Source: Amoebophrya sp. A120 (Eukaryota; Protista; Dinoflagellata). Taken from it: a DNA stretch of 64,000 nt. The translations under genes and the position numbers were made by a program. Below the pieces are notes generated by a model. It was not told the DNA's origin. It ran no database searches and was given only the letters and a program-made list of their open reading frames with translations. The stretch covers positions 11,200,634 to 11,264,633 of the forward strand of contig CAJINV010000002.1 of the NCBI GenBank assembly GCA_905178155.1, in the 5' to 3' direction. Numbering within the stretch: the first letter of the stretch is position 1; each line of letters starts with the position of its first letter. Below are positions 1 to 64,000 of the stretch, in pieces.

Positions 1-369
1 TTGCGGTATGCATTCTGAATGGTTCGTCTCAGTCCTCGTTGGTGTTGGCCGAGCAGCTCCAGGTCGTGTTGCTCAATATACGTTTGCCTCTTGCCGACAC
101 CGAGCTGTGCCTTTTGTGCTTGAATTGTTCTACTTCATTTAAAAGCGCCAACGGTCAGCATTGCATTGCTCGAGTTCTTTTAATTCGCTTCTCCTTCTAA
201 GTACGGTTGTTCTACCTAGTAGCAGCAGCAGGTGTAGGAGTAGGTCAGCTTCACGACCAAGAGCACAGATCTTTCACCAGGAACTCGTTGTTCTGCTTCT
301 GTTACTCTCAATCTCTTTGTCTCAGTAGTTCCCTCGTGTGCTCGACACAACTCAAGCAACGACCAGAAG

Positions 370-3300
370 ATGGCTCCCGCTGTTTCCACCATGCTGTCCC
401 GCAGTAAGCGAGGCTTGTTTTCTGCAGCGTTGCTCGCCGGAGCGACCACAGCTGCTCCGGTCAAGAAAATGACGGCGGTGATCAAAATTCTGGAGGACAT
501 GCGGGACGAGATCGAACACGACCAAGCCGAGGACGAAAAATCGTATAGAATTTATTGTCCTCGTGGTCCCGTCGGTCATGTGCGGAGCTCCTTCCTGGTG
601 CAAAAACAAAAAGTTCAAGTTGTACAAAACTCTGAAGCCGAATTCGATTGATTTTGTTGCTGACACGCAGCAAATACATAGTTGAATAATTATGGCTTCT
701 CGAGCGCCACATGAAACAAACGACCTAGGTACGCCAAGATGGAGTGTTGGTGCAAGAAGAACGACATGACCTTGTCGGAAGCCCAGGCCGCGGCGCAGGC
801 GGAGTTGGAGCGGTTGCGCGCGAGCGTGACGGCCAACACGGCCGAGGCCGCGGCGCTGGCGACCGAGTTGGAGGGAATGGAAAAGGAGCTGAAGCAGGCG
901 CGCGAGTCGCTGGACGAGCTGATCACGATGAACACGAAGCAGGTCGAGGAATATCCAGGAAAAAACACCCATCCACATCCAATTTGTGACGCAAAACACA
1001 TATCGATATCAAATCACTTCGTGTGTTTGTAATGCAAAAAATGGATGTGGATTGGTTTTTTTCTGTGCATAAGGAAGATGGGAAGACCGTAGCCGAGTAC
1101 ACGGAGTCCATTACCGCCCTCGCCAACGCCCTCACCGTTATCCACAGTAAATTGCCCGTACACGTACCAATGCAGTCCCAGTCTCTGCATGACAAAACTT
1201 GCCTTCAATCCTAGTCTAGCATGACAAGTTGGACACTGCAAGTTAGCGAAATTTGTCATGCATTTTGTACATGTGCGGGAAATTTACATTGCATATCCGT
1301 TCTGAACAAGCACCAGCCGGGGCTGACGCAGAAAAAGGTGGTCTTGGAGCTGCGCAAGCACGTGTCGGCGCACAGCGACATGCTGGACGCGCTGCTCGAG
1401 CCCAGCCAGCGCCGGGAGCTGAACGCCTTCCTGCAACAGGACACCCGGCAGAACCAGAAGCAGAACCCGACCAGCCCGGCCTACTCCAGCCAGTCCGGGC
1501 AGATTTTCGGGATCCTCGCCCAGATGAAGGAGGAATTCGAGTCTGATTTGGCCACCCTGAAGGAGAAGGTGGCCTCAGACAAGGTCACCTACAACAAGCT
1601 GAAAAAATCCAAGGAGGAGGGCATCGCCGACCTGGAGAAGGGCATCACCTCGAAAACCAGCCGCAAGGCGGACGCCAAGCAGGAGGCGGCCGACGCCAAG
1701 CAGCAGATCGCGGACATCGAAAAGACGATGGCAGCCGATCTGGAATTTCTCGCGGAGGTGAAAAAAGTGTGTCCGAAATCCTCCGAAGAGTTTGCGAAGC
1801 GCACGGAGGACCGACACATGGAGTCGCAGGCTATCGACAAGGCGGTCGAGATTCTGGGCAGCGACGAGAACCGCGACTTGTTCGACAAAACCGTGGAAAA
1901 GGCGCCGGCGCTCGCCTTTCTGCAGACGGGCATGATGAAAAATTCCAAGGAGGTGGCGAGCAAAGTGGTGCAGAATCTGGTATTTCCATGTATGAACAAA
2001 CACATAGACGTGGATTTGAGATTCTTCCAAATTTCTTACGCTGAACAATGAAATACAAATACGAATAAATTGAAATAGAAATAAACGCAAACTTCATTCG
2101 CTCACGACTCCAACAAAAACGGATTCATTCGTACAATAAAAAGTTTTTTTTTGCAAAAAAAAATCTGAACAAGCACAGGCCCGGCTTCCTGGCGCGTCGG
2201 TGAGCAAGACGGCTCTTAACTTGTTGTCGCAGCAGATCAAGCTGGCACCGTTCACCCGGGTTGTGGAAGCGATCAAAACGATGATTTCTGAGATCAAGGA
2301 GAAGAAGGAAGTGGAGACGGAGCAGAAGGTATGAAAGCCTCAGGTTGGAACTCCTCAAAGTGGAAATGATTTGTAATGCAAAAAAACGACTCTAGTTGAA
2401 GCGCCATTTGTAGTCGGCGCATGACAAATTTCCCGGGCACTCAAAACGTGTCTGTAATGCTACTTAGGCAAAGGGGTGCCCTTCTGTCGTGGTAATCAGC
2501 AGTCCAATTCTTCACCCCTAGCAGGACAATAGTCGGCCTCCATTGTGTCCTCTGCAATACAGTCTTTTTTGCCTTGCATTTCATGCATCACAAATTATTT
2601 CCACTTTGAAGATTTCCATTCTGAGGCTTTCATAGAAGGACGAGTGCGTGTCCAAGATGAACGAGAATGAAATATCCTGAGTAAAAACGTACCCACACCA
2701 GAGTCAGGATGGGGATTTTGCAACACAAACCTAGGAGTTTTGTGAGTCACGCTTGACAAGTTGCACTATGCAGTGTAGTGCAGGTTAGCAAGTGCAGCCG
2801 CATCACAAATTTATCTGCTCATCCTGTTCACAGCATCACAAATTCCAAAACACGACTGGAAATGGCTCTCATGGGGATGCGCATTACAAGTCGCCCTGTC
2901 TTTGCAAATCTGCATTACAACTCTGGCGTGGGTACGTTTTTACTCAGGATATGAAAAGGAGACGGCCGCGGCGGAAAACGAGCTGTCCAAGTTCCGCGGG
3001 CAGCTGGAGAAGGCGGAAGCGGACCTGGCCGCAAAGATGGACTCGCTGACGAAGACGGAAACCGCGATCAAGGAGGCAGAAGAATCCTTGGGGAAGTTGG
3101 AGGAGGACCGAAAAGAGGAATTCGCCATGTTCCAACAAAACCTCGCCGATCAGTCCACCGCGGTGGAGTTGCTCGGGAAAGCGATCGCGCAGCTGACCAT
3201 GGTCTACGAAAACCTGGCGAAGCCGACGTTCCTGCAAACGGGCTTGGTGGTTAAAAAGCAAGCGCCCGCTGCGGAGGCCGGCCCAAGCGCGGGTCTCACT

Positions 3301-4387
3301 CACACAGACGCGCCGGAAATGGGTACCTACAAGAAGAACAACGCAGGAACGGGTACAGATTTTTTCACCTTGTTGGACGTAGTTCTTTATTATCTGCGCA
3401 CTTTCATTAGTTTTTGTTTTAGTTTGTGTTTGAAGATCGATGCTGTGTTGTGACCACCATCTCCATCATCCTTTTTTTTATGCTTGTCCTTGTGCTAGGA
3501 CGCAGGAACAGGATTGAAGTGAGATTTCTGCCCGGCTGAAGGTGACCACGAGTTTCGTTGCTTTATTCAACTGAGGTGTCGTCGCGATGCTGCAGGGCAT
3601 TCAGGACGAGGCACGCAAGACGATCAAGGAGATGCGGCTCCAGCAGGAGCAGGACCAGGCGGATATGCACTGCAAAAGCATCGTACCCGTATAAATTGCA
3701 GGTATGCATGACAAATGTGATTTCCTACCCAAATCTGCATTACAAATTCCAATTTTCTTCCTGATGAAATTTGTCATGCGATTTATACTAGTACGTGTAC
3801 GATACTTTTGCAATGCATAGCGGATTTCCAGAAGCAACGCGACCTGCTTGTCGAGGTGAAGCAGTCCTCGGAACTGCAGCTCTCAACCTTGAAGTTCGAG
3901 AAGGCCTATCACAGGAAAAAGTGCAGCTATCTGTTTTGAAAACGGAACGGGAACTTGTGATGCGAGAACTACGCATTCCACCTCAAAGTACACACACTTA
4001 CTCTCACACTCAATAAAATTCGTGTTGCTGATGTTGCAGATATATGTTGCATGATAGGCAAAACGTAAACGCATGATGCCTGACTGCAATTCGTGAAGGA
4101 AAACGACGTCGACCATAGGCACTTTTTTGGGTGATGAGTCCGACCTGGACAAGACGATCTCGCAGAAAAACCGGGACATCAATGACAAAGTGAGCGAAAT
4201 CGCAGGGCTGGTGGAAACCATGAAGTCCTTTAAGGAGGAGTGCGACTTTTTGCTGAAGCACTTCGACGTGCGCCAGGAAGCTATGACCACGGAGGTCGAG
4301 GCGCTGAACCAGGCCATTGCCATCCTGAAGGGTTCCGACGCCGGCGGTGAACTGCAAACCATCTACGCAAACCCGACCTCGTTGTGA
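370..4387 (+). CDS. Multi-exon secreted coiled-coil protein with repeated FLQ motifs (dinoflagellate-type family), about 10 exons
   Basis: The N-terminus is signal-like (LFSAALLAGATTAAP). Exons join in frame into a coherent coiled-coil protein: DEKS|YAKMECWCKKN, ALTV|LNKHQ, EQK|DECVSKMNENE|KETA, KKNNAGT|GVVAMLQ, QDQAD|FQKQ, ending ECDFLLKHFDVRQEAMTTEVEALNQAIAIL. Approximate introns: 543-728, 952-1076, 1140-1301, 1980-2178, 2329-2638, 2673-2956, 3353-3575, 3665-3825, and about 3907-4120 (junction unresolved). Confidence 0.8.
947..1076 (+). mobile_element. Introner-like intron (TAT...ATA core 952-1071, direct repeat AGGAA)
   Basis: AGGAA lies at 947-951 and 1072-1076. The internal inverted repeat is aaaaacacccatccacatcc / ggatgtggattggttttttt. 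Removing 125 nt gives in-frame KQVEE|DGKTV, and one register reads GA-AG. Confidence 0.7.
1135..1301 (+). mobile_element. Introner-like non-canonical intron (direct repeat CCGTT)
   Basis: CCGTT lies at 1135-1139 and 1297-1301. A ~28-bp inverted repeat is present (gtaaattgcccgtacacgtaccaatgca vs tgcattttgtacatgtgcgggaaatttac). Removing 162 nt restores ALTVLNKHQ. No register gives GT-AG. Confidence 0.8.
2324..2639 (+). mobile_element. Introner-like intron with ~51-bp terminal inverted repeats, direct repeat AGAAGG, canonical GT-AG (2329-2638)
   Basis: tatgaaagcctcag...tcaaagtggaaatgatttgtaatgca (2330-2380) pairs with 2584-2634. AGAAGG lies at 2324-2329 and 2634-2639. Confidence 0.9.
2667..2956 (+). 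mobile_element. Introner-like non-canonical intron with 33-bp near-perfect terminal inverted repeats, direct repeat ATGAAA
   Basis: atatcctgagtaaaaacgtacccacaccagagt pairs with actctggcgtgggtacgtttttactcaggatat (1 mismatch). ATGAAA lies at 2667-2672 and 2951-2956. Removing 284 nt gives NENE|KETAAAE. Confidence 0.9.
3659..3825 (+). mobile_element. Introner-like non-canonical intron, direct repeat GCGGAT
   Basis: The inverted repeat is tatgcactgcaaaagcatcgtac / gtacgatacttttgcaatgcata. GCGGAT lies at 3659-3664 and 3820-3825. Removing 161 nt gives QDQAD|FQKQRD. Confidence 0.85.
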
Positions 4388-5081
4388 AAATATTTGAACC
4401 TGCTGAGTTTCCCTTTCCTGCTCTGTGCTTCCGCTGCCGCTCCTGAAGATGTTTTAGCTGCAAAGGGAAGATCATTCCATGTAAAATGAAAATTGATTTG
4501 GATGTTTCGTGCTGGTGTGAATATTGCTTTTTTTTCTTTTCCCTGGAGCTGCTTCTGCTTCGCTTCAATTAGCGACGGATGATGCGCCGCAATAAGACGG
4601 AGATGATGATCGTGATGCCTCAAGTTGATCCTGATGGCGAAAGGCGATTTCGTATTTTCCAAAGAGCACAACTCCAAAAACAGAACAACTCCGGAAGCAT
4701 GGCACTCGAAAAAAAAAATCGGTGTGTGTTTTGTGACATCACATATAATAAGTATGAGGGTGGCAGCTACTTGCTCATGTTGTTCATCGCCTTTTGAGGC
4801 GTTTTTGCCGATGTCGTTCTATCCTCAGATGTTGTACATGTACGCCTGGACACACAAACATAATTCCTTCTGGTTTTATGACGTAGGAGTCGGATGACCA
4901 GGCACTGCCGCGCAAGACACATTTGCAACCAAGGAGAATCAAAATAGAGATCAAGATCCACCTTCCACAAGCGCAAAATGCTGAGGAATTAGTTCCCTGC
5001 GTTCCCGTTCGTCACTTAGCTCGCAGCTCATACCCCTGCTAATAGAATAAGAACGTCCGCGTCTCAGTTCCAGAGACAGTC

Positions 5082-6300
5082 GTGGTCGCCGACCTGTACG
5101 TAGTGCTGGTAGCTTGCATTTGTAAAAAAACCATACGCGGCGCTTTCTCGCGCAGCACCCAGGACGAGCTTGATTTTCAATCATATCCCGAAAGTGAACT
5201 ACCAATGGGTCGCGCGCCAGAAAACTTTGGGCCTGCCGTAGAAGTTGCGCCGGTCGTTGTATTAAAGATGAAGAATTTTCTGTCGCCGGTACGCGTCGAA
5301 GATTCGGACAGTGATTTTTCCAGCCCGGGCGGCTGCGCCAGCAGCCGACGCGTGGGAGGAGCAAGTTCTTCCGGCACGGAGGAGGCTGGTCTGGGAAGCG
5401 GGAATCATCTTCGCGAGGGCGGCAGTAGTTCAGCCGGTGCAGCTGCGGTCTTCGGATTCTCGTCGTCTGCCGGGACCAAACCTTTCGCGCGTCGAGGCAG
5501 TACAAAGATGATGAAGAAAGATAGTTGTCTCCCTGTATCGGATTATTTTGGTTATTGAGTAGTACTATCGAAATTCATTCTGTGCCCGTCTGTTTTTCCG
5601 CAGGAGGAGAGTATTGTGCAGCAAGTCAAATTCCCGCACCTGCTCCCTTCTGTTGGTCCTCAGGGAAAATCATGAGAAATTCATTTATTCTTGACGCATC
5701 GGCCTCACCCTCAGGCTCAACGTTCCGTACACGAAGACACCAAATGATGTATGTACATCGATTCCAAAACTCAAAAACCTACCAGATGGTCTTCTCCTGA
5801 CCCACGGACCTGGACCGTTGTACACGGCCAAAGGGCGGATGCGGAATTATCTGCCCTTGTTGCAGGAAGAGCACCCGAGCGACCAGCAGGACCAGCGTGC
5901 CGCGACTCTGGAAGTGGTACAGCCGACTGCTGGTGGTGGTGGGGATCATCGCGTAGTAACTCCATTTCCACCGCAGCTGGCGCGCGATGACACGGGGACT
6001 TCAGCAACTGGTCGTAAGGACAGCCTGGCAGGTTCAGGCTCCGAGGACGCAGGTCCCATCAAGTCAAAAGAGAAACGGGATGTTGAGCAGCCCGCAAACC
6101 AGACGCACGAAGCCAACTGCGCGCGAAGTAGACGGGAAGATGTTGTTGAGGTCGCAAGCGATAGCGGAATAAGAGTCATGACGGGGACGCCGCACGAAGT
6201 AGACAGCTGCGCTTTTCCGATCGTGACAAATGAAACTGTTACCAAGATGAACAATCGGAATGCCACTCTAGCTTCGACAAGAAGATCACCATCGTTGTAG
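5082..6300 (+). CDS. Possible low-complexity hypothetical protein (fragments)
   Basis: Two ~160-aa Ser/Gly/Ala-rich ORFs (5082-5558 and 5818-6300). No recognisable motif, and strand and exon structure are uncertain. Confidence 0.2.
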
Positions 6301-8930
6301 CAGCTTCTACAACCTGTGGAAGGTCCTGCTTCGTGCCGAACAGGTTTTGTACGACCGAAGGGCGTCGTTCCATCGACTCGACCGTTGGATTAGAAGTGCA
6401 ACTGCTATCAGCAGTTCATAATCTTTGTTTATTTAGTTTTGGATTTACTCCAACTTCATGATTTTTCTGCCTTTTTTTTTGGGGGGTGAAGATGTAGATA
6501 TTCTAGCAAGCTTTTCCTAGGCGCAGAACGTTTTAGGGTTTTGGCAAGGTCACAGAAAGGAGTCCTTAGATGTTTGCCACGTCCAATCGGGAATCAAGGA
6601 GATGCCTGAGGACATTGTGGTTATTCTTATTTACAACTCGAGAACAAATCGTAAGTCAAATTACGAGCATGGCGATGAATGCTTTATTCGCTTTTTATTT
6701 TTTCTATTCCAGGCCTGTGTGTGCCTTCGCCTTCCTAACACATGAAATTATTGTTATGCCGCACCAAATCCAAACCGTACACTTCCTTTGCCATCACACT
6801 AATTCATCTCTTCGTGGCACGGCTCGATCCGCTCGTCGTTTCATCGCTAGACCTCTACTGTGGTTTTTGTATGCATATCTTGAAACCAAAGCGGGGCGTT
6901 CCGGTGCCGGATAGGAGATGATATTGATATTACATCAATGAAAATGTTGAACTAGTGCCTGTGCCCTACCGCACATGTTGCACTCCCTCCTCACATGGTA
7001 GACTACCGTTTCTTTGACTCTAACCAGTACTTTTCTTCATCATCCAAGTGGAATTATCCTGCTCACCCTCACAGGATATTGAAGACAGAGGCTCGAAAAT
7101 AAAAAGACTATTATTTGACGAGGTTATGATTATCTGGAAATTAGTTTTGGCCGCGAAGATGTAGTATCAGGAACAAATGTAATTTGCGTATTAAAGGTCG
7201 ATAATATTTCAGAGACCTGACGAAGCACTGATGAGCAGCACACCGCGTACCAAGTTCTGGAGGAGCAATTGCGACAGGATGATATGAGGAGGCAGCTATT
7301 TTCATTCTTCAAAGGGAGTCTGCTGGTGGCCGGTTCTTAGGGACGCCGTAAGTCCTGGGGCAGAACTCCGTTTTTTTAATTCTCTTCAGCTCAACATGAT
7401 TCGACGTTGCAACCTCTTGCTTTGGAAGGCGGTTCTGTCGTGTGGTAATTACGCGAAAAAATAAAAGATTATAATGATGCTGTCTTTCGCATCAAAAACT
7501 GTTTTGGTTCTCCTCGATGTTCATCTCGAAAAAGAAGCAAGTTTTATTTGAACGAAAAAGTAGATAAAAGATAAAGAGGACCTGCTGGCGCATTTCTCGA
7601 GCCTGTAGTTGTTTGTGGAGACAGCTACCAGCGCAAATGCATGTGCAAGCGGGTGTAACCTGAGGTAAATAAAAATAGTAATTTAGACTGCTTTAACTTT
7701 ATCGTTGACTACGAACAATTCGAGCAGGACCTTTGACATTTCTATCCCAAAGAGAAAGAACGAAGTGAATGACTCGTGACAATAACTTCAAAGGTGCCTA
7801 TTAGTGGCGAAAAACTATCATAGTAAAGCGAGTTGTTCGCGGTACTCATACTCGTACAGCTTGGCCTTAAGCCGACCTTCGGTTTTTTTTGTTACTTTGT
7901 CAGCGCTGCGTGTCCGAGGGACAAGTACAAGAAGACGCCGTCCGAGTGGAAGCAAGGCGGATGAATTTGATTTTTGGAGCTCCTGAGGAAAAAAAGTTGA
8001 AGAATAGGATGCGCTCTGCTGCCCACGCAAGATAAAGATTCTGATTCATCTTACACGAAGAATCGACGACAGGGTTCGTTTTTTGAGAACGACAATGAAA
8101 ATGAATCTCGGCATCAGGCCGCACTGTTCGTGTTCCTCACTGATTCCTTTCATTTCAGGCCACAAAATGTGCTGCCTTTTCTTGTGTCAATCAGAGCCGG
8201 CAGATATTCGCCCCAGCATTTGTTGCTGACATTGTAATATCTGTATGCCTGCTACTTCCGCTGTACCCGTTAATTATTCCGTCAGTTTATTCTATTCCCG
8301 GTTTTTCTTCGCGAGCGCCGAAGTTTCGGCATACTCGATCCTGGAAAGGTAGTACGTGACGATATTACATACCATGTGTACCTCTCCCCAAGGCCAAGGA
8401 GAAGTGGAATGTATTCCGATGCTTTTGCTAAGATGTAGAATAGTATCCTAGAATCATGTGAAAGTTGCCAAGACCAGAATAGAATATCTTTTCGTTTATT
8501 TTTTGTTCGATTACAACCGGTCGCACAGAAAGACAAACAAGACGACCGCAACCCAGAAAAAAAAACCATCTAATTCCAAGAAAAGAGATGCCGGCAACGG
8601 GCCGCAAGATGAAGATCCCTCGCCCTCTCTACAGCCACCTTCGCGCGACGCTGGTCATTGCAGCCGGGGGCTCTGTTTTTGTTGAGGGTGTTGCGGCAGA
8701 GCAGCCCAACATTTTCTCCGCGGTAAGGGAAAAATAAGTAGTACATGTTTCGGGTTGGTTCGTGGTCTGGGATAAGAATATTTTCTGCCTTCATAAAGAT
8801 GGTCTGAATTTGCTTTGGTCTACGTACTGTAGTTGCGCTCTCTTCATCAACATAAACCAGTACACGAAAACGATTTATGAATCGTGATTGTCTCTGGCAC
8901 TACAACTAAGCCTACTTTTCCACATCACAG

Positions 8931-11900
8931 CTTTTCGGAGGCAGTTCCGCTGTGGCGGCTTCGAAGCCGCCTGCCGCTCAGGCGCCTGCTGTTGCCCCAT
9001 CGGAAAAACTGGCGAGTGTGGACGTGGGCGAAAAACAAGAAGCGAAACACGACGACGTGGCGAAAGCGGCCGCTGCTGCAGTCCGCCCCGCTCCCGCACC
9101 CTTCGATGATGCGAAAAACAAGATTGCTAAGGCAGCTCCGGCCGCCGCGCAGGATGAGCAAAGTGTTGCCGCAATGAAAAAGAAAATGACTTCTTCTACC
9201 ACCGCCGATGGTCAGGATATCAAGCCTCTAACAACCGCGAGTGGTCCTGCAGCGGTGGTGGATGCGCCAGTTGTGCGAGCAGCGGGAGCGGCGGTGACAG
9301 AACACAGAGCTGAAGGGTCATCAGGTTCGGCAGAAATTTTAGATGCGGCGAGTTCATCATCGACCAAAGCTGCCACCGCCGAAAACAAGACCGTAAGGTC
9401 GAGTGCGAAAGCCGCCACCGCTGCGGCGTCTTCGACGCTTGACCCGCAGCAAATTTTGAAGACCGCTAACGAGGACCTGGAAAAGGCCAAAAAGGAACTC
9501 GATTCCGTGGAAAAGCAGATCACAGCAGCGGTCCCGACCGAAAGGCAAGCGCTGCAGCAGGCCAAGCAAGCGGAAAAAACTGCGCTGCAGAGCATCCACT
9601 CTGAGCTGAAGAACGCAAAGCAGCAAGCACAGGCGATGAAGAAAAATGCGGTGAAAGTGGCCGAGAGGGTCGAGAAGGAGGCCGCCAAGGAGATTGCGGC
9701 CGAGCGTAAGGTGTTGGAGCGTGAGGTACTCGGGAAGAATAAAACGAATCTGTCCATGCCGCCGATCGGTATGATGCCGGCCTTGCAAGTGGGGATGGAG
9801 AAAGCGGAGAGCGAAGGCAAATTGGGCTCCGGGGCGGGGGTATCAAAGGGACTAGAAACTACCGGGCGCGTCGGCAAAGGTAAAGGTTCTTCATCGGCGT
9901 TGTCAGCTGTTGCTAAAACGGAAAATAACAAGGCGAGCCTTGAGCTGTTGGAGAAGAAAGGCATGAACGACGCGGCATCAAAAGCAAAGGAGGGAGAGGA
10001 GAGCGCTTCTGTCTTTTCCCACATTCCCGACTTCGTGAAGCATTTCATCCCCCAAAACGTGCTCGCAAAAATGCAAGCGAAAGAGCAGGAACAGCTGCGG
10101 GCGGTACGGAATCCTGTTGGCGTGGAAAAGCAAAAGGAAAAGACGGAGGGTGAACAAAAGCAAAAGGAGAAGACGAAGAGCGAGTCAGAGCATAAATCGG
10201 CAGCAGCAGGAGGAAGTGGAGCAGTTCTTGTTGCACAACGCCAACAGAGAAGCGACACTGCCAGGTCCTCGGAAAAAGCTGACAGCAAGGCGACGGCGTC
10301 CGCGGGTGCCAAAAACCTGCTGAAGCTTGGAACTACATCCAAACAGGAGCAGAGCCACGTGGACGAGGACGAGGTGGTGCATAAGACAAGCACAGGAACG
10401 ACCAATGGTGTGGTCTCCCTGGAGAGTACGACGCAGACGGCAGCCGCAAAGGAACTCGATTTGTCTGAAGTTCTGTCCTCCACAAATACGGCTCCGAAGC
10501 TGCCAGAAACCGCGGAGCGCTGGGCGGAGGGCACGCAGGAGGTGATGGAGCGGCGCCTTGAGAGCACGCGCGACCGCACTGAACGGCAAGCGGAGCATCT
10601 GGAACGGACGGCGGAAGAAAAGGCGGAGCGAAGCGCCGAATCCGTTGAAGACAAGGCGGAGAAAGTCGAGCAGGATATCGAAGAATCCACGGAAATGAAG
10701 TTGGACGCGCTGGAAAAGACGAAGCAGAAGCTGCAGGAGCAAATCGAGCAACTGCAAAAGAAGATTGCCTCTGTTGGGACCACAAAACCGGACGATTTTT
10801 CATCTGGTACGAAAAGAACAAAGGCTGCGGTAGTTCCCGCAGCAGAAGAGGAGATGGCATCAAAGCTGATGCTTTTGGCTACAGTGGCAGCGGCACCTCC
10901 ACCTGCACAGTCTCCCGCTTTGACTTCTGCTTCTACTGAAATCGCAGTGGAAGAGCATCAGCGTGGACGCCGGGAAAAAGACGATCAAGCTGCAGCAAAC
11001 AAGGAAAAGGTCGCATTGGCGAAGCGCGTCGCGACAAAGGTAGTGAAACAAGCCAAAAACACGGTCGGGGACAGCGTGACCAACGTGCTGAACTCCGAGG
11101 CCAGTATGCCCGCTTTCGTGTCCGGCAAACTCGCCTCCGTCGTGCCCGGGATGGGTAAGCTGAAGACCGAGCCCGCGGGCATGCCGGCCCTGGTTGCCGA
11201 CGTGCTGGACAAAGTCGGACTTTCGCCGGCGGAGAAGATGGTCTCCGGTGGCGTGCTGGGGCGCAACGGGAAATCGGGGTTCGTGCCGGGCAACCCGAAA
11301 CCCCTGGACGGGTCGATTGACAGCGAGAACGCGAAAAACGCGTTTTTCACGGTTCCCGACCCGAACGGCGGAAAACTAGCGCAACATTTGCATTTGGCAC
11401 AAGCTCCGCCGACGCTGCCCGCGCCAGCCACCGTTACTTCTATTCCCACGCCGGCGGTGCAGGTGGACAATGACGAAAAGGAACAAAAGGAGAACCAGAA
11501 AATTGCGGAGAAGGTGAATTCCGATTAAAATTTTCACTCCAATTTTGCATTTTATTCACTTTCCGTGATTATTGTAGTGTCCCCCTCCTCGTCCCGCATC
11601 ATCTTGTGAAAAGCATGTTGATGTTCCTTGTGATGATGGCGTATACAACTACATATGCGTACGACTACAACCTTGCTGCAGAATGACGGCGCTGTTGTAC
11701 CTTTATTTCAGCGGAGTTGGAGGTGAAAGCGCTGTTTCGAGTTCATCGCTCAACCCCCGCCACGCACTTGAATTCGTATTAACGCAAACTAAATCTAAAT
11801 CACTTACATCTGAAGGTGAAGGACACTGCGGACAAGATTTTGCAAGGGCTGGGCTTAGGCCCTGTGATCGACGCTGGCGAGAAGGCCGTGAAAAAGCTTT

Positions 11901-13337
11901 CCAAAGGCGAAGAAGCTACCAACAGCATCGAAAAGCAGGCGAACAAGGTCAAGGCAGAGGCTCGGGAACAGAACGCGAAGGCTGCGGCTCTGGAACAACA
12001 AATCGCGGAGCTGCAGAAGCAGCAGTCTGCTGGGGCGGCGCCTGCCGGCGGCGGTGGACCGGCGAGCACAATTGCACTCGTGGCCGTTCCAGAGTTGGCC
12101 AATCAGAATCTGGCTGGCGAAAAAAAAACGACACCTGCAGCACAAGCCGAGCAGGGGGCGCAGAAGGTGTCTTGTCTTTGGATTTTTAGGTGGCTGGGCT
12201 CGTCATCTGCAATTTGGAAGGCACTTCAACTTCTTGTGTCACCAGTGCTTCCTTTGAGTTTGTTGTCAACGTAGAATCAGAATCATCGCAATTTCTCCTT
12301 ATAATTTTGCTTCGACGACTACAGCTGCAGCAGCAAACGTTAGATCAAGTAACCGGCGTTCTGTCCACTGCGACCTCCATCCCGAGCCAAATTTTCAACA
12401 AGGGTGTCAGTTCTGGCCTTCCTGGCGTGATTACAGCGGGCGCCGATGCGATCACGAAGGCGCAGACACAGCAAAAAGGATTCGAAAAGGACCACCTTGC
12501 CCACGCACAGGACCTACTCGCGAAAGCAAAGGCCCGCGTCGCAGCTGCGGAGGAGAAGCTCAAAGCACTGGTACAACCATACGATTTTGTATGAAACAAA
12601 GAGATGCAACATCATGAGAAGCAAAAACGATCCTGATCTTCCTCCTACTTCGCTGTGCACATAATCATAAATATTCTGCTATGCGCTCCACCTGAAGAGG
12701 TTGATGAAGAATCAGAGCGAGAATCATCTTCTATCGTGGGTAGAAGTTTTTTGCGACTAAGCTGCTGTCCTGGTGCTAATGAAGATGAACCGGTAAGCAC
12801 TACACTTCTCATTCGCAATCAAAACGCTATCAGGAGCAGGGACAGGGGGCGAGCCCGGCTGCGGTGCCGGCTGCGGGTGCGACGGCAAGCAGCAGCACTT
12901 CGGGCTCTAGCGGAGGTCTTTTTGGCGGAATTTTCGGCGGAGGTGGCGGACCACGTAGCAACCTCCAGCAACAGCCCGCTGCGACCACCTCGTCTGCCGG
13001 CGCCGGTGGTACTGCGAAACCCGCTGCTCCCGGAGCTAGTGGAGCAGCCGCCGTGCAACTCTTCGAATTGAACGGTTTCATTCCGCCCCAAGTAACCAGC
13101 TTCGTGCCGCAGGGAATTTTGGAAAGAGTGGACGGGCGAGAAGGCGATGGCGTCGGGGGGATTCGCTCCTCTGCGCACACTGCGGCAGTTGCCCTTGTGT
13201 CGATGTTGTTTTCTTTCTTTTTGGTCACGGCGTTTCTTTCCTTGCGTGCTGGCATGAGAAATCAGGCGGACGAAGGTCACTTCCTCGACGATGCTGATGG
13301 CGCCGCGAAAGAAGATCACTTCTACCAGGCGTTTTGA
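8931..13337 (+). CDS. Large Ala/Lys/Glu-rich low-complexity coiled-coil protein with C-terminal transmembrane anchor; 5' exons lie upstream and are unresolved
   Basis: An 858-aa open exon (8952-11528) follows an acceptor at ...catcacag (8930). A GT-AG intron at 11514-11815 is flanked by the direct repeat GAAGGTGAA. Further exons lie near 11816-12167, 12325-12570 and 12830-13337. The tail is hydrophobic (AAVALVSMLFSFFLVTAFLSL). Confidence 0.7.
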
Positions 13338-15520
13338 TGAATCCTCTCATTCGCCGAAACCGAAAAAGAAAATGCAGACTTGAGAAACAGAATGCCGGAG
13401 GCGGTAATTCTAATTACATGATACTAGAAACTTGAGTGATAAATAAATTGTACTCAGATAAAAACTCCAGAGAACAAGAATCAGCTGGCAGTTAGTCGTA
13501 GCTTACTACTTCCTCCTGGGCTGATCAAAGCAGCAAAGGGGAGGAAAAGCTGAAGCGCGATGTAGTTGATGCTTGTATTGAGCTTTATTCGAAATGAAAT
13601 AAAACCACGTGATTTATCGCGATTCTCACACGGAAATCGTGTAACTCAAGACATTTGATCAACACCAGCATAGTACACCGGCGAGCACAAATTTGGAGTC
13701 ACCCGATTCTGTAAAACTACCATGATTACTAAGGCTTGGCATTCATGAACCAACGCATCGTTCAAATATTCTTTATTCAACTGAAAACGCTTATGTCTTA
13801 TCGTCGAAGTCGAACAAAGAGAAAGTCTACTATTGGAACATCATTTGCAGATCGAAGATGTCGTTTTCGATGGAGTAAACATGTTTTGAACCTTTCAAAA
13901 TGAACCACCTACTTCTATGCTTCCGCCCACAGGCATATAGAAATGTGCAGAAGTCCAACTACGATGATGATACGTTTGTAACGTTAACGGCCAGACATCG
14001 GTCGGGCATCAAGCAGACATTGAAACTTTCTAAGTTTACAGGACTCGATGCATGCTGGCGATCGCCTTTCATCAAAGTTCTTACGGTATGTCACCTACCG
14101 ATGACCAATAGACATAGAAGGAAAATATAACGACCTCGTCAGCGCCGCCTTGAATGAAATGAGAAACAACACGAAGGATTGAGCAGGACGAAGCCATATC
14201 GGGATTTCCGTACCGCTAAGTGGTCATTGACCAGTGTTCCTGTGCGTGTGCTCTTGAGCTCTCGAGCGTAAGCTAATGACATCCAGGGAGTGAACCTCCG
14301 CACTGCATGTGCATGTGCGTACTTACTACAAAGATGGAACTTTATCTGCGCTTCGAGGTTGCAGCCGTGCTGCTAACAAGTGAAAGGAGCTTGTGCGCTG
14401 CAACCAGGAAAAATAAACGTCAAATTGCTTCAACTTAAGAATAAGATACACCAGCTCCTCTTCTTCCTCCCGTTGTCACTCACTGTCACCGTTTTCTTTG
14501 AAGAAGATGAAGAGGTTCATCTTCGTCTTTAGCTTCTCAAGACCCGGCATGAGCCTTGTCGGCGAATGATGGTGAAAAGATTATTTGTGTCCTGCTCCTC
14601 CCGAGGATAACTAATACATAGCCAAGCTTCCAGCTCACTTCGAGGCAAGAGAATCTGCTTGCAAAACATGGGACTGAGACTGACGTAACCGTAAGTTAAG
14701 ATTTCGCGATTTTCATCGGTGATTCTTCGAATACCTTGTTGTGTTTGTCATGGTCTTTGTCGTCAACCTCCGTTGGTTTTATTTGTATTCTGTTCGTCTT
14801 CTTCGATGGATTGTGGCGCGTGAACGATTTTCCGAGCGTCATAATTAGACCTCTTGATATCCTGCTTTCTGATCCCGGTCCGTCGAGCAGTTTCAGTTTC
14901 TCTTTTTTGTGTTTCTGTTTGTTTGTTTTTTCTTGCTTCATGTCCTAAATTTTTTTTGTTCCACGTCGTCAGTGTCTCGTCCGCCCACCGAATATGTTCA
15001 GCGTTCTTGGCTATTCTCCTTGTCGTGAAATATTTATTTGTCGGGCGAATCAATCATATCAGCCTTGGTTGAAGATATTGATAGTGACGTGAGTTGTAGT
15101 TTTCTTTTTTTTCTTTCACAGGTTCTTGAATGCCAGCGGCAAGAGGAGGCGCCAAAGGCAAACTCCCCCCTGGTGGCCGGGCACTGCTAAAACGGGCGGT
15201 GAAACGTCACTGGGGGTGCAGAAGTGGTCTACCCACTTCTGCAGAAGCACTTACCTTCTGGAATTGCACTACAGTATGTGGGAGGCTTTTACCGCTCACC
15301 TTGAGAAGCGCACACGTCATTCTTTTTTTTGATGAGAGCGAGTGAGATAAAGAGAAACCGCACATCAACAGGACCAGGAGGCGAGTCCTTCGACTCTGAC
15401 TCGTTCGTCTTCGTGTGCGTTTGATGGTGAAGGATAAGGCTCAGTGTGTCAAATAACAGAAGAACTGATGAGTGAAGACCGCACCGCTTCGTCCTCGTCA
15501 CCAACCGATACAAGATCAAG

Positions 15521-18302
15521 ATGAATACGACCGTCGACACGGTGGTGGACCGCTCCATGACCATGCCAAAGCTCGAGGCGTGGCCGTTATGGCGCCGTTT
15601 GCTCGTAATTTTGTTGGGCGTTGTCAGTTCGCTGCTCTGTGCCGGGCTGGTTTTTGGTTTTGCCGGTCTGTACCCACGACTGCTGCAGCGGGGTGTTTTT
15701 TACCAGGACTGCGTGGATCCCAGCCACTCGCTGTCCTCGCAGATACTGATTCCCAATGGAAGACAACCACGACTGGGTGAAGAAGTGCAAGTCGAGGGCG
15801 AACAACCGGCTGCAATCATACAGGCGGAAGACCTGTTACGCCCACGCGCGGCCGTAGAGCGTCGAGGATTTCCCGACATCATGCCACCCAAATTGGACGC
15901 GGCGTCAAAGTTTTTGTCTTTGCCGCAAACTGCAACCGAGGCAATTATCCGGAAAGCTACGACAACGCAGAGGAACAGATCTCGCTCTGGTGACTCTGAA
16001 AATATGTTGCAGATGATCAAAAGTGACGACTTCAACGACGCGCAAAAATCTACTACGGCCGATCTATCTGTCAGTGCGCCAAGAGCGGAGACCGCGGCCA
16101 AGGCCGCCCCATCAGCACGGACGATCATACTCCAAACCCCATCAGCAGACGACACCACAACCGCGGACAGTCTGAGTCGCACGACTAGAGAGAGCAACTA
16201 CCTCCTGGAGAACTACCTGTTGGAAGCCAGCACGGCTCCTCGTGTGCGCAGCGAAACTTCTCCGACGGCCTCGGCCAAGACGTGCAGTGCGCAGCAGCTG
16301 GACTTGAGCTTCATGTTTACGCTCGCAACGACGCTCCTGAATGTGACAGCGTTTGTGAGCGGGCTGCTCCTGGATAGCCTCGGACCCAAGTACGCGGCCT
16401 GCCTGGCGGCGCTCATCTCGGGATGCGGAAACTGGCTGTTTGGATACGGGTTCTACTACGTGGGCTTCCAGATGATGGCGGTGGCCGGCCCATTAGTTTA
16501 CATGGCCACGATTTCCTTTTCTAATCTGTACCCCCACCTTGGGGGGTTGATTACCTCTGCCTGCTATCCTATACCCGCGTTTCCCATTTCAATCCTCGAT
16601 TCGATTTGTAGTGCAACCGCAACCGCATGGGCGTAGAAAACTGTGTAACTACATACGAAAAATACCCTATGTATACCGAGTGCATGTGTAACCTTCGCTT
16701 GCTTGTCCTCAAGTGGTGCATTTCAAATTGAAACTCGAGTTGAAGTTTGTGAAGAAAAATTTGCATAGGATACCTTCGTCGGCTGCTTTGATGCCTCATC
16801 GTTCGTGTTTGTAATGTATGATGTGCACACCGAACTCAACTCCATCCCTCGCCTCCCTTACTTTCTCAGTCTCCTTCTATTTGCATTTGTTTTTGTAATG
16901 CAAAACGTCATGTTCACTCTATCATTATCTCAATCTCTCTCACTCTTTGCTCCTGGCATCGTTTGTTCTAAATCAACACACAAAGAAATTTGTATGTTGC
17001 TTTGATGTGGATTTCATGCGGATGCAGCTTCATTTTGCAGCCTCTTCATCATCTGTTTCCGACTTCGATTGCTCGTCTGGTAAAACTAAAACTAGATCGA
17101 CGCTCTTCGAATTAGGATTGCGGTCAGAGGGGCGAGTTGTACTAGTTGTGCATTTGCATATGAGCCTAGCTGCCTGCATGAGCTACCTCCCATTCGACGA
17201 CGTGTTCCAAACCTACAGCCTTGTCGGCCTTTCCTTGGCGGTGCTGTTTCTGCTGTTCTACCCGCGACTGCCCATCCGCGCGGAAGATGTGCGAGCCTGG
17301 GAATTGCAGGAACAACGGCGAGTCGAGGAAGAAAAGCAAAAGCGCGAAATGAAGAAGCAGAAGTCAAATGGCAAGACGCAAGCTGGCGACGCAACGGCAG
17401 ACGAGCCAACGCGAGACCGTCGCGACTCACGTCTCACCGAGGCTGACGCGACCACCATCCAAGTAGCCGCGGATCAAGATGAGGAGGAGTTGGAGCGGGA
17501 CAAGCGGTACCAGCAGCTCCTGGAGGACCAGGACAATTTTGCCAAGTACGACGGGCTCACCCTGCTGGAACAGATTCAGACGCCGGACTTTCTCCTCTTC
17601 GCCTTCAGCGCCAGTTGCTACATGGTGCGCCTCAACTTTTTCATAGAGTCCGTGCCCCTGCAGATGCAGCAGTTTTCACTTAGCAGCGAAGAGGCCGATA
17701 TCCGCACGCATATCTTCTCGGTCATGCTACCAGCGGCAGGTACGTGAACTACTTTTTAGTGAACTGGTAGCATAAAGACGCACCAGCACAAAGCGCAAGC
17801 AGCACGCGAGCATTTTTTTCTTAAGCTCATTGTCATTGTTGTTCATCTACGTCTACTAGCAGAGACCACACCTCAGCAAGTCCTAAACTTCTTCTGTTTG
17901 ATAAACAATACGCACTGCTCGAGATTTATTCCGTTTTTTGGCTATTCATCAAGTGAGAGGGAGTCCGTGATGTAAATTGATGCAACTCTTAACAAAGGCA
18001 TCGTCGGGATTCCAATTATTGGGTATTTGACCGATCATTGTGGATTGATGTGTTCCTGGGTGGCGTTGTGGGTGCTTTTTCTGCTGTCCCAACTCCTGCA
18101 GGAGCTCGATTGCATGTACACAGCCTTTGTGTGCTTCACCCTAGCCCGACCTTTGACGTACACCCTGATCGCCACCTTCTCCAGCCGCAGGTTCGGGCTC
18201 GCCAGCTTCGGGAAATTGTACGGCGCTATCATGTCCATTGCAGGGATCGTCAACTCATCGCAATACCTCCTCCACCTCTGCGTCCTGCGCCTGTATTTTT
18301 GA
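15521..18302 (+). CDS. MFS transporter, SLC43/LAT3/FMP42-like; 3' end unresolved
   Basis: TM1 reads LLCAGLVFGFAGLYPRL. Other family-like motifs are GLLLDSLGPK, spliced ITSAFVGCFDASSFVF, EQIQTPDF, PIIGYLTDHCG and FGLASFGKLYG. Introns lie near 16565-16777, 16817-17162 and 17740-17997. Confidence 0.8.
16560..16777 (+). mobile_element. Introner-like intron (TATCCTAT...ATAGGATA, imperfect direct repeat CCTGC/CCTTC)
   Basis: The core spans 16565-16772. Its removal restores the family-typical G.FDASS motif in frame. Confidence 0.7.
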
Positions 18303-18882
18303 TACAACTATGTACATACCTAGCGTACACGACTTTCATTATTTCTTACGTAAGTTATTTTGCGCGGCAGCGGCTTGCCCTTGCCCAAGAAGGAACTGCA
18401 AAACATAAGCCGCGCACGATTACAAGACGCCCACGAATACGCACTATCGTCTCGTCATGTAAACGCAAAGCTTAAACTACTTGGCAACCAACTGAAAAAT
18501 TGTCGCGACCGTGCCACCGAGCGCCAGAAATATGGAACCCATATCCGCTACCGCTCGGGTTTGCAGTGCCACTACCCCCACGGACGAGCGGTATTTTCAC
18601 CCCATTCGCGCAGGACCACATCTATCAGCCACAATGGTCGGGATCGGACACCTTTCTTCAGAAATACAGCTTGATGGTGAAGCCATCATGCCGATGCGCT
18701 GTCTTTTTAAGTACTTTTTATTAACGGTGTGAAGAATCCATTCTCCCGAACATTCGAAAAATACTGCGCGCGACATATCTGGTCTGCTGGTTCCCTGGCC
18801 TTGAAACCTAGCGCGAAGGTGCGTCTGTAGCTCTTGCGCGACTCGCAGGAAGCGGGAATGCTTTGGGCTTCTGGATGTTTTT

Positions 18883-19215
18883 AAAATTTGCAAAATGTAA
18901 AATTTGCGGGCAAACTTTCCGGCAAATGTGCGGCTAAAATAGTGCTGCAGCAAATTTGTGTCAAATTTCCGACAAATTTGATGCAAATTTTCAACGATTT
19001 GCAGCAAACTTTTTGCGTCGCAATACTGCGTCGCAATATTGCGACGTCTCCTGAAAGAGTTTGTTCTAGGACTCTAGTCCCGTTTGTTGGCGTGTTGGCG
19101 CGACGCATTTTCGAGCGCGACATAGCAAATTTGAAGCCAGCCAGAAGCAAATTTGAAGCAAATAGAAGCAAATTCGAAGCAAATTTGCAGCAAATTTGAT
19201 GTAGCAAATTTTGTT
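18883..19215. repeat. Cluster of degenerate GCAAATTTG(C) palindromic short repeats
   Basis: More than 12 copies of caaattt/gcaaatttg, e.g. gaagcaaatttgaagcaaatagaagcaaattcgaagcaaatttgcagcaaatttga (19144-19200). Confidence 0.7.
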
Positions 19216-21060
19216 GCGCCCCCCACTGAGGCTGTCGCCTTCCCGTAAGCTTGTGAGCGAGGGCCGCGCATGGTCTCGCCAGATCTGGTGGCTCGGTGGG
19301 ACGCAAAGCTAGCTGCCTGCGTCTCGTTTCTTCTTTAAAAAAAAAGCCGCGGACAATATTTTTCGATGACGGCCAGAATGGATACTTTAAAGCGCTAATT
19401 TTAGTTCCACTCAACGTCAACACGATCAGGCCTAGTCGGCATTCCAGTCAACGGCTTTCTCACGGATCAGTGCGGCACGGTGGCTATGGACAAAAGGAAA
19501 AGCGTACTAGTTGCCTCTGCGCCTATTTTTTTCTTTAGTGGGTGCTTATTTGTGTTTCTTTGTATTTCACCTTGCATTGGCTCATAGTCGGACTGAGCAG
19601 ATTGAAGATTGGTTTGATGTCTCATAGGAGGTGCAGCTATAGGACGAACAATGTGAGAAAAAAGTTGTCCTTACGTCTTTAGACTTGAATCCGATTGTGT
19701 TCGGGTGCCGGTGCCGTTAAAGCTCAAGGCAATGCTGGCAAGTGCAAAGTCACACTCCTAGGCACCATGTGTGCGAGGAAAGGAACGTGTCTGTGAAAAA
19801 ATGGTGTGGCCGCTTAATATAATTACGCCTTTTCCTTTTCATAATCCCGAGCTGGGCTGCGTTGTGGTTTTTCTTTCTTGCCTTTCAGCTGTGCTTTGAG
19901 CTCGGGCTATCAAAGAAGAGAACCCGCACCCATTACACGACACAGCCTGTACGACTTTAAAATACTTACAAGATGCAAATGTTGAAAATATCTGTCTCTG
20001 TGCATTGTTCTTGGTTCGTGCGCGACATTTGAAATAGCAACGACCAGCATCGTCACAGTCATTCTTCTTGTTGATGTTGTCATCGACATTGTGATCTGGG
20101 TGCGCTTTTCCTGTCTACGCAGATGGTTTTTGTCCTCCTTTGTCTTCATCTGCCTCGCCCGACCGCTGTTCTACACCATTTATGATGGCTGTCGCTTGGA
20201 AATACTGACGGCGCTGCAGAAGACCCCAGGGCCAGTGGCCCACTCCTATGTTATTTTTTGGTTTTCGTTTTGGAAAAACAAAAATACTTATTCACATTGT
20301 TGTGTGTTGTAACAAATGCATTCATCGCCATCGCGGAGGCGGAGCAAGAGCTTCGACGAGGTCGATGCAGCGAGCAGAGTCATGATTTGCTTTTGCTCGA
20401 AAAATAAAAGTAAAAGCATCAAACCGAGAAGAAGGCTCGTGTTTATCACGCAGTCGATACACATCCGCAGGCATCGATCTTAGCATGAAGGTCGTTCTTA
20501 CCTCGACCGTGGGAGATAGATTTAGCAAAGAACAACACACAGGGCAAATGCCACAAATCACGGGATTTCCAAGCGCATGCCGAGATTGCCGTCTTTACCG
20601 GCCGCCATTTTGGGTTTCAGACGTTCGGCAAGCTTTATGGGACAGTGTGCTCGGTGGCAGGGTTGGTTATCAAACTGCAATTTCTGCGTAAGGGTCTTGC
20701 TCCTTACTAGTTGGTTGCTTGCAAATGGCAATACATCGTACGGAAAGCCGCAGTCTCCATGGAGATTCTACTTTTCATTTCTTCTCTATTGACTCAGTTG
20801 CCTGGTGCCATGGAAGCGACCGAGCGTAAGCATCTGCTTCAAAACCATTTTGCATTCTGTCTATCTCGGCAAACCCTGAAGATATGCGCAAGATGGCATA
20901 CTGGCTAACGCTTCGCAATACTACTTGAACAAAGTCCTCGTCCAAAGTGTGTATTTCTATTTCCTACTCCCGTTGTAATCATGCGTGGCATATTACTACT
21001 TTTTCGAATTTGCAACGAGCCGCTGCTCATAGATGAGATCTCAATACTGTAGTCCCCTAC

Positions 21061-21738
21061 ATGAATTTGAATTATGTCAACCACATGAAAATGATACCTA
21101 ATTCTAATACACCACACAACAGCTACGACGGCAATTACGTTCCAGTGAATCGTCTTTTGACCACGGTGCAGGTTTTCACGATCGCCCTTCCAGTCTACCT
21201 TTTCTACGACGCAAAGAATCGGTGGGCCGCTGACCAAGTGGGGAAGAACGACGTTGCGTTTGCTGGAACACGACTCAAAAATATGATGGTCAGCATGGAC
21301 GTTGACACAACGGAGCAACCACCCGGTGGAATAAGAGCATTTGGTAGTACCAGCAACATCAACATGAGCAACAACGCGGCAAAAAATCTCCTGATGAAGG
21401 GGGCGAAAGACGGCGCAGCTGCTGATATGCGAAACACGAACAACTACAGCAACGACTTCGACGCAAATAATCTGAACAAGGTGCACCCAACTGCGTCGCA
21501 ACCTCCGACCGGTTACGGTTACGGTGGCCCTGCTCCCGAGAGTGCTGCAGCACGAACATCCGCAGGCGCTCGTAGCTCTTTCCCGCCGAGCATGCAGCAC
21601 GCTAGAAGCTGGCCGCGGGCAACAGCTTCACGGCACACGCAGCGAAGCGACGAACCGCAGTTGTCTATGTTCAATAGTCCGACAGAGTCTATCGGCGCTT
21701 TATCGCGCGTATCCCAGGCTTCGATACGGTTCGCATGA
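21061..21738 (+). CDS. Probable terminal exon of a hypothetical membrane protein (upstream exons probably near 19.9-20.9 kb)
   Basis: 225-aa ORF with a hydrophobic segment (LLTTVQVFTIALPVYLFY) and a low-complexity tail. Hydrophobic short ORFs lie upstream. Confidence 0.45.
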   Translation: MNLNYVNHMKMIPNSNTPHNSYDGNYVPVNRLLTTVQVFTIALPVYLFYDAKNRWAADQVGKNDVAFAGTRLKNMMVSMDVDTTEQPPGGIRAFGSTSNINMSNNAAKNLLMKGAKDGAAADMRNTNNYSNDFDANNLNKVHPTASQPPTGYGYGGPAPESAAARTSAGARSSFPPSMQHARSWPRATASRHTQRSDEPQLSMFNSPTESIGALSRVSQASIRFA

Positions 21739-24700
21739 ACTCAAGAATTGGAAATTCGCAGGGCAGCGGCAACCGCGGCGCGGCGGCTGGAATTGCAGTG
21801 CAACAGCGCCGCCGCCGGTGCGCCATGGGTTTCTGCGACGCCTTGCTCAGTGAGCATCGACTCGCGTAGATACTTTTTTTGTCTGCTCTATTCATGATAC
21901 CCAGTGTAGTCGTAGTAAGTCGCAAGCCCTCAACGCCCCCATTTAATACGCGATTCAAAAGCATGCGACATACATACGTACTTTTTCACTTTCACAATTT
22001 TAATATGACAACCAACTCAAAAACAAGAAGAAGACAACAAAACTAAACACCGGAAACAGAAAACACACCTGGAGCCCATCATTATCAAGTTAGAAGACGA
22101 CACACGCTGGACACACTTGTATTTCCCTTCAGCGGCCTTCCTTGATGAAAAAGAAAATGAACGACATCTATCGCCCGTTCGCGTACATTAATATTGCATG
22201 AATAGATTCAGTAGGACTTGCTGAAAATGAACGAACCCGATCGGTCGCGACGGTTAGGTCTCCAAATTGTGTGGACATAGATATGATGAATTTCCAGTAA
22301 GATCGTCACACTTTAAATAAAATGGTTCTTTCGAGAAGAGTGTTACAAGTATGAAAATGCTGACGCGTGTTCTGCTTCTGTATCTGCATCTGAGTCATTA
22401 AATCAGAATGCAAATATCCATTCATATTGTTATCTGATGATTGGATTAGAGGAATCCTCGTCTGTCTCGAATTTTCAAGAAAGAGAAACTCGAATTCTTA
22501 CATATTTTCCCGCAAAAATCTATATGATAACGATAAGACAGAAGAATAAAGATTGCTAGATTATTCCTCTTTAGGATTTGATTCCAGATCCATCGAATTG
22601 AACGAAAAAAATAGTGTGAGAGTTTCGGATTTCGAAGAATATTTTTCGATGGTTCGTTCTAGGTGGAATTTTCAAGGATAAAATCGAGAGGTTGATTGGA
22701 TTCATGTTGTGTGGATCGACTGATTTTTTGAAGTCATCGGATAAATTTTCAAAAATTTCCAAAAAAATAAAAATTGTGTCGTTGTGATTTCTTTCTTTTT
22801 TTTTCCATGTCAGCGCATGGTATCAATTTTTCGAGGTTCTAAAATGAAATATCCAATTTTCAATTCTCATATCTGATCACTCTTGTGGTCGACATCAAAT
22901 TTAAATCATCTAAAAATAAATTAAAATTAAAATTTATGATCGATGAATATAGAAGAAAGTCAAAATGTGTGTCGATATGATTTTGTGAAAGAATAGAAAA
23001 ATATGATTGTTTGGTGATCATATCAATCTAGTAGGTCGGAATTGCAGGTGAGGAGGATAATTAATGTTTTCGATTTCTTCATTTTTTTCTTAAATTTCTC
23101 TTCGAAAACTAACAAAACAAATCGAGAACAGAAGATGTTTGTTTGTTTGTTGAGATTGGTCACATGGAACCGGTTGAAAGTTGTCCTTTCTTCTCATGTG
23201 TCTAGCGCTACTTCAATAAAAAGCACAACCTGGCGGAGCTGCTTTGGCACCCGCCTTAGAAAAACTTACTGCTGCTGGGAGCGATAAACTTTTAGAAAAA
23301 CTAAAACTACAGAAAAAGAGTGTTGCAAGTAAGAGTCTTTTCTTTCTGTTACGAGTACGAAGCTTTGTAAAACCAAAGAAAGTAAAACCGTTAAAGTCGA
23401 GATAAATAAAGTTAAAAAGTTGGTGTCGAAAGTTCGAAGGGTTCGGAAGAGTTGTAGAGTCTGTTCCTGTCGTACCAGTTTGTTTTTCAAAGTTCAGAAG
23501 TTACAAAAGTCCGAAAATAAAATTAGTAGTTGTTGTTTTTTGAACTTGTTCCTTTTTTTTTTGTCTTTTTTACTTTTTCCTCTGTGGTTGTTGCTCGCTG
23601 CAGGTCTACTCGGATCTGTCTTACGCTTCTATCAAACCACTCGCCTACACTAAAGTTCTTTTTTTTTTTACCTCTTGTTTTAAAACGTTGTCCTTTTTGC
23701 AGCAGCTAAAGGTAGAGATTGAAGCTTTGTTTTGGAAAAGCGCGAAGGAACGGTCTGGAAGTGCGCGACTAGTAAGTTTTTAGTTTTGCCGTGGAGCTCG
23801 AAGTAGCACTATCTACGCTGCGTCGTGACCTGTGCGCGCCCCCAGGATAACCTCACTCACCCCGTGGCCCTACCGTGTGCACAGCGGATAGCTGCAACAA
23901 ACGTTGTCCGTCTAAGTATCCATCCACGGTCTAGGTCGCCATCATATCATAGATATCACCACTACCGCTGGCCCATCCTGGGTTGTCAGCCCTTGGCGAC
24001 TATGAGGGAGGCCGGGCGTGGATCACTTTTGCGTCGGTGGATAAAAAGGAGAGATATTTAGCGTCTTCGGGTGTGTGGTTGCGCGCCCACCTCGGGCCGG
24101 GTGCCTGGCTGCGTGCTCGTTCGCCACGCCTGGGGGTATTTTGTCCGTCCTCCCCTTTCGGTGCTTCCACCTGATATCATTGCACTCCGGGCCCTAGTCG
24201 GGATGTCAGTCCGACTAGACTATGGTGGCCTGGCGCAGGTCACTTGCGGTGGTACTTCTGATCGGAGGGGTGGCCTCTTTGTGCGCCCCCTGCGGCGCGC
24301 GATCTTTTTGCGTCGGGTTGCTACGCAGCGTAGTAGCTGCCGGGGTCGAGAACAGAAGATAACTAATGATCACACAAAAAATAAAAAATATTCCTCCACA
24401 ATATGAAAGAATTTATTGATCGACCATCCTATCTTTCATGATGATATTATGATGATGCTCGATGATGATAATATTAGGAATAACCAATATTCTATAGAAT
24501 ATGAGTGAATCCGAAATCTATTTCGATGATTTTGTTTTCTCTTCATATCTACTATGTTCTGGCGCATCCGATGAGGGAATTTGGGTGGAATTTCGTGGAA
24601 TTTCTCGGAGAAAAAAAATTTCTCAGCGCCGGGCCCGGAGTGTAGGTAGCTAACAGCCGTGTGGTCGTTGTGTGAAAGATTTTTCCGCAGGGACAGCAGC

Positions 24701-25230
24701 CGGTGTGTTCTCTGGCGCAGGTTATCGGGGTAGACTACCCGCGTCTCCTTCTGTCCAAATATGGGGGCACATATTAGCAAGCGTGGGGAAACAGACAGCA
24801 GCGTCGTGCTCTTGAGGGTAGTCGAATCCCGATAACATGAAACCTATATCTTGCGCCAATTATTCGCAGCCCTGGACCCGAACTGCCCACGCAGGGCAAA
24901 GCTGTAGCGTTTTCGCCTGTTGCCCCTATTCTGGCGCCCGGTATGTAGTGCAATGTGCCGCTTGGGTGTAGTGCCATATCGGATATTTATGTCCGGATTT
25001 TCACTTTGGAAGAGTTGTGTTGTCTTGTGGTTGCTTCCGGGTGGGTCGCGACCTAGGTCGGAGGTCGTGTCAATCCTCTGGGTGCCTCATATTTGACATT
25101 TGCCAGAAATTTGTTTTCTTTTTGTTTTCCTTGTGTAGGAAATTTATCTGGAATTCATTTGGAATTTATCTGGAATTTGCCAACCACGACGCTATGACGA
25201 AATTCCCGAATTAGCCGGGGCAAGCTTCAA

Positions 25231-25527
25231 GGAAAATCTCGGAGAATCTCCTTGGCCCAAGGAGATTCTCCTGGACCCCCAGGAGAATCTCCTCCCTCCC
25301 CTCCTCCTCTCTCCTAATTTTCCATTTTTTTCTTCTTTCTTTTTTTTTCTTTTCTTTCTTTTTCCTTCATTTGCTTCCTTTTCCATCATTTGCTTCCTTT
25401 TCCTTCATTTCCTTCTATTTCCTTCACTTCCTCCCGCTGTCTCGCTCCCCTTCTCCCAAGGAGAATCTCCTTGGCAAGGAGATTCTCCCCGAACGTGGGA
25501 GAATCTCCTTGCCAAGGAGATTCTCAT
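25231..25527. repeat. Two clusters of the palindrome GGAGAATCTCCTTGG(C)CAAGGAGATTCTCC separated by a polypyrimidine tract
   Basis: The clusters are at 25241-25291 and 25456-25525, with a T/C-rich spacer at about 25292-25455. Confidence 0.75.
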
Positions 25528-26507
25528 AGCCCGCCAGAAAACCACAAAAGCAGAACTTATCGCCCTTGGACGCCCGGGCGCAGTGCAATGCCAGGGGCGA
25601 GGCGCCCTCTGCGGCCCAAGCCGCACCTTCAAGGGCGGGCGCACTGCCCTATGCGGCCCGACGCAGACGCAAGCTCAAGGGCGCAAGGCCCTACGAAGCC
25701 TTTCCCGGGCGCCCTGCCGACTATGGCGCCGCGCTCGAGGGCGGTTTGCCCCATGCAACCTCACATCAACATCAAGTGCACTGCCCTATAAAGCCCGAAG
25801 AACGGCCGCAATTTCACGGCCATTTTGCGCGATGTGGCCGGTGCTGGGTCGCAACGAAAAGCAAGTCGCCCCTCGACCGCTTTACCGGCAACTCGCCTCT
25901 CAGCCGTTCGCACCACAGCGCATCAGAGGCAGATCACCCCGCACCCGCTCCGAAGCGACCTCAAAGGCAAACCACCCCCACGACCAACTAGAATCGACCT
26001 CAAACGAAACACAAATCGCGCCAGGCAAGTCGCACAACAAAAGCTCAACCCCAACCAAGGGCCAGGCGCCCGGCAGCCGCTCAGGCGCTGCATGCTTGCG
26101 CGCAATTTGAAAGGGAGGCCACCCCTCAGCAACTCCAGCGTGATTGCAAGAGCAGCGCGCCCCGGGCTGTTCATCTGGCGCGATTTCAAGGGCGCCCCGC
26201 CAAATCGGGCCCTTTTTAACGGCCGGAACAGCAGGCCCTGCAACTTGCGGCGACCGGCACCCCAGCCACACACTGAGATGGTGACTCGGCAGCAAACCCG
26301 TGGACCCACGACCCGGGGTAGCCCGAGAACAGCACTCCAAATGCCCACACCCAAGAAGCAAAAACGCGCCCCCGTGGAAAGAATTTTCGCCGGCCAGCCG
26401 CGAGCGAACGCGTATGGCCCTCGGCGTAGGGCAACGAAGAAGAAGGGCACGCCCGCGGCAGGCGCGCGAAAAAAATTGTGTCGGCCACCCGTGCAAGAAA
26501 CTAGAAG

Positions 26508-26607
26508 NNNNNNNNNNNNNNNNNNNNNNNNNNNNNNNNNNNNNNNNNNNNNNNNNNNNNNNNNNNNNNNNNNNNNNNNNNNNNNNNNNNNNNNNNNNNN
26601 NNNNNNN
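26508..26607. other. Assembly gap (100 N)
   Basis: Run of N. Confidence 1.
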
Positions 26608-27441
26608 AACAGGATTTATTTCCAGAAAATAATTATCGATTGTTTCTGTTTTTGGTTTTGATTTTTCTGATTTATAGTTGATTTGTGATGCAAGAAATAG
26701 TCGATTAGATTGCAAATCCGGCGTCGAAATCGATAAAGAATTTTCACAGTTTTCGAATAGTTTTTTGCACTTCCGGAATAGATCGATTCGATTTTTATTC
26801 TGGTTGAAGTGTCAAGTGGTGGAGAACAATACAGGCATCAGAAGTTAGGTAGATTTTTTTCAAGGCATAAGATTTTTCATCTTTCAGCACCTGTTTTTTT
26901 TCAAAAAATAACGAATCCCATCGGGATATTTGAGATTGTTGGTAGATTCGGATCGTAATTCTTATCGATTATTCTCATCGAGGATCGAGAGTAGCACCCT
27001 GTTTCGGCATCCCTTCTCCGCAGCCCTGGCCAGGTTGTTGGGATCCTTTGTCGAAGTAGGCTCGAGTCCATCCCTAGGAGTTTCGATCCCTTCTCCGCAT
27101 TCGTCTCCCATTTACCGGGGCAGTCTACCTAATCCCAAGCTGATTCTGAACTCATATCCCATTAGAATTCTAGCCCGAACGCGGTTGATCTTTTTCCAGA
27201 TTTCCGTTTCCGTTTTCTGATATTTTTTTCATTTTTATCTGTTGAGATTCCGACCGAGAAGTAGGAGAATTGTTATTTCTTTCTTATTTTTTTTCTGAAA
27301 CAAGTCGCGCCCTATCTCTGAGCAATCCTCGTTTTCAAACAACGAGAAAGACGGCAAGTAGTTGGTTTGGACGTGTTGAGGCCGTGAGCGCCCGTTTTCT
27401 GGCTACTAGGCGCGATAAAGACATCCGAGACAAAATCCAAA

Positions 27442-30400
27442 ATGTTTCCGCCAAATCATGTCGATGGATCCGCACCCGCCGGGTCTCTCACCAATCTGCT
27501 GCACCAGCATCCGCAGCAGCAGCTGCATCAGCACCCGCAGCAGCAGTTGCAGGCCCCGCAGCAGCAGTTGCAGGCCCCGCAGCAGCAGTTCTCGTCTGGT
27601 GTCAACGCCTCCGGGCAGGTGCAGGGTGTCCAACAGTTCGACATCTTCACCCCTTTCAGCCCGATCCGTCAGCCGAACTTCAACGATTATTCCTCCCTGG
27701 CTGATCGTGTTGCCCGCCTGGAGCAGGGTGCGGAGCTGAACACCCGCGCGGCGGAACGGGTCCGCGAGTTGGAGCAGTTGAGTGCGGAACTGAGTGGGCA
27801 GCTGGTTCATGTCGAACAAATCGCGAAGGAGGACCTCGAGCAGCAGCGTGATGATTTCGCTGCTGAACTGGACGAAGTCCGCCAGCGGGCTGACGACCTG
27901 GCCACGACCCTGGAACAGAAACAGGCCGAGGCTGAACAGAAACAGGCCGAGGCCAATAGCCTCGCGGAAAATCTGGACGCCGCTGCGGGCGCGTTGCAAA
28001 AGGAGACGGAACGAGCTACCGCCGCCGAGGCAGAGCTGCTCGCTGTCTATCGCGAATTGGAAAGGTTGCGACGCGAGAAGGAGGAGCGTGAGCACTACGA
28101 AGCGGATCACCGATCTCCCATTTCCGCCACCGGTGGCACCTTGATCCTGTCGCCTGGTGCATCCATCGCGCGCCCTCGGTCCGCTTACGGTGGAAGCGGT
28201 GAGATGGATCTTAATCTTTCGAGTTCATTTCTCAGCCATGCTCCGCCGCGATCTGCCCCCCCCGCACTTGGCAGCACCCCGGTCGCTCCAGTGGTGCCCG
28301 GATCTGTTGGCGATCATGGAAATCCGGTCGTTGCCGCGCCTGTAATCATGGGAACCTCTTCCGCCGGGGTGCAGTCCGCTGCTGCTCCCGTTCCGGGTCC
28401 TACCACGTCTTCTTCTCATGCACAGGTTGTTGGTGTCCCGAACCCCGCAGTTCAGGCGCATGCTTTCCGTCCCCCGACCTTCGTCGGTGTTACCGGGACG
28501 AGTGTTGCTGCGCCCGCCCTGGTCTGTCCGCCAGTCCCATCGGCCGTCGGAGCGTTTGCTGGTCCCGACCCTCCTGTGGGCTCGTCTGCCGATGCATCTG
28601 TTGTTGGTTCTGGACTTGCGAGTGGTCCAGCCCCCGTCGCCCCCATTGTCGGTGCTGTTGTTGCACCTCCGCCTGCTGACCCGCCTGGTGCTGTTGTTGC
28701 TGCACCTGCTGCCGCACACCGAGGGTACATCGCAGCTCCAACTCCGGCCGGAATACCAGTTGTCACGCCGCCGGCCCCTCGTCCAGCTCCCGCACCCGCC
28801 GCTGTTGCTGCTGACGATGTTGCTGTTCCTCCGACGGAGTTAACTGCCGAGACGAAGAAGTTGCTCCACCCTCGGACCCCAACTGCTGGAACCCGCACTG
28901 TCGCTGGCATCGTCTCAAGTATCAAGGACAACAAGAGGCTGGAAGAGGTGCAGAAAACGGTGCTGATCAACACGATCGAGGATTGTGCGAACTATGCCGC
29001 GACCTACTCCGCCCGTGCTTCAGCGTCGAGCGCCTGTCCTGTGGTGAGTAAGGTTTTTTCGAACGGCGCTGCCGCCCGTTTCCTCCGCGCCAACGGTTTC
29101 GCTACCAAGGCCAAGCCGCTCAACGAATCCGTCATCGATGACAATCTGCCCCTGGAGTGGCCCGAAGCCCAGCGGATCGAGTTTAAGATTGCGGAGTACA
29201 TCGCCCAGATCGGTGGCGTCGGCTCGGCCGGTATTTCCGCCCTGTTGCAGCAGCTGCAAGGTGTTAAGGTTCCCGCAGCTGTGAAGCCCTTGGAAGTTGC
29301 CGCGCCGACCCTTGTCTGCGACTCCAGCAGCTCGCAGAAGTCGATGCAGGAGGAGCTGGAAGCCATCTGGATTTTTTTCCGAAAGCATAACTTCGACCAC
29401 CACTGCTACGAAGCGATCGAGTGCAAGTCCGGCACGTCTCGGAGCGCGCTGGATGCGGTTGCCACTGTTTCCAACGAACTGCATCGATTTATCGCTTTCT
29501 ACCTCGAGATCGTCAAGGGGTGCCGCCACACCTATCCCGGAGTGCTGAGGGAAATCATGTCCGGCAGGTCGCTGGCAATCGCGTACGCCCACGAAAACAT
29601 CAGAGCAAGCCGCCTGATTTGGGCCGAGGCCCAGGAACGCATCATGGGTGAACTGGCCCGGGCCGAGTATGTCAACACGGATCCAGGTCGCCGCACCGAC
29701 TCAAAGGTTTATAAAGAAATAGTCTCTGCCTTTAGCATGAGCTTCCTGGAACAATACCTCCGACGGCTTGAGGAGGTCTACCGGTTTTCGGCTGATGAAA
29801 TCGCGGCCCTGTCGTTGTCGACTCTGATTGGGTATCTTAAGGAGGATGCTCGTCCAGGGTTAGAACTGGACCAAGCAAAGTTCTGGGCAGAGAAAACAGC
29901 CCCGAACAGCCGCGGCGCCTCCCGTAACCTCGCCGGTGTTGCTGAACCTGACGACCTCGACCTTGGTGCTGCGCTCGCAGCTGCCGACAAGCAAAACAAG
30001 TCTACCTTCGCGGAAGTAGTCCGGTCGGACACAAATGCCAAGGGCAAGGGTCGCGAGAAATGTAACTCGACAGGGCACGACGATAAAGATCATCGATGCT
30101 TTGTGTGCACCATCGCATTTGCGAACTTCACCTATTCGACCCCACCTAAGCAGATCGATTGTGAAGAATGTGGGTGCAGCCATGCCAGTATCAAGGTCCG
30201 ACGCAAAAGCGGAGCACAGGAGTGGCTCTGTCCGGACAAGATCGCGAGATGGAGAAGAGAAGGAGGCGCCAGAATGCCCGCCGGGCGCTGTACCAGCACC
30301 GGGAAAAAGAACCAACTCAACTCACTTTACAAAAAATGCATAATGTCCCTCGCCGATCAGAGCTGGACCTACGACGACGTCTTTGGCGAAGCAAGTCAAG

Positions 30401-33400
30401 TAAGTGGCGTGCCGGAAGTCATGCAGGAAGCGGGATTAATGGAATGGTGTCAGGCGGAAATCCGGCCGCGTTGGAAGGCTGGGAAACTTCCGGAGCTGGC
30501 TAAACGACTGACAAGCATGGTAGAAGCTGCGGGCGGAGTCGAGGCCTACTGCCAGAACTTCAAGACGGCCCGCGTAGGCGCTTCGACCACTGTGACCCCT
30601 GTCGTTCCGCGCCCAGCTGTTCCCGCTGCGACTTCGTCGACCATTCTTTCTCCTTTCAACATCAGCAGGATGCGAGTCCCTTACGAGCTGGATGATCATG
30701 ATTTTGAATACCCTGCGCCCCGGCCCAGCGCGGCCGGCGCTGAGGACCTTCCTTCCGCGGCGATCGACGTCAACTCCGATGGTGCTACCCTCCGTCTTTC
30801 TGGCGCCGACCTGATCACGAGCGAAGAACATGTCGAGTTTTCTCCTGAAGACAAGCACTGGTGTGCGAGTTCGCAAAACCGCATGGAACTGCTTGCGCTT
30901 TCCGCGTTCTACCATTCGGGATCCAGCATCGGAAGCTTCGCCGGAACTATCGACATCAATGCTGCCCTCCCATCGGAACAGGTCGGGAAACAGGGCGAGG
31001 AAGAAACTGCGACCGGCGATGACGAGTGCGAACCCCCGACGAAGAAGTTGAAACCCGATGAGACTGCGGAGGCTCCGATCGAAAGAGAGGCATACCAGTG
31101 GGGTTTTGCTTCCGAAGACGATCGCGATGAGTTCCTGCATTCGGTTATTCAAGCGGACCACTGGCGGCAGGATTCGGACCGCGGATGGATCAACGTTATC
31201 CCGGTCGGCAAGACCGGGAACAGCATGGCAGATTATTTCTTCATCCACCTCCCGCACGCCGACAGCAACCCGATCGCGTTTGGCCCTGTTTGGTACAATA
31301 AGTTTTTGTCCGACCTAGCATCGGCCCACCCATGGCTGTCCGTTTCTCTCGAGGGTCCCGCTACGAAGGACGCCGCTGCCGCCGTGGAAGCTGCTGCGGC
31401 CGCTGCTGTCGCCGATTTGCATTCGACGTCCGCCCTGCGTGCCATCCATTCTGTTGCCGCCCCGTGCCCGGACGACTATCGTGCAAGAAAGGGACCAGCG
31501 CCTACGGCCCCGCTTCTGACACCCGGAGGAGGAGCGACGGAGCGTGACCCGCTTAGCAACCGCATTGCGTGTGGAATAAAGCTCCCGAACAACATGGGGA
31601 CCCAGATCGTTTCGATGTTGCCGGACTCCGGAAACGGCGCCGGCCGCTGGCTCTACGGAAACTCTTTAGGAAATCGGCAGTGGTTCGAGTCTCGCAACTT
31701 CGAGATCAAGCGGAATCCGAACAAGAAGGAGATGACCGGCTTCGGGACGCCCGCCGCTGGTGTTTTCAACGACGACTGCCGCTACGTAGAAATCGATGCT
31801 GTTTTTTTCGGATGGAACGCGGCTGGCAAGTGGCACGGCCCGGAAGAAAATATTACCGTCGCGCCGAGTGTCGCGCCGCACTGTTTCCGCCGGCGGTTTC
31901 CGACTTCTCTCCTCGATATGTCCAAAGGTGCAAGTATGCAGCTCGACAAACCGGCCGGAGATTCCGAGTTGAAGGCCGCTGTCGTCCAGGCAAAATTCCT
32001 GATCCTGCTGGTCGACTGGACCTACGAAGATGATGTTTGGATCGCGGGAATGGCCGATCTATCGCGACTGGGATTCCAGATGAACGACCCGAAGAGCTTG
32101 TGCGATCTCTATGGCTGCTACTCCTTTACCCGGACTACGCTCGGAGAACCTTTGATGGTACCACGCTGCCCGCACTGGATTAACAACGAGCGGACCCCGA
32201 AGACGAAGATGATCGCCGCTCCGCCCGGTCTTGGCCCCGATCCTGCTACCACCAGCTCCGGCCCGGAGGGTAACATCGCTGACCACCAGTCTGCCACCGC
32301 GAAATCCGTCACATGGGGAACGGTCGAAGAAAATTTTATCAGGATGACCAGGATGCAGAACTTCGAGGAGGGAAAGAACGTCAAGCGACTGTCGCAGTAC
32401 TCTTTTGTCGAAACAGGGTGCAGCGACGAAGATGAGAAGCCAAAGATCCCGACTTTCCGATCCTCCATGGTCAGCGCCGAACATGAAGAGCTTTGGAACT
32501 GGGTGCAGGATGTGGAAACCTCCGACGGCCTGAGAAATCCGAAGCTGGAGACCGACCCTATTAGTGGATGGCTCCAGTATGTTCTGGTCGTGCAGCTCGT
32601 GGGCCTCATCGTCGCTGGGGTTCTTCGCTTCAGCAACTGGGTGGGTGGACCATACTCCTGGCTCGACACCATGAAGCATGGCTCTTGGCTTTGCCTTGAT
32701 CATGCCAAGGGATTTTTGCAGTTCCTCCTACATGAAATGTTGAAAGGATTCTTGGCCCTAGGGTATGGGAATAAAGTTTTTTCCCCCCTCCGCATGTTTT
32801 TGGGGCTCATCTTTGCCCCCGCTTTATACTCGATGTGGGTGGCTCTTGTGTTTGGTTCGCTGACGGATCCGGCGCTTCAGGCGGCCCAGCTGGACACCAT
32901 CACACAGATGAGCAGCCACCAAGCGGCCGCCGACTTGCAGGACCAGCATGGCACCGCTTCAACAGCCTGCACCTATCGAGACTATTGCAGCCACGACACC
33001 AGTACCGAAGACGACCTAATCGCCTCCCTGATCAGTGGCCAACCCTCCGGATCGAGATACTCCGTGCCCTACATGGACGATTGCAACAGCCGGGCCGACT
33101 CACCTGCTGCCCTTCTGATTCGACTCGCGCAGCACTTGGTCCGGGCCTGCGTTTCCGGCTTCAAGTTTTCCCTGTCGAAAATCCTGGTGAAGGCGAAGGT
33201 CTACATCCTAGGCTGGGAGCTGTGCTACAAGACCCGCGGCCGGCGCCCGGATCCAGAGAAGGTCGCCGCTTTCGATGCCCTGCCGATGCCAAGAAGCGTG
33301 AAGGAACTGAAGTCGTTCGTTTGTGTTGCCAACTACATGTCGAACGCCGTCCGCAATTGGCCCGAGATTCTGGACCACTTCTCTAAGTACCTACTGGGGA

Positions 33401-36400
33401 AGATCCCTATTACCAAGCTGGCAGCCGACGAAACAGCAAAGAAGTACTTCGAGTCCTGTAAGGCAGAGCTGCGAAAGGCGGTGCTGCTATCGGAGCTTGA
33501 TGAACTCGCCGCCGTCAACTGGAAAACGACCGGCGGGATTCCACGTTTCGGGATCGACAGCTGCCGCCCGGGGATGTCTGTCTTCGGTATCCAGCGGCAG
33601 CGCGGCCGGGACGCGATTATCTTTGCAGGCCACAAGAGATTTTCCGAAGAGGAACAAGAGCGAAACGCAAACTCGTCAGGTCGAATGGAATTGCTGGGCC
33701 TGCTCCACTTTGTCCGGGAAATCTTACCAAAGATTCCGCTTTCGGTGCCCTTTATCCTTTTCTTCGATTGCAGCTCCACCGGTATCCGGGAGCTGATCAC
33801 GTCTTCCCAGGATGTCAGGACGGAACGGTCCCTGTCGTCAATGGCTTCGGAAATCCATTCCGCGCTGTCCGGCCGCCTCTGTTACCGGGTGCACCGCGTT
33901 GGGTCGTCCAGTAACCTCGAAGACATTGGATCCCGATCCGGCACGGAAGCGAAGCCCGATGGCGTCGAGTCGAACCACGAAGAATGGAAGGAGAAAGTCA
34001 AGGACCTGTTTCAGCGGTTTGAAGGCGCCCCGATCCCGGAGGACCCGGACCTGGAGGAAATACTTTTGCTAGCCAGCCTGCCACCGGCGGATCCGTCTTC
34101 CGACGCCGAGTATTGGACCGTGGACCCATCGGTATTGGAGCCCTTCGTGCCGTCGGAGCATGTCGTCCGCATCGACTGTAGCACCCTGTTTCCGCTACCA
34201 CAAGCGGTCTCGGTCGACATTTCGTTTGCGCCGATGGTATCGATCCCCGGCGCCCCGATAACTGCGACGCCCGCGGAACTCGAGGAAGGGGTCCGGTTTG
34301 AAGTTACCCTACTGGAAAAACATAAAAAAACTGTCAAGCCCCGCGTGGTCCTTCGCGACGTCGTTTCGGGGGAGCAGATCAAGCATGCGCGCTGTCGGCT
34401 CCATCAGGTCGGTCCTGCACCCAACCAAGAGAAACAGGTCGCAGATCCGGGCCCCGATACGAAGGTCAGAAACGCGATCAGTGGAAACGCGACCCAGGAA
34501 CAGATCGACGCGGAGATTACCAAGCGAAAGGAGGCCGCACAGGAAAAGCTGTCAGACCGCGACTTCCACCAACTGATCTGCAATACGCTCCTGAATACGC
34601 TCCCCGCCGAGATGCCGTTCGAGCTGCGCTGCTGCTTCGTCAAAATCTGTTGTGTCCTCCGCGCCGCCCTGTGGGCCCCGGGCCAGCCTTTCCCGACGGT
34701 CCGAATCGCGAAAGCATTCCACCCGATCAACCCGCGGGCCTCCGCCGGTGTCTCGCGGCGTTTCAGCCTGCCTGGCGTGCTGGATCACATCATGAGGTTC
34801 CTGATCGAGGAAGCCATGTCCGAGGGGTTTATCGAGCCCTGGTTTAAGAAGGCCGCCCAGACCGGGGCCCCGTCACTTATATCCAGTATGTTCCTGGCAA
34901 AACGGAAAAAGTCGCTACTGGGGCGGATTGTGGTGGACTGCGTCGGAGTAAATAGACTCTTCGAGGCTGTAACGTGGCCCATCAACTGGNNNNNNNNNNN
35001 NNNNNNNNNNNNNNNNNNNNNNNNNNNNNNNNNNNNNNNNNNNNNNNNNNNNNNNNNNNNNNNNNNNNNNNNNNNNNNNNNNNNNNNNNCCGACGGCTTG
35101 AGGAGGTCTACCGGTTTTCGGCTGATGAAATCGCGGCCCTGTCGTTGTCGACTCTGATTGGGTATCTTAAGGAGGATGCTCGTCCAGGGTTAGAACTGGA
35201 CCAAGCAAAGTTCTGGGCAGAGAAAACAGCCCCGAACAGCCGCGGCGCCTCCCGTAACCTCGCCGGTGTTGCTGAACCTGACGACCTCGACCTTGGTGCT
35301 GCGCTCGCAGCTGCCGACAAGCAAAACAAGTCTACCTTCGCGGAAGTAGTCCGGTCGGACACAAATGCCAAGGGCAAGGGTCGCGAGAAATGTAACTCGA
35401 CAGGGCACGACGATAAAGATCATCGATGCTTTGTGTGCACCATCGCATTTGCGAACTTCACCTATTCGACCCCACCTAAGCAGATCGATTGTGAAGAATG
35501 TGGGTGCAGCCATGCCAGTATCAAGGTCCGACGCAAAAGCGGAGCACAGGAGTGGCTCTGTCCGGACAAGATCGCGAGATGGAGAAGAGAAGGAGGCGCC
35601 AGAATGCCCGCCGGGCGCTGTACCAGCACCGGGAAAAAGAACCAACTCAACTCACTTTACAAAAAATGCATAATGTCCCTCGCCGATCAGAGCTGGACCT
35701 ACGACGACGTCTTTGGCGAAGCAAGTCAAGTAAGTGGCGTGCCGGAAGTCATGCAGGAAGCGGGATTAATGGAATGGTGTCAGGCGGAAATCCGGCCGCG
35801 TTGGAAGGCTGGGAAACTTCCGGAGCTGGCTAAACGACTGACAAGCATGGTAGAAGCTGCGGGCGGAGTCGAGGCCTACTGCCAGAACTTCAAGACGGCC
35901 CGCGTAGGCGCTTCGACCACTGTGACCCCTGTCGTTCCGCGCCCAGCTGTTCCCGCTGCGACTTCGTCGACCATTCTTTCTCCTTTCAACATCAGCAGGA
36001 TGCGAGTCCCTTACGAGCTGGATGATCATGATTTTGAATACCCTGCGCCCCGGCCCAGCGCGGCCGGCGCTGAGGACCTTCCTTCCGCGGCGATCGACGT
36101 CAACTCCGATGGTGCTACCCTCCGTCTTTCTGGCGCCGACCTGATCACGAGCGAAGAACATGTCGAGTTTTCTCCTGAAGACAAGCACTGGTGTGCGAGT
36201 TCGCAAAACCGCATGGAACTGCTTGCGCTTTCCGCGTTCTACCATTCGGGATCCAGCATCGGAAGCTTCGCCGGAACTATCGACATCAATGCTGCCCTCC
36301 CATCGGAACAGGTCGGGAAACAGGGCGAGGAAGAAACTGCGACCGGCGATGACGAGTGCGAACCCCCGACGAAGAAGTTGAAACCCGATGAGACTGCGGA

Positions 36401-39400
36401 GGCTCCGATCGAAAGAGAGGCATACCAGTGGGGTTTTGCTTCCGAAGACGATCGCGATGAGTTCCTGCATTCGGTTATTCAAGCGGACCACTGGCGGCAG
36501 GATTCGGACCGCGGATGGATCAACGTTATCCCGGTCGGCAAGACCGGGAACAGCATGGCAGATTATTTCTTCATCCACCTCCCGCACGCCGACAGCAACC
36601 CGATCGCGTTTGGCCCTGTTTGGTACAATAAGTTTTTGTCCGACCTAGCATCGGCCCACCCATGGCTGTCCGTTTCTCTCGAGGGTCCCGCTACGAAGGA
36701 CGCCGCTGCCGCCGTGGAAGCTGCTGCGGCCGCTGCTGTCGCCGATTTGCATTCGACGTCCGCCCTGCGTGCCATCCATTCTGTTGCCGCCCCGTGCCCG
36801 GACGACTATCGTGCAAGAAAGGGACCAGCGCCTACGGCCCCGCTTCTGACACCCGGAGGAGGAGCGACGGAGCGTGACCCGCTTAGCAACCGCATTGCGT
36901 GTGGAATAAAGCTCCCGAACAACATGGGGACCCAGATCGTTTCGATGTTGCCGGACTCCGGAAACGGCGCCGGCCGCTGGCTCTACGGAAACTCTTTAGG
37001 AAATCGGCAGTGGTTCGAGTCTCGCAACTTCGAGATCAAGCGGAATCCGAACAAGAAGGAGATGACCGGCTTCGGGACGCCCGCCGCTGGTGTTTTCAAC
37101 GACGACTGCCGCTACGTAGAAATCGATGCTGTTTTTTTCGGATGGAACGCGGCTGGCAAGTGGCACGGCCCGGAAGAAAATATTACCGTCGCGCCGAGTG
37201 TCGCGCCGCACTGTTTCCGCCGGCGGTTTCCGACTTCTCTCCTCGATATGTCCAAAGGTGCAAGTATGCAGCTCGACAAACCGGCCGGAGATTCCGAGTT
37301 GAAGGCCGCTGTCGTCCAGGCAAAATTCCTGATCCTGCTGGTCGACTGGACCTACGAAGATGATGTTTGGATCGCGGGAATGGCCGATCTATCGCGACTG
37401 GGATTCCAGATGAACGACCCGAAGAGCTTGTGCGATCTCTATGGCTGCTACTCCTTTACCCGGACTACGCTCGGAGAACCTTTGATGGTACCACGCTGCC
37501 CGCACTGGATTAACAACGAGCGGACCCCGAAGACGAAGATGATCGCCGCTCCGCCCGGTCTTGGCCCCGATCCTGCTACCACCAGCTCCGGCCCGGAGGG
37601 TAACATCGCTGACCACCAGTCTGCCACCGCGAAATCCGTCACATGGGGAACGGTCGAAGAAAATTTTATCAGGATGACCAGGATGCAGAACTTCGAGGAG
37701 GGAAAGAACGTCAAGCGACTGTCGCAGTACTCTTTTGTCGAAACAGGGTGCAGCGACGAAGATGAGAAGCCAAAGATCCCGACTTTCCGATCCTCCATGG
37801 TCAGCGCCGAACATGAAGAGCTTTGGAACTGGGTGCAGGATGTGGAAACCTCCGACGGCCTGAGAAATCCGAAGCTGGAGACCGACCCTATTAGTGGATG
37901 GCTCCAGTATGTTCTGGTCGTGCAGCTCGTGGGCCTCATCGTCGCTGGGGTTCTTCGCTTCAGCAACTGGGTGGGTGGACCATACTCCTGGCTCGACACC
38001 ATGAAGCATGGCTCTTGGCTTTGCCTTGATCATGCCAAGGGATTTTTGCAGTTCCTCCTACATGAAATGTTGAAAGGATTCTTGGCCCTAGGGTATGGGA
38101 ATAAAGTTTTTTCCCCCCTCCGCATGTTTTTGGGGCTCATCTTTGCCCCCGCTTTATACTCGATGTGGGTGGCTCTTGTGTTTGGTTCGCTGACGGATCC
38201 GGCGCTTCAGGCGGCCCAGCTGGACACCATCACACAGATGAGCAGCCACCAAGCGGCCGCCGACTTGCAGGACCAGCATGGCACCGCTTCAACAGCCTGC
38301 ACCTATCGAGACTATTGCAGCCACGACACCAGTACCGAAGACGACCTAATCGCCTCCCTGATCAGTGGCCAACCCTCCGGATCGAGATACTCCGTGCCCT
38401 ACATGGACGATTGCAACAGCCGGGCCGACTCACCTGCTGCCCTTCTGATTCGACTCGCGCAGCACTTGGTCCGGGCCTGCGTTTCCGGCTTCAAGTTTTC
38501 CCTGTCGAAAATCCTGGTGAAGGCGAAGGTCTACATCCTAGGCTGGGAGCTGTGCTACAAGACCCGCGGCCGGCGCCCGGATCCAGAGAAGGTCGCCGCT
38601 TTCGATGCCCTGCCGATGCCAAGAAGCGTGAAGGAACTGAAGTCGTTCGTTTGTGTTGCCAACTACATGTCGAACGCCGTCCGCAATTGGCCCGAGATTC
38701 TGGACCACTTCTCTAAGTACCTACTGGGGAAGATCCCTATTACCAAGCTGGCAGCCGACGAAACAGCAAAGAAGTACTTCGAGTCCTGTAAGGCAGAGCT
38801 GCGAAAGGCGGTGCTGCTATCGGAGCTTGATGAACTCGCCGCCGTCAACTGGAAAACGACCGGCGGGATTCCACGTTTCGGGATCGACAGCTGCCGCCCG
38901 GGGATGTCTGTCTTCGGTATCCAGCGGCAGCGCGGCCGGGACGCGATTATCTTTGCAGGCCACAAGAGATTTTCCGAAGAGGAACAAGAGCGAAACGCAA
39001 ACTCGTCAGGTCGAATGGAATTGCTGGGCCTGCTCCACTTTGTCCGGGAAATCTTACCAAAGATTCCGCTTTCGGTGCCCTTTATCCTTTTCTTCGATTG
39101 CAGCTCCACCGGTATCCGGGAGCTGATCACGTCTTCCCAGGATGTCAGGACGGAACGGTCCCTGTCGTCAATGGCTTCGGAAATCCATTCCGCGCTGTCC
39201 GGCCGCCTCTGTTACCGGGTGCACCGCGTTGGGTCGTCCAGTAACCTCGAAGACATTGGATCCCGATCCGGCACGGAAGCGAAGCCCGATGGCGTCGAGT
39301 CGAACCACGAAGAATGGAAGGAGAAAGTCAAGGACCTGTTTCAGCGGTTTGAAGGCGCCCCGATCCCGGAGGACCCGGACCTGGAGGAAATACTTTTGCT

Positions 39401-42400
39401 AGCCAGCCTGCCACCGGCGGATCCGTCTTCCGACGCCGAGTATTGGACCGTGGACCCATCGGTATTGGAGCCCTTCGTGCCGTCGGAGCATGTCGTCCGC
39501 ATCGACTGTAGCACCCTGTTTCCGCTACCACAAGCGGTCTCGGTCGACATTTCGTTTGCGCCGATGGTATCGATCCCCGGCGCCCCGATAACTGCGACGC
39601 CCGCGGAACTCGAGGAAGGGGTCCGGTTTGAAGTTACCCTACTGGAAAAACATAAAAAAACTGTCAAGCCCCGCGTGGTCCTTCGCGACGTCGTTTCGGG
39701 GGAGCAGATCAAGCATGCGCGCTGTCGGCTCCATCAGGTCGGTCCTGCACCCAACCAAGAGAAACAGGTCGCAGATCCGGGCCCCGATACGAAGGTCAGA
39801 AACGCGATCAGTGGAAACGCGACCCAGGAACAGATCGACGCGGAGATTACCAAGCGAAAGGAGGCCGCACAGGAAAAGCTGTCAGACCGCGACTTCCACC
39901 AACTGATCTGCAATACGCTCCTGAATACGCTCCCCGCCGAGATGCCGTTCGAGCTGCGCTGCTGCTTCGTCAAAATCTGTTGTGTCCTCCGCGCCGCCCT
40001 GTGGGCCCCGGGCCAGCCTTTCCCGACGGTCCGAATCGCGAAAGCATTCCACCCGATCAACCCGCGGGCCTCCGCCGGTGTCTCGCGGCGTTTCAGCCTG
40101 CCTGGCGTGCTGGATCACATCATGAGGTTCCTGATCGAGGAAGCCATGTCCGAGGGGTTTATCGAGCCCTGGTTTAAGAAGGCCGCCCAGACCGGGGCCC
40201 CGTCACTTATATCCAGTATGTTCCTGGCAAAACGGAAAAAGTCGCTACTGGGGCGGATTGTGGTGGACTGCGTCGGAGTAAATAGACTCTTCGAGGCTGT
40301 AACGTGGCCCATCAACTGGTGTGCGGATGTCTGGAAGGAGTTGCTGTCCGGATTTCCGGTCGTCGAATCGGAGGAGTCCGACCCTTCGCCCCCGGCAACA
40401 GCGCCGAAGCCGAAGCAGACCCGACCCGCAGCCACCCGCGAAGAGGACGAGGAAGCGCACGTCGCCCCTGTCGCATCCCCAGAGGAAGCGGCGGAAGAAG
40501 TTGCGATCGCTGCTGCCGCCCTGGCCGACGAAGTCACTGCAAACCCCACCGGGCGGAACGTCTGCAAACACGGCGAAACAGCTACCGAAGAAGAAAACGA
40601 AGACGATGAAACAGACCGAATTTATGATATTTTTGATGATGGAGATGCTCTCATGGAGGACGCCAACGCCCCCGCGGCAAGCCCGGACGCGGACGAGCAT
40701 CTCCTTCCCCCGGAGGATGAAGAACAGCTGCTGAATCCGGACGACGACAGCAAGGAGAAAGTCGCCCCGCTCCGGCTTCCCGAATGGGCTTTCCACATCC
40801 ACTGCCGCCGGAAGGACGACGTCCGGGGCAACAATCTCGTCGTGACCCTCCGCCCGAAGTACATCCTCCCACCCTGTGGTGATCGGTGGCTTCGATATGG
40901 GTTCACGAACCGAAATAAAAAGGCCGGGCCGCCTGAGCGGGCCTACCGACTGATCCGCCAGATGCTCGGCCACGACCTATCCCACCCTATTAGCAAAACA
41001 TGGCGAGAGTATAAAATCCTGCCACCCCGTGCGGAACTGGACGCAGAGTCGGTCTGGTTCTCGCGGAGCATGCATCTCCCACGCGGCGCCAGGCTGTACG
41101 ACGATGAGCACCCGTCCTGCCCGACTGCGCGGGTGATCTTCGACTCCAAGAACTATTTCCTTTTCCAATGCTTTTGCGATCGCGGGCCTGCCGATGCGTC
41201 CCCGTCGGTCGAAGTGGAGTACGGACAGAATCCGGTCGAGATTCAAGCCGAACCGCCTGAGATGGGGCCACTGAAGAAAGGCGCGAAGGAACTCGATGCG
41301 CTCCTCGACAGCCTGGGAACTGTCGACGCCTCGGAAGTTGTAGTATCGACGCCCGGGGACGAACTGCCTGACGAAGATGCCCAGGCGGACTCCATCCTTT
41401 GGAAAACCGCGACGGAACTCGAGCGAGTTATCTTCCCCGCGAGTTCGACCGAGTGGGTCTGGTCCACCATCCACATTCTCGTCGGCGAAGGGCAAGACGA
41501 AACCTATACCGCCGAGAATGCGACGCGGTTCGTCGAGATCCGGGTCGCGCGAGACGATGAAGGAAACATCATGGAAGGAAAGATCCGCCGGTGGGGCGGT
41601 GCTCTGATGTTTCTGGTGGTCGGGGACAGTTTTCTCGAGAAACGGAGGCCGAACACGATCTACCTCCTGTTCGCGCGGAAGCTGATCGCCCTCCTGCACC
41701 TGGAGCCCGATTTCAAAAAAGTTCTAACGGAGACCCAGAAGCGCCAGTTCGTTCTGGAATTTGCTGCCTTCGAGGCCGTCGCCCGATCCGAGGAAGAAGA
41801 GGAGCAGATCGCCCATCTGCTCGCGGTTGCGAAGAAGCATGGCCTCCGCCCGAAACGGAATAAGGCGATGGCGATGCTGGAGCGACTCCCGTCCTACCGC
41901 CTTTGCGGCGACGTCCTGCAATTTCGCGTCCCCCTCCACGGCTGGAAGATCCTGCTGCCCACCCTTGTAGAACCTGAAGAATTTATTTTCGAGGGCCAGA
42001 CCTATGACCATACCAGCATCGCAGTTGCTGTGATCAGTGCGATCCATGCGGTTTCGCACGGACGGAAAGGCATCCTCTACCACCTAACACTGCGAAAAGG
42101 ATTCTTTGTCGAGGGCGGATTGCTGGACCTCTGTGCCAAGATCGTATCCTTATGCATCTACTGCAGCCTCAGCCCCTACGCACAACAAGGCCCGAGCTCA
42201 GTGCGACTGCAACCACGGTTGGAGCTGTTCAGGCACCGGGGACAGGTGCTGTTTATCGATTACATCTGTGGCCTTGCTTCCGGTGACGAGTTCAGCAGCA
42301 TTTTTACGGCCACCGACGGACGAAGCGAGCTGACATGGGCGGAGCCGACGACGGACGCGACGGCAGCCACGGCCGCCGACTGCGTCTTCCGCTTGATGTT

Positions 42401-44330
42401 GGCAACTTTCACACTGTATTCCTACATCCGATGCGACAATGGGTCGCATTTCGGGCGTCTATTTCTGGACACCCTAAACGCGCTCATCCAGAAAATCGAC
42501 CCCCTGCACGAGGTCAAGACCTGGAAGAGTCCGCACTACCTCGCGTCCGGAAACTGGATGGTCGAACACCCTCACCACCTGCTCAACTTTCTGATCCGCC
42601 TGCTACACGCCCTGGCTCCGCCGAGTTTCCGACTGGAGCGACGAAACACGATGGACGGCGAGTTTTTGTTTGTTGTCCTCGACGACCCGAGTATGAAGCT
42701 GGTGGCCGAGAAGAAAAAGATCAACGTGAAGCGCGGCCCGAAAGGGAAGAAACAAGCAGCCGAAGAAGCCGAAGCACAGGAAGAAGATGCGATGGCGTTC
42801 CTGCCTTCCAACTGGTCCGACCATGTCCGCCGTGCTGGTTACCTCCTCGGAATCCAACCGCGGGGCAGCTATGCCGGTGCATCGCTGGTCGAACGGCACT
42901 GGGGTGCTGCAGCGCCGATCGCCGCCAACGAAGCTGTTTTCTCCACAACTGTCGAGGGGGATCTGCTCGATGAAGTTTCGCTCGCGATCAAGAAACGCCG
43001 AGAAACCGACTTCGAAGCTGTCGCGAGCCGCATCTTCAATCACGGTCGAAGCGTGAAGCGCGAAGCCCAGAAAACCGTCAACAAGGACCTGACTGCCGGC
43101 GACACGGTGATCCGCTTGAAACCCGATCGGTCCAAATACGAAATGAAGTTCTTGCCCCGGATTTTCGTCGTCCAGCATCGGAATGCCAACTCGGTCGTGC
43201 TTGGCTGCCTGCTCGGCCGCAGAATCCGCTTCGGGCAACCGCAGGCGATCACGATGGTTCGCGCCCTCCCGCTTACGGAGCCTGCGATCCTGGCCTACCT
43301 GACTGCCGCCCTGACTCCCGGCGAAGTTTCGAAACGCGTAAAGGAACTCGTGCAGCTGGGAACGCTCGACCGCGAGTGGCCCGCCCGCCCGCCCCTGTTG
43401 CGTCGCCAGCCGGAGATCCTACCACCGGGGGAAATCGTGATCGTCTCCTACAACCTCGATGGACTGTTTGCTTCGATCGAAAACGGCCCGAGACTGCTGG
43501 ACCTGGAAGAAATTCTGAAGATGAAGCCCCACCTGATTTTTTTACAAGAGACCAAAGTCTCCCCGTCGCTGGAAACGAAAGCCCGCGACGCGCTCAACGC
43601 ACTGGATTCCGATTACACGATCTACCTGCGCCCGAGCGTCTCCAAGATCGGCTATTCGTCCACTGCTGCCCTCGCCCGCAGAGACCTCCCACACGAATAT
43701 TTTGGCGCGACCCGCTTCAACTCCGAAGTGCAGCATGAAGGTCGCTTCCAGGAAATTGTTGTTGGGGGCGAACACACCTTCGGGAATGTGTACAGCGTGA
43801 ACGCGATGGAGGAGTTGCGTCGCATGAAGCAGGCCCAAGCCTGGGACCTGGACCTGCGTCAGTGGCTCGCCGGCCCGGGAAAGCGGATCCTCATCGGCGA
43901 TTTCAACAGAGTGATCGACCGATCGATTTACGGCCTGCACGGGCGGCACAACCGAGAAACCCCATCGACCTCACGCCAGGAAACTGCCAGCATCCAGAAA
44001 CTGCTGGGGACCGAAAATAAGGCGCTGCAGGTGACGCACGGGAAACGCAGCTGGACCATCTGCACCTATGACAAAACCGGTTTTGCTGTTGATTATCTCG
44101 TCCTGAACAAAGAGGCCCAGGACGCCAACACGGGACCGCTGAAGAACAAACCGACCACCGAAAAGCGCCCGGACCAACTGCAACCAGCGGCGAAGGAGTT
44201 GTTCTGCTCCCCACCCTCCATGACGCTGGAAATCAGAGGAACCCGGCGGGGAATCGACCACCAAATCCTGATTAGCCACATGCGGGTGGGGGAAGATGAG
44301 AAAACTGAAGTGACTGCCGAGGCCTACTAG
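27442..44330 (+). CDS. Retroelement Gag-Pol-like polyprotein (~3852 aa when 27442-34989 is joined to 40320-44330), Ty3/Gypsy-like enzymes plus C-terminal AP endonuclease
   Basis: The N-terminus is Gln-rich, coiled-coil and Pro-Ala-rich, followed by a Cys/His cluster (30061-30235). Protease LPDSG at 31624. RT motif A (LCLDHAKGFLQ) at 32695, motif B (RMFLGLIFAP) near 32791, YMDD at 33070, then KVYILG and thumb PDPEKVAA..PMPRSVKELKSF. RNase H D/E/D/D at 33556/33688/33766/33922. RT fingers GFIEP..SSMFLAKRKK..GRIVVD..VN..WP at 34720-34989. Integrase HHCC at 42045-42164 and D/D/E at 42258/42435/42564. APE SYNLDGL, LQETK, GDFN, DY, DH at 43431-44330. Confidence 0.9.
29760..40319 (+). repeat. Apparently identical 5230-bp direct duplication (29760-34989 = 35090-40319) straddling an N gap; probable unmerged contig overlap
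   Basis: The offset is a constant 5330, all ORFs in the track repeat identically, and the copies abut the 100-N gap exactly. Confidence 0.9.
34990..35089. other. Assembly gap (100 N)
   Basis: Run of N. Confidence 1.
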
Positions 44331-45165
44331 CATCGCAATTACGATTAGAATGCACTAGATCTAGCCTATACTATGACGAATTTTCGCCCCGGAATGAATG
44401 CAAAAGAGAGGCGAAAACCATATCAAAACTAGACTACTTTCAAAGACTTTTACTACTGAAAAAGAACCCAAAACCGACGGCAATCCAGATCCGATAGCTC
44501 GGAGGCATTCGTCGCGATCGGATCGGCACTGTCGTCGGGGGAACAGAAGAAACGAACAGACTAGAAGGAGAAGAGCATGCGTATTTTGATCACTTGTAAG
44601 ATTTAGATGTATGATTTATGATTTTTTCTTTTCAAGATTGCCATGCGATTTCCTTCAAGATGATTTTTTTTCGAAAAGACCAGAACTCACTAGAACCGGC
44701 ATAGAAGTGACTGCTTTTCTTTATATTTTCATAAGGTGAAGAAAAGCAACAAACCACATGTATAATTCTAGAAATTTTACCTTTCTATACCTCACAATCC
44801 AATCCAGGAGTCGACCTTGATAGATCCTTCAGCAGAAGAGAGGCCTTGATACACCAAAAGCCGATCCCATCAAGGATCGGAAATTTCTGCTGAAGAATCG
44901 ATCAAGAAATCGACCTTGGAGATGACAAATTTTCACTCCTTTCTAGATGAAATCTAACAACCAGAATTCGATCAAAACACCACAAGAATCTAACAAATAA
45001 AAAATGACACACTTTCAAATCACGATGAGAATGAGAATGAGAATGAACGATGGAAAGACGACGGGAATCGGATTTGATTTCTCATGCAAAAATGATGATG
45101 AGAAACAAATTTCTCATGCGAAATCCATGGATCAATCTCGATGAAGATGGACACTGACTTTCTCA

Positions 45166-45265
45166 NNNNNNNNNNNNNNNNNNNNNNNNNNNNNNNNNNN
45201 NNNNNNNNNNNNNNNNNNNNNNNNNNNNNNNNNNNNNNNNNNNNNNNNNNNNNNNNNNNNNNNNN
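45166..45265. other. Assembly gap (100 N)
   Basis: Run of N. Confidence 1.
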
Positions 45266-45277
45266 TAGTTTTCAAAT

Positions 45278-45332
45278 TAATGCAACTTTTATTGCAAATT
45301 TTATTGCAAAGATTATTGCAAAAATTATTGCA
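45278..45332 (+). repeat. Short 12-bp tandem repeat (TTATTGCAAANN) next to the gap
   Basis: ttttattgcaaattttattgcaaagattattgcaaaaattattgca. Confidence 0.7.
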
Positions 45333-47430
45333 GAGGTCAGGCCGCGGGATTTTGCGAAAAACGTTGCAAGTCCTGCCGCCTCCTCTGCAAAAACCCTCGA
45401 CCCCTTCTGACCCACAGACAAGAGCCCCGCTACCAAGCAAGGGCCGCAGGTTGGGCCGGGATCGGCTTCCCGGTACCGGCGGGCGACACCCTGCCCCCAC
45501 GGGCCCCTTAGGAAAAAACAAGGCAAAACCCAGGCCCCGGGCCGAGAAACACGACCACGAAAGCGCCACCCGAGAAGCAACCCGGCGAAACCCGTCCCCG
45601 GCGGCAAGCCGGGCGATTTCGGCAAGGCAAATGGCAGGCCTGCGCCCTCGCGGCGGACACAGAAGCCAAATGCGGCACCCGTTGGAATAGGGAACAAAAG
45701 GACAGGGCCTCCGGGCTCCATTAGTTTCCCCCCCGGGGGCAACACGCGGCGCCCTTCGGGATTTCCGAAAAGCAAACCCCTTCCCAATCAATAAACAAAG
45801 CCAATGGGACGAAACCCGGCGCAGCTTTTTTCTTAGTGCTTTTTTACGCTGATTTTATTGGCCCGAATTTGCCCGGGGCTGGCTGGCTGAAAAAAATACA
45901 CAAAGAACGGCTGGGAGCCAGGGCGAGATAGAAAACATCGCGCAGGTCTACTCAATGGGGCAATGTTGCCAGGGCGAGGGACATAGCGCCCTGCTGCCAA
46001 TTTTCGAGACGCAAAATTCCACGAAATTCCACTTTTAGTTATCTCATCGGAACGCGTCGCAATGAACATATCATTTTTAATTTTCCGAGAAAAAAAAAAC
46101 GAATATGGAAAAATTTCACAACCAATTATCGGAAAATTTTCCAATGAAAATTCTTCAACTCAAATTCTGATGAATAATTCCAATTTTTTTTGCTCCAAAT
46201 CAACATCAAATGTCTGAATCAAAATGAATAAAATAGAAGGCAACACTATCGAAGAAAAGATCGATGAAAATAAATCATATTAAATCGGATTCCTATATCA
46301 ATCGATTCTTTCTTTCTTTCTTGTCATGTCTGGGCATGACTGACTCAAATTAATGAAATTGTCGCTTTGGTCCGGTCCGAGATTGTCTCTCTTGTTCATT
46401 CTCATCATCATGTAACCTCAAATGATAAAGATAAAGATTGAAATAGAGAAATGGCATTCGAAAAATAAAGATCTTCAGGCTCTAGTTCGAGACTCAGAAA
46501 TTAATTTTTTTCGATATGTAAGTAATTTTGTAATTGTAGGTCAATAATTTGAAGAAGAGTTTCCGAAATCCATCGTCATTTTCGAAATCAATCGATATAT
46601 TTTCGAAATCTATCATCATTTTCTCCGATATCGAGAAAAATTATCTATCTGGTTTGTTCCATATTCCCGAGAGGGATTCATGATTTTGATGATGATTTGT
46701 TGATTGCAATTGATGGATGTTGGATGGATCCGGATCGATAAAGATAATATGAATGGCTTAGATTGATGCAGGTTTCGTTCTGATGTAAAACACTCAAGTG
46801 ATATGCTTGCAGGCTCGAATGTGTTTGTCTCTCTTCTCTATCGCAGCTTCCATTTTCTTTTGAACAATCAATGGAAGGCAACGGTGGGCACGTATCTTAG
46901 GCATGATCAAGACTCATCAACGTCAACGAAATATGTCGACATCTACTCTTCAACTTTTCCAGGACTCCCAGTCCCATTCAAGAACAATTTGTTTCTTCGT
47001 CAGCAGTATCAATCTGAGAAAGAATACAAATAGGATGCTCGCCCTCGCGGCTGGGGCGAGGACGAGGTAGATACAATTTACAAGTTCAACTTCAAGCTCA
47101 TCTTCTGTCTCTAGTCATTCGATAATTCTGTGGTTCTGTTTTGCACTATCAACCTAGAATAGAAGTGCTAAGAATCATGCTAGAGTTTGCACACTTGATA
47201 TAATTATTTGCGACGTCGTCGTCCAACGATTAATTTTTAACAAAAAGAAGAACAAAAAGAAGAAGCACGTAGTCATAGTGTATTGAAGAAAAGAAAAAGC
47301 ACGTCGCTGGTACTACGGGGAGCCAATTTACATATTTATTTATCAATTTTGCCCACCCCTCGTTCGCTTTGTGTTTTTTTTTTGTATTATTTTTCGAAAG
47401 GCGTTCGCCGTAACGCTAACGATAAGAATA

Positions 47431-50400
47431 TCAAAACTCAACGGCACCAGAATTCAGAAAGTCGGGATTTAGGCGGATTTCCGTTTCGATAGGCATACCG
47501 GCAGCTGCTCCTGACGAAAGATAGTTGTCCAGTGGTGGAGGTGCAGCACCTGGCCCTGCTGTTGCTGACCCCGCGGCGCCTTCAACTTCATCGAGGTTGA
47601 CTCGCGTAGGTCCAGCACTTTCCTCCTCGTCGTAGTTTATGTTGTAAAACGCGTCCTGCAGCGTTCTCAGCTCTTCCGGCCAAACTTCGAGGATGTGTCG
47701 CAGGCTTTGGTGCAGCAGCACCCCTTTGAAGGTACGTAGGTAGGTGATCGCCGCTTCCACCGCAGGGCGTTTCACTGCTTCTCCCAAATTGCCCCCCAAC
47801 CGCCCAACTTTCGTGAGCAGGTCCACCACCAGAGCAGTTCTCCACTTGGCTCCGTCCTTCAGCACGTAGGTGAGACCAATCCGCGTCAATTTCTCAACAT
47901 AGCTGCGGGCAGATTCTTATTCTGTGTAAACGCTTTCTGTCCACCACCTAGAAGGATTCTTTCTCACATTACTTCAGGACTGGACGCATGCAGATTGATG
48001 CATATAATCCGCGACGTCTTATTTGTAAAGCCGACGGCACTTGATCATGCGCATGCAGGCACCATCGTCAAGTAGCTGCGAGTGTCATTATGTATGATGG
48101 TGAATCACCATTGGTGATGCTGCGTCGCCCTGTACAGCCTCTACCTAAACTGGGTGACGACTCCGAGCTCGGGCTGGGCACTTTTGACACAGAATAATTC
48201 TTCCTCGCAGAAGCGCCTGAGCAGCTTCAAAAAAGGAATCAGAGCTGCTCGCGCGTACTGTGGATTTAGAAAACACGCTTGACCCAAAACCTCCAGCAGC
48301 CGGATGCCGTGGCTCCCCGCTAACCTATGTTGTTCGATGGATAGATAGTTCGTGCTGATGGCGATTTAGATTTCGTGCACCGAGGATGTTGACAAATGTG
48401 CTCGAAGGAGCTTGCATCAGTGGGATGAAGTCACTGAGTGTGAGTCATAGTGTCAATCATGATCGCGAAAGAAACAAGTGACCTCGTTTTTCGGTAAACC
48501 GAATGCAATATGCATTTCTTCATGTAAAATCAATCTTAATCTTGAAAATGTGCAGACGTTATACACTTATTTTGCAAAGCTTCTAGCTTAATGCTTCTAC
48601 AACATGCACCTGTCGTGCCCTGCAAGCGCCATGAGGAGATCAAGATCCGCAAGGGACAGGGCCTGGGTCACGTCAAGCTGCTTCAGGAGCTATGGATGTG
48701 TCAGGATCGAAATCGACAATATCGAAAAACTTGTGATGCATAAAATGTAGGGCACTGAAGGCCTGTATTGGGGAGCAGGCAAATGAGACCGATGGCAAGC
48801 CTGTTTAGGGGTATGCAATGCGCTGCCAGAATAGCGTGACAGGGGCAGTCTTCTTTGTCCAAACACCATGACAGACTGGATTTCGGTGCTCCCGAAATTT
48901 GTGATGCGCCACTTGGAAACTGAGGCTCCAACTGGTATTGATTTTATGCATCACAAATCTTTCGATTTTGTCAATTTCGATTCTGACACTTCCATAGGAG
49001 CAGCTCGGCTAATACGCCGACGGGGACGTAGGGCTGTATGGGGCTCTCAAACGTTACATTCTCAACTGTTGCATGATTTGTCATGCAAAAACACTATCAC
49101 TATTCACACGAACAAGCCTGCCTTGCATGGCAACTTCTCGACGCGCTAAATAGCACTATAATCCGTCCCAAATCTGTAATGCAAAAGGCGCAATCTTCCT
49201 CCCGTACTTTTGCCACTCTTGCATTACAAAGAAACTCATGTAACAGTTGAGAATGTAACGTTTGAGAACGCCATAGGCTGCTCGAGAAAGCGAATCAAGT
49301 GCCGCAGCGCGAAGGCGCGAATTGGGTCGGTGGAGCTTGCGGCCCTACTTGTCGAGGAGGAGCCCGCTCCTGTAACGACGTCCTTGTCCTGCTCGCGCTG
49401 GTGATGAAACAGCATGCCTCTCTCCATAAACACGCAGCAAATTGTCCGATACGCTGCGCTCGCGTACCGCACCACCTGCGCCTCGCAGAAGGCCTCCACG
49501 AGGAAGAACAGGCAGGACCAGGCTTGGTAGGTCTCCGTGGTGGCAGGAAACACCAAAGCGGCCGCGCGCAGTCGTTCTAGCAGGCTGGCACAGGCATCAT
49601 CCACAGACATGGGCGACAGCTGGCGGTCGTGAAAGCGCAAGACAAGCTCCGCCGCGAAACAGAGGCCAAGAATGTCGTCCGTTTGCAAACAAAAGTCCAA
49701 CAGCGGCCCGAGGGCACCTTGCGTTGTTTTAATAGAGGCGTAAGCAGCTCTTTTTTTTTTGTAGATCAGGCTCAGGATCAGAAGATGCTGATGCAGTATG
49801 AAAACTAGATGTTGATGTTGTGTACCTTTGTTTATCCTCATAAATAAAGAACATTCTTCTGAGAAAAAAATATCACGTAAAAATTCTTGCTCATTGCTTG
49901 GTTTCTGGTGGTGTAGTATCGTTTGCACCTTGCCAATAGAGCGCTTCCGCTGCGTCGGCTCGTTCCAGGAAACAGCGGCCCAGGAGGTAAATTGTTTCCA
50001 TATCGGCCATTTCCGGGAGGAACTGGGTCCACAACTCTATTTGTGCGTCTCTTGAGCAAAGGTACACAAAAGCTGAAACTGCGTCGGCGGAAATGTTCCC
50101 ATTAGAAACGCCGAGAGGTACCACTCGCGCGACTGGAGAAATGCCGCTTCCAACACCTGCGCGGGAACCACGTGGCATCTTTGTTCGCGCATTTTCCTCT
50201 TTGAACGCAGAAAGTGGTCCCGCTGCAAGGTACCGCTGTGGCCTTGAAGTCGGTGATGAAGTCGCGATTGCGCTTGCTTCTTGTGCTGCCGCAGCTTCCA
50301 TTTGTTCTATGGTAGTGTGACCAGGACCGTCAGGAGCTGACCCATCCTGTCCGCCGGCCTGGTCCGCCGGCTTTATGTTTATCGCATCCGCCTCGCCATA

Positions 50401-53355
50401 TTGCATCATTTCGGCGGGAGGTCTCCCTCCAGCGAGACGAGAGCTGCTGTTGCGTCCCTCTCCTGTTTTCTCGGCGTGGATAGCCGCACCCTGGAGAAGG
50501 TTCATCAGGTCCGGCAGCGCGTCCGACGTGATAAGCCACTGGAAAATCTCCGCGGTTTCTGCCCTGCCGTTACCCGCTTGTTGCAGCACACGCGTCAGCA
50601 GCTGCAGTACGAGGTCGGCACACCCGGTGGACAGCAACTGGCCGAAAAAAAAGAAGCTCGTTTGCAGGTCCAACTGCGTCAGTCGCTGCGCAACTTCCCG
50701 GTCTTGCTTCAGCAGGTCGCACAGCCACAGACGCAACCCCATGGACAGGCTCTGCATCGGCTGGAGTACCACGTCGCTGGAAGGAAATTCCGACTCCAGA
50801 ACCACGTCGTACAGCAGGGTGCGGCGCTGCCTCTGCAGCGCACTGGGTGGCAGCGACAGGGACGGCTTTGGGTATGGAATTGTCACAAATGCGGACCACA
50901 ATTGGATCAGGTGTAGCGTCCGACAAGAAGACCTTGCCCTTGGCCATACTAACTAGTAACGCGCTCCTCCTTTACTTAGCGCTAAGTAAATACAAGCGTT
51001 GAATATCACTTGTGTAAATAATCGTTTACTTCACACCTGTACCTGACCGCAAAGTGCACTATCCTACTTTCAGGCGATAACAAAACGAGCGCGACGGCCT
51101 CCTGTGGTTGCAGTTGGAGGGTCTTCATGAGCGTCAAGGACACGAAGGTGTCCCACTCGCTCGTGTGAACAGACTCTTTTTGCTCCCCAACACGGCGCAG
51201 CAGGTCCAACATTTTCTGCTCCGTTTTTTGCGCGGGCGTATCTTCCGTCTCGGAGATCGCAGGCGTGTCGTACGTATCCTGTGCAAAAGTATCGTACTCG
51301 TACTAATTGCTTTTATGCATTACAAATCTTTTTCTGAAGGCAAATCCGCATTACAAATTTTTTTTTGTAATGCTGAGCTAATTTGTGTTGCAATTTATAC
51401 TAGTACGATGCTTCTGCACAGGATAGTACGCGGCAGGCTCGACGAGGACCGACACCTCTTCAAAAGCCGAGCCGGCAGGCGCGGTCAAGCGCGGCGTTGG
51501 ATTTGCTTTGTGGTACACGCCTGGTTCATCATCTACTTCTGCAGTAGGTCGTCCACCAAGTTCATCGCCTTGGTGTGGTGCCTCATCGGTAAATCCGTGT
51601 AAATAATCAAGGTGCAGTGCTGGTCCGCCGTGGCCCGCGGTGATGTCCGCATCTTGCTCGAAGGCCAAAGAAAAGCTACTGCCGTCGTCGGCACCACCTT
51701 GTGCGCCGAGAAACTTGCCGCCGAAGTCGTTTTTATCGGATAGCTTTGCTCCTCCGCCTTTTTTACTACTCGCGCCTTTAGCTACCGCTGCGCCTTTCTT
51801 TGAGCTTGCTCCTTTTTTGCCGGGAGCCGCCAGGGAAGCAGCGCTGGAGTCAAGCGGACCCGCGGAAATTTGCTTTCCTTGCCCCTTTATTGCCTTTCCA
51901 CCGCCGTCGAGAGACGACTTAGTGGATTTGCTTTTACCTTTGCCGCCCTTCTCTCCTTTTTTCTTTCCCTTTGCTTTGGCTCCAGCATTCTCTTGGACAG
52001 AGGAATCCGCTCCGATTATTTCCAAAGTGACTCCCTCGGTACTCGCAGGAGGCGTGCTTGGCAAGAATTGCGGGCCTTTCTTCATCGACGCAGCGTCTTT
52101 TCCACCTTTTGTCTTTCCCTTTCCTATGCCCTTGAGCTCGCCCTGTTTGCCGCTCGATTTTTTTCCTTTTCCGTCCTTCGTGCCCGTAATAGTTCCGGCG
52201 TCCTCGTCGTCCGCCAGTGAAGATTTTACGCCTGCTTTACCAACTTTACTTGCAGCCTTGCTACCCACTGATCCTTTTCCCTGCAAGCCGGTATCCGGGC
52301 GCGGGCCGCCTACGTCTTTGGATGATGCTTTGCTACCCTTGCTTTTGGAGGCAGATGCACCCTTCTTGACGCCAGATGGTTTTGCGCCACCCTTTCCACC
52401 CACGGCATCTTCCCCGGCTGCGGCTTCTCCTGCTTCGTCTGCGCCGAATGCTGCAGAATCCTTCTGACTTCCTTTTTTGCCCTTTATGCCAACCGGGGCA
52501 GAGGCCACGGCTGCGTCCTTGCCTTTTCCTTTTTTCATGCTGCCCTTGTTATTTGATGTTGGGCCCTTTGTTGCTACGTCTTCGTCTTCGCCGGCTCCGG
52601 CCTCGGAAGCGGGTTTACTAGGAGCGCCTTTCTTTCCTGTCGACTCTGCCGACTTACCTTTTGCCTTGGACTTGCCTTTTGCTTTCGCTACATTTGTGTG
52701 ATCGAACGTGATGTCGTTCTTATCCTGGCTTTGCGCGTCTTTGCCGGGTCCGACCAACCCCGCCTTGCTTCCTTTTTTTCCGGTCACTGATGGCCACACG
52801 ATCAAAAGAAAAACTTCTGTCGCTGGTCTCGCTGAAGGTGAAGATGTTAGATAGTGACGTTCATCACGAGTACTATTTCGGTTTCAACCAACATACAAGA
52901 CAAGATTAAGTACGTAGCCTAGATCAATCTTTATGAGCTGTCCGGTATGCGTTGCATCATCTCACAGATACCGCGTCGGCGTGAAACAGGGGGTGCTAGT
53001 TTGCTCATGATTTCGAACTATCCGAGTCGCGCTTCGCAGCTTACTAATACTAACAACTACGGGCTCTAAATAAAATGAGACGCAATTTGAATTTAGCATC
53101 CTGCGAGAAGATGATATCAGCAAAGTTTTCTCGCTTCATAGCAGCTCCGCGTGGCGAAGTGAGAGACGCGTCGGCTTCTTCCGGCTTTTTGCCTGCTTTG
53201 TGCTTTCCGCCCTTTCCTTTTTTTGTTGCTTGCAGACCTCCTCCTGCAACGCCCTTACCCTTGCCTTTATTCTGCGTCGCCGTAGCCAGTGCTCCTTTGC
53301 TGTTCTTTCCCGCTTTGCCGGGCGAAGAGGGAGACTGCGCCCCTTTCATCGTCAC
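47431..53355 (-). CDS. Large multi-exon hypothetical protein: Lys/Gly-rich N-terminal region and Leu-rich helical C-terminal region; start unresolved
   Basis: Colinear minus-strand ORFs at 53050-53355, 51378-52805, 51006-51212, 49891-50901, 49236-49928 and 47431-47889. In-frame joins across introners give VEPAAY|DTPAISE, FLEQP|YVPVG and AELL|LKQLDV. Confidence 0.65.
48685..49001 (-). mobile_element. Introner-like non-canonical intron with ~57-bp terminal inverted repeats, direct repeat AGGAGC
   Basis: ctatggatgtgtcaggatcgaaatcgacaatatcgaaaaacttgtgatgcataaaat pairs with attttatgcatcacaaatctttcgattttgtcaatttcgattctgacacttccatag. The direct repeat lies at 48685-48690 and 48996-49001. Confidence 0.9.
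49032..49280 (-). mobile_element. Introner-like non-canonical intron with ~40-bp terminal inverted repeats, direct repeat GGCTG
   Basis: tatgggctctcaaacgttacattctcaactgttgcatga pairs with tcatgtaacagttgagaatgtaacgtttgagaacgccata. The direct repeat lies at 49032-49036 and 49276-49280. Confidence 0.9.
51270..51430 (-). mobile_element. Introner-like non-canonical intron with ~36-bp terminal inverted repeats, direct repeat GTACG
   Basis: tatcctgtgcaaaagtatcgtactcgtactaattgc pairs with gcaatttatactagtacgatgcttctgcacaggata. The direct repeat lies at 51270-51274 and 51426-51430. Confidence 0.9.
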
Positions 53356-54886
53356 GTTCGTGCACGCGCTGGTGCTCTACAGCAAGCTCAGAACTTTCCA
53401 ATCATGCGGCAGCGGCTTCGCGTTACTACCGTTCGTCTCTCGCTGGAACGAACGTTGCGACAGCTCGGAAAACGAGTTTCGACCGTTAGGGGACAAAGAG
53501 ATTCCTACCCAAAGGCAGTGCTGCCTGGTGCCGGAGGACCGGTCGCGCAACGTGCTCCTGCCTCCAGGTTCAGTGAGTTCGTCCTAGTACAAGCCAGCCA
53601 TTATAGCCGCGGTCGATTGTGAAGGCCGGATGCTCCAAGAACGCAAGCGTGATTTTATCACACTTTGAGTCTTCTTCTTGATGTTGGCCACTTCACCTTC
53701 ATACCTGGCACTTTCAGAGAAACGACTAAGCTTGCAAATTTGCAGAAGAGAAGCAAAGTAGAGCACAACGGAAACTGTTGTTCTCACTCTCAAAAGTTGT
53801 GAACTTCAACTCTCACAGAATAGATACGGAGATGTTGAAGGACCTTCGGCTACACTCGGAGACGTGCTGACGCTACGAGTGGTGCAAAAACAAATACTAC
53901 CCTCGTAGCGGCAGCAAGTATGGCTTCATCTCCATTGATACATTGACTATGCGCAGTGGCAGTACAGCTCGAAAAAAATGGCGCCCACTCAACGTCGTTT
54001 TCCTTGGCAATCGCCAATTTCGTCAAGAAAAAAAACAGGCTCACGAATCACGATCGCTCCCCTGCTGATTCTCAGTTAGAGTTACGCGATGTTGTATCCC
54101 ATATGAGGACGATGTTATTGAACTTGAAGTAGACCGGACACAAGAATCACAATGGCGCAAAAGACAGAAAGACCACGAGGAAAAAACCCATGCTTATCTG
54201 TACGCACTTCTCAGAGTCAGAAGATACGCATAGAGTGAATAGGAATATGGGCCATTCACACATCCAGGTTTTTGCTGGGCGGCAGGAAGCTGAAAGCCTA
54301 ATATGGCTATCGAGTTTTTTCAAGTGATTTTCTGGATATAGTACTTGTGGTCGTATTAAGTGCCCACTCATGGAAATCCACATCCTCATTTTTTTCTCAA
54401 TTCTGATTTAACCAGCAAACCCAGCAGAGTGATTTTACAATAGGGCTGAGTTGTACTTAGTGCCCAGCAACATGTTTTGCGTTCGGCTGACTGTGTCAGC
54501 GCATGGCCAGAATGTGTTGCGCTTTCGATCATGCAGACAGCCTCAGCCAGCAATGGCACTACAATTGCTGCTCCATCTTCTGTTTCATTTGCGGTCGGTC
54601 CTTGAGTGAGAGATGCCTTGGTACCTCAAGATGATCTTTTTGCTTTTTTCTTCTTGAATACTTGGCTCGTCCTCTGTACCGGGTTTGGTGCATCGTGAAC
54701 TCGACTCTCTATACTTCAAGATGATTTGAAAAACACTTAAATAATCAATTGCGAAAACCACGAAAAAATATCTTACAAACCCGCCCCCTGCAGCAATAAA
54801 AATGTTCACGTGCCTCCATAAATTGGATCGTCATTGCGACGTTTTCTAGCGTCTCTGATTTGAAGGCTTGTTCAAAGGATGGCACA

Positions 54887-57104
54887 TTAGCCCGAGTGTT
54901 GCTGCAGTGGGTAGGGTATCAAATGTAAAAGTGTCTGGGTCTGGAAGAATGCGAGCTCTGTCATGCTAGTCTGGCATGGCTCTTTAAATCTGTCATGCAC
55001 GTTACCCAAGAGCCCCACGTTGCTGTCATGCAGAAACGCAGTTTGACATGCAGAATAGGCAACACCTAAAAGCTCAAAAGCTTGTCATGCTGAGCCAGCA
55101 CTTGTGGAATCTTCATGATACGCCACCCAGCATCACAAGTTTCCAGACCCAGACATTTTTACAGTCCATACAGGGTACGGGAGGGGGTCCGAAACTCGTA
55201 TTCAGGGGCGTGGTGGCGTTCTGGCGACAGTCGAGGAAAAACTGCTTCTTCACCACACCAGGCTCAGTTGTCGGACACGTCGCGTAGCTGCACTGCGGGC
55301 AGTGACCACCCGTGACGCAGTCATTGAGGCCCACATCGTGGCGCGTGGTGTTCAGGCTGCAGCCGAGGTACTCGTGAAGGACAGGTGGGTTGCCGTTTGA
55401 TTTGCCCATAGCGGGCGTCATCGGTCCAATGTCCAGCTCAAACTTCTTGTGTAACCACGCGTTCACCACGTTACCCTGAGCGTCCCGTTGGGTGTCGCAG
55501 ATCCAGGCAATTTCCATCATGTCCCACCCCAGCGCGGGCACGCCTTGCGAGTGGTCGAAGGCAAACATCTTGCCGCAGGTGACGTTGTCAGGCAGAGTCG
55601 AGTTTACGTCGGTTGCATTGGAAACTATGGTTCCGCTCATGTTCACGGCGGTGGGATTTCTCTTCTGCTCCATGCGCGATTGTTGGAATTTCTTCTTGGC
55701 CATCAGCTGCATGTCTAGCGCGCGCGGAGTGGGTGCGGTCCCGGGTGGAGATTGACTGCCGTAGTCGCCGAAGATCTCCGCTTCTAGCTGTCGCTGCTCT
55801 GCGTACTCATGCGCGAGATCGTCCACGCCATCCGTTTCTGTCTTACCATTCACCAGCAGCACGCTGTGCGGCGATTGCGCCTGCTTCGTGGCCAGAAAGT
55901 TCCTCGTTATGGCGCTTCCGCTTTTGCCGGGAAGCCCGGTGGTGACGCTGATGCCCTGCGCAACCTCGTTGAGGGTCTCGGGATTCGTGTGCAGGCTGTT
56001 TGTCGTGACGAGCTCCGTGTCTGTGAGAAAATCCATGTCTTTCTCATCCTCTGCGCGACTGGCGTCCGTGAGAAACGCGTCTTCCCCCCGATTCCTGGCC
56101 TCGATCGCATCTGCTTCTCGCTGCTGCTTCGACTTCGGTGGCGTCGCGCCTGCTTCCTTCCCAGCGACCCGAGCTCCGTAGTACGCGTTGAGGGGGTTTT
56201 GTTGCTTCTTGAACTTCTCGACCAAGCTTGATTTCGACGCGGAAGCCGGTATGTTGTACACGTCAGTTCGAAAGGATCGAAGCAAAAAACTACGCCAGTG
56301 CAAAGCTGTAACTGTACTATTGTAATAGAACGGCATCACGTTGTTCATGCACGGAGGCCGGGACAGTTGCTATATGTGCCACAGAGCCAGCAAGGGTCCA
56401 TCTCCATGCAAAAGGAACACGTCGTGATAGCTAGTGCTACTTGTACTTAGTTGCCATACACAACCAGGGCACGTTTGTTTTTGCCAGCGCGGATAAAACT
56501 AAATGAATTGCTCCACCCGTCGTGTATGTTGTCAATGGTGCAGCTGCAGCTGTTTTGGATTCAACATGAAATAAGGCAAACGACAAGATTGAAGTTGCAC
56601 CTTGCACTGACAAAAGCTCTTTTGCTGGGATATTCCCGGAATGCGGTGGAGCCTCACCAAGCCACTGGTGAGCTGACTCGGCGCGAACTCGTCAGACGCG
56701 GGCGATTGGAGGCTTTGCTCGAGCTCCTCGTCCGCATACATTGCCGCGTCCTCAAATTCCCCGCCAAGCCCATCCCCGCCTGGAAGCGTCGGGGAGAAAA
56801 AGCTCGAATCTGGCTCGGCAGAACCAAGAACGCCCCCGCCGAGGGTTCCGCTATTCGGTAGCGGTATCTTGCTCCTGCTCCTGCTGTTTTTGTTGCTCAT
56901 CTTCATGCTTCTCACTGTCATCGCGCCTTGCTGCCTCCGGGTTTGGTGTCCCTGCTCTCTCTTCACTTGCCTCCTGGAGCCGTCTTTGTCTTTCAGCTTT
57001 TTCTCTGAAATGTTTTTGCGGCCCGACACAGTATTTTTGCGTTTGCTTACGACCGTGCCTGAGGCGAGGACGGCACCCAGAAGCAAAGCAAAAATCATCG
57101 GCAT
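54887..57104 (-). CDS. Secreted hypothetical protein with Cys-rich C-terminal domain (multi-exon)
   Basis: Signal-like MPMIFALLLGAVLASG in ORF 56532-57137, followed by a 411-aa ORF (55113-56348) with a Cys cluster. Removing the 54913-55177 introner gives ...GPPPVP|YPLQQHSG* with the stop at 54887-54889. Confidence 0.65.
54913..55177 (-). mobile_element. Introner-like intron with ~30-bp terminal inverted repeats, direct repeat AGGGTA
   Basis: tatcaaatgtaaaagtgtctgggtctggaa pairs with ttccagacccagacatttttacagtccata. AGGGTA lies at 54913-54918 and 55172-55177. Confidence 0.8.
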
Positions 57105-57746
57105 CCTCAAATAAATAGTAGTTTCTCCGTGCTGCACGTCCTTGACTTCGGATTTTTTTGTCCGCAGTCAATGCAAATGCATCTACTAAGAGTGATTGAT
57201 TATAAATGGTGAAGCACGCGCAACAATGTCAATGTGACGACTTTTCCATGTTCATTCTATGTTCATGCAAATCCAGCCGTCCGGTTTTTTTTTGTAGTAG
57301 CGAAAAACTGATTTGATTTTCCCGTCGGTTACCCTACAGTCGCTCTGTTTTTCATCTGTCTCAAAACTTTTTTTCGTTGGTCTCACACGACGCCTCCTCT
57401 CATGAGCACAAGAAAACGAGACACCAGACGGCGCGACTAGGATGCCTAAAATTGACAAGATTACCATGTTGACACGCCGGGAAGCAAGGACAACAGAGGT
57501 TTTCGACTGCAAATCTCGATACAGAGTTGCACGAAGCTCAGACTCTTGAGTATGTAGGAGTTGAACATGAACTCGATTACTCGTTATATTCGCCCGGACG
57601 ATGATGTAGATGGACAGGTACTGCGTACCTAGACTCAACATCTCCGGGAAGCCTCTCTACTCTAATTATTGCTGTTCTATGGATGACGAGCTTCTTCGTT
57701 TGACGAAGCGGAATCAACATGGCGCCATGTCTTTTATAATTTATAT

Positions 57747-60700
57747 CGGACGTCGATAAATATTACTAAACAAATGGGAGTGCGTCCCCGGGCCCCTTGT
57801 TGAATCCGAAAAATGCTGTGGGTCGTGCTAATAATTCCTCAACTTTCTCGCGCCCGCTCTTTTTCTCTTGAGAAGAATGTCCGGCGCGCCCTTCGTTTTT
57901 TTTGAGAAGATTCAAAGGGGGCGCGGGGGTCCGAAAGTTCAAGAATATTTATCAATATCCGTACAGATTTCAGAAAGAAATCTAGAACAGATTTCCCCGG
58001 CTATTCTTCAGCGACTTCCCCCCATCGTGTCTCGTTTTTTTTACCTTTCTGGCGCGCTTCTTCTCGGCGCGCGAGGTTTTGCATTTGCTTGCGCGCGACC
58101 TCCGACGCGCCGGAGCGAGGCCGCGCACGGCTTGGAAAGCAAGAGCGCAAACGACGCGCCCCGCGTTCTGTCCTGCGCTTGCGCCAGTGCCGCTCCTTAG
58201 TAAAGCAAATTCTGCAGCATCCAAGACAGCGCGACTGTGCCGCCGCTGGCGACTGGCAGGTCTGGCATGCCAGACCTGCCAACCCAAAAGAAAAAAAAGA
58301 AGAATCAAAATTCTTTTTTTTTTGTTTTTGGGTTGGCAGGTCTGGCATGCCAGACCTGCCAGTCGCCAGCGGCGGCACAGTCGCGCTGTCTTGGATGCTG
58401 CAGAATTTGCTTTACTAAGGAGCGGCACTGGCGCAAGCGCAGGACAGAACGCGGGGCGCGTCGTTTGCGCTCTTGCTTTCCAAGCCGTGCGCGGCCTCGC
58501 TCCGGCGCGTCGGAGGTCGCGCGCAAGCAAATGCAAAACCTCGCGCGCCGAGAAGAAGCGCGCCAGAAAGGTAAAAAAAACGAGACACGATGGGGGGAAG
58601 TCGCTGAAGAATAGCCGGGGAAATCTGTTCTAGATTTCTTTCTGAAATCTGTACGGATATTGATAAATATTCTTGAACTTTCGGACCCCCGCGCCCCCTT
58701 TGAATCTTCTCAAAAAAAACGAAGGGCGCGCCGGACATTCTTCTCAAGAGAAAAAGAGCGGGCGCGAGAAAGTTGAGGAATTATTAGCACGACCCACAGC
58801 ATTTTTCGGATTCAACAAGGGGTCCGGGGACGCACTCCCATTTGTTTAGTAATATTTATCGACATCCGTACGGAATTCAGAAAGAAATCTAGAACAGATT
58901 TCCGCGGCTATTCTGCAGCGACCTCCTCCCATCGTTGCTCATTTTCCTGCGCTTTTTGCCGCGTCCCTTCTCGGCGCGCGTGGTTTTGCATTTGCTTACG
59001 CGCGACCTCCGGCGCGCCGCACTAGTAGAGCGCTACTCTAAGGGGAGCCGCGTGGTCTCTCGCGAAGAAGAGCGAGGACCCTCCTCTACTTCAAATAGAT
59101 TATCTTTTTGAAGACGAAGACTATCCGACCCGTGAAGCAGATCTTATTCTTCTCGCGGATCGTCCTCCTCTTCAGGAAGTAAGATCATCTTTCAGAAGAA
59201 GAGGATCTTCCTACTCGTGTAGAAGATCTGCTTCTTCTCGAGGATCGTCTTCTTCTTCAAAAAGAAGAAGATCTTCCTCTTCGTGAAGCCCAAAGCGCGC
59301 CATGCGCTCCTGCAGAACTTTATCCCCGACGGCGTGATGCGTCGGGGGCGCAAAAAAAGCCAACGAATCTGCCGGCTCGCGTTAAAATGGTTGGCAGGTC
59401 TGGCATGCCAGACCTGCCAACCCAAAAACAAAAAAAGAAGAATTTTGATTCTTCTTTTTTTTCTTTTGGGTTGGCAGGTCTGGCATGCCAGACCTGCCAA
59501 CCATTTTAACGCGAGCCGGCAGATTCGTTGGCTTTTTTTGCGCCCCCGACGCATCACGCCGTCGGGGATAAAGTTCTGCAGGAGCGCATGGCGCGCTTTG
59601 GGCTTCACGAAGAGGAAGATCTTCTTCTTTTTGAAGAAGAAGACGATCCTCGAGAAGAAGCAGATCTTCTACACGAGTAGGAAGATCCTCTTCTTCTGAA
59701 AGATGATCTTACTTCCTGAAGAGGAGGACGATCCGCGAGAAGAATAAGATCTGCTTCACGGGTCGGATAGTCTTCGTCTTCAAAAAGATAATCTATTTGA
59801 AGTAGAGGAGGGTCCTCGCTCTTCTTCGCGAGAGACCACGCGGCTCCCCTTAGAGTAGCGCTCTACTAGTGCGGCGCGCCGGAGGTCGCGCGTAAGCAAA
59901 TGCAAAACCACGCGCGCCGAGAAGGGACGCGGCAAAAAGCGCAGGAAAATGAGCAACGATGGGAGGAGGTCGCTGCAGAATAGCCGCGGAAATCTGTTCT
60001 AGATTTCTTTCTGAATTCCGTACGGATGTCGATAAATATTACTAAACAAATGGGAGTGCGTCCCCGGACCCCTTGTTGAATCCGAAAAATGCTGTGGGTC
60101 GTGCTAATAATTCCTCAACTTTCTCGCGCCCGCTCTTTTTCTCTTGAGAAGAATGTCCGGCGCGCCCTTCGTTTTTTTTGAGAAGATTCAAAGGGGGCGC
60201 GGGGGTCCGAAAGTTCAAGAATATTTATCAATATCCGTACAGATTTCAGAAAGAAATCTAGAACAGATTTCCCCGGCTATTCTTCAGCGACTTCCCCCCA
60301 TCGTGTCTCGTTTTTTTTACCTTTCTGGCGCGCTTCTTCTCGGCGCGCGAGGTTTTGCATTTGCTTGCGCGCGACCTCCGACGCGCCGGAGCGAGGCCGC
60401 GCACGGCTTGGAAAGCAAGAGCGCAAACGACGCGCCCCGCGTTCTGTCCTGCGCTTGCGCCAGTGCCGCTCCTTAGTAAAGCAAATTCTGCAGCATCCAA
60501 GACAGCGCGACTGTGCCGCCGCTGGCGACTGGCAGGTCTGGCATGCCAGACCTGCCAACCCAAAAGAAAAAAAAGAAGAATCAAAATTCTTTTTTTTTTG
60601 TTTTTGGGTTGGCAGGTCTGGCATGCCAGACCTGCCAGTCGCCAGCGGCGGCACAGTCGCGCTGTCTTGGATGCTGCAGAATTTGCTTTACTAAGGAGCG

Positions 60701-62513
60701 GCACTGGCGCAAGCGCAGGACAGAACGCGGGGCGCGTCGTTTGCGCTCTTGCTTTCCAAGCCGTGCGCGGCCTCGCTCCGGCGCGTCGGAGGTCGCGCGC
60801 AAGCAAATGCAAAACCTCGCGCGCCGAGAAGAAGCGCGCCAGAAAGGTAAAAAAAACGAGACACGATGGGGGGAAGTCGCTGAAGAATAGCCGGGGAAAT
60901 CTGTTCTAGATTTCTTTCTGAAATCTGTACGGATATTGATAAATATTCTTGAACTTTCGGACCCCCGCGCCCCCTTTGAATCTTCTCAAAAAAAACGAAG
61001 GGCGCGCCGGACATTCTTCTCAAGAGAAAAAGAGCGGGCGCGAGAAAGTTGAGGAATTATTAGCACGACCCACAGCATTTTTCGGATTCAACAAGGGGTC
61101 CGGGGACGCACTCCCATTTGTTTAGTAATATTTATCGACATCCGTACGGAATTCAGAAAGAAATCTAGAACAGATTTCCGCGGCTATTCTGCAGCGACCT
61201 CCTCCCATCGTTGCTCATTTTCCTGCGCTTTTTGCCGCGTCCCTTCTCGGCGCGCGTGGTTTTGCATTTGCTTACGCGCGACCTCCGGCGCGCCGCACTA
61301 GTAGAGCGCTACTCTAAGGGGAGCCGCGTGGTCTCTCGCGAAGAAGAGCGAGGACCCTCCTCTACTTCAAATAGATTATCTTTTTGAAGACGAAGACTAT
61401 CCGACCCGTGAAGCAGATCTTATTCTTCTCGCGGATCGTCCTCCTCTTCAGGAAGTAAGATCATCTTTCAGAAGAAGAGGATCTTCCTACTCGTGTAGAA
61501 GATCTGCTTCTTCTCGAGGATCGTCTTCTTCTTCAAAAAGAAGAAGATCTTCCTCTTCGTGAAGCCCAAAGCGCGCCATGCGCTCCTGCAGAACTTTATC
61601 CCCGACGGCGTGATGCGTCGGGGGCGCAAAAAAAGCCAACGAATCTGCCGGCTCGCGTTAAAATGGTTGGCAGGTCTGGCATGCCAGACCTGCCAACCCA
61701 AAAACAAAAAAAGAAGAATTTTGATTCTTCTTTTTTTTCTTTTGGGTTGGCAGGTCTGGCATGCCAGACCTGCCAACCATTTTAACGCGAGCCGGCAGAT
61801 TCGTTGGCTTTTTTTGCGCCCCCGACGCATCACGCCGTCGGGGATAAAGTTCTGCAGGAGCGCATGGCGCGCTTTGGGCTTCACGAAGAGGAAGATCTTC
61901 TTCTTTTTGAAGAAGAAGACGATCCTCGAGAAGAAGCAGATCTTCTACACGAGTAGGAAGATCCTCTTCTTCTGAAAGATGATCTTACTTCCTGAAGAGG
62001 AGGACGATCCGCGAGAAGAATAAGATCTGCTTCACGGGTCGGATAGTCTTCGTCTTCAAAAAGATAATCTATTTGAAGTAGAGGAGGGTCCTCGCTCTTC
62101 TTCGCGAGAGACCACGCGGCTCCCCTTAGAGTAGCGCTCTACTAGTGCGGCGCGCCGGAGGTCGCGCGTAAGCAAATGCAAAACCACGCGCGCCGAGAAG
62201 GGACGCGGCAAAAAGCGCAGGAAAATGAGCAACGATGGGAGGAGGTCGCTGCAGAATAGCCGCGGAAATCTGTTCTAGATTTCTTTCTGAATTCCGTACG
62301 GATGTCGATAAATATTACTAAACAAATGGGAGTGCGTCCCCGGACCCCTTGTTGAATCCGAAAAATGCTGTGGGTCGTGCTAATAATTCCTCAACTTTCT
62401 CGCGCCCGCTCTTTTTCTCTTGAGAAGAATGTCCGGCGCGCCCTTCGTTTTTTTTGAGAAGATTCAAAGGGGGCGCGGGGGTCCGAAAGTTCAAGAATAT
62501 TTATCAATATCCG
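57747..62513. repeat. Palindromic concatemer: 1138-bp unit in alternating orientation (2276-bp period, two periods plus one extra 215-bp module)
   Basis: Symmetry centres fall at 58307.5, 59445.5, 60583.5 and 61721.5, shown by mirror-image ORFs in the track. Layout: M(+) 57747-57961, foldback A 57962-58653, M(-) 58654-58868, foldback B 58869-60022, M(+) 60023-60237, A, M(-) 60930-61144, B, M(+) 62299-62513. Confidence 0.95.
58255..58360. repeat. 106-bp cruciform cassette: two copies of the 26-bp perfect palindrome GGCAGGTCTGGCATGCCAGACCTGCC around an imperfect A/T hairpin (also at 59393-59498, 60531-60636, 61669-61774)
   Basis: Read directly at all four symmetry centres. Confidence 0.95.
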
Positions 62514-64000
62514 ATTGTACATGGAAACATTTTTCTGGCTGCAGACGAGATAACGTCACAACTGCACCATATTTGTATCATTCATTTCCAAGCTTTCTAC
62601 ATCGCCAGAAAGACCGCGGCGCAGCAGTATATCAAGAGGATTTAATTCGCCAGAATTCATCTTGGGGACGCTCTTTAACGTAGTATCGCGCTGGCGTTAC
62701 ATCGCTTGGCGAGGTACAATTCTCGAAGGACGAGCACAGCTATCTGGTTGAAGAAAAATACTTACGCCGCATCTGATGCTGACATCTTGATCTTGGAAAA
62801 ACAAACAGCATAAAGCTTGCGCTTCACTGTCATTTGAGTCTTACTATTGTGTATACAGTTACAGGAAAACAATACCATCATCATTTGTATTGACTTTTGA
62901 CTTTATTGCCTTTGTGTTTTTTCTGTGGCAGCATCATCATGCCTCTGAGTCTGACTTTTATAGCGTTACTTCTTCCGACGTATAAATATTCATCTGTTTT
63001 TTGCTTCGCGATTTCTGTACTAGTACTATGATCTTACACGCAGCGCAGCTGTAGTTGCTGTTGAGGCTACTTCGGCTGCCCCTCATTAGGTTTTATATGG
63101 TGAAATTGTAATCATGCTGGTATAGAGCTCCGGATTGCACCTGCGCCTACGTCCGCTCTCTACGTGTCGGAGTTCGGTGGATGAGCGTCTGCAGTGTGAC
63201 AGCTCAAAAGTTGCGTATTCACGTTCTTCTTGTGTTTCACCAGCTTCTGCAGGCTTGATTGATTTGTTGCACTTTACTGCTTCTAGAGCAGGAGGGTCGG
63301 CGGCGTCGTGGTCGTTGTGGGAATCAACTCATTCTGGCAATCTCTGACCAGGTGCACAGCGCCCATCCATCCGTCCACTATCCTGCGAAAAAACGTTTCA
63401 TCCGCCCCATTCTCGTAGTCAATAGACAAGATCAAGAATGAAATCATTCTGCAGAAGTATACGACTCGGGCTGGCCTCGGTGAATGTCAAGAAGAAGGTT
63501 GACAAATACAAATTTGCTCTCTTCTGTAGAATAGAAGTGCTAATAGATTGGTATGTAGTGATCGCCATTTGCACCCTGACCTAAGGCACATATTGAAGAT
63601 GATACTAGCAATTATAAAAGAGCTAAAACAAAAATAGCACACTGCGCAGTCGTGGATATGACCGAGGACTGTTTCCACCAGGGTCCCTCTGATGGGCGTG
63701 GGGCGGGGACGTTTTTGAGTAGAATATCCGGACATCGCTCGTTTGCCGATTGACAGGCGTCGCAGACGGTGCCCACAGTGCAAGCCTGCACGGCCGGACT
63801 TATTTGCCTACAACTCCCAGTATGCAACATAAATTTGCCGCACATGGCTTTGAAAATACAACATCTTTGTGAGACTGCATTTTTTTGCTCATCTCGTTCA
63901 CGTAGTACAAAAAAAGAACAATATGGATTTCGATTTGGATGCTTATGCTCCTCCACCTCCTAGTCCTAGTCTGGTCATAGAAGTACAAGTTTTCCACTTG

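Follow-up and report, generated by a model that had tools for sequence, protein, structure and literature searches.

The annotation and the phylogeny of reverse transcriptases (RTs) both depend on the view that RT domains 1-7 form a single, fixed and colinear unit. Natural reordering of a right-hand polymerase with its function kept was reportedly described by Gorbalenya et al. in 2002 for permuted viral RdRps, and in the birnavirus-type permuted RdRps the palm motifs occur in C-A-B order within one domain. In APE-type non-LTR retrotransposons the APE domain is N-terminal to the RT, and neither a DDE integrase nor a protease is present. Among retroelements, the Penelope-like elements with permuted domains form a clade defined by changed domain order, in which, as far as the source describes them, whole domains (endonuclease and RT) swap and the RT itself is unsplit (PMC8557442). 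In the Ty3 retrotransposon the integrase (IN) arises by polyprotein cleavage and the RT is described as working as an asymmetric dimer (PMC5371799), while motif F is reported to provide the basic residues holding the triphosphate (PMC4207942). A literature search found no RT with the permuted order presented below, in agreement with an earlier note on this DNA, whose author knew of no described LTR-class lineage with such an order.

The window, 64,000 nucleotides of Amoebophrya sp. A120 DNA, contains an LTR-type retrotransposon, all features of which lie on the forward strand and whose coding part forms one frame of 3,852 codons after the collapsing of a 5,230-nt scaffold overlap. Along the polyprotein, the protease is followed by the palm and thumb of the RT and by RNase H; after a stretch of about 250 aa come the RT N-terminal block, the integrase and an APE1/Xth-like nuclease. 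The element resembles Ty3/Gypsy (Metaviridae; Ty3 RT, PDB 4OL8) in its PR-RT-RNase H-IN order, the lack of a connection domain, the HHCC/DDE integrase, the profile match of thumb and RNase H, the putative LTR ends and a run resembling a polypurine tract (PPT). It differs in that RT domains 1-2 of this clade are found past RNase H or at the C-terminal end rather than before motif A, a hydrophobic helix stands in their usual place, the palm carries an insertion, an APE domain is found at the C-terminus, and the protein is encoded in one frame whose length is 3,852 aa in this element and as much as 6,191 aa in relatives. Unlike in Ty1/Copia, the integrase does not precede the RT. An exonuclease/endonuclease/phosphatase domain in the ORF of the RT is shared with APE-bearing non-LTR retrotransposons (L1 and relatives), but here it is C-terminal, behind a DDE integrase, and accompanied by a protease. 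In contrast to the permuted RdRps, the order of motifs A-B-C-D-E is normal, and it is the block with motif F that lies outside the domain, across RNase H; in contrast to the Penelope-like elements, the RT itself is split.

The polyprotein ORF of the first contig (27442..34989, with ATG at 27442) encodes a coiled coil, a Pro/Ala-rich part, a putative Gag, the protease, the RT core, RNase H and a cut copy of the block. A 100-N gap at 34990-35089 separates two stretches (29760-34989 and 35090-40319) that are 100% identical over 5,230 nt, and contigs of two sequencing runs cross 35090 and 40319 unbroken and without joints; the region 29760..40319 is therefore a scaffold overlap artefact holding one element and not two witnesses. 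The two copies of the earlier note, said to show the same order at both contig ends, are thus a single element duplicated by the scaffold, and the uninterrupted 11.5-kb frame claimed there does stay open for 3,852 codons, although only once the overlap is collapsed. The presence of a 5.2-kb assembly artefact at the locus could suggest that the order itself results from misassembly or from a rearrangement that happened once, in a dead copy, the more so as the whole element is not covered by any one contig and the sequencing runs used may underlie the assembly itself. However, RNase H and the block are connected, with no joint, by the overlapping contigs 39042-39826 and 39591-40581, the contigs examined give no alternative path, and nine relatives of 28%–36% identity, coming from other data sets, have the same order. 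A dead copy is also at odds with the frame open over its full length and with a sister copy in which 10 of the 13 codons changed within 39825-39950 are silent, versus 23% expected, so that this explanation is close to refuted. Since no sister-copy changes were seen within 40020-40349, selection on the block in Amoebophrya sp. A120 is judged from this adjoining helical segment.

In profile searches, the RT core (32686..33480; second copy 38016-38810) was recognised with Prob 96.7 and 0/1000 shuffles as good. It comprises motifs A and B, a 62-aa insertion in the palm, YMDD, the primer grip and the thumb, and is highly diverged. Motif A is placed at 32695/38025 (first/second copy), motif B at 32794/38124, YMDD (motif C) at 33070/38400 and ILGW at 33205/38535, which is the normal order. 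RNase H (33520..33940; second copy 38850-39270), recognised by a profile match and its catalytic residues, has its acidic residues at about 33556, 33688, 33766 and 33922 (38886, 39018, 39096 and 39252). Both the RT catalytic D...YxDD and the RNase H D-E-D-D are present, and the motifs, their positions and their order are as the earlier note had reported.

The displaced RT N-terminal block (domains 1-2 with the motif F hairpin) was located at 40020..40349, with its cut copy at 34690-34989, by profile and pairwise comparisons. A profile made from six canonical-order sister blocks only matched it with E 1e-12 and no other place, and comparison with 21 N-terminal blocks of canonical Ty3/Gypsy and caulimovirus-like type gave a pairwise z of 7.4 (0/300 shuffles), the best five polyprotein windows all overlapping the block. 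Whole-protein profile scores were weaker, with 16/1000 shuffles as good in HMMER and 3/200 in hhalign; the block alone found no RT match in Pfam or solved structures, and a five-sequence family profile likewise found none. On these sequence comparisons the displaced block is identified as RT domain 1-2, as the earlier note had proposed. The moved unit of about 185 aa includes a helical extension (39800..40010), which also stands before the block in the canonical sisters P0020 (E 2e-4), P0018 (1e-3) and P0014 (2e-3) and in the relative P0011 (7e-7). In a model of the block, the unit aligns to HIV-1 RT 8-89/101 and, as a further likeness to Ty3/Gypsy, to Ty3 RT 51-143; RTs make up the top 9 of 48,161 solved chains compared with it (Z 5.8-7.3), although the model, folded on the 21 canonical rows, is biased towards the fold expected, and these matches do not amount to independent evidence. 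In an AlphaFold model without the block alignment, the block and the region upstream of motif A both have pLDDT <50, too low to inform on docking. The claim that the fingers subdomain lies after RNase H therefore holds for the N-terminal fingers segment and the helical extension, whereas the part of the fingers encoded between motifs A and B is in place.

The usual site of the fingers is occupied by a hydrophobic, membrane-helix-like segment (32566..32625; second copy 37896-37955; hydropathy). Hydropathy over 19 residues upstream of motif A is 1.5-2.7 in 9/9 permuted-type proteins and 0.6-0.95 in 6/6 canonical sisters, and the helix occurs family-wide with variable spacing and lacks the basic residues of the block. 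The sequence LIVAGVLRFS, previously read as a weak fingers remnant, belongs to this common helix and is not a conserved remnant of fingers. These data bear on the possibility, raised already in the earlier note, that the sequence before motif A forms a cryptic fingers domain and leaves the downstream block as a spare. A weak second hhalign match at 37908-38033 (score 22.1 versus 27.8 for the block, with the window alone), which also ranked second best in the whole-protein hhalign comparison, points that way, but the family profile of the region matches 0/3 fingers profiles (Prob <=0.3), its pairwise z against canonical blocks is only 1.3 with 32/300 shuffles as good, and the character of the helix speaks against it as well, making such a domain very improbable.

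Relatives of the polyprotein were found by a full HMMER protein scan alone (129 proteins), word-based protein searches yielding 0; neither the metagenome contigs nor the viral contigs scanned with the RT of the window gave a match. Among the best 11 of the 129 relatives, which were examined for order, nine share the permuted order (four are named Amoebophrya), one is a fragment and one, P0011, has its block at the C-terminus. The permuted order is real and common to a clade. Each permuted-order relative has one block copy per element. In P0011, a single protein from one 26-kb contig, the unit lies at residues ~2520-2710, behind the integrase and APE and about 1,900 aa past RNase H. Long proteins with tandem pol, e.g., P0038, P0056 and P0065, in which a fingers match after RNase H or IN precedes its own motif A, were counted as canonical. 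The canonical-order sisters (P0012, P0013, P0014, P0016, P0017, P0018, P0020, P0021, P0030 and P0061) share the block signature, the helical extension and the motif B type, but their block stands directly before motif A and they have no APE match at E 0.1, several of these proteins being incomplete; the displaced clade carries an APE1-like domain behind the integrase. Displaced-type elements form one clade (100/99), which is recovered in the core tree as well as in the block tree, and in both the canonical sisters are the nearest branches. Together with these sisters, the clade branches apart from 15 Ty3/Gypsy and caulimovirus-like references in a tree that is unrooted, as no Copia or Bel/Pao outgroup was included. 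P0006, which has no YxDD, was left out of both core trees, the second tree was built without seven near-duplicate or fragmentary rows, and references lacking the full core were omitted.

Basic residues 1 and 2, of the dNTP-binding type, are R in 13/13 displaced-type blocks (two of them fragments without an RT core) and in 10/10 canonical sisters; in the Ty3/caulimovirus-like references residue 2 is R in 12/12 and residue 1 is K in 10/12. The displaced blocks depart from the canonical ones in D replaced by E or A in 2/13, N by Y in 1/13, and the loss of YR after D; these departures, and the absence of YxDD from P0006, count against the main reading given below. Divergence of the block tracks that of the RT core (identity 30% versus 28%; Mantel r 0.73, p 0.0004, 10 proteins), YxDD is intact in P0011 and in eight of the nine permuted relatives, and the family retains the palm aspartates and the RNase H residues. 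The block might instead have another role, such as RNA/DNA binding, packaging or integrase support, with the core working alone or by means of a canonical-order helper element. The high divergence of the core, its palm insertion and the occurrence of canonical-order sisters in the same genus (P0030 is from Amoebophrya AT5.2) would fit such a role, but the invariant residues are precisely those of the dNTP-binding type, the catalytic residues of palm and RNase H are retained and block and core co-diverge, and we regard it as unlikely.

The shared order, the single clade, the invariant basic residues and the divergence in step with the core suggest that the block completes the active site, and on sequence grounds it is highly probable that it completes the RT in one way or another. 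Our main reading, to which we assign a probability of about 0.5, is that it does so as a second piece after a protease cuts the polyprotein. The protease of the element would cleave the polyprotein, as in Ty3, the ~185-aa unit with its helical extension and motif F hairpin would fold back onto the palm, and the two invariant arginines of the block would bind the incoming dNTP. The position of the unit behind the integrase and APE in P0011 implies that block position is free, which favours two pieces, as do the release of IN by cleavage and the asymmetric RT dimer in Ty3. No cleavage site was identified in the polyprotein, P0011 is one protein from one contig, and partial processing has a precedent in foamy virus, in which PR-RT is reported to stay uncut (PMC8402755); all this counts against two pieces. 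So does the steady RNase H-to-block distance of 228-305 aa, including a conserved beta-rich domain, in 9/9 members, which suits an uncut tether. A single-chain permuted RT, with the block of an uncut polypeptide folding onto its own palm or that of a dimer partner, is a possible but less probable alternative; such a linker exceeds by far the length required to span the enzyme, and all the evidence from block and core conservation fits one chain equally well. In P0011, however, the tether would require RT, IN and APE to remain uncut. Returning to cleavage, an ordinary RT/IN cut would leave the block on the integrase, as the block is on the integrase side of RNase H in both arrangements. The resulting two-chain RT, with nucleotide-binding fingers carried on the integrase-APE chain, is a rather speculative version, and DNA synthesis would then need integrase docked on the palm.

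In this retrotransposon family from marine single-celled parasites the front piece of the RT is encoded behind the rest of the enzyme, which is likely put together from two separate pieces. The clade breaks the RT unit and has kept it broken over ~70% protein divergence, in two positions. It marks a point at which an LTR-type RT is naturally split, which makes the assembly of fingers and palm from separate chains directly testable and is relevant to the evolution of RTs and to the design of split RTs for genome-editing tools. The broken unit also explains why annotation misses elements of this kind: with Pfam RVT_1, the RT of the window obtains no better than E 0.25, and none of the permuted relatives that were scanned reached E 0.01.

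The aspartic protease motif LPDSG (31618..31632; second copy 36948) lies in a segment without a Pfam match that matches P0002, P0004, P0006 and P0067, with D[ST]G at the site in P0002 and P0004. No Gag family match was found in the polyprotein, and the Cys/His-rich stretch seen near 30080 does not have the form of a canonical knuckle. The beta-rich domain before the moved unit (39480..39760) aligns in the 12/12 family members shown and has no solved-structure match. The linker was also considered as a second integrase C-terminal domain and rejected (z 0.0), in a weak test that likewise missed the C-terminal region of the element's own integrase. The ORF translation continues with an acidic linker and a further region (40350..41700) before the integrase (42042..43270; HHCC 42042-42165, D 42258, D 42435, E 42564 and a C-terminal region), whose rve match of E 3.9e-5 is below the cut-off of Pfam. 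The C-terminal APE1/Xth-like nuclease domain (43440..44290; PF03372 E 6e-9, APEX1 E 7e-7, xth E 3e-10) has the catalytic motifs, and all its 32 solved-structure matches at E 0.01 are APE1-type, with 0 L1 endonucleases; the stop codon follows at 44328-44330. The cDNA would be primed at the primer-binding site (PBS) and PPT and then inserted by the DDE integrase, with damaged or uracil-derived abasic DNA as the presumed target of the APE domain.

The putative 3' end of the 5' LTR (26608..26814, the rest lying in the N gap 26508-26607) ends in GTGTCA, an imperfect inverted match (5/6) to the start of the 3' LTR. Two nt past it stands a PBS-like TGG motif (26817..26827), the 9-mer of which occurs once in the window. 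A PPT-like run (44831..44843, 12/13 purines) precedes by 3 nt the 3' LTR start (TGATAC, 44847..45165), which enters the N gap 45166-45265. The candidate LTR ends are CA before the PBS-like motif and TG after the purine run, the two LTR pieces, both entering N gaps, having no overlap. Two contigs connect the 3' LTR start to other flanks, as expected of other insertions.

The rearrangement inside the reverse transcriptase (RT) of this LTR-type retrotransposon is real and clade-wide. Once a 5,230-nt overlap is collapsed, the element carries one ORF of 3,852 codons (ATG at 27442, stop at 44328-44330), which encodes a coiled coil with a low-complexity region, a putative Gag, a protease motif, RT motifs A-E, the thumb and RNase H, followed by a linker, the N-terminal RT segment (the block, 40020-40349), an acidic linker, an HHCC/DDE integrase and an APE domain. 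The overlap concerns 29760-34989 and 35090-40319, which are 100% identical and lie on either side of one of the three 100-N gaps in the window. Contigs from sequencing runs X1 and X2 (one sample) continue unbroken beyond 35090, by 497 and 2,199 nt, and other contigs cross 40319 with no joints among them; we therefore infer a scaffold overlap rather than a tandem copy, and the two copies of the permuted RT described in the earlier note reduce to a single element. LTR-type boundaries were located at the 5' side (CA at 26814, then TGG at 26817) and at the 3' side (purine run at 44831-44843, then TG at 44847), while the two outer ends of the element fall within N gaps. The TG start at 44847 is connected to other flanks in two contigs and is present in a diverged version in one, suggesting additional insertions as well as a sister family. 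At 44058 the window has A and all contigs of runs X1, X2 and X5 have T; the A is likely a base error.

The claim that the downstream block represents RT domains 1-2 was borne out by a firm profile-level test: a profile built from six sister blocks located immediately before motif A matched the window at the block only (E 1e-12). Profiles of permuted and canonical blocks matched each other with Prob 99.2. Canonical references were drawn from viral contigs, their N-terminal segment corresponding to Ty3 RT residues 11-144. The best hhalign match of the reference profile in 3,079 aa was 40116-40331 (E 0.0086), with modest whole-protein shuffle controls (as good in 16/1000 and 3/200), and forced alignment of the block with 9 references gave 9 invariant columns. 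Pairwise scoring yielded z 7.4 for the block (0/300 shuffles as good) versus z 1.3 for the region upstream of motif A (32/300). A language-model search with the block placed short eukaryotic clusters on top (0.92-0.94); in one of these, 16% of members carry RVT_1. The block model folded on canonical rows, on whose alignment it leans, comprises helix, hairpin and helix and aligns with HIV-1 RT 8-89/101, MMLV 48-141, Ty3 51-143 and CaMV 36-132. Two basic residues are invariant in the 13 rows of the block tree; we take them to be K65-like and R72-like (HIV-1 numbering), compatible with the aligned HIV-1 range.

Scanning 1.84 billion representatives with HMMER yielded 129 proteins, of which 21 had E 1e-10 or better; module order was mapped in all 129, and 35 were rescanned with family profiles. 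The search for homologues with the same order, suggested in the earlier note, was successful: 9 of the top 11 relatives are permuted (P0001-P0007, P0009 and P0010); their RT core and/or RNase H precedes the block, which is followed by integrase in those proteins long enough to include it. P0008 is a fragment with linker and block, and P0011 carries its block at the C-terminus, behind integrase and APE. Lower-ranked matches with both modules have the canonical order, short fragments being uninformative on this point, and among the 35 rescanned proteins each displaced one has a single block. P0002, P0004 and P0006 come from Amoebophrya AT5.2, P0003 from Amoebophrya A25 and P0001 from a eukaryote gene model; P0007, P0009, P0010 (on three contigs) and P0011 lie on contigs of 15-26 kb. 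These sources make a Syndiniales-type dinoflagellate the likely host of the element. The retrotransposon polyproteins P0005 (MCX8213704.1, 5-kb contig, labelled SAR202 bin/MAG) and P0145 (MAD43545.1, labelled Oceanospirillaceae MAG) likely stem from eukaryotic contigs misbinned into bacterial MAGs.

The moved unit consists of the block and about 75 aa of preceding helices, which hold the same place relative to the block in canonical sisters and P0011. A beta-rich domain of about 90 aa (39480-39760), which matched no solved structure, precedes the unit in 12/12 aligned members; in P0011, where the unit occupies residues ~2520-2710, a beta-rich stretch likewise comes before it. In place of fingers, the region ahead of motif A shows a GW[KR]-type start and a hydrophobic helix in this family. 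LIVAGVLRFS, regarded earlier as a weak fingers remnant, is not a conserved one. A weak single-sequence match to fingers in this region is not conserved in the family. The membrane-helix-like segment just before the palm (37896-37955, or 32566-32625 in the overlapping stretch) is conserved in permuted members and is possibly a membrane anchor. The RT core alone is predicted to adopt an LTR-type RT fold. A 62-aa insertion (38200-38385) separates motif B and YMDD; at this site the insertions of relatives measure 50-220 aa or more.

Relatives retain the motif A aspartate, YxDD and the acidic residues of RNase H, except for P0006, which lacks YxDD; the P0005 and P0007 proteins begin downstream of motif B. 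In the core tree, which is unrooted and has several long branches, the 9 permuted cores make up one side of a branch (support 100/99) and, together with P0011, one side of another (100/98 and 100/99), under two models. The block tree gives the same split (96/97), and block and core distances are correlated (r 0.73, p 0.0004). Since sisters and Ty3/caulimovirus-like references have the canonical order, the displacement is likely derived; P0011 may reflect a second move or an independent one. Among the best-supported 40 of 226 sister-copy differences examined in this genome, which are not a random sample, 37 fall within the ORF and change 36 codons, 24 of them silently versus 23-24% expected; in 39825-39950 of this set 10/13 codon changes are silent. 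The canonical sisters P0012, P0014, P0017, P0018, P0020 and P0021, large LTR polyproteins of 1,900-3,100 aa, form a branch separate from Ty3/Gypsy references.

The triphosphate is coordinated by basic residues of motif F (PMC4207942), and a palm that lacks the block would therefore be expected to be severely impaired. The block occurs once per protein, keeps its basic residues and has been passed on together with the core; on these grounds it most probably completes the enzyme (probability roughly 80%). In Ty3 the polyprotein is cleaved and RT is assembled from two chains of different fold (PMC5371799). The block may similarly act as a separate second piece, a reading we hold at even odds and favour because P0011 places the block far C-terminal. 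The block might instead stay tethered to the RT core; the RNase H-to-block linker, steady at 228-305 aa, speaks for this more tentative option.

The C-terminal domain (43440-44290) matches PF03372, xth and APE1 structures, keeps the catalytic motifs and resembles cellular APE1 more than it does L1 endonuclease. Pfam detected it in P0001, P0007, P0009 and P0011 and the family profile additionally in P0002, P0004, P0006 and P0010, that is in 8/35 proteins, every one displaced-type; the P0003 and P0005 proteins stop short of integrase. The displaced clade as a whole is characterized by this APE1/Xth-like domain, which follows the integrase and has a putative role. The consulted part of PMC5348765 contains no APE-bearing LTR element. 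The titles and abstract openings covered, which leave Repbase, GyDB and most subscription journals aside, describe no RT with the order found here, whether among permuted, split or reordered RTs of LTR elements or among elements of Syndiniales or alveolates; an earlier record in those sources is possible. The available part of the report on two Amoebophrya genomes notes LTR and non-LTR families, nothing more (PMC7789003).

Elsewhere in the window, exons at 1215-3453 encode a coiled-coil protein with FLQ motifs, a type known from dinoflagellates, without a Pfam family above its cut-off. Two related 306-nt elements (2330-2635 and 48690-48996; 68% alike, terminal inverted repeats of 51-57 nt) are MITE- or introner-like. 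Positions 57747-62513 hold a nested palindromic array of ~1.1-kb inverted units (period 2,276 nt, 99-100% identity), either a foldback element or an assembly artefact.

Follow-up and report, generated by a model that had tools for sequence, protein, structure and literature searches.

The 64,000-nucleotide stretch of Amoebophrya sp. A120 DNA analyzed here (the window) contains, at positions 57747–62513, an array of units in alternating orientation, which raises the question of whether it records the replication of a small hairpin-ended DNA, as the original prediction proposed, or arose in the chromosome or in the assembly. The geometry that this prediction described is accurate: the four symmetry centers (58307.5, 59445.5, 60583.5 and 61721.5) are exactly 1138 bp apart, the arms are complementary at 300/300 positions from 30 to 330 bp out from each center, and the palindromic repeat has a direct period of 2276 bp that is exact save for two substitutions, 57751 and 57792, which lie within the first 46 bp of the array and distinguish its first core from the inner cores. 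Apart from these two positions, the arms are asymmetric solely at 4–5 unpaired positions in each 46-nt central loop. No further symmetry centers were found in 57000–63500, and the inner copies of the array are 100% identical to each other. Symmetry and period analysis thus delineates a core-bounded alternating multimer, with no strand assigned, of 4767 bp, or 2 × 2276 + 215 bp.

Each gene-less unit of 1138 bp is composed of a 215-bp core capped by 18-bp TIRs, two arms (L and R) and a cassette in which two 28-bp palindromes flank an AT-rich imperfect hairpin. Core 1 (57747–57961, + strand), located by repeat and TIR analysis, is followed by core 2 (58654–58868, −), which is inverted and has TA on both outer sides, core 3 (60023–60237, +), the inverted core 4 (60930–61144, −) and core 5 (62299–62513, +), a direct repeat of core 1 that closes the insertion. 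The TIR has ten exact matches in the window, every one inside the array, and 13 matches at three or fewer mismatches versus 0.14 expected. The L arm (58362–58653, +; mirror copy 57962–58253) and the R arm (58869–59388, +; mirror copy 59503–60022) both recur 2276 bp on. The core-proximal 151 bp of the L arm (58503–58653) recur in inverted orientation as the R-proximal 151 bp (129/151 identical), and the distal part of the R arm holds two degenerate 85-bp repeats (59097–59264).

The two cassettes, neither assigned a strand, differ in what they join. Cassette A (58254–58361; second copy 60530–60637) links L to L through a 28-bp palindrome, a 46-nt AT-rich imperfect hairpin (58285–58330, “flip”) and another 28-bp palindrome, and cassette B (59389–59502; second copy 61665–61778) links R to R through a 46-nt hairpin (59423–59468, “flop”) between 34-bp palindromes. 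The A and B loops, which are 86% AT and incompletely paired, are reverse complements (one difference in 46 nt) and not copies (nine differences), and their one-base difference tracks the L-L versus R-R context in both copies. At none of the four centers are the central bases paired, and the perfect 28- and 34-bp palindromes sit beside them. Adapter read-through was rejected as the source of the centers, as the sequence there belongs to the element and alternates between reverse-complementary forms.

A metagenome scan returned one further locus, L001, in a second assembly, so that the absence of other copies, named in the original prediction as telling against it, does not apply. L001 is a head-to-tail monomer at another site, core-bounded, AT-flanked and 95–97% identical, with the layout R-cassette-L, a B loop and flanks different from those of the window; core 1 has the same state at 57792 as the first L001 core. 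Alternating orientation is the layout assembled in the window, but the L001 insert is non-palindromic, and alternation is therefore one state of the family and does not define it. The proximal arms differ from L001 at 1/302 sites, the proximal 151 bp of the R arm being invariant, whereas the distal arms differ at 32/513 (Fisher p = 4e-6); judged from sequence, this conservation is as expected of putative protein-binding sites. L001 also contains a 163-bp duplication with a loopless R-palindrome-L joint, and two sequencing runs, X1 and X4, bear a similar joint (loose end at 61885).

The unit contains no credible ORF, in agreement with the original prediction: the longer ORFs cross mirror centers, and substitutions relative to L001 fall 13/6/6 by codon position (p = 0.14), with no significant codon periodicity. 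Among the matches listed, an X1 arm variant (287x) carries at least three small deletions, of 1, 2 and 2 bp, plus a 45-bp skip.

The array begins and ends at exact core ends, each adjoined by a host AT dinucleotide on the + strand, a putative 2-bp target duplication. The left AT (57745–57746) was read from the window sequence, and the right AT (62514–62515) is also covered by an X1 contig that has a depth of 30.2, spans 62486–64000 and extends only 28 bp into the core; at least two further X1 contigs run out of the core through this AT (loose ends at 62515). Among the aligned contigs, others join the core at 62396 or depart from the palindrome at 61775 by way of unassigned sequence. In the window and L001 together, AT is followed by CGGA at 4/4 host junctions read, while all ten internal core ends face TA; the frequency of the AT dinucleotide is 0.053. 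With the insert removed, the best open stretch across the host flanks is 88 aa (one AT retained) or 77 aa (both retained), against a background 90th percentile of 80, and no tRNA was found near the insertion. The original prediction had overlooked this anatomy of core, TIR and AT integration signature, and the interval that it marked out ends precisely on the 215-bp direct repeats with their 18-bp TIRs.

How might such an array form? We give about even chances to the element being a non-autonomous replicon with integrated, circular and hairpin-ended states that multiplies outside the chromosome as linear DNA with hairpin ends, its enzymes being lent by the host, a virus or some longer relative. 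In a monomer insert, recombination between the two direct cores would give a 1138-bp circle. Extrusion of the cassette as a cruciform and its resolution, or strand switching, could then convert the circle to a dumbbell closed by the flip hairpin on one side and by the flop hairpin on the other, and replication through the hairpins would generate a 2276-bp mirror dimer and longer multimers. A multimer may enter the chromosome by a transposase-type reaction at the core ends, cointegrate-like, with core and AT duplicated; alternatively, it may recombine into a core already in the chromosome. In favor of this model, joining the top and bottom strands of the L001 monomer layout predicts the window period with one mismatch in 2276. 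Counting against the replicon model, the sole second locus found is head-to-tail, and the host-side AT does not match the internal TA, where a simple recombinase crossover would need a match. The concatemer of hairpin-ended replication originally predicted therefore survives in part: the alternating flip and flop centers fit it and there is indeed a mobile, non-coding element in multiple copies, but the free form is putative and a head-to-tail state also exists.

Sequencing depth provides a measure of copy number. Of 23 runs listed from 12 studies, 20 contain part of the element and four were aligned; X1 and X4 are from one sample, which may be the source of the assembly. Relative to the flank depth of 30.2 in X1, single contigs give 19.6x for L, 20.7x for the proximal R arm and 19.8–21.4x for the core, while the window-type distal R arm is at 10.8x and a variant at 9.5x; depth on palindromic DNA can be biased. 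The comparison with neighboring sequence that the original prediction called for thus indicates a multicopy element, at about 20 times flank depth. The variant was considered as a copy of L001 and rejected, only 4/11 substitutions being common to both. The core:arm ratio of about 1:1 implies that most copies are neither L001-type monomers, which would give 2:1, nor solo cores, and that the roughly 20 units are concentrated in very few long arrays or exist free. The two variants, at about 10 units each, would be explained just as well by two long arrays in the chromosome, which also counts against the replicon model. In X3, an estuary metagenome from another study, the matches listed include an L-core joint and a piece of R without host flank; three short X3 matches on the cassette (34–51 bp, with 5–7 differences) were set aside as likely unrelated. 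The raw RNA run X21 had 0 reads on the element and on the flank alike. These data establish a multicopy non-coding mobile family in a likely Amoebophrya host.

One alternative is a purely chromosomal origin, which we regard as unlikely though far from negligible. Here the element would be a foldback-like TIR element of which a DDE transposase moves core-bounded blocks, and mirror arrays would form in place, by a break folding back at the cassette or by recombination between direction-less palindromes, the depth being explained by one or two such arrays, each of about 10 units, and no free replicon. The TIR ends and constant AT flanks are hallmarks of transposons, both variants stand near 10 units per flank copy, and the duplication and loopless joint of L001, like the joint in X1 and X4, indicate that palindromes do rearrange; short inverted repeats can also seed large palindromes. 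By contrast, the strict placement of flip at L-L and flop at R-R is what the dumbbell model predicts and chromosomal folding does not demand, solo cores, the cheapest substrate of a TIR transposase, are rare as judged from the core:arm ratio, and perfect palindromic arrays of about 11 kb are expected to be unstable.

A second alternative accepts the family as real and takes the array for a product of assembly or library preparation: the chromosome would hold a solo core or an L001-type monomer, whose flanks were threaded through a high-copy repeat or through cassette snap-back reads. We consider this improbable, albeit with several observations in its favor, namely the 100% identity of the inner copies, the four assembled units compared with about 11 by depth, the brief entry of the right-junction contig into the core and the very stable fold of the cassette (about −73 kcal/mol as DNA). 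The window also contains a scaffolding artifact, an exact 5230-bp duplication across a 100-N gap, which counts against the replicon model as well. Also against that model, contigs do not separate L-L or R-R from R-L junctions, the 36 exact bases common to both sides being longer than the 31-letter word, and the alternation therefore rests on the window's one assembly. Against an assembly product, the loop base that follows the L-L versus R-R context in both copies of each cassette suggests two physical junctions, the centers are element sequence common to L001, and mirror-form sequence, even if threaded, must still exist in the reads. The concern in the original prediction that copy number could be artefactual is justified for the four assembled units, which are doubtful, since depth suggests about 11 window-type units. 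Its argument from the dedicated cassette against fold-back artifacts carries little weight, since snap-back synthesis, in vivo or in the library, would be expected to turn at just such a hairpin.

An RNA-based origin, in which the element would be retrozyme-, TRIM- or viroid-like, with the cores as LTRs and the monomer a rod-like circular RNA that is reverse-transcribed, is highly improbable. The direct terminal repeats are near-identical within the insertion, and the L001 monomer folded as a circle is 74–76% paired (z about −24, 12 shuffles), but its inverted repeats alone explain this pairing. No self-cleaving ribozyme was found: all 70 Rfam matches listed are of hairpin type and under the gathering score, and two CTGANGA matches lack hammerhead geometry by eye. 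TRIMs, as non-autonomous LTR retroelements, have TG...CA LTR ends, a primer-binding site, a polypurine tract and a 4–6-bp TSD, whereas the element has CG...CG ends, no TGG primer site, 5–6 purines in the 15 nt before the core and a flank match of 2 bp. Nor is alternating orientation a product of reverse transcription.

On the hairpin-ended replicon model, an enzyme source might be sought in a virus or an autonomous relative. Across viral contigs, three motif scans gave 0 matches each, and the 18-bp TIR matched 17 loci there, none aligned beyond 34 bases, which we took as chance. Prokaryote genomes gave 0 matches and phages and plasmids no blastn match, such that none of these four collections provided an autonomous partner or enzyme. 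A giant ORF in the window (27442–44330) was rejected as the autonomous partner, having no DNA similarity to the unit. No comparable element appeared in the main texts of the open-access literature searched. Were the element a natural gene-less hairpin replicon in a protist chromosome, the host or a co-resident virus would be the source of two activities, one resolving its telomeres and one integrating it with duplication of a 215-bp end, and a 1.1-kb substrate would suffice to test for either. Such a replicon would also hint at the missing mobilizing enzymes of the host group, whose genomes, in the available text of one study, are overrun by non-autonomous inverted-repeat elements with few transposases found (PMC7789003). 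Under the alternatives too, the family is undescribed, multicopy and unusual in layout. More tentatively, and with less than even probability, the gene-less replicon of about 1 kb could represent eukaryotic mobile DNA of a new class, having flip/flop hairpin telomeres like those of poxviruses, about 15–20 free copies per genome, a cycle of circle, dumbbell and mirror multimer, and cointegrate-like integration at AT via duplicated TIR-capped cores, as a satellite of an unknown giant virus or of an autonomous element of syndinian parasites.

ISL2EU (PHIS) transposons and MITEs, as described in the available part of PMC4482050, have TIR ends and 5'-AT-3' flanks, the TIRs usually starting GG and the target being A|AT|T. 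The element shares TIR ends and AT flanks (4/4 junctions), but its ends start CG, its outer bases fit in 1/4, and the moved block is a core-bounded multimer instead of a single TIR element. Unlike a MITE family, with many dispersed solo copies of a short TIR element, core depth in X1 is about that of the arms. Helitrons start 5'-TC, end CTRR and occur head-to-tail only; the internal end copies of the element are instead preceded by A and both of its ends are TIRs. Amoebophrya introners, from the same host group, are non-autonomous, inverted-repeat-ended elements with 8–20-nt inverted repeats and 3–5-nt direct repeats that form introns, and the available portions of these accounts describe no hairpin cassette or multimer (PMC7789003, PMC12130899).

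Replicons with hairpin ends occur in viruses, bacteria and organelles. Those compared here have their own resolving enzymes or are engineered. Engineered AAV closed-ended linear duplex DNA differs in that head-to-tail forms were not detected, whereas L001 is such an insert; no Rep, Rep-binding or nick site of parvovirus type and no HUH Rep ORF was identified in the unit. Protelomerase replicons (phage N15, Borrelia, Agrobacterium) resemble the element as modeled here in their mirror-image dimer intermediate, in which the site that connects R with L in the circle gives L-L and R-R. The enzymes, per the available text, make cuts 6 bp apart within a palindromic center (PMC3558466), unlike the element, in which 4–5 positions including the middle are unpaired, no perfect palindrome crosses the center and no telomere resolvase gene is found. 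For endogenous phaeovirus elements of Ectocarpus, integrated, circular and hairpin-ended linear states have been proposed, with 2-nt host junctions (CC) and an internal linearization site centered on a 6-bp palindrome; in the portion of the study available, these are giant viruses with genes for a tyrosine recombinase and a telomere resolvase (PMC13236599). The element, by contrast, has a mismatched center, a 215-bp core duplicated at its ends and nothing encoded. Poxvirus telomeres are AT-rich, incompletely paired flip/flop hairpins formed by cruciform resolution, and a circle with one junction is resolved to a linear molecule with hairpin ends, A22 being the Holliday-junction resolvase (PMC8956199, available part). 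Distinct from these, the element is 1.1 kb, gene-less and inserted into the chromosome of a protist, accompanied by core repeats and AT flanks, its loop is flanked by extra 28-bp palindromes, and neither a viral resolvase nor a polymerase is evident in the ORFs of the element or as a real match in viral contigs. Like poxvirus concatemer junctions and hairpin minichromosomes, however, it has a loop of 86% AT with 4–5 unpaired positions that occurs in two reverse-complementary forms.

The array at 57747-62513 belongs to a real, multicopy, non-coding mobile family that is undescribed in the literature searched and is marked by a flip/flop cassette resembling a telomere and by an integration signature of core plus AT. 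By symmetry and period analysis, the array alternates in orientation and measures 2 x 2276 + 215 bp. As originally claimed, it has four symmetry centres with near-perfect arms (58307.5, 59445.5, 60583.5 and 61721.5; 300/300 complementary positions each, within the test range), and the 2276-bp period is exact save for two substitutions, both within the first 46 bp of the array. A unit opens and closes with a cassette half, between which lie the L arm, TA, core, TA and R arm in that order. The 215-bp core is capped by 18-bp terminal inverted repeats (TIRs), whose 10 exact matches in the window all lie inside the array, and the core-adjacent 151 bp of the two arms are inverted repeats of each other (129/151 identical). 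In the cassette, two copies of a perfect palindrome (28 bp long, or 34 bp towards R) enclose an imperfect hairpin of 46 nt and 86% AT. Loop A forms this hairpin at centres 1 and 3 (L-L joints) and loop B at centres 2 and 4 (R-R joints); loop A differs from loop B at 9 positions but from loop B's reverse complement at 1. The array runs from the first base of one core to the last base of another of like orientation, and host AT adjoins it on both sides.

The longer ORFs of the 1138-bp unit cross the mirror centres in our ORF survey of the array, codon periodicity is not significant among substitutions between the window and a second locus (p=0.14), and a high-depth read variant carries frameshifting deletions. 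The unit is non-coding, in agreement with the original observation of no credible protein ORF. An Rfam search gave no match at the gathering score, the sub-threshold matches all being of hairpin type, and we consider an RNA element highly improbable.

A search for other copies, proposed with the original prediction, recovered this second locus (L001) and no further one when a metagenome collection was scanned with the palindrome as query. Its element is 95-97% identical to that of the window, lies between unrelated flanks, and reads AT, core, TA, R, loop-B cassette, L, TA, core, AT. This is a monomer arranged head to tail between direct cores, and it has an internal 163-bp duplication at the palindrome. 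Across both loci, host junctions show AT then CGGA in 4/4 cases, and internal core ends face TA in 10/10. The core-proximal arms are nearly invariant (1/302 sites differ) in contrast to the distal arms (32/513; p=4e-6). The two L001 cores share 5 variants relative to the window inner core and differ mutually at 2 sites, both within a TIR, indicating that they were probably copied from a single template. In the last core, the inward-facing TIR (L001 5248-5265) bears the two bases of the opposite TIR, which suggests exchange between the inverted repeats flanking this core. In the surroundings of the insertion (L001 2600-3840 and 5465-6590), it adjoins a block of short palindromic repeats, and ~35 bp of its right flank recur 1.1 kb downstream; it is possibly nested in another element.

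Read support was assessed by comparing contigs from 4 of 23 listed runs with window 61690-64000; the runs containing the element are of organism A and, for the most part, of marine or estuary metagenomes. The right array-host junction is real, as a single contig of run X1 (depth 30.2) starts 28 bp within the core and continues across the right flank. Two more X1 contigs exit the core after the same AT. Depths were taken from single contigs because summed depth is no copy number, and with the caveat that palindromic DNA may bias the values they were 591 (L), 626 (proximal R) and 599-647 (core), with distal R at 327 (window-type) and 287 (variant). These depths correspond to about 20 units per flank copy, and about 11 window-type units compare with 4 assembled, which makes a count of four units doubtful. 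The core:arm ratio in X1 is about 1:1. Monomers of the L001 type (2:1) and solo cores therefore account for a small minority, the bulk of the units lying in a few long multimers or free. The element also far exceeds flank depth in X4, indel-rich data from the X1 sample. X1 and X4 may be the source of the window assembly, and independent support therefore comes only from L001 and X3, an estuary metagenome of a separate study with a 306-bp contig bearing the L-core joint plus a 151-bp R piece, and no flank coverage. Two X1 contigs at 62396 run from unfamiliar upstream sequence into the final ~120 bp of the core, and two at 61775 exit the palindrome into a diverged L-like start; these are candidate longer or autonomous relatives.

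Because the L and R sides of the cassette share 36 exact bases, mirror joints (L-L, R-R) and head-to-tail joints (R-cassette-L) are indistinguishable in contigs. That the alternation is a product of assembly or library has real support: the inner array copies are identical, the assembled unit count is at odds with depth, and the same window carries an exact 5230-bp duplication (29760-34989 and 35090-40319) flanking a 100-N gap, itself most likely a scaffolding artefact. We regard this origin as improbable; were it true, the mirror array would vanish and the element family would stay.

The window is rich in inverted-repeat-ended inserts resembling the Amoebophrya introners described in PMC7789003. 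Four (2330-2635, 2672-2952, 48690-48997, 49037-49275) have terminal inverted repeats, and another introner-like insert (54916-55171) shows 70% similarity to an L001 insert. A giant plus-strand frame (27442-44330; about 3850 aa after removing the duplication) resembles, by eye, an LTR-retrotransposon polyprotein and has a C-terminal endonuclease/exonuclease/phosphatase domain (PF03372, E=3e-7). A Pfam search of the frame detected no RT, and no PDB sequence matched a 900-aa stretch of it, which mark it as very divergent. Upstream, at 25241-25525, short palindrome-loop-palindrome cassettes share the design of the element's cassette and are unrelated in sequence. Of 7996 candidates scored against a transporter-like ORF (15476-16633), 3 are relatives; the closest two are 73% and 71% identical across about a quarter of the query, the latter from Amoebophrya sp. 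A25. Together with the introner-like inserts and the sources of the runs, these relatives make an Amoebophrya the likely host.

A single mechanism, all of whose circle, dumbbell, replication and integration steps we infer, would link the L001 monomer and the window array. The L001 layout would be read as a circle, the top strand carrying the unit plus loop B and the bottom strand their complements. Joining of the strands at the cassette would yield a dumbbell closed on one side by loop B and on the other by the reverse complement of that loop, and copying of the dumbbell would generate the 2276-bp mirror period; the period so predicted departs from that of the window at 1 position. The circle-to-dumbbell step is alike in geometry to poxvirus junctions as described in PMC8956199, where cruciform extrusion and resolvase cutting give flip and flop hairpins and plasmids become linear minichromosomes. 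AAV-like hairpin-primed strand switching (PMC3731302) or recombination at direction-less palindromes would produce the same sequence, which is thus compatible with several enzyme classes. The mismatched centre makes a protelomerase cut there unlikely, by comparison with the protelomerase sites in PMC3558466. The integration layout has direct cores outermost with AT flanks and the donor TA retained inside. A cointegrate would match these outer direct cores and inner TA, and recombination of a circle with a core already resident in the chromosome would leave an identical layout. Core 1 has two substitutions at its outer end, one matching the first L001 core, and from these we lean towards the resident-core route at the window locus. 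Of the hairpin mini-replicon first proposed, the real, multicopy, non-coding mobile family has stood, given L001 and the X1 depths; the hairpin-replicon model as such, with a hairpin-ended extrachromosomal form behind the window array, we hold to be evenly poised, and purely chromosomal foldback arrays to be doubtful.

The open-access literature searched listed no such element, though repeat libraries in supplements might include it, and phages, plasmids and prokaryote genomes gave no match. The element fails each test for a MITE, TRIM, Helitron or retrozyme, by the defining features of these classes. It has AT flanks in common with ISL2EU transposons but lacks the GG ends and A|AT|T target described for them in PMC4482050. 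The element has no genes and no match among viral contigs, and is therefore a member of neither the poxvirus nor the phaeovirus systems; nearest to it in working are the poxvirus minichromosome and the proposed phaeovirus cycle of three states (PMC13236599).
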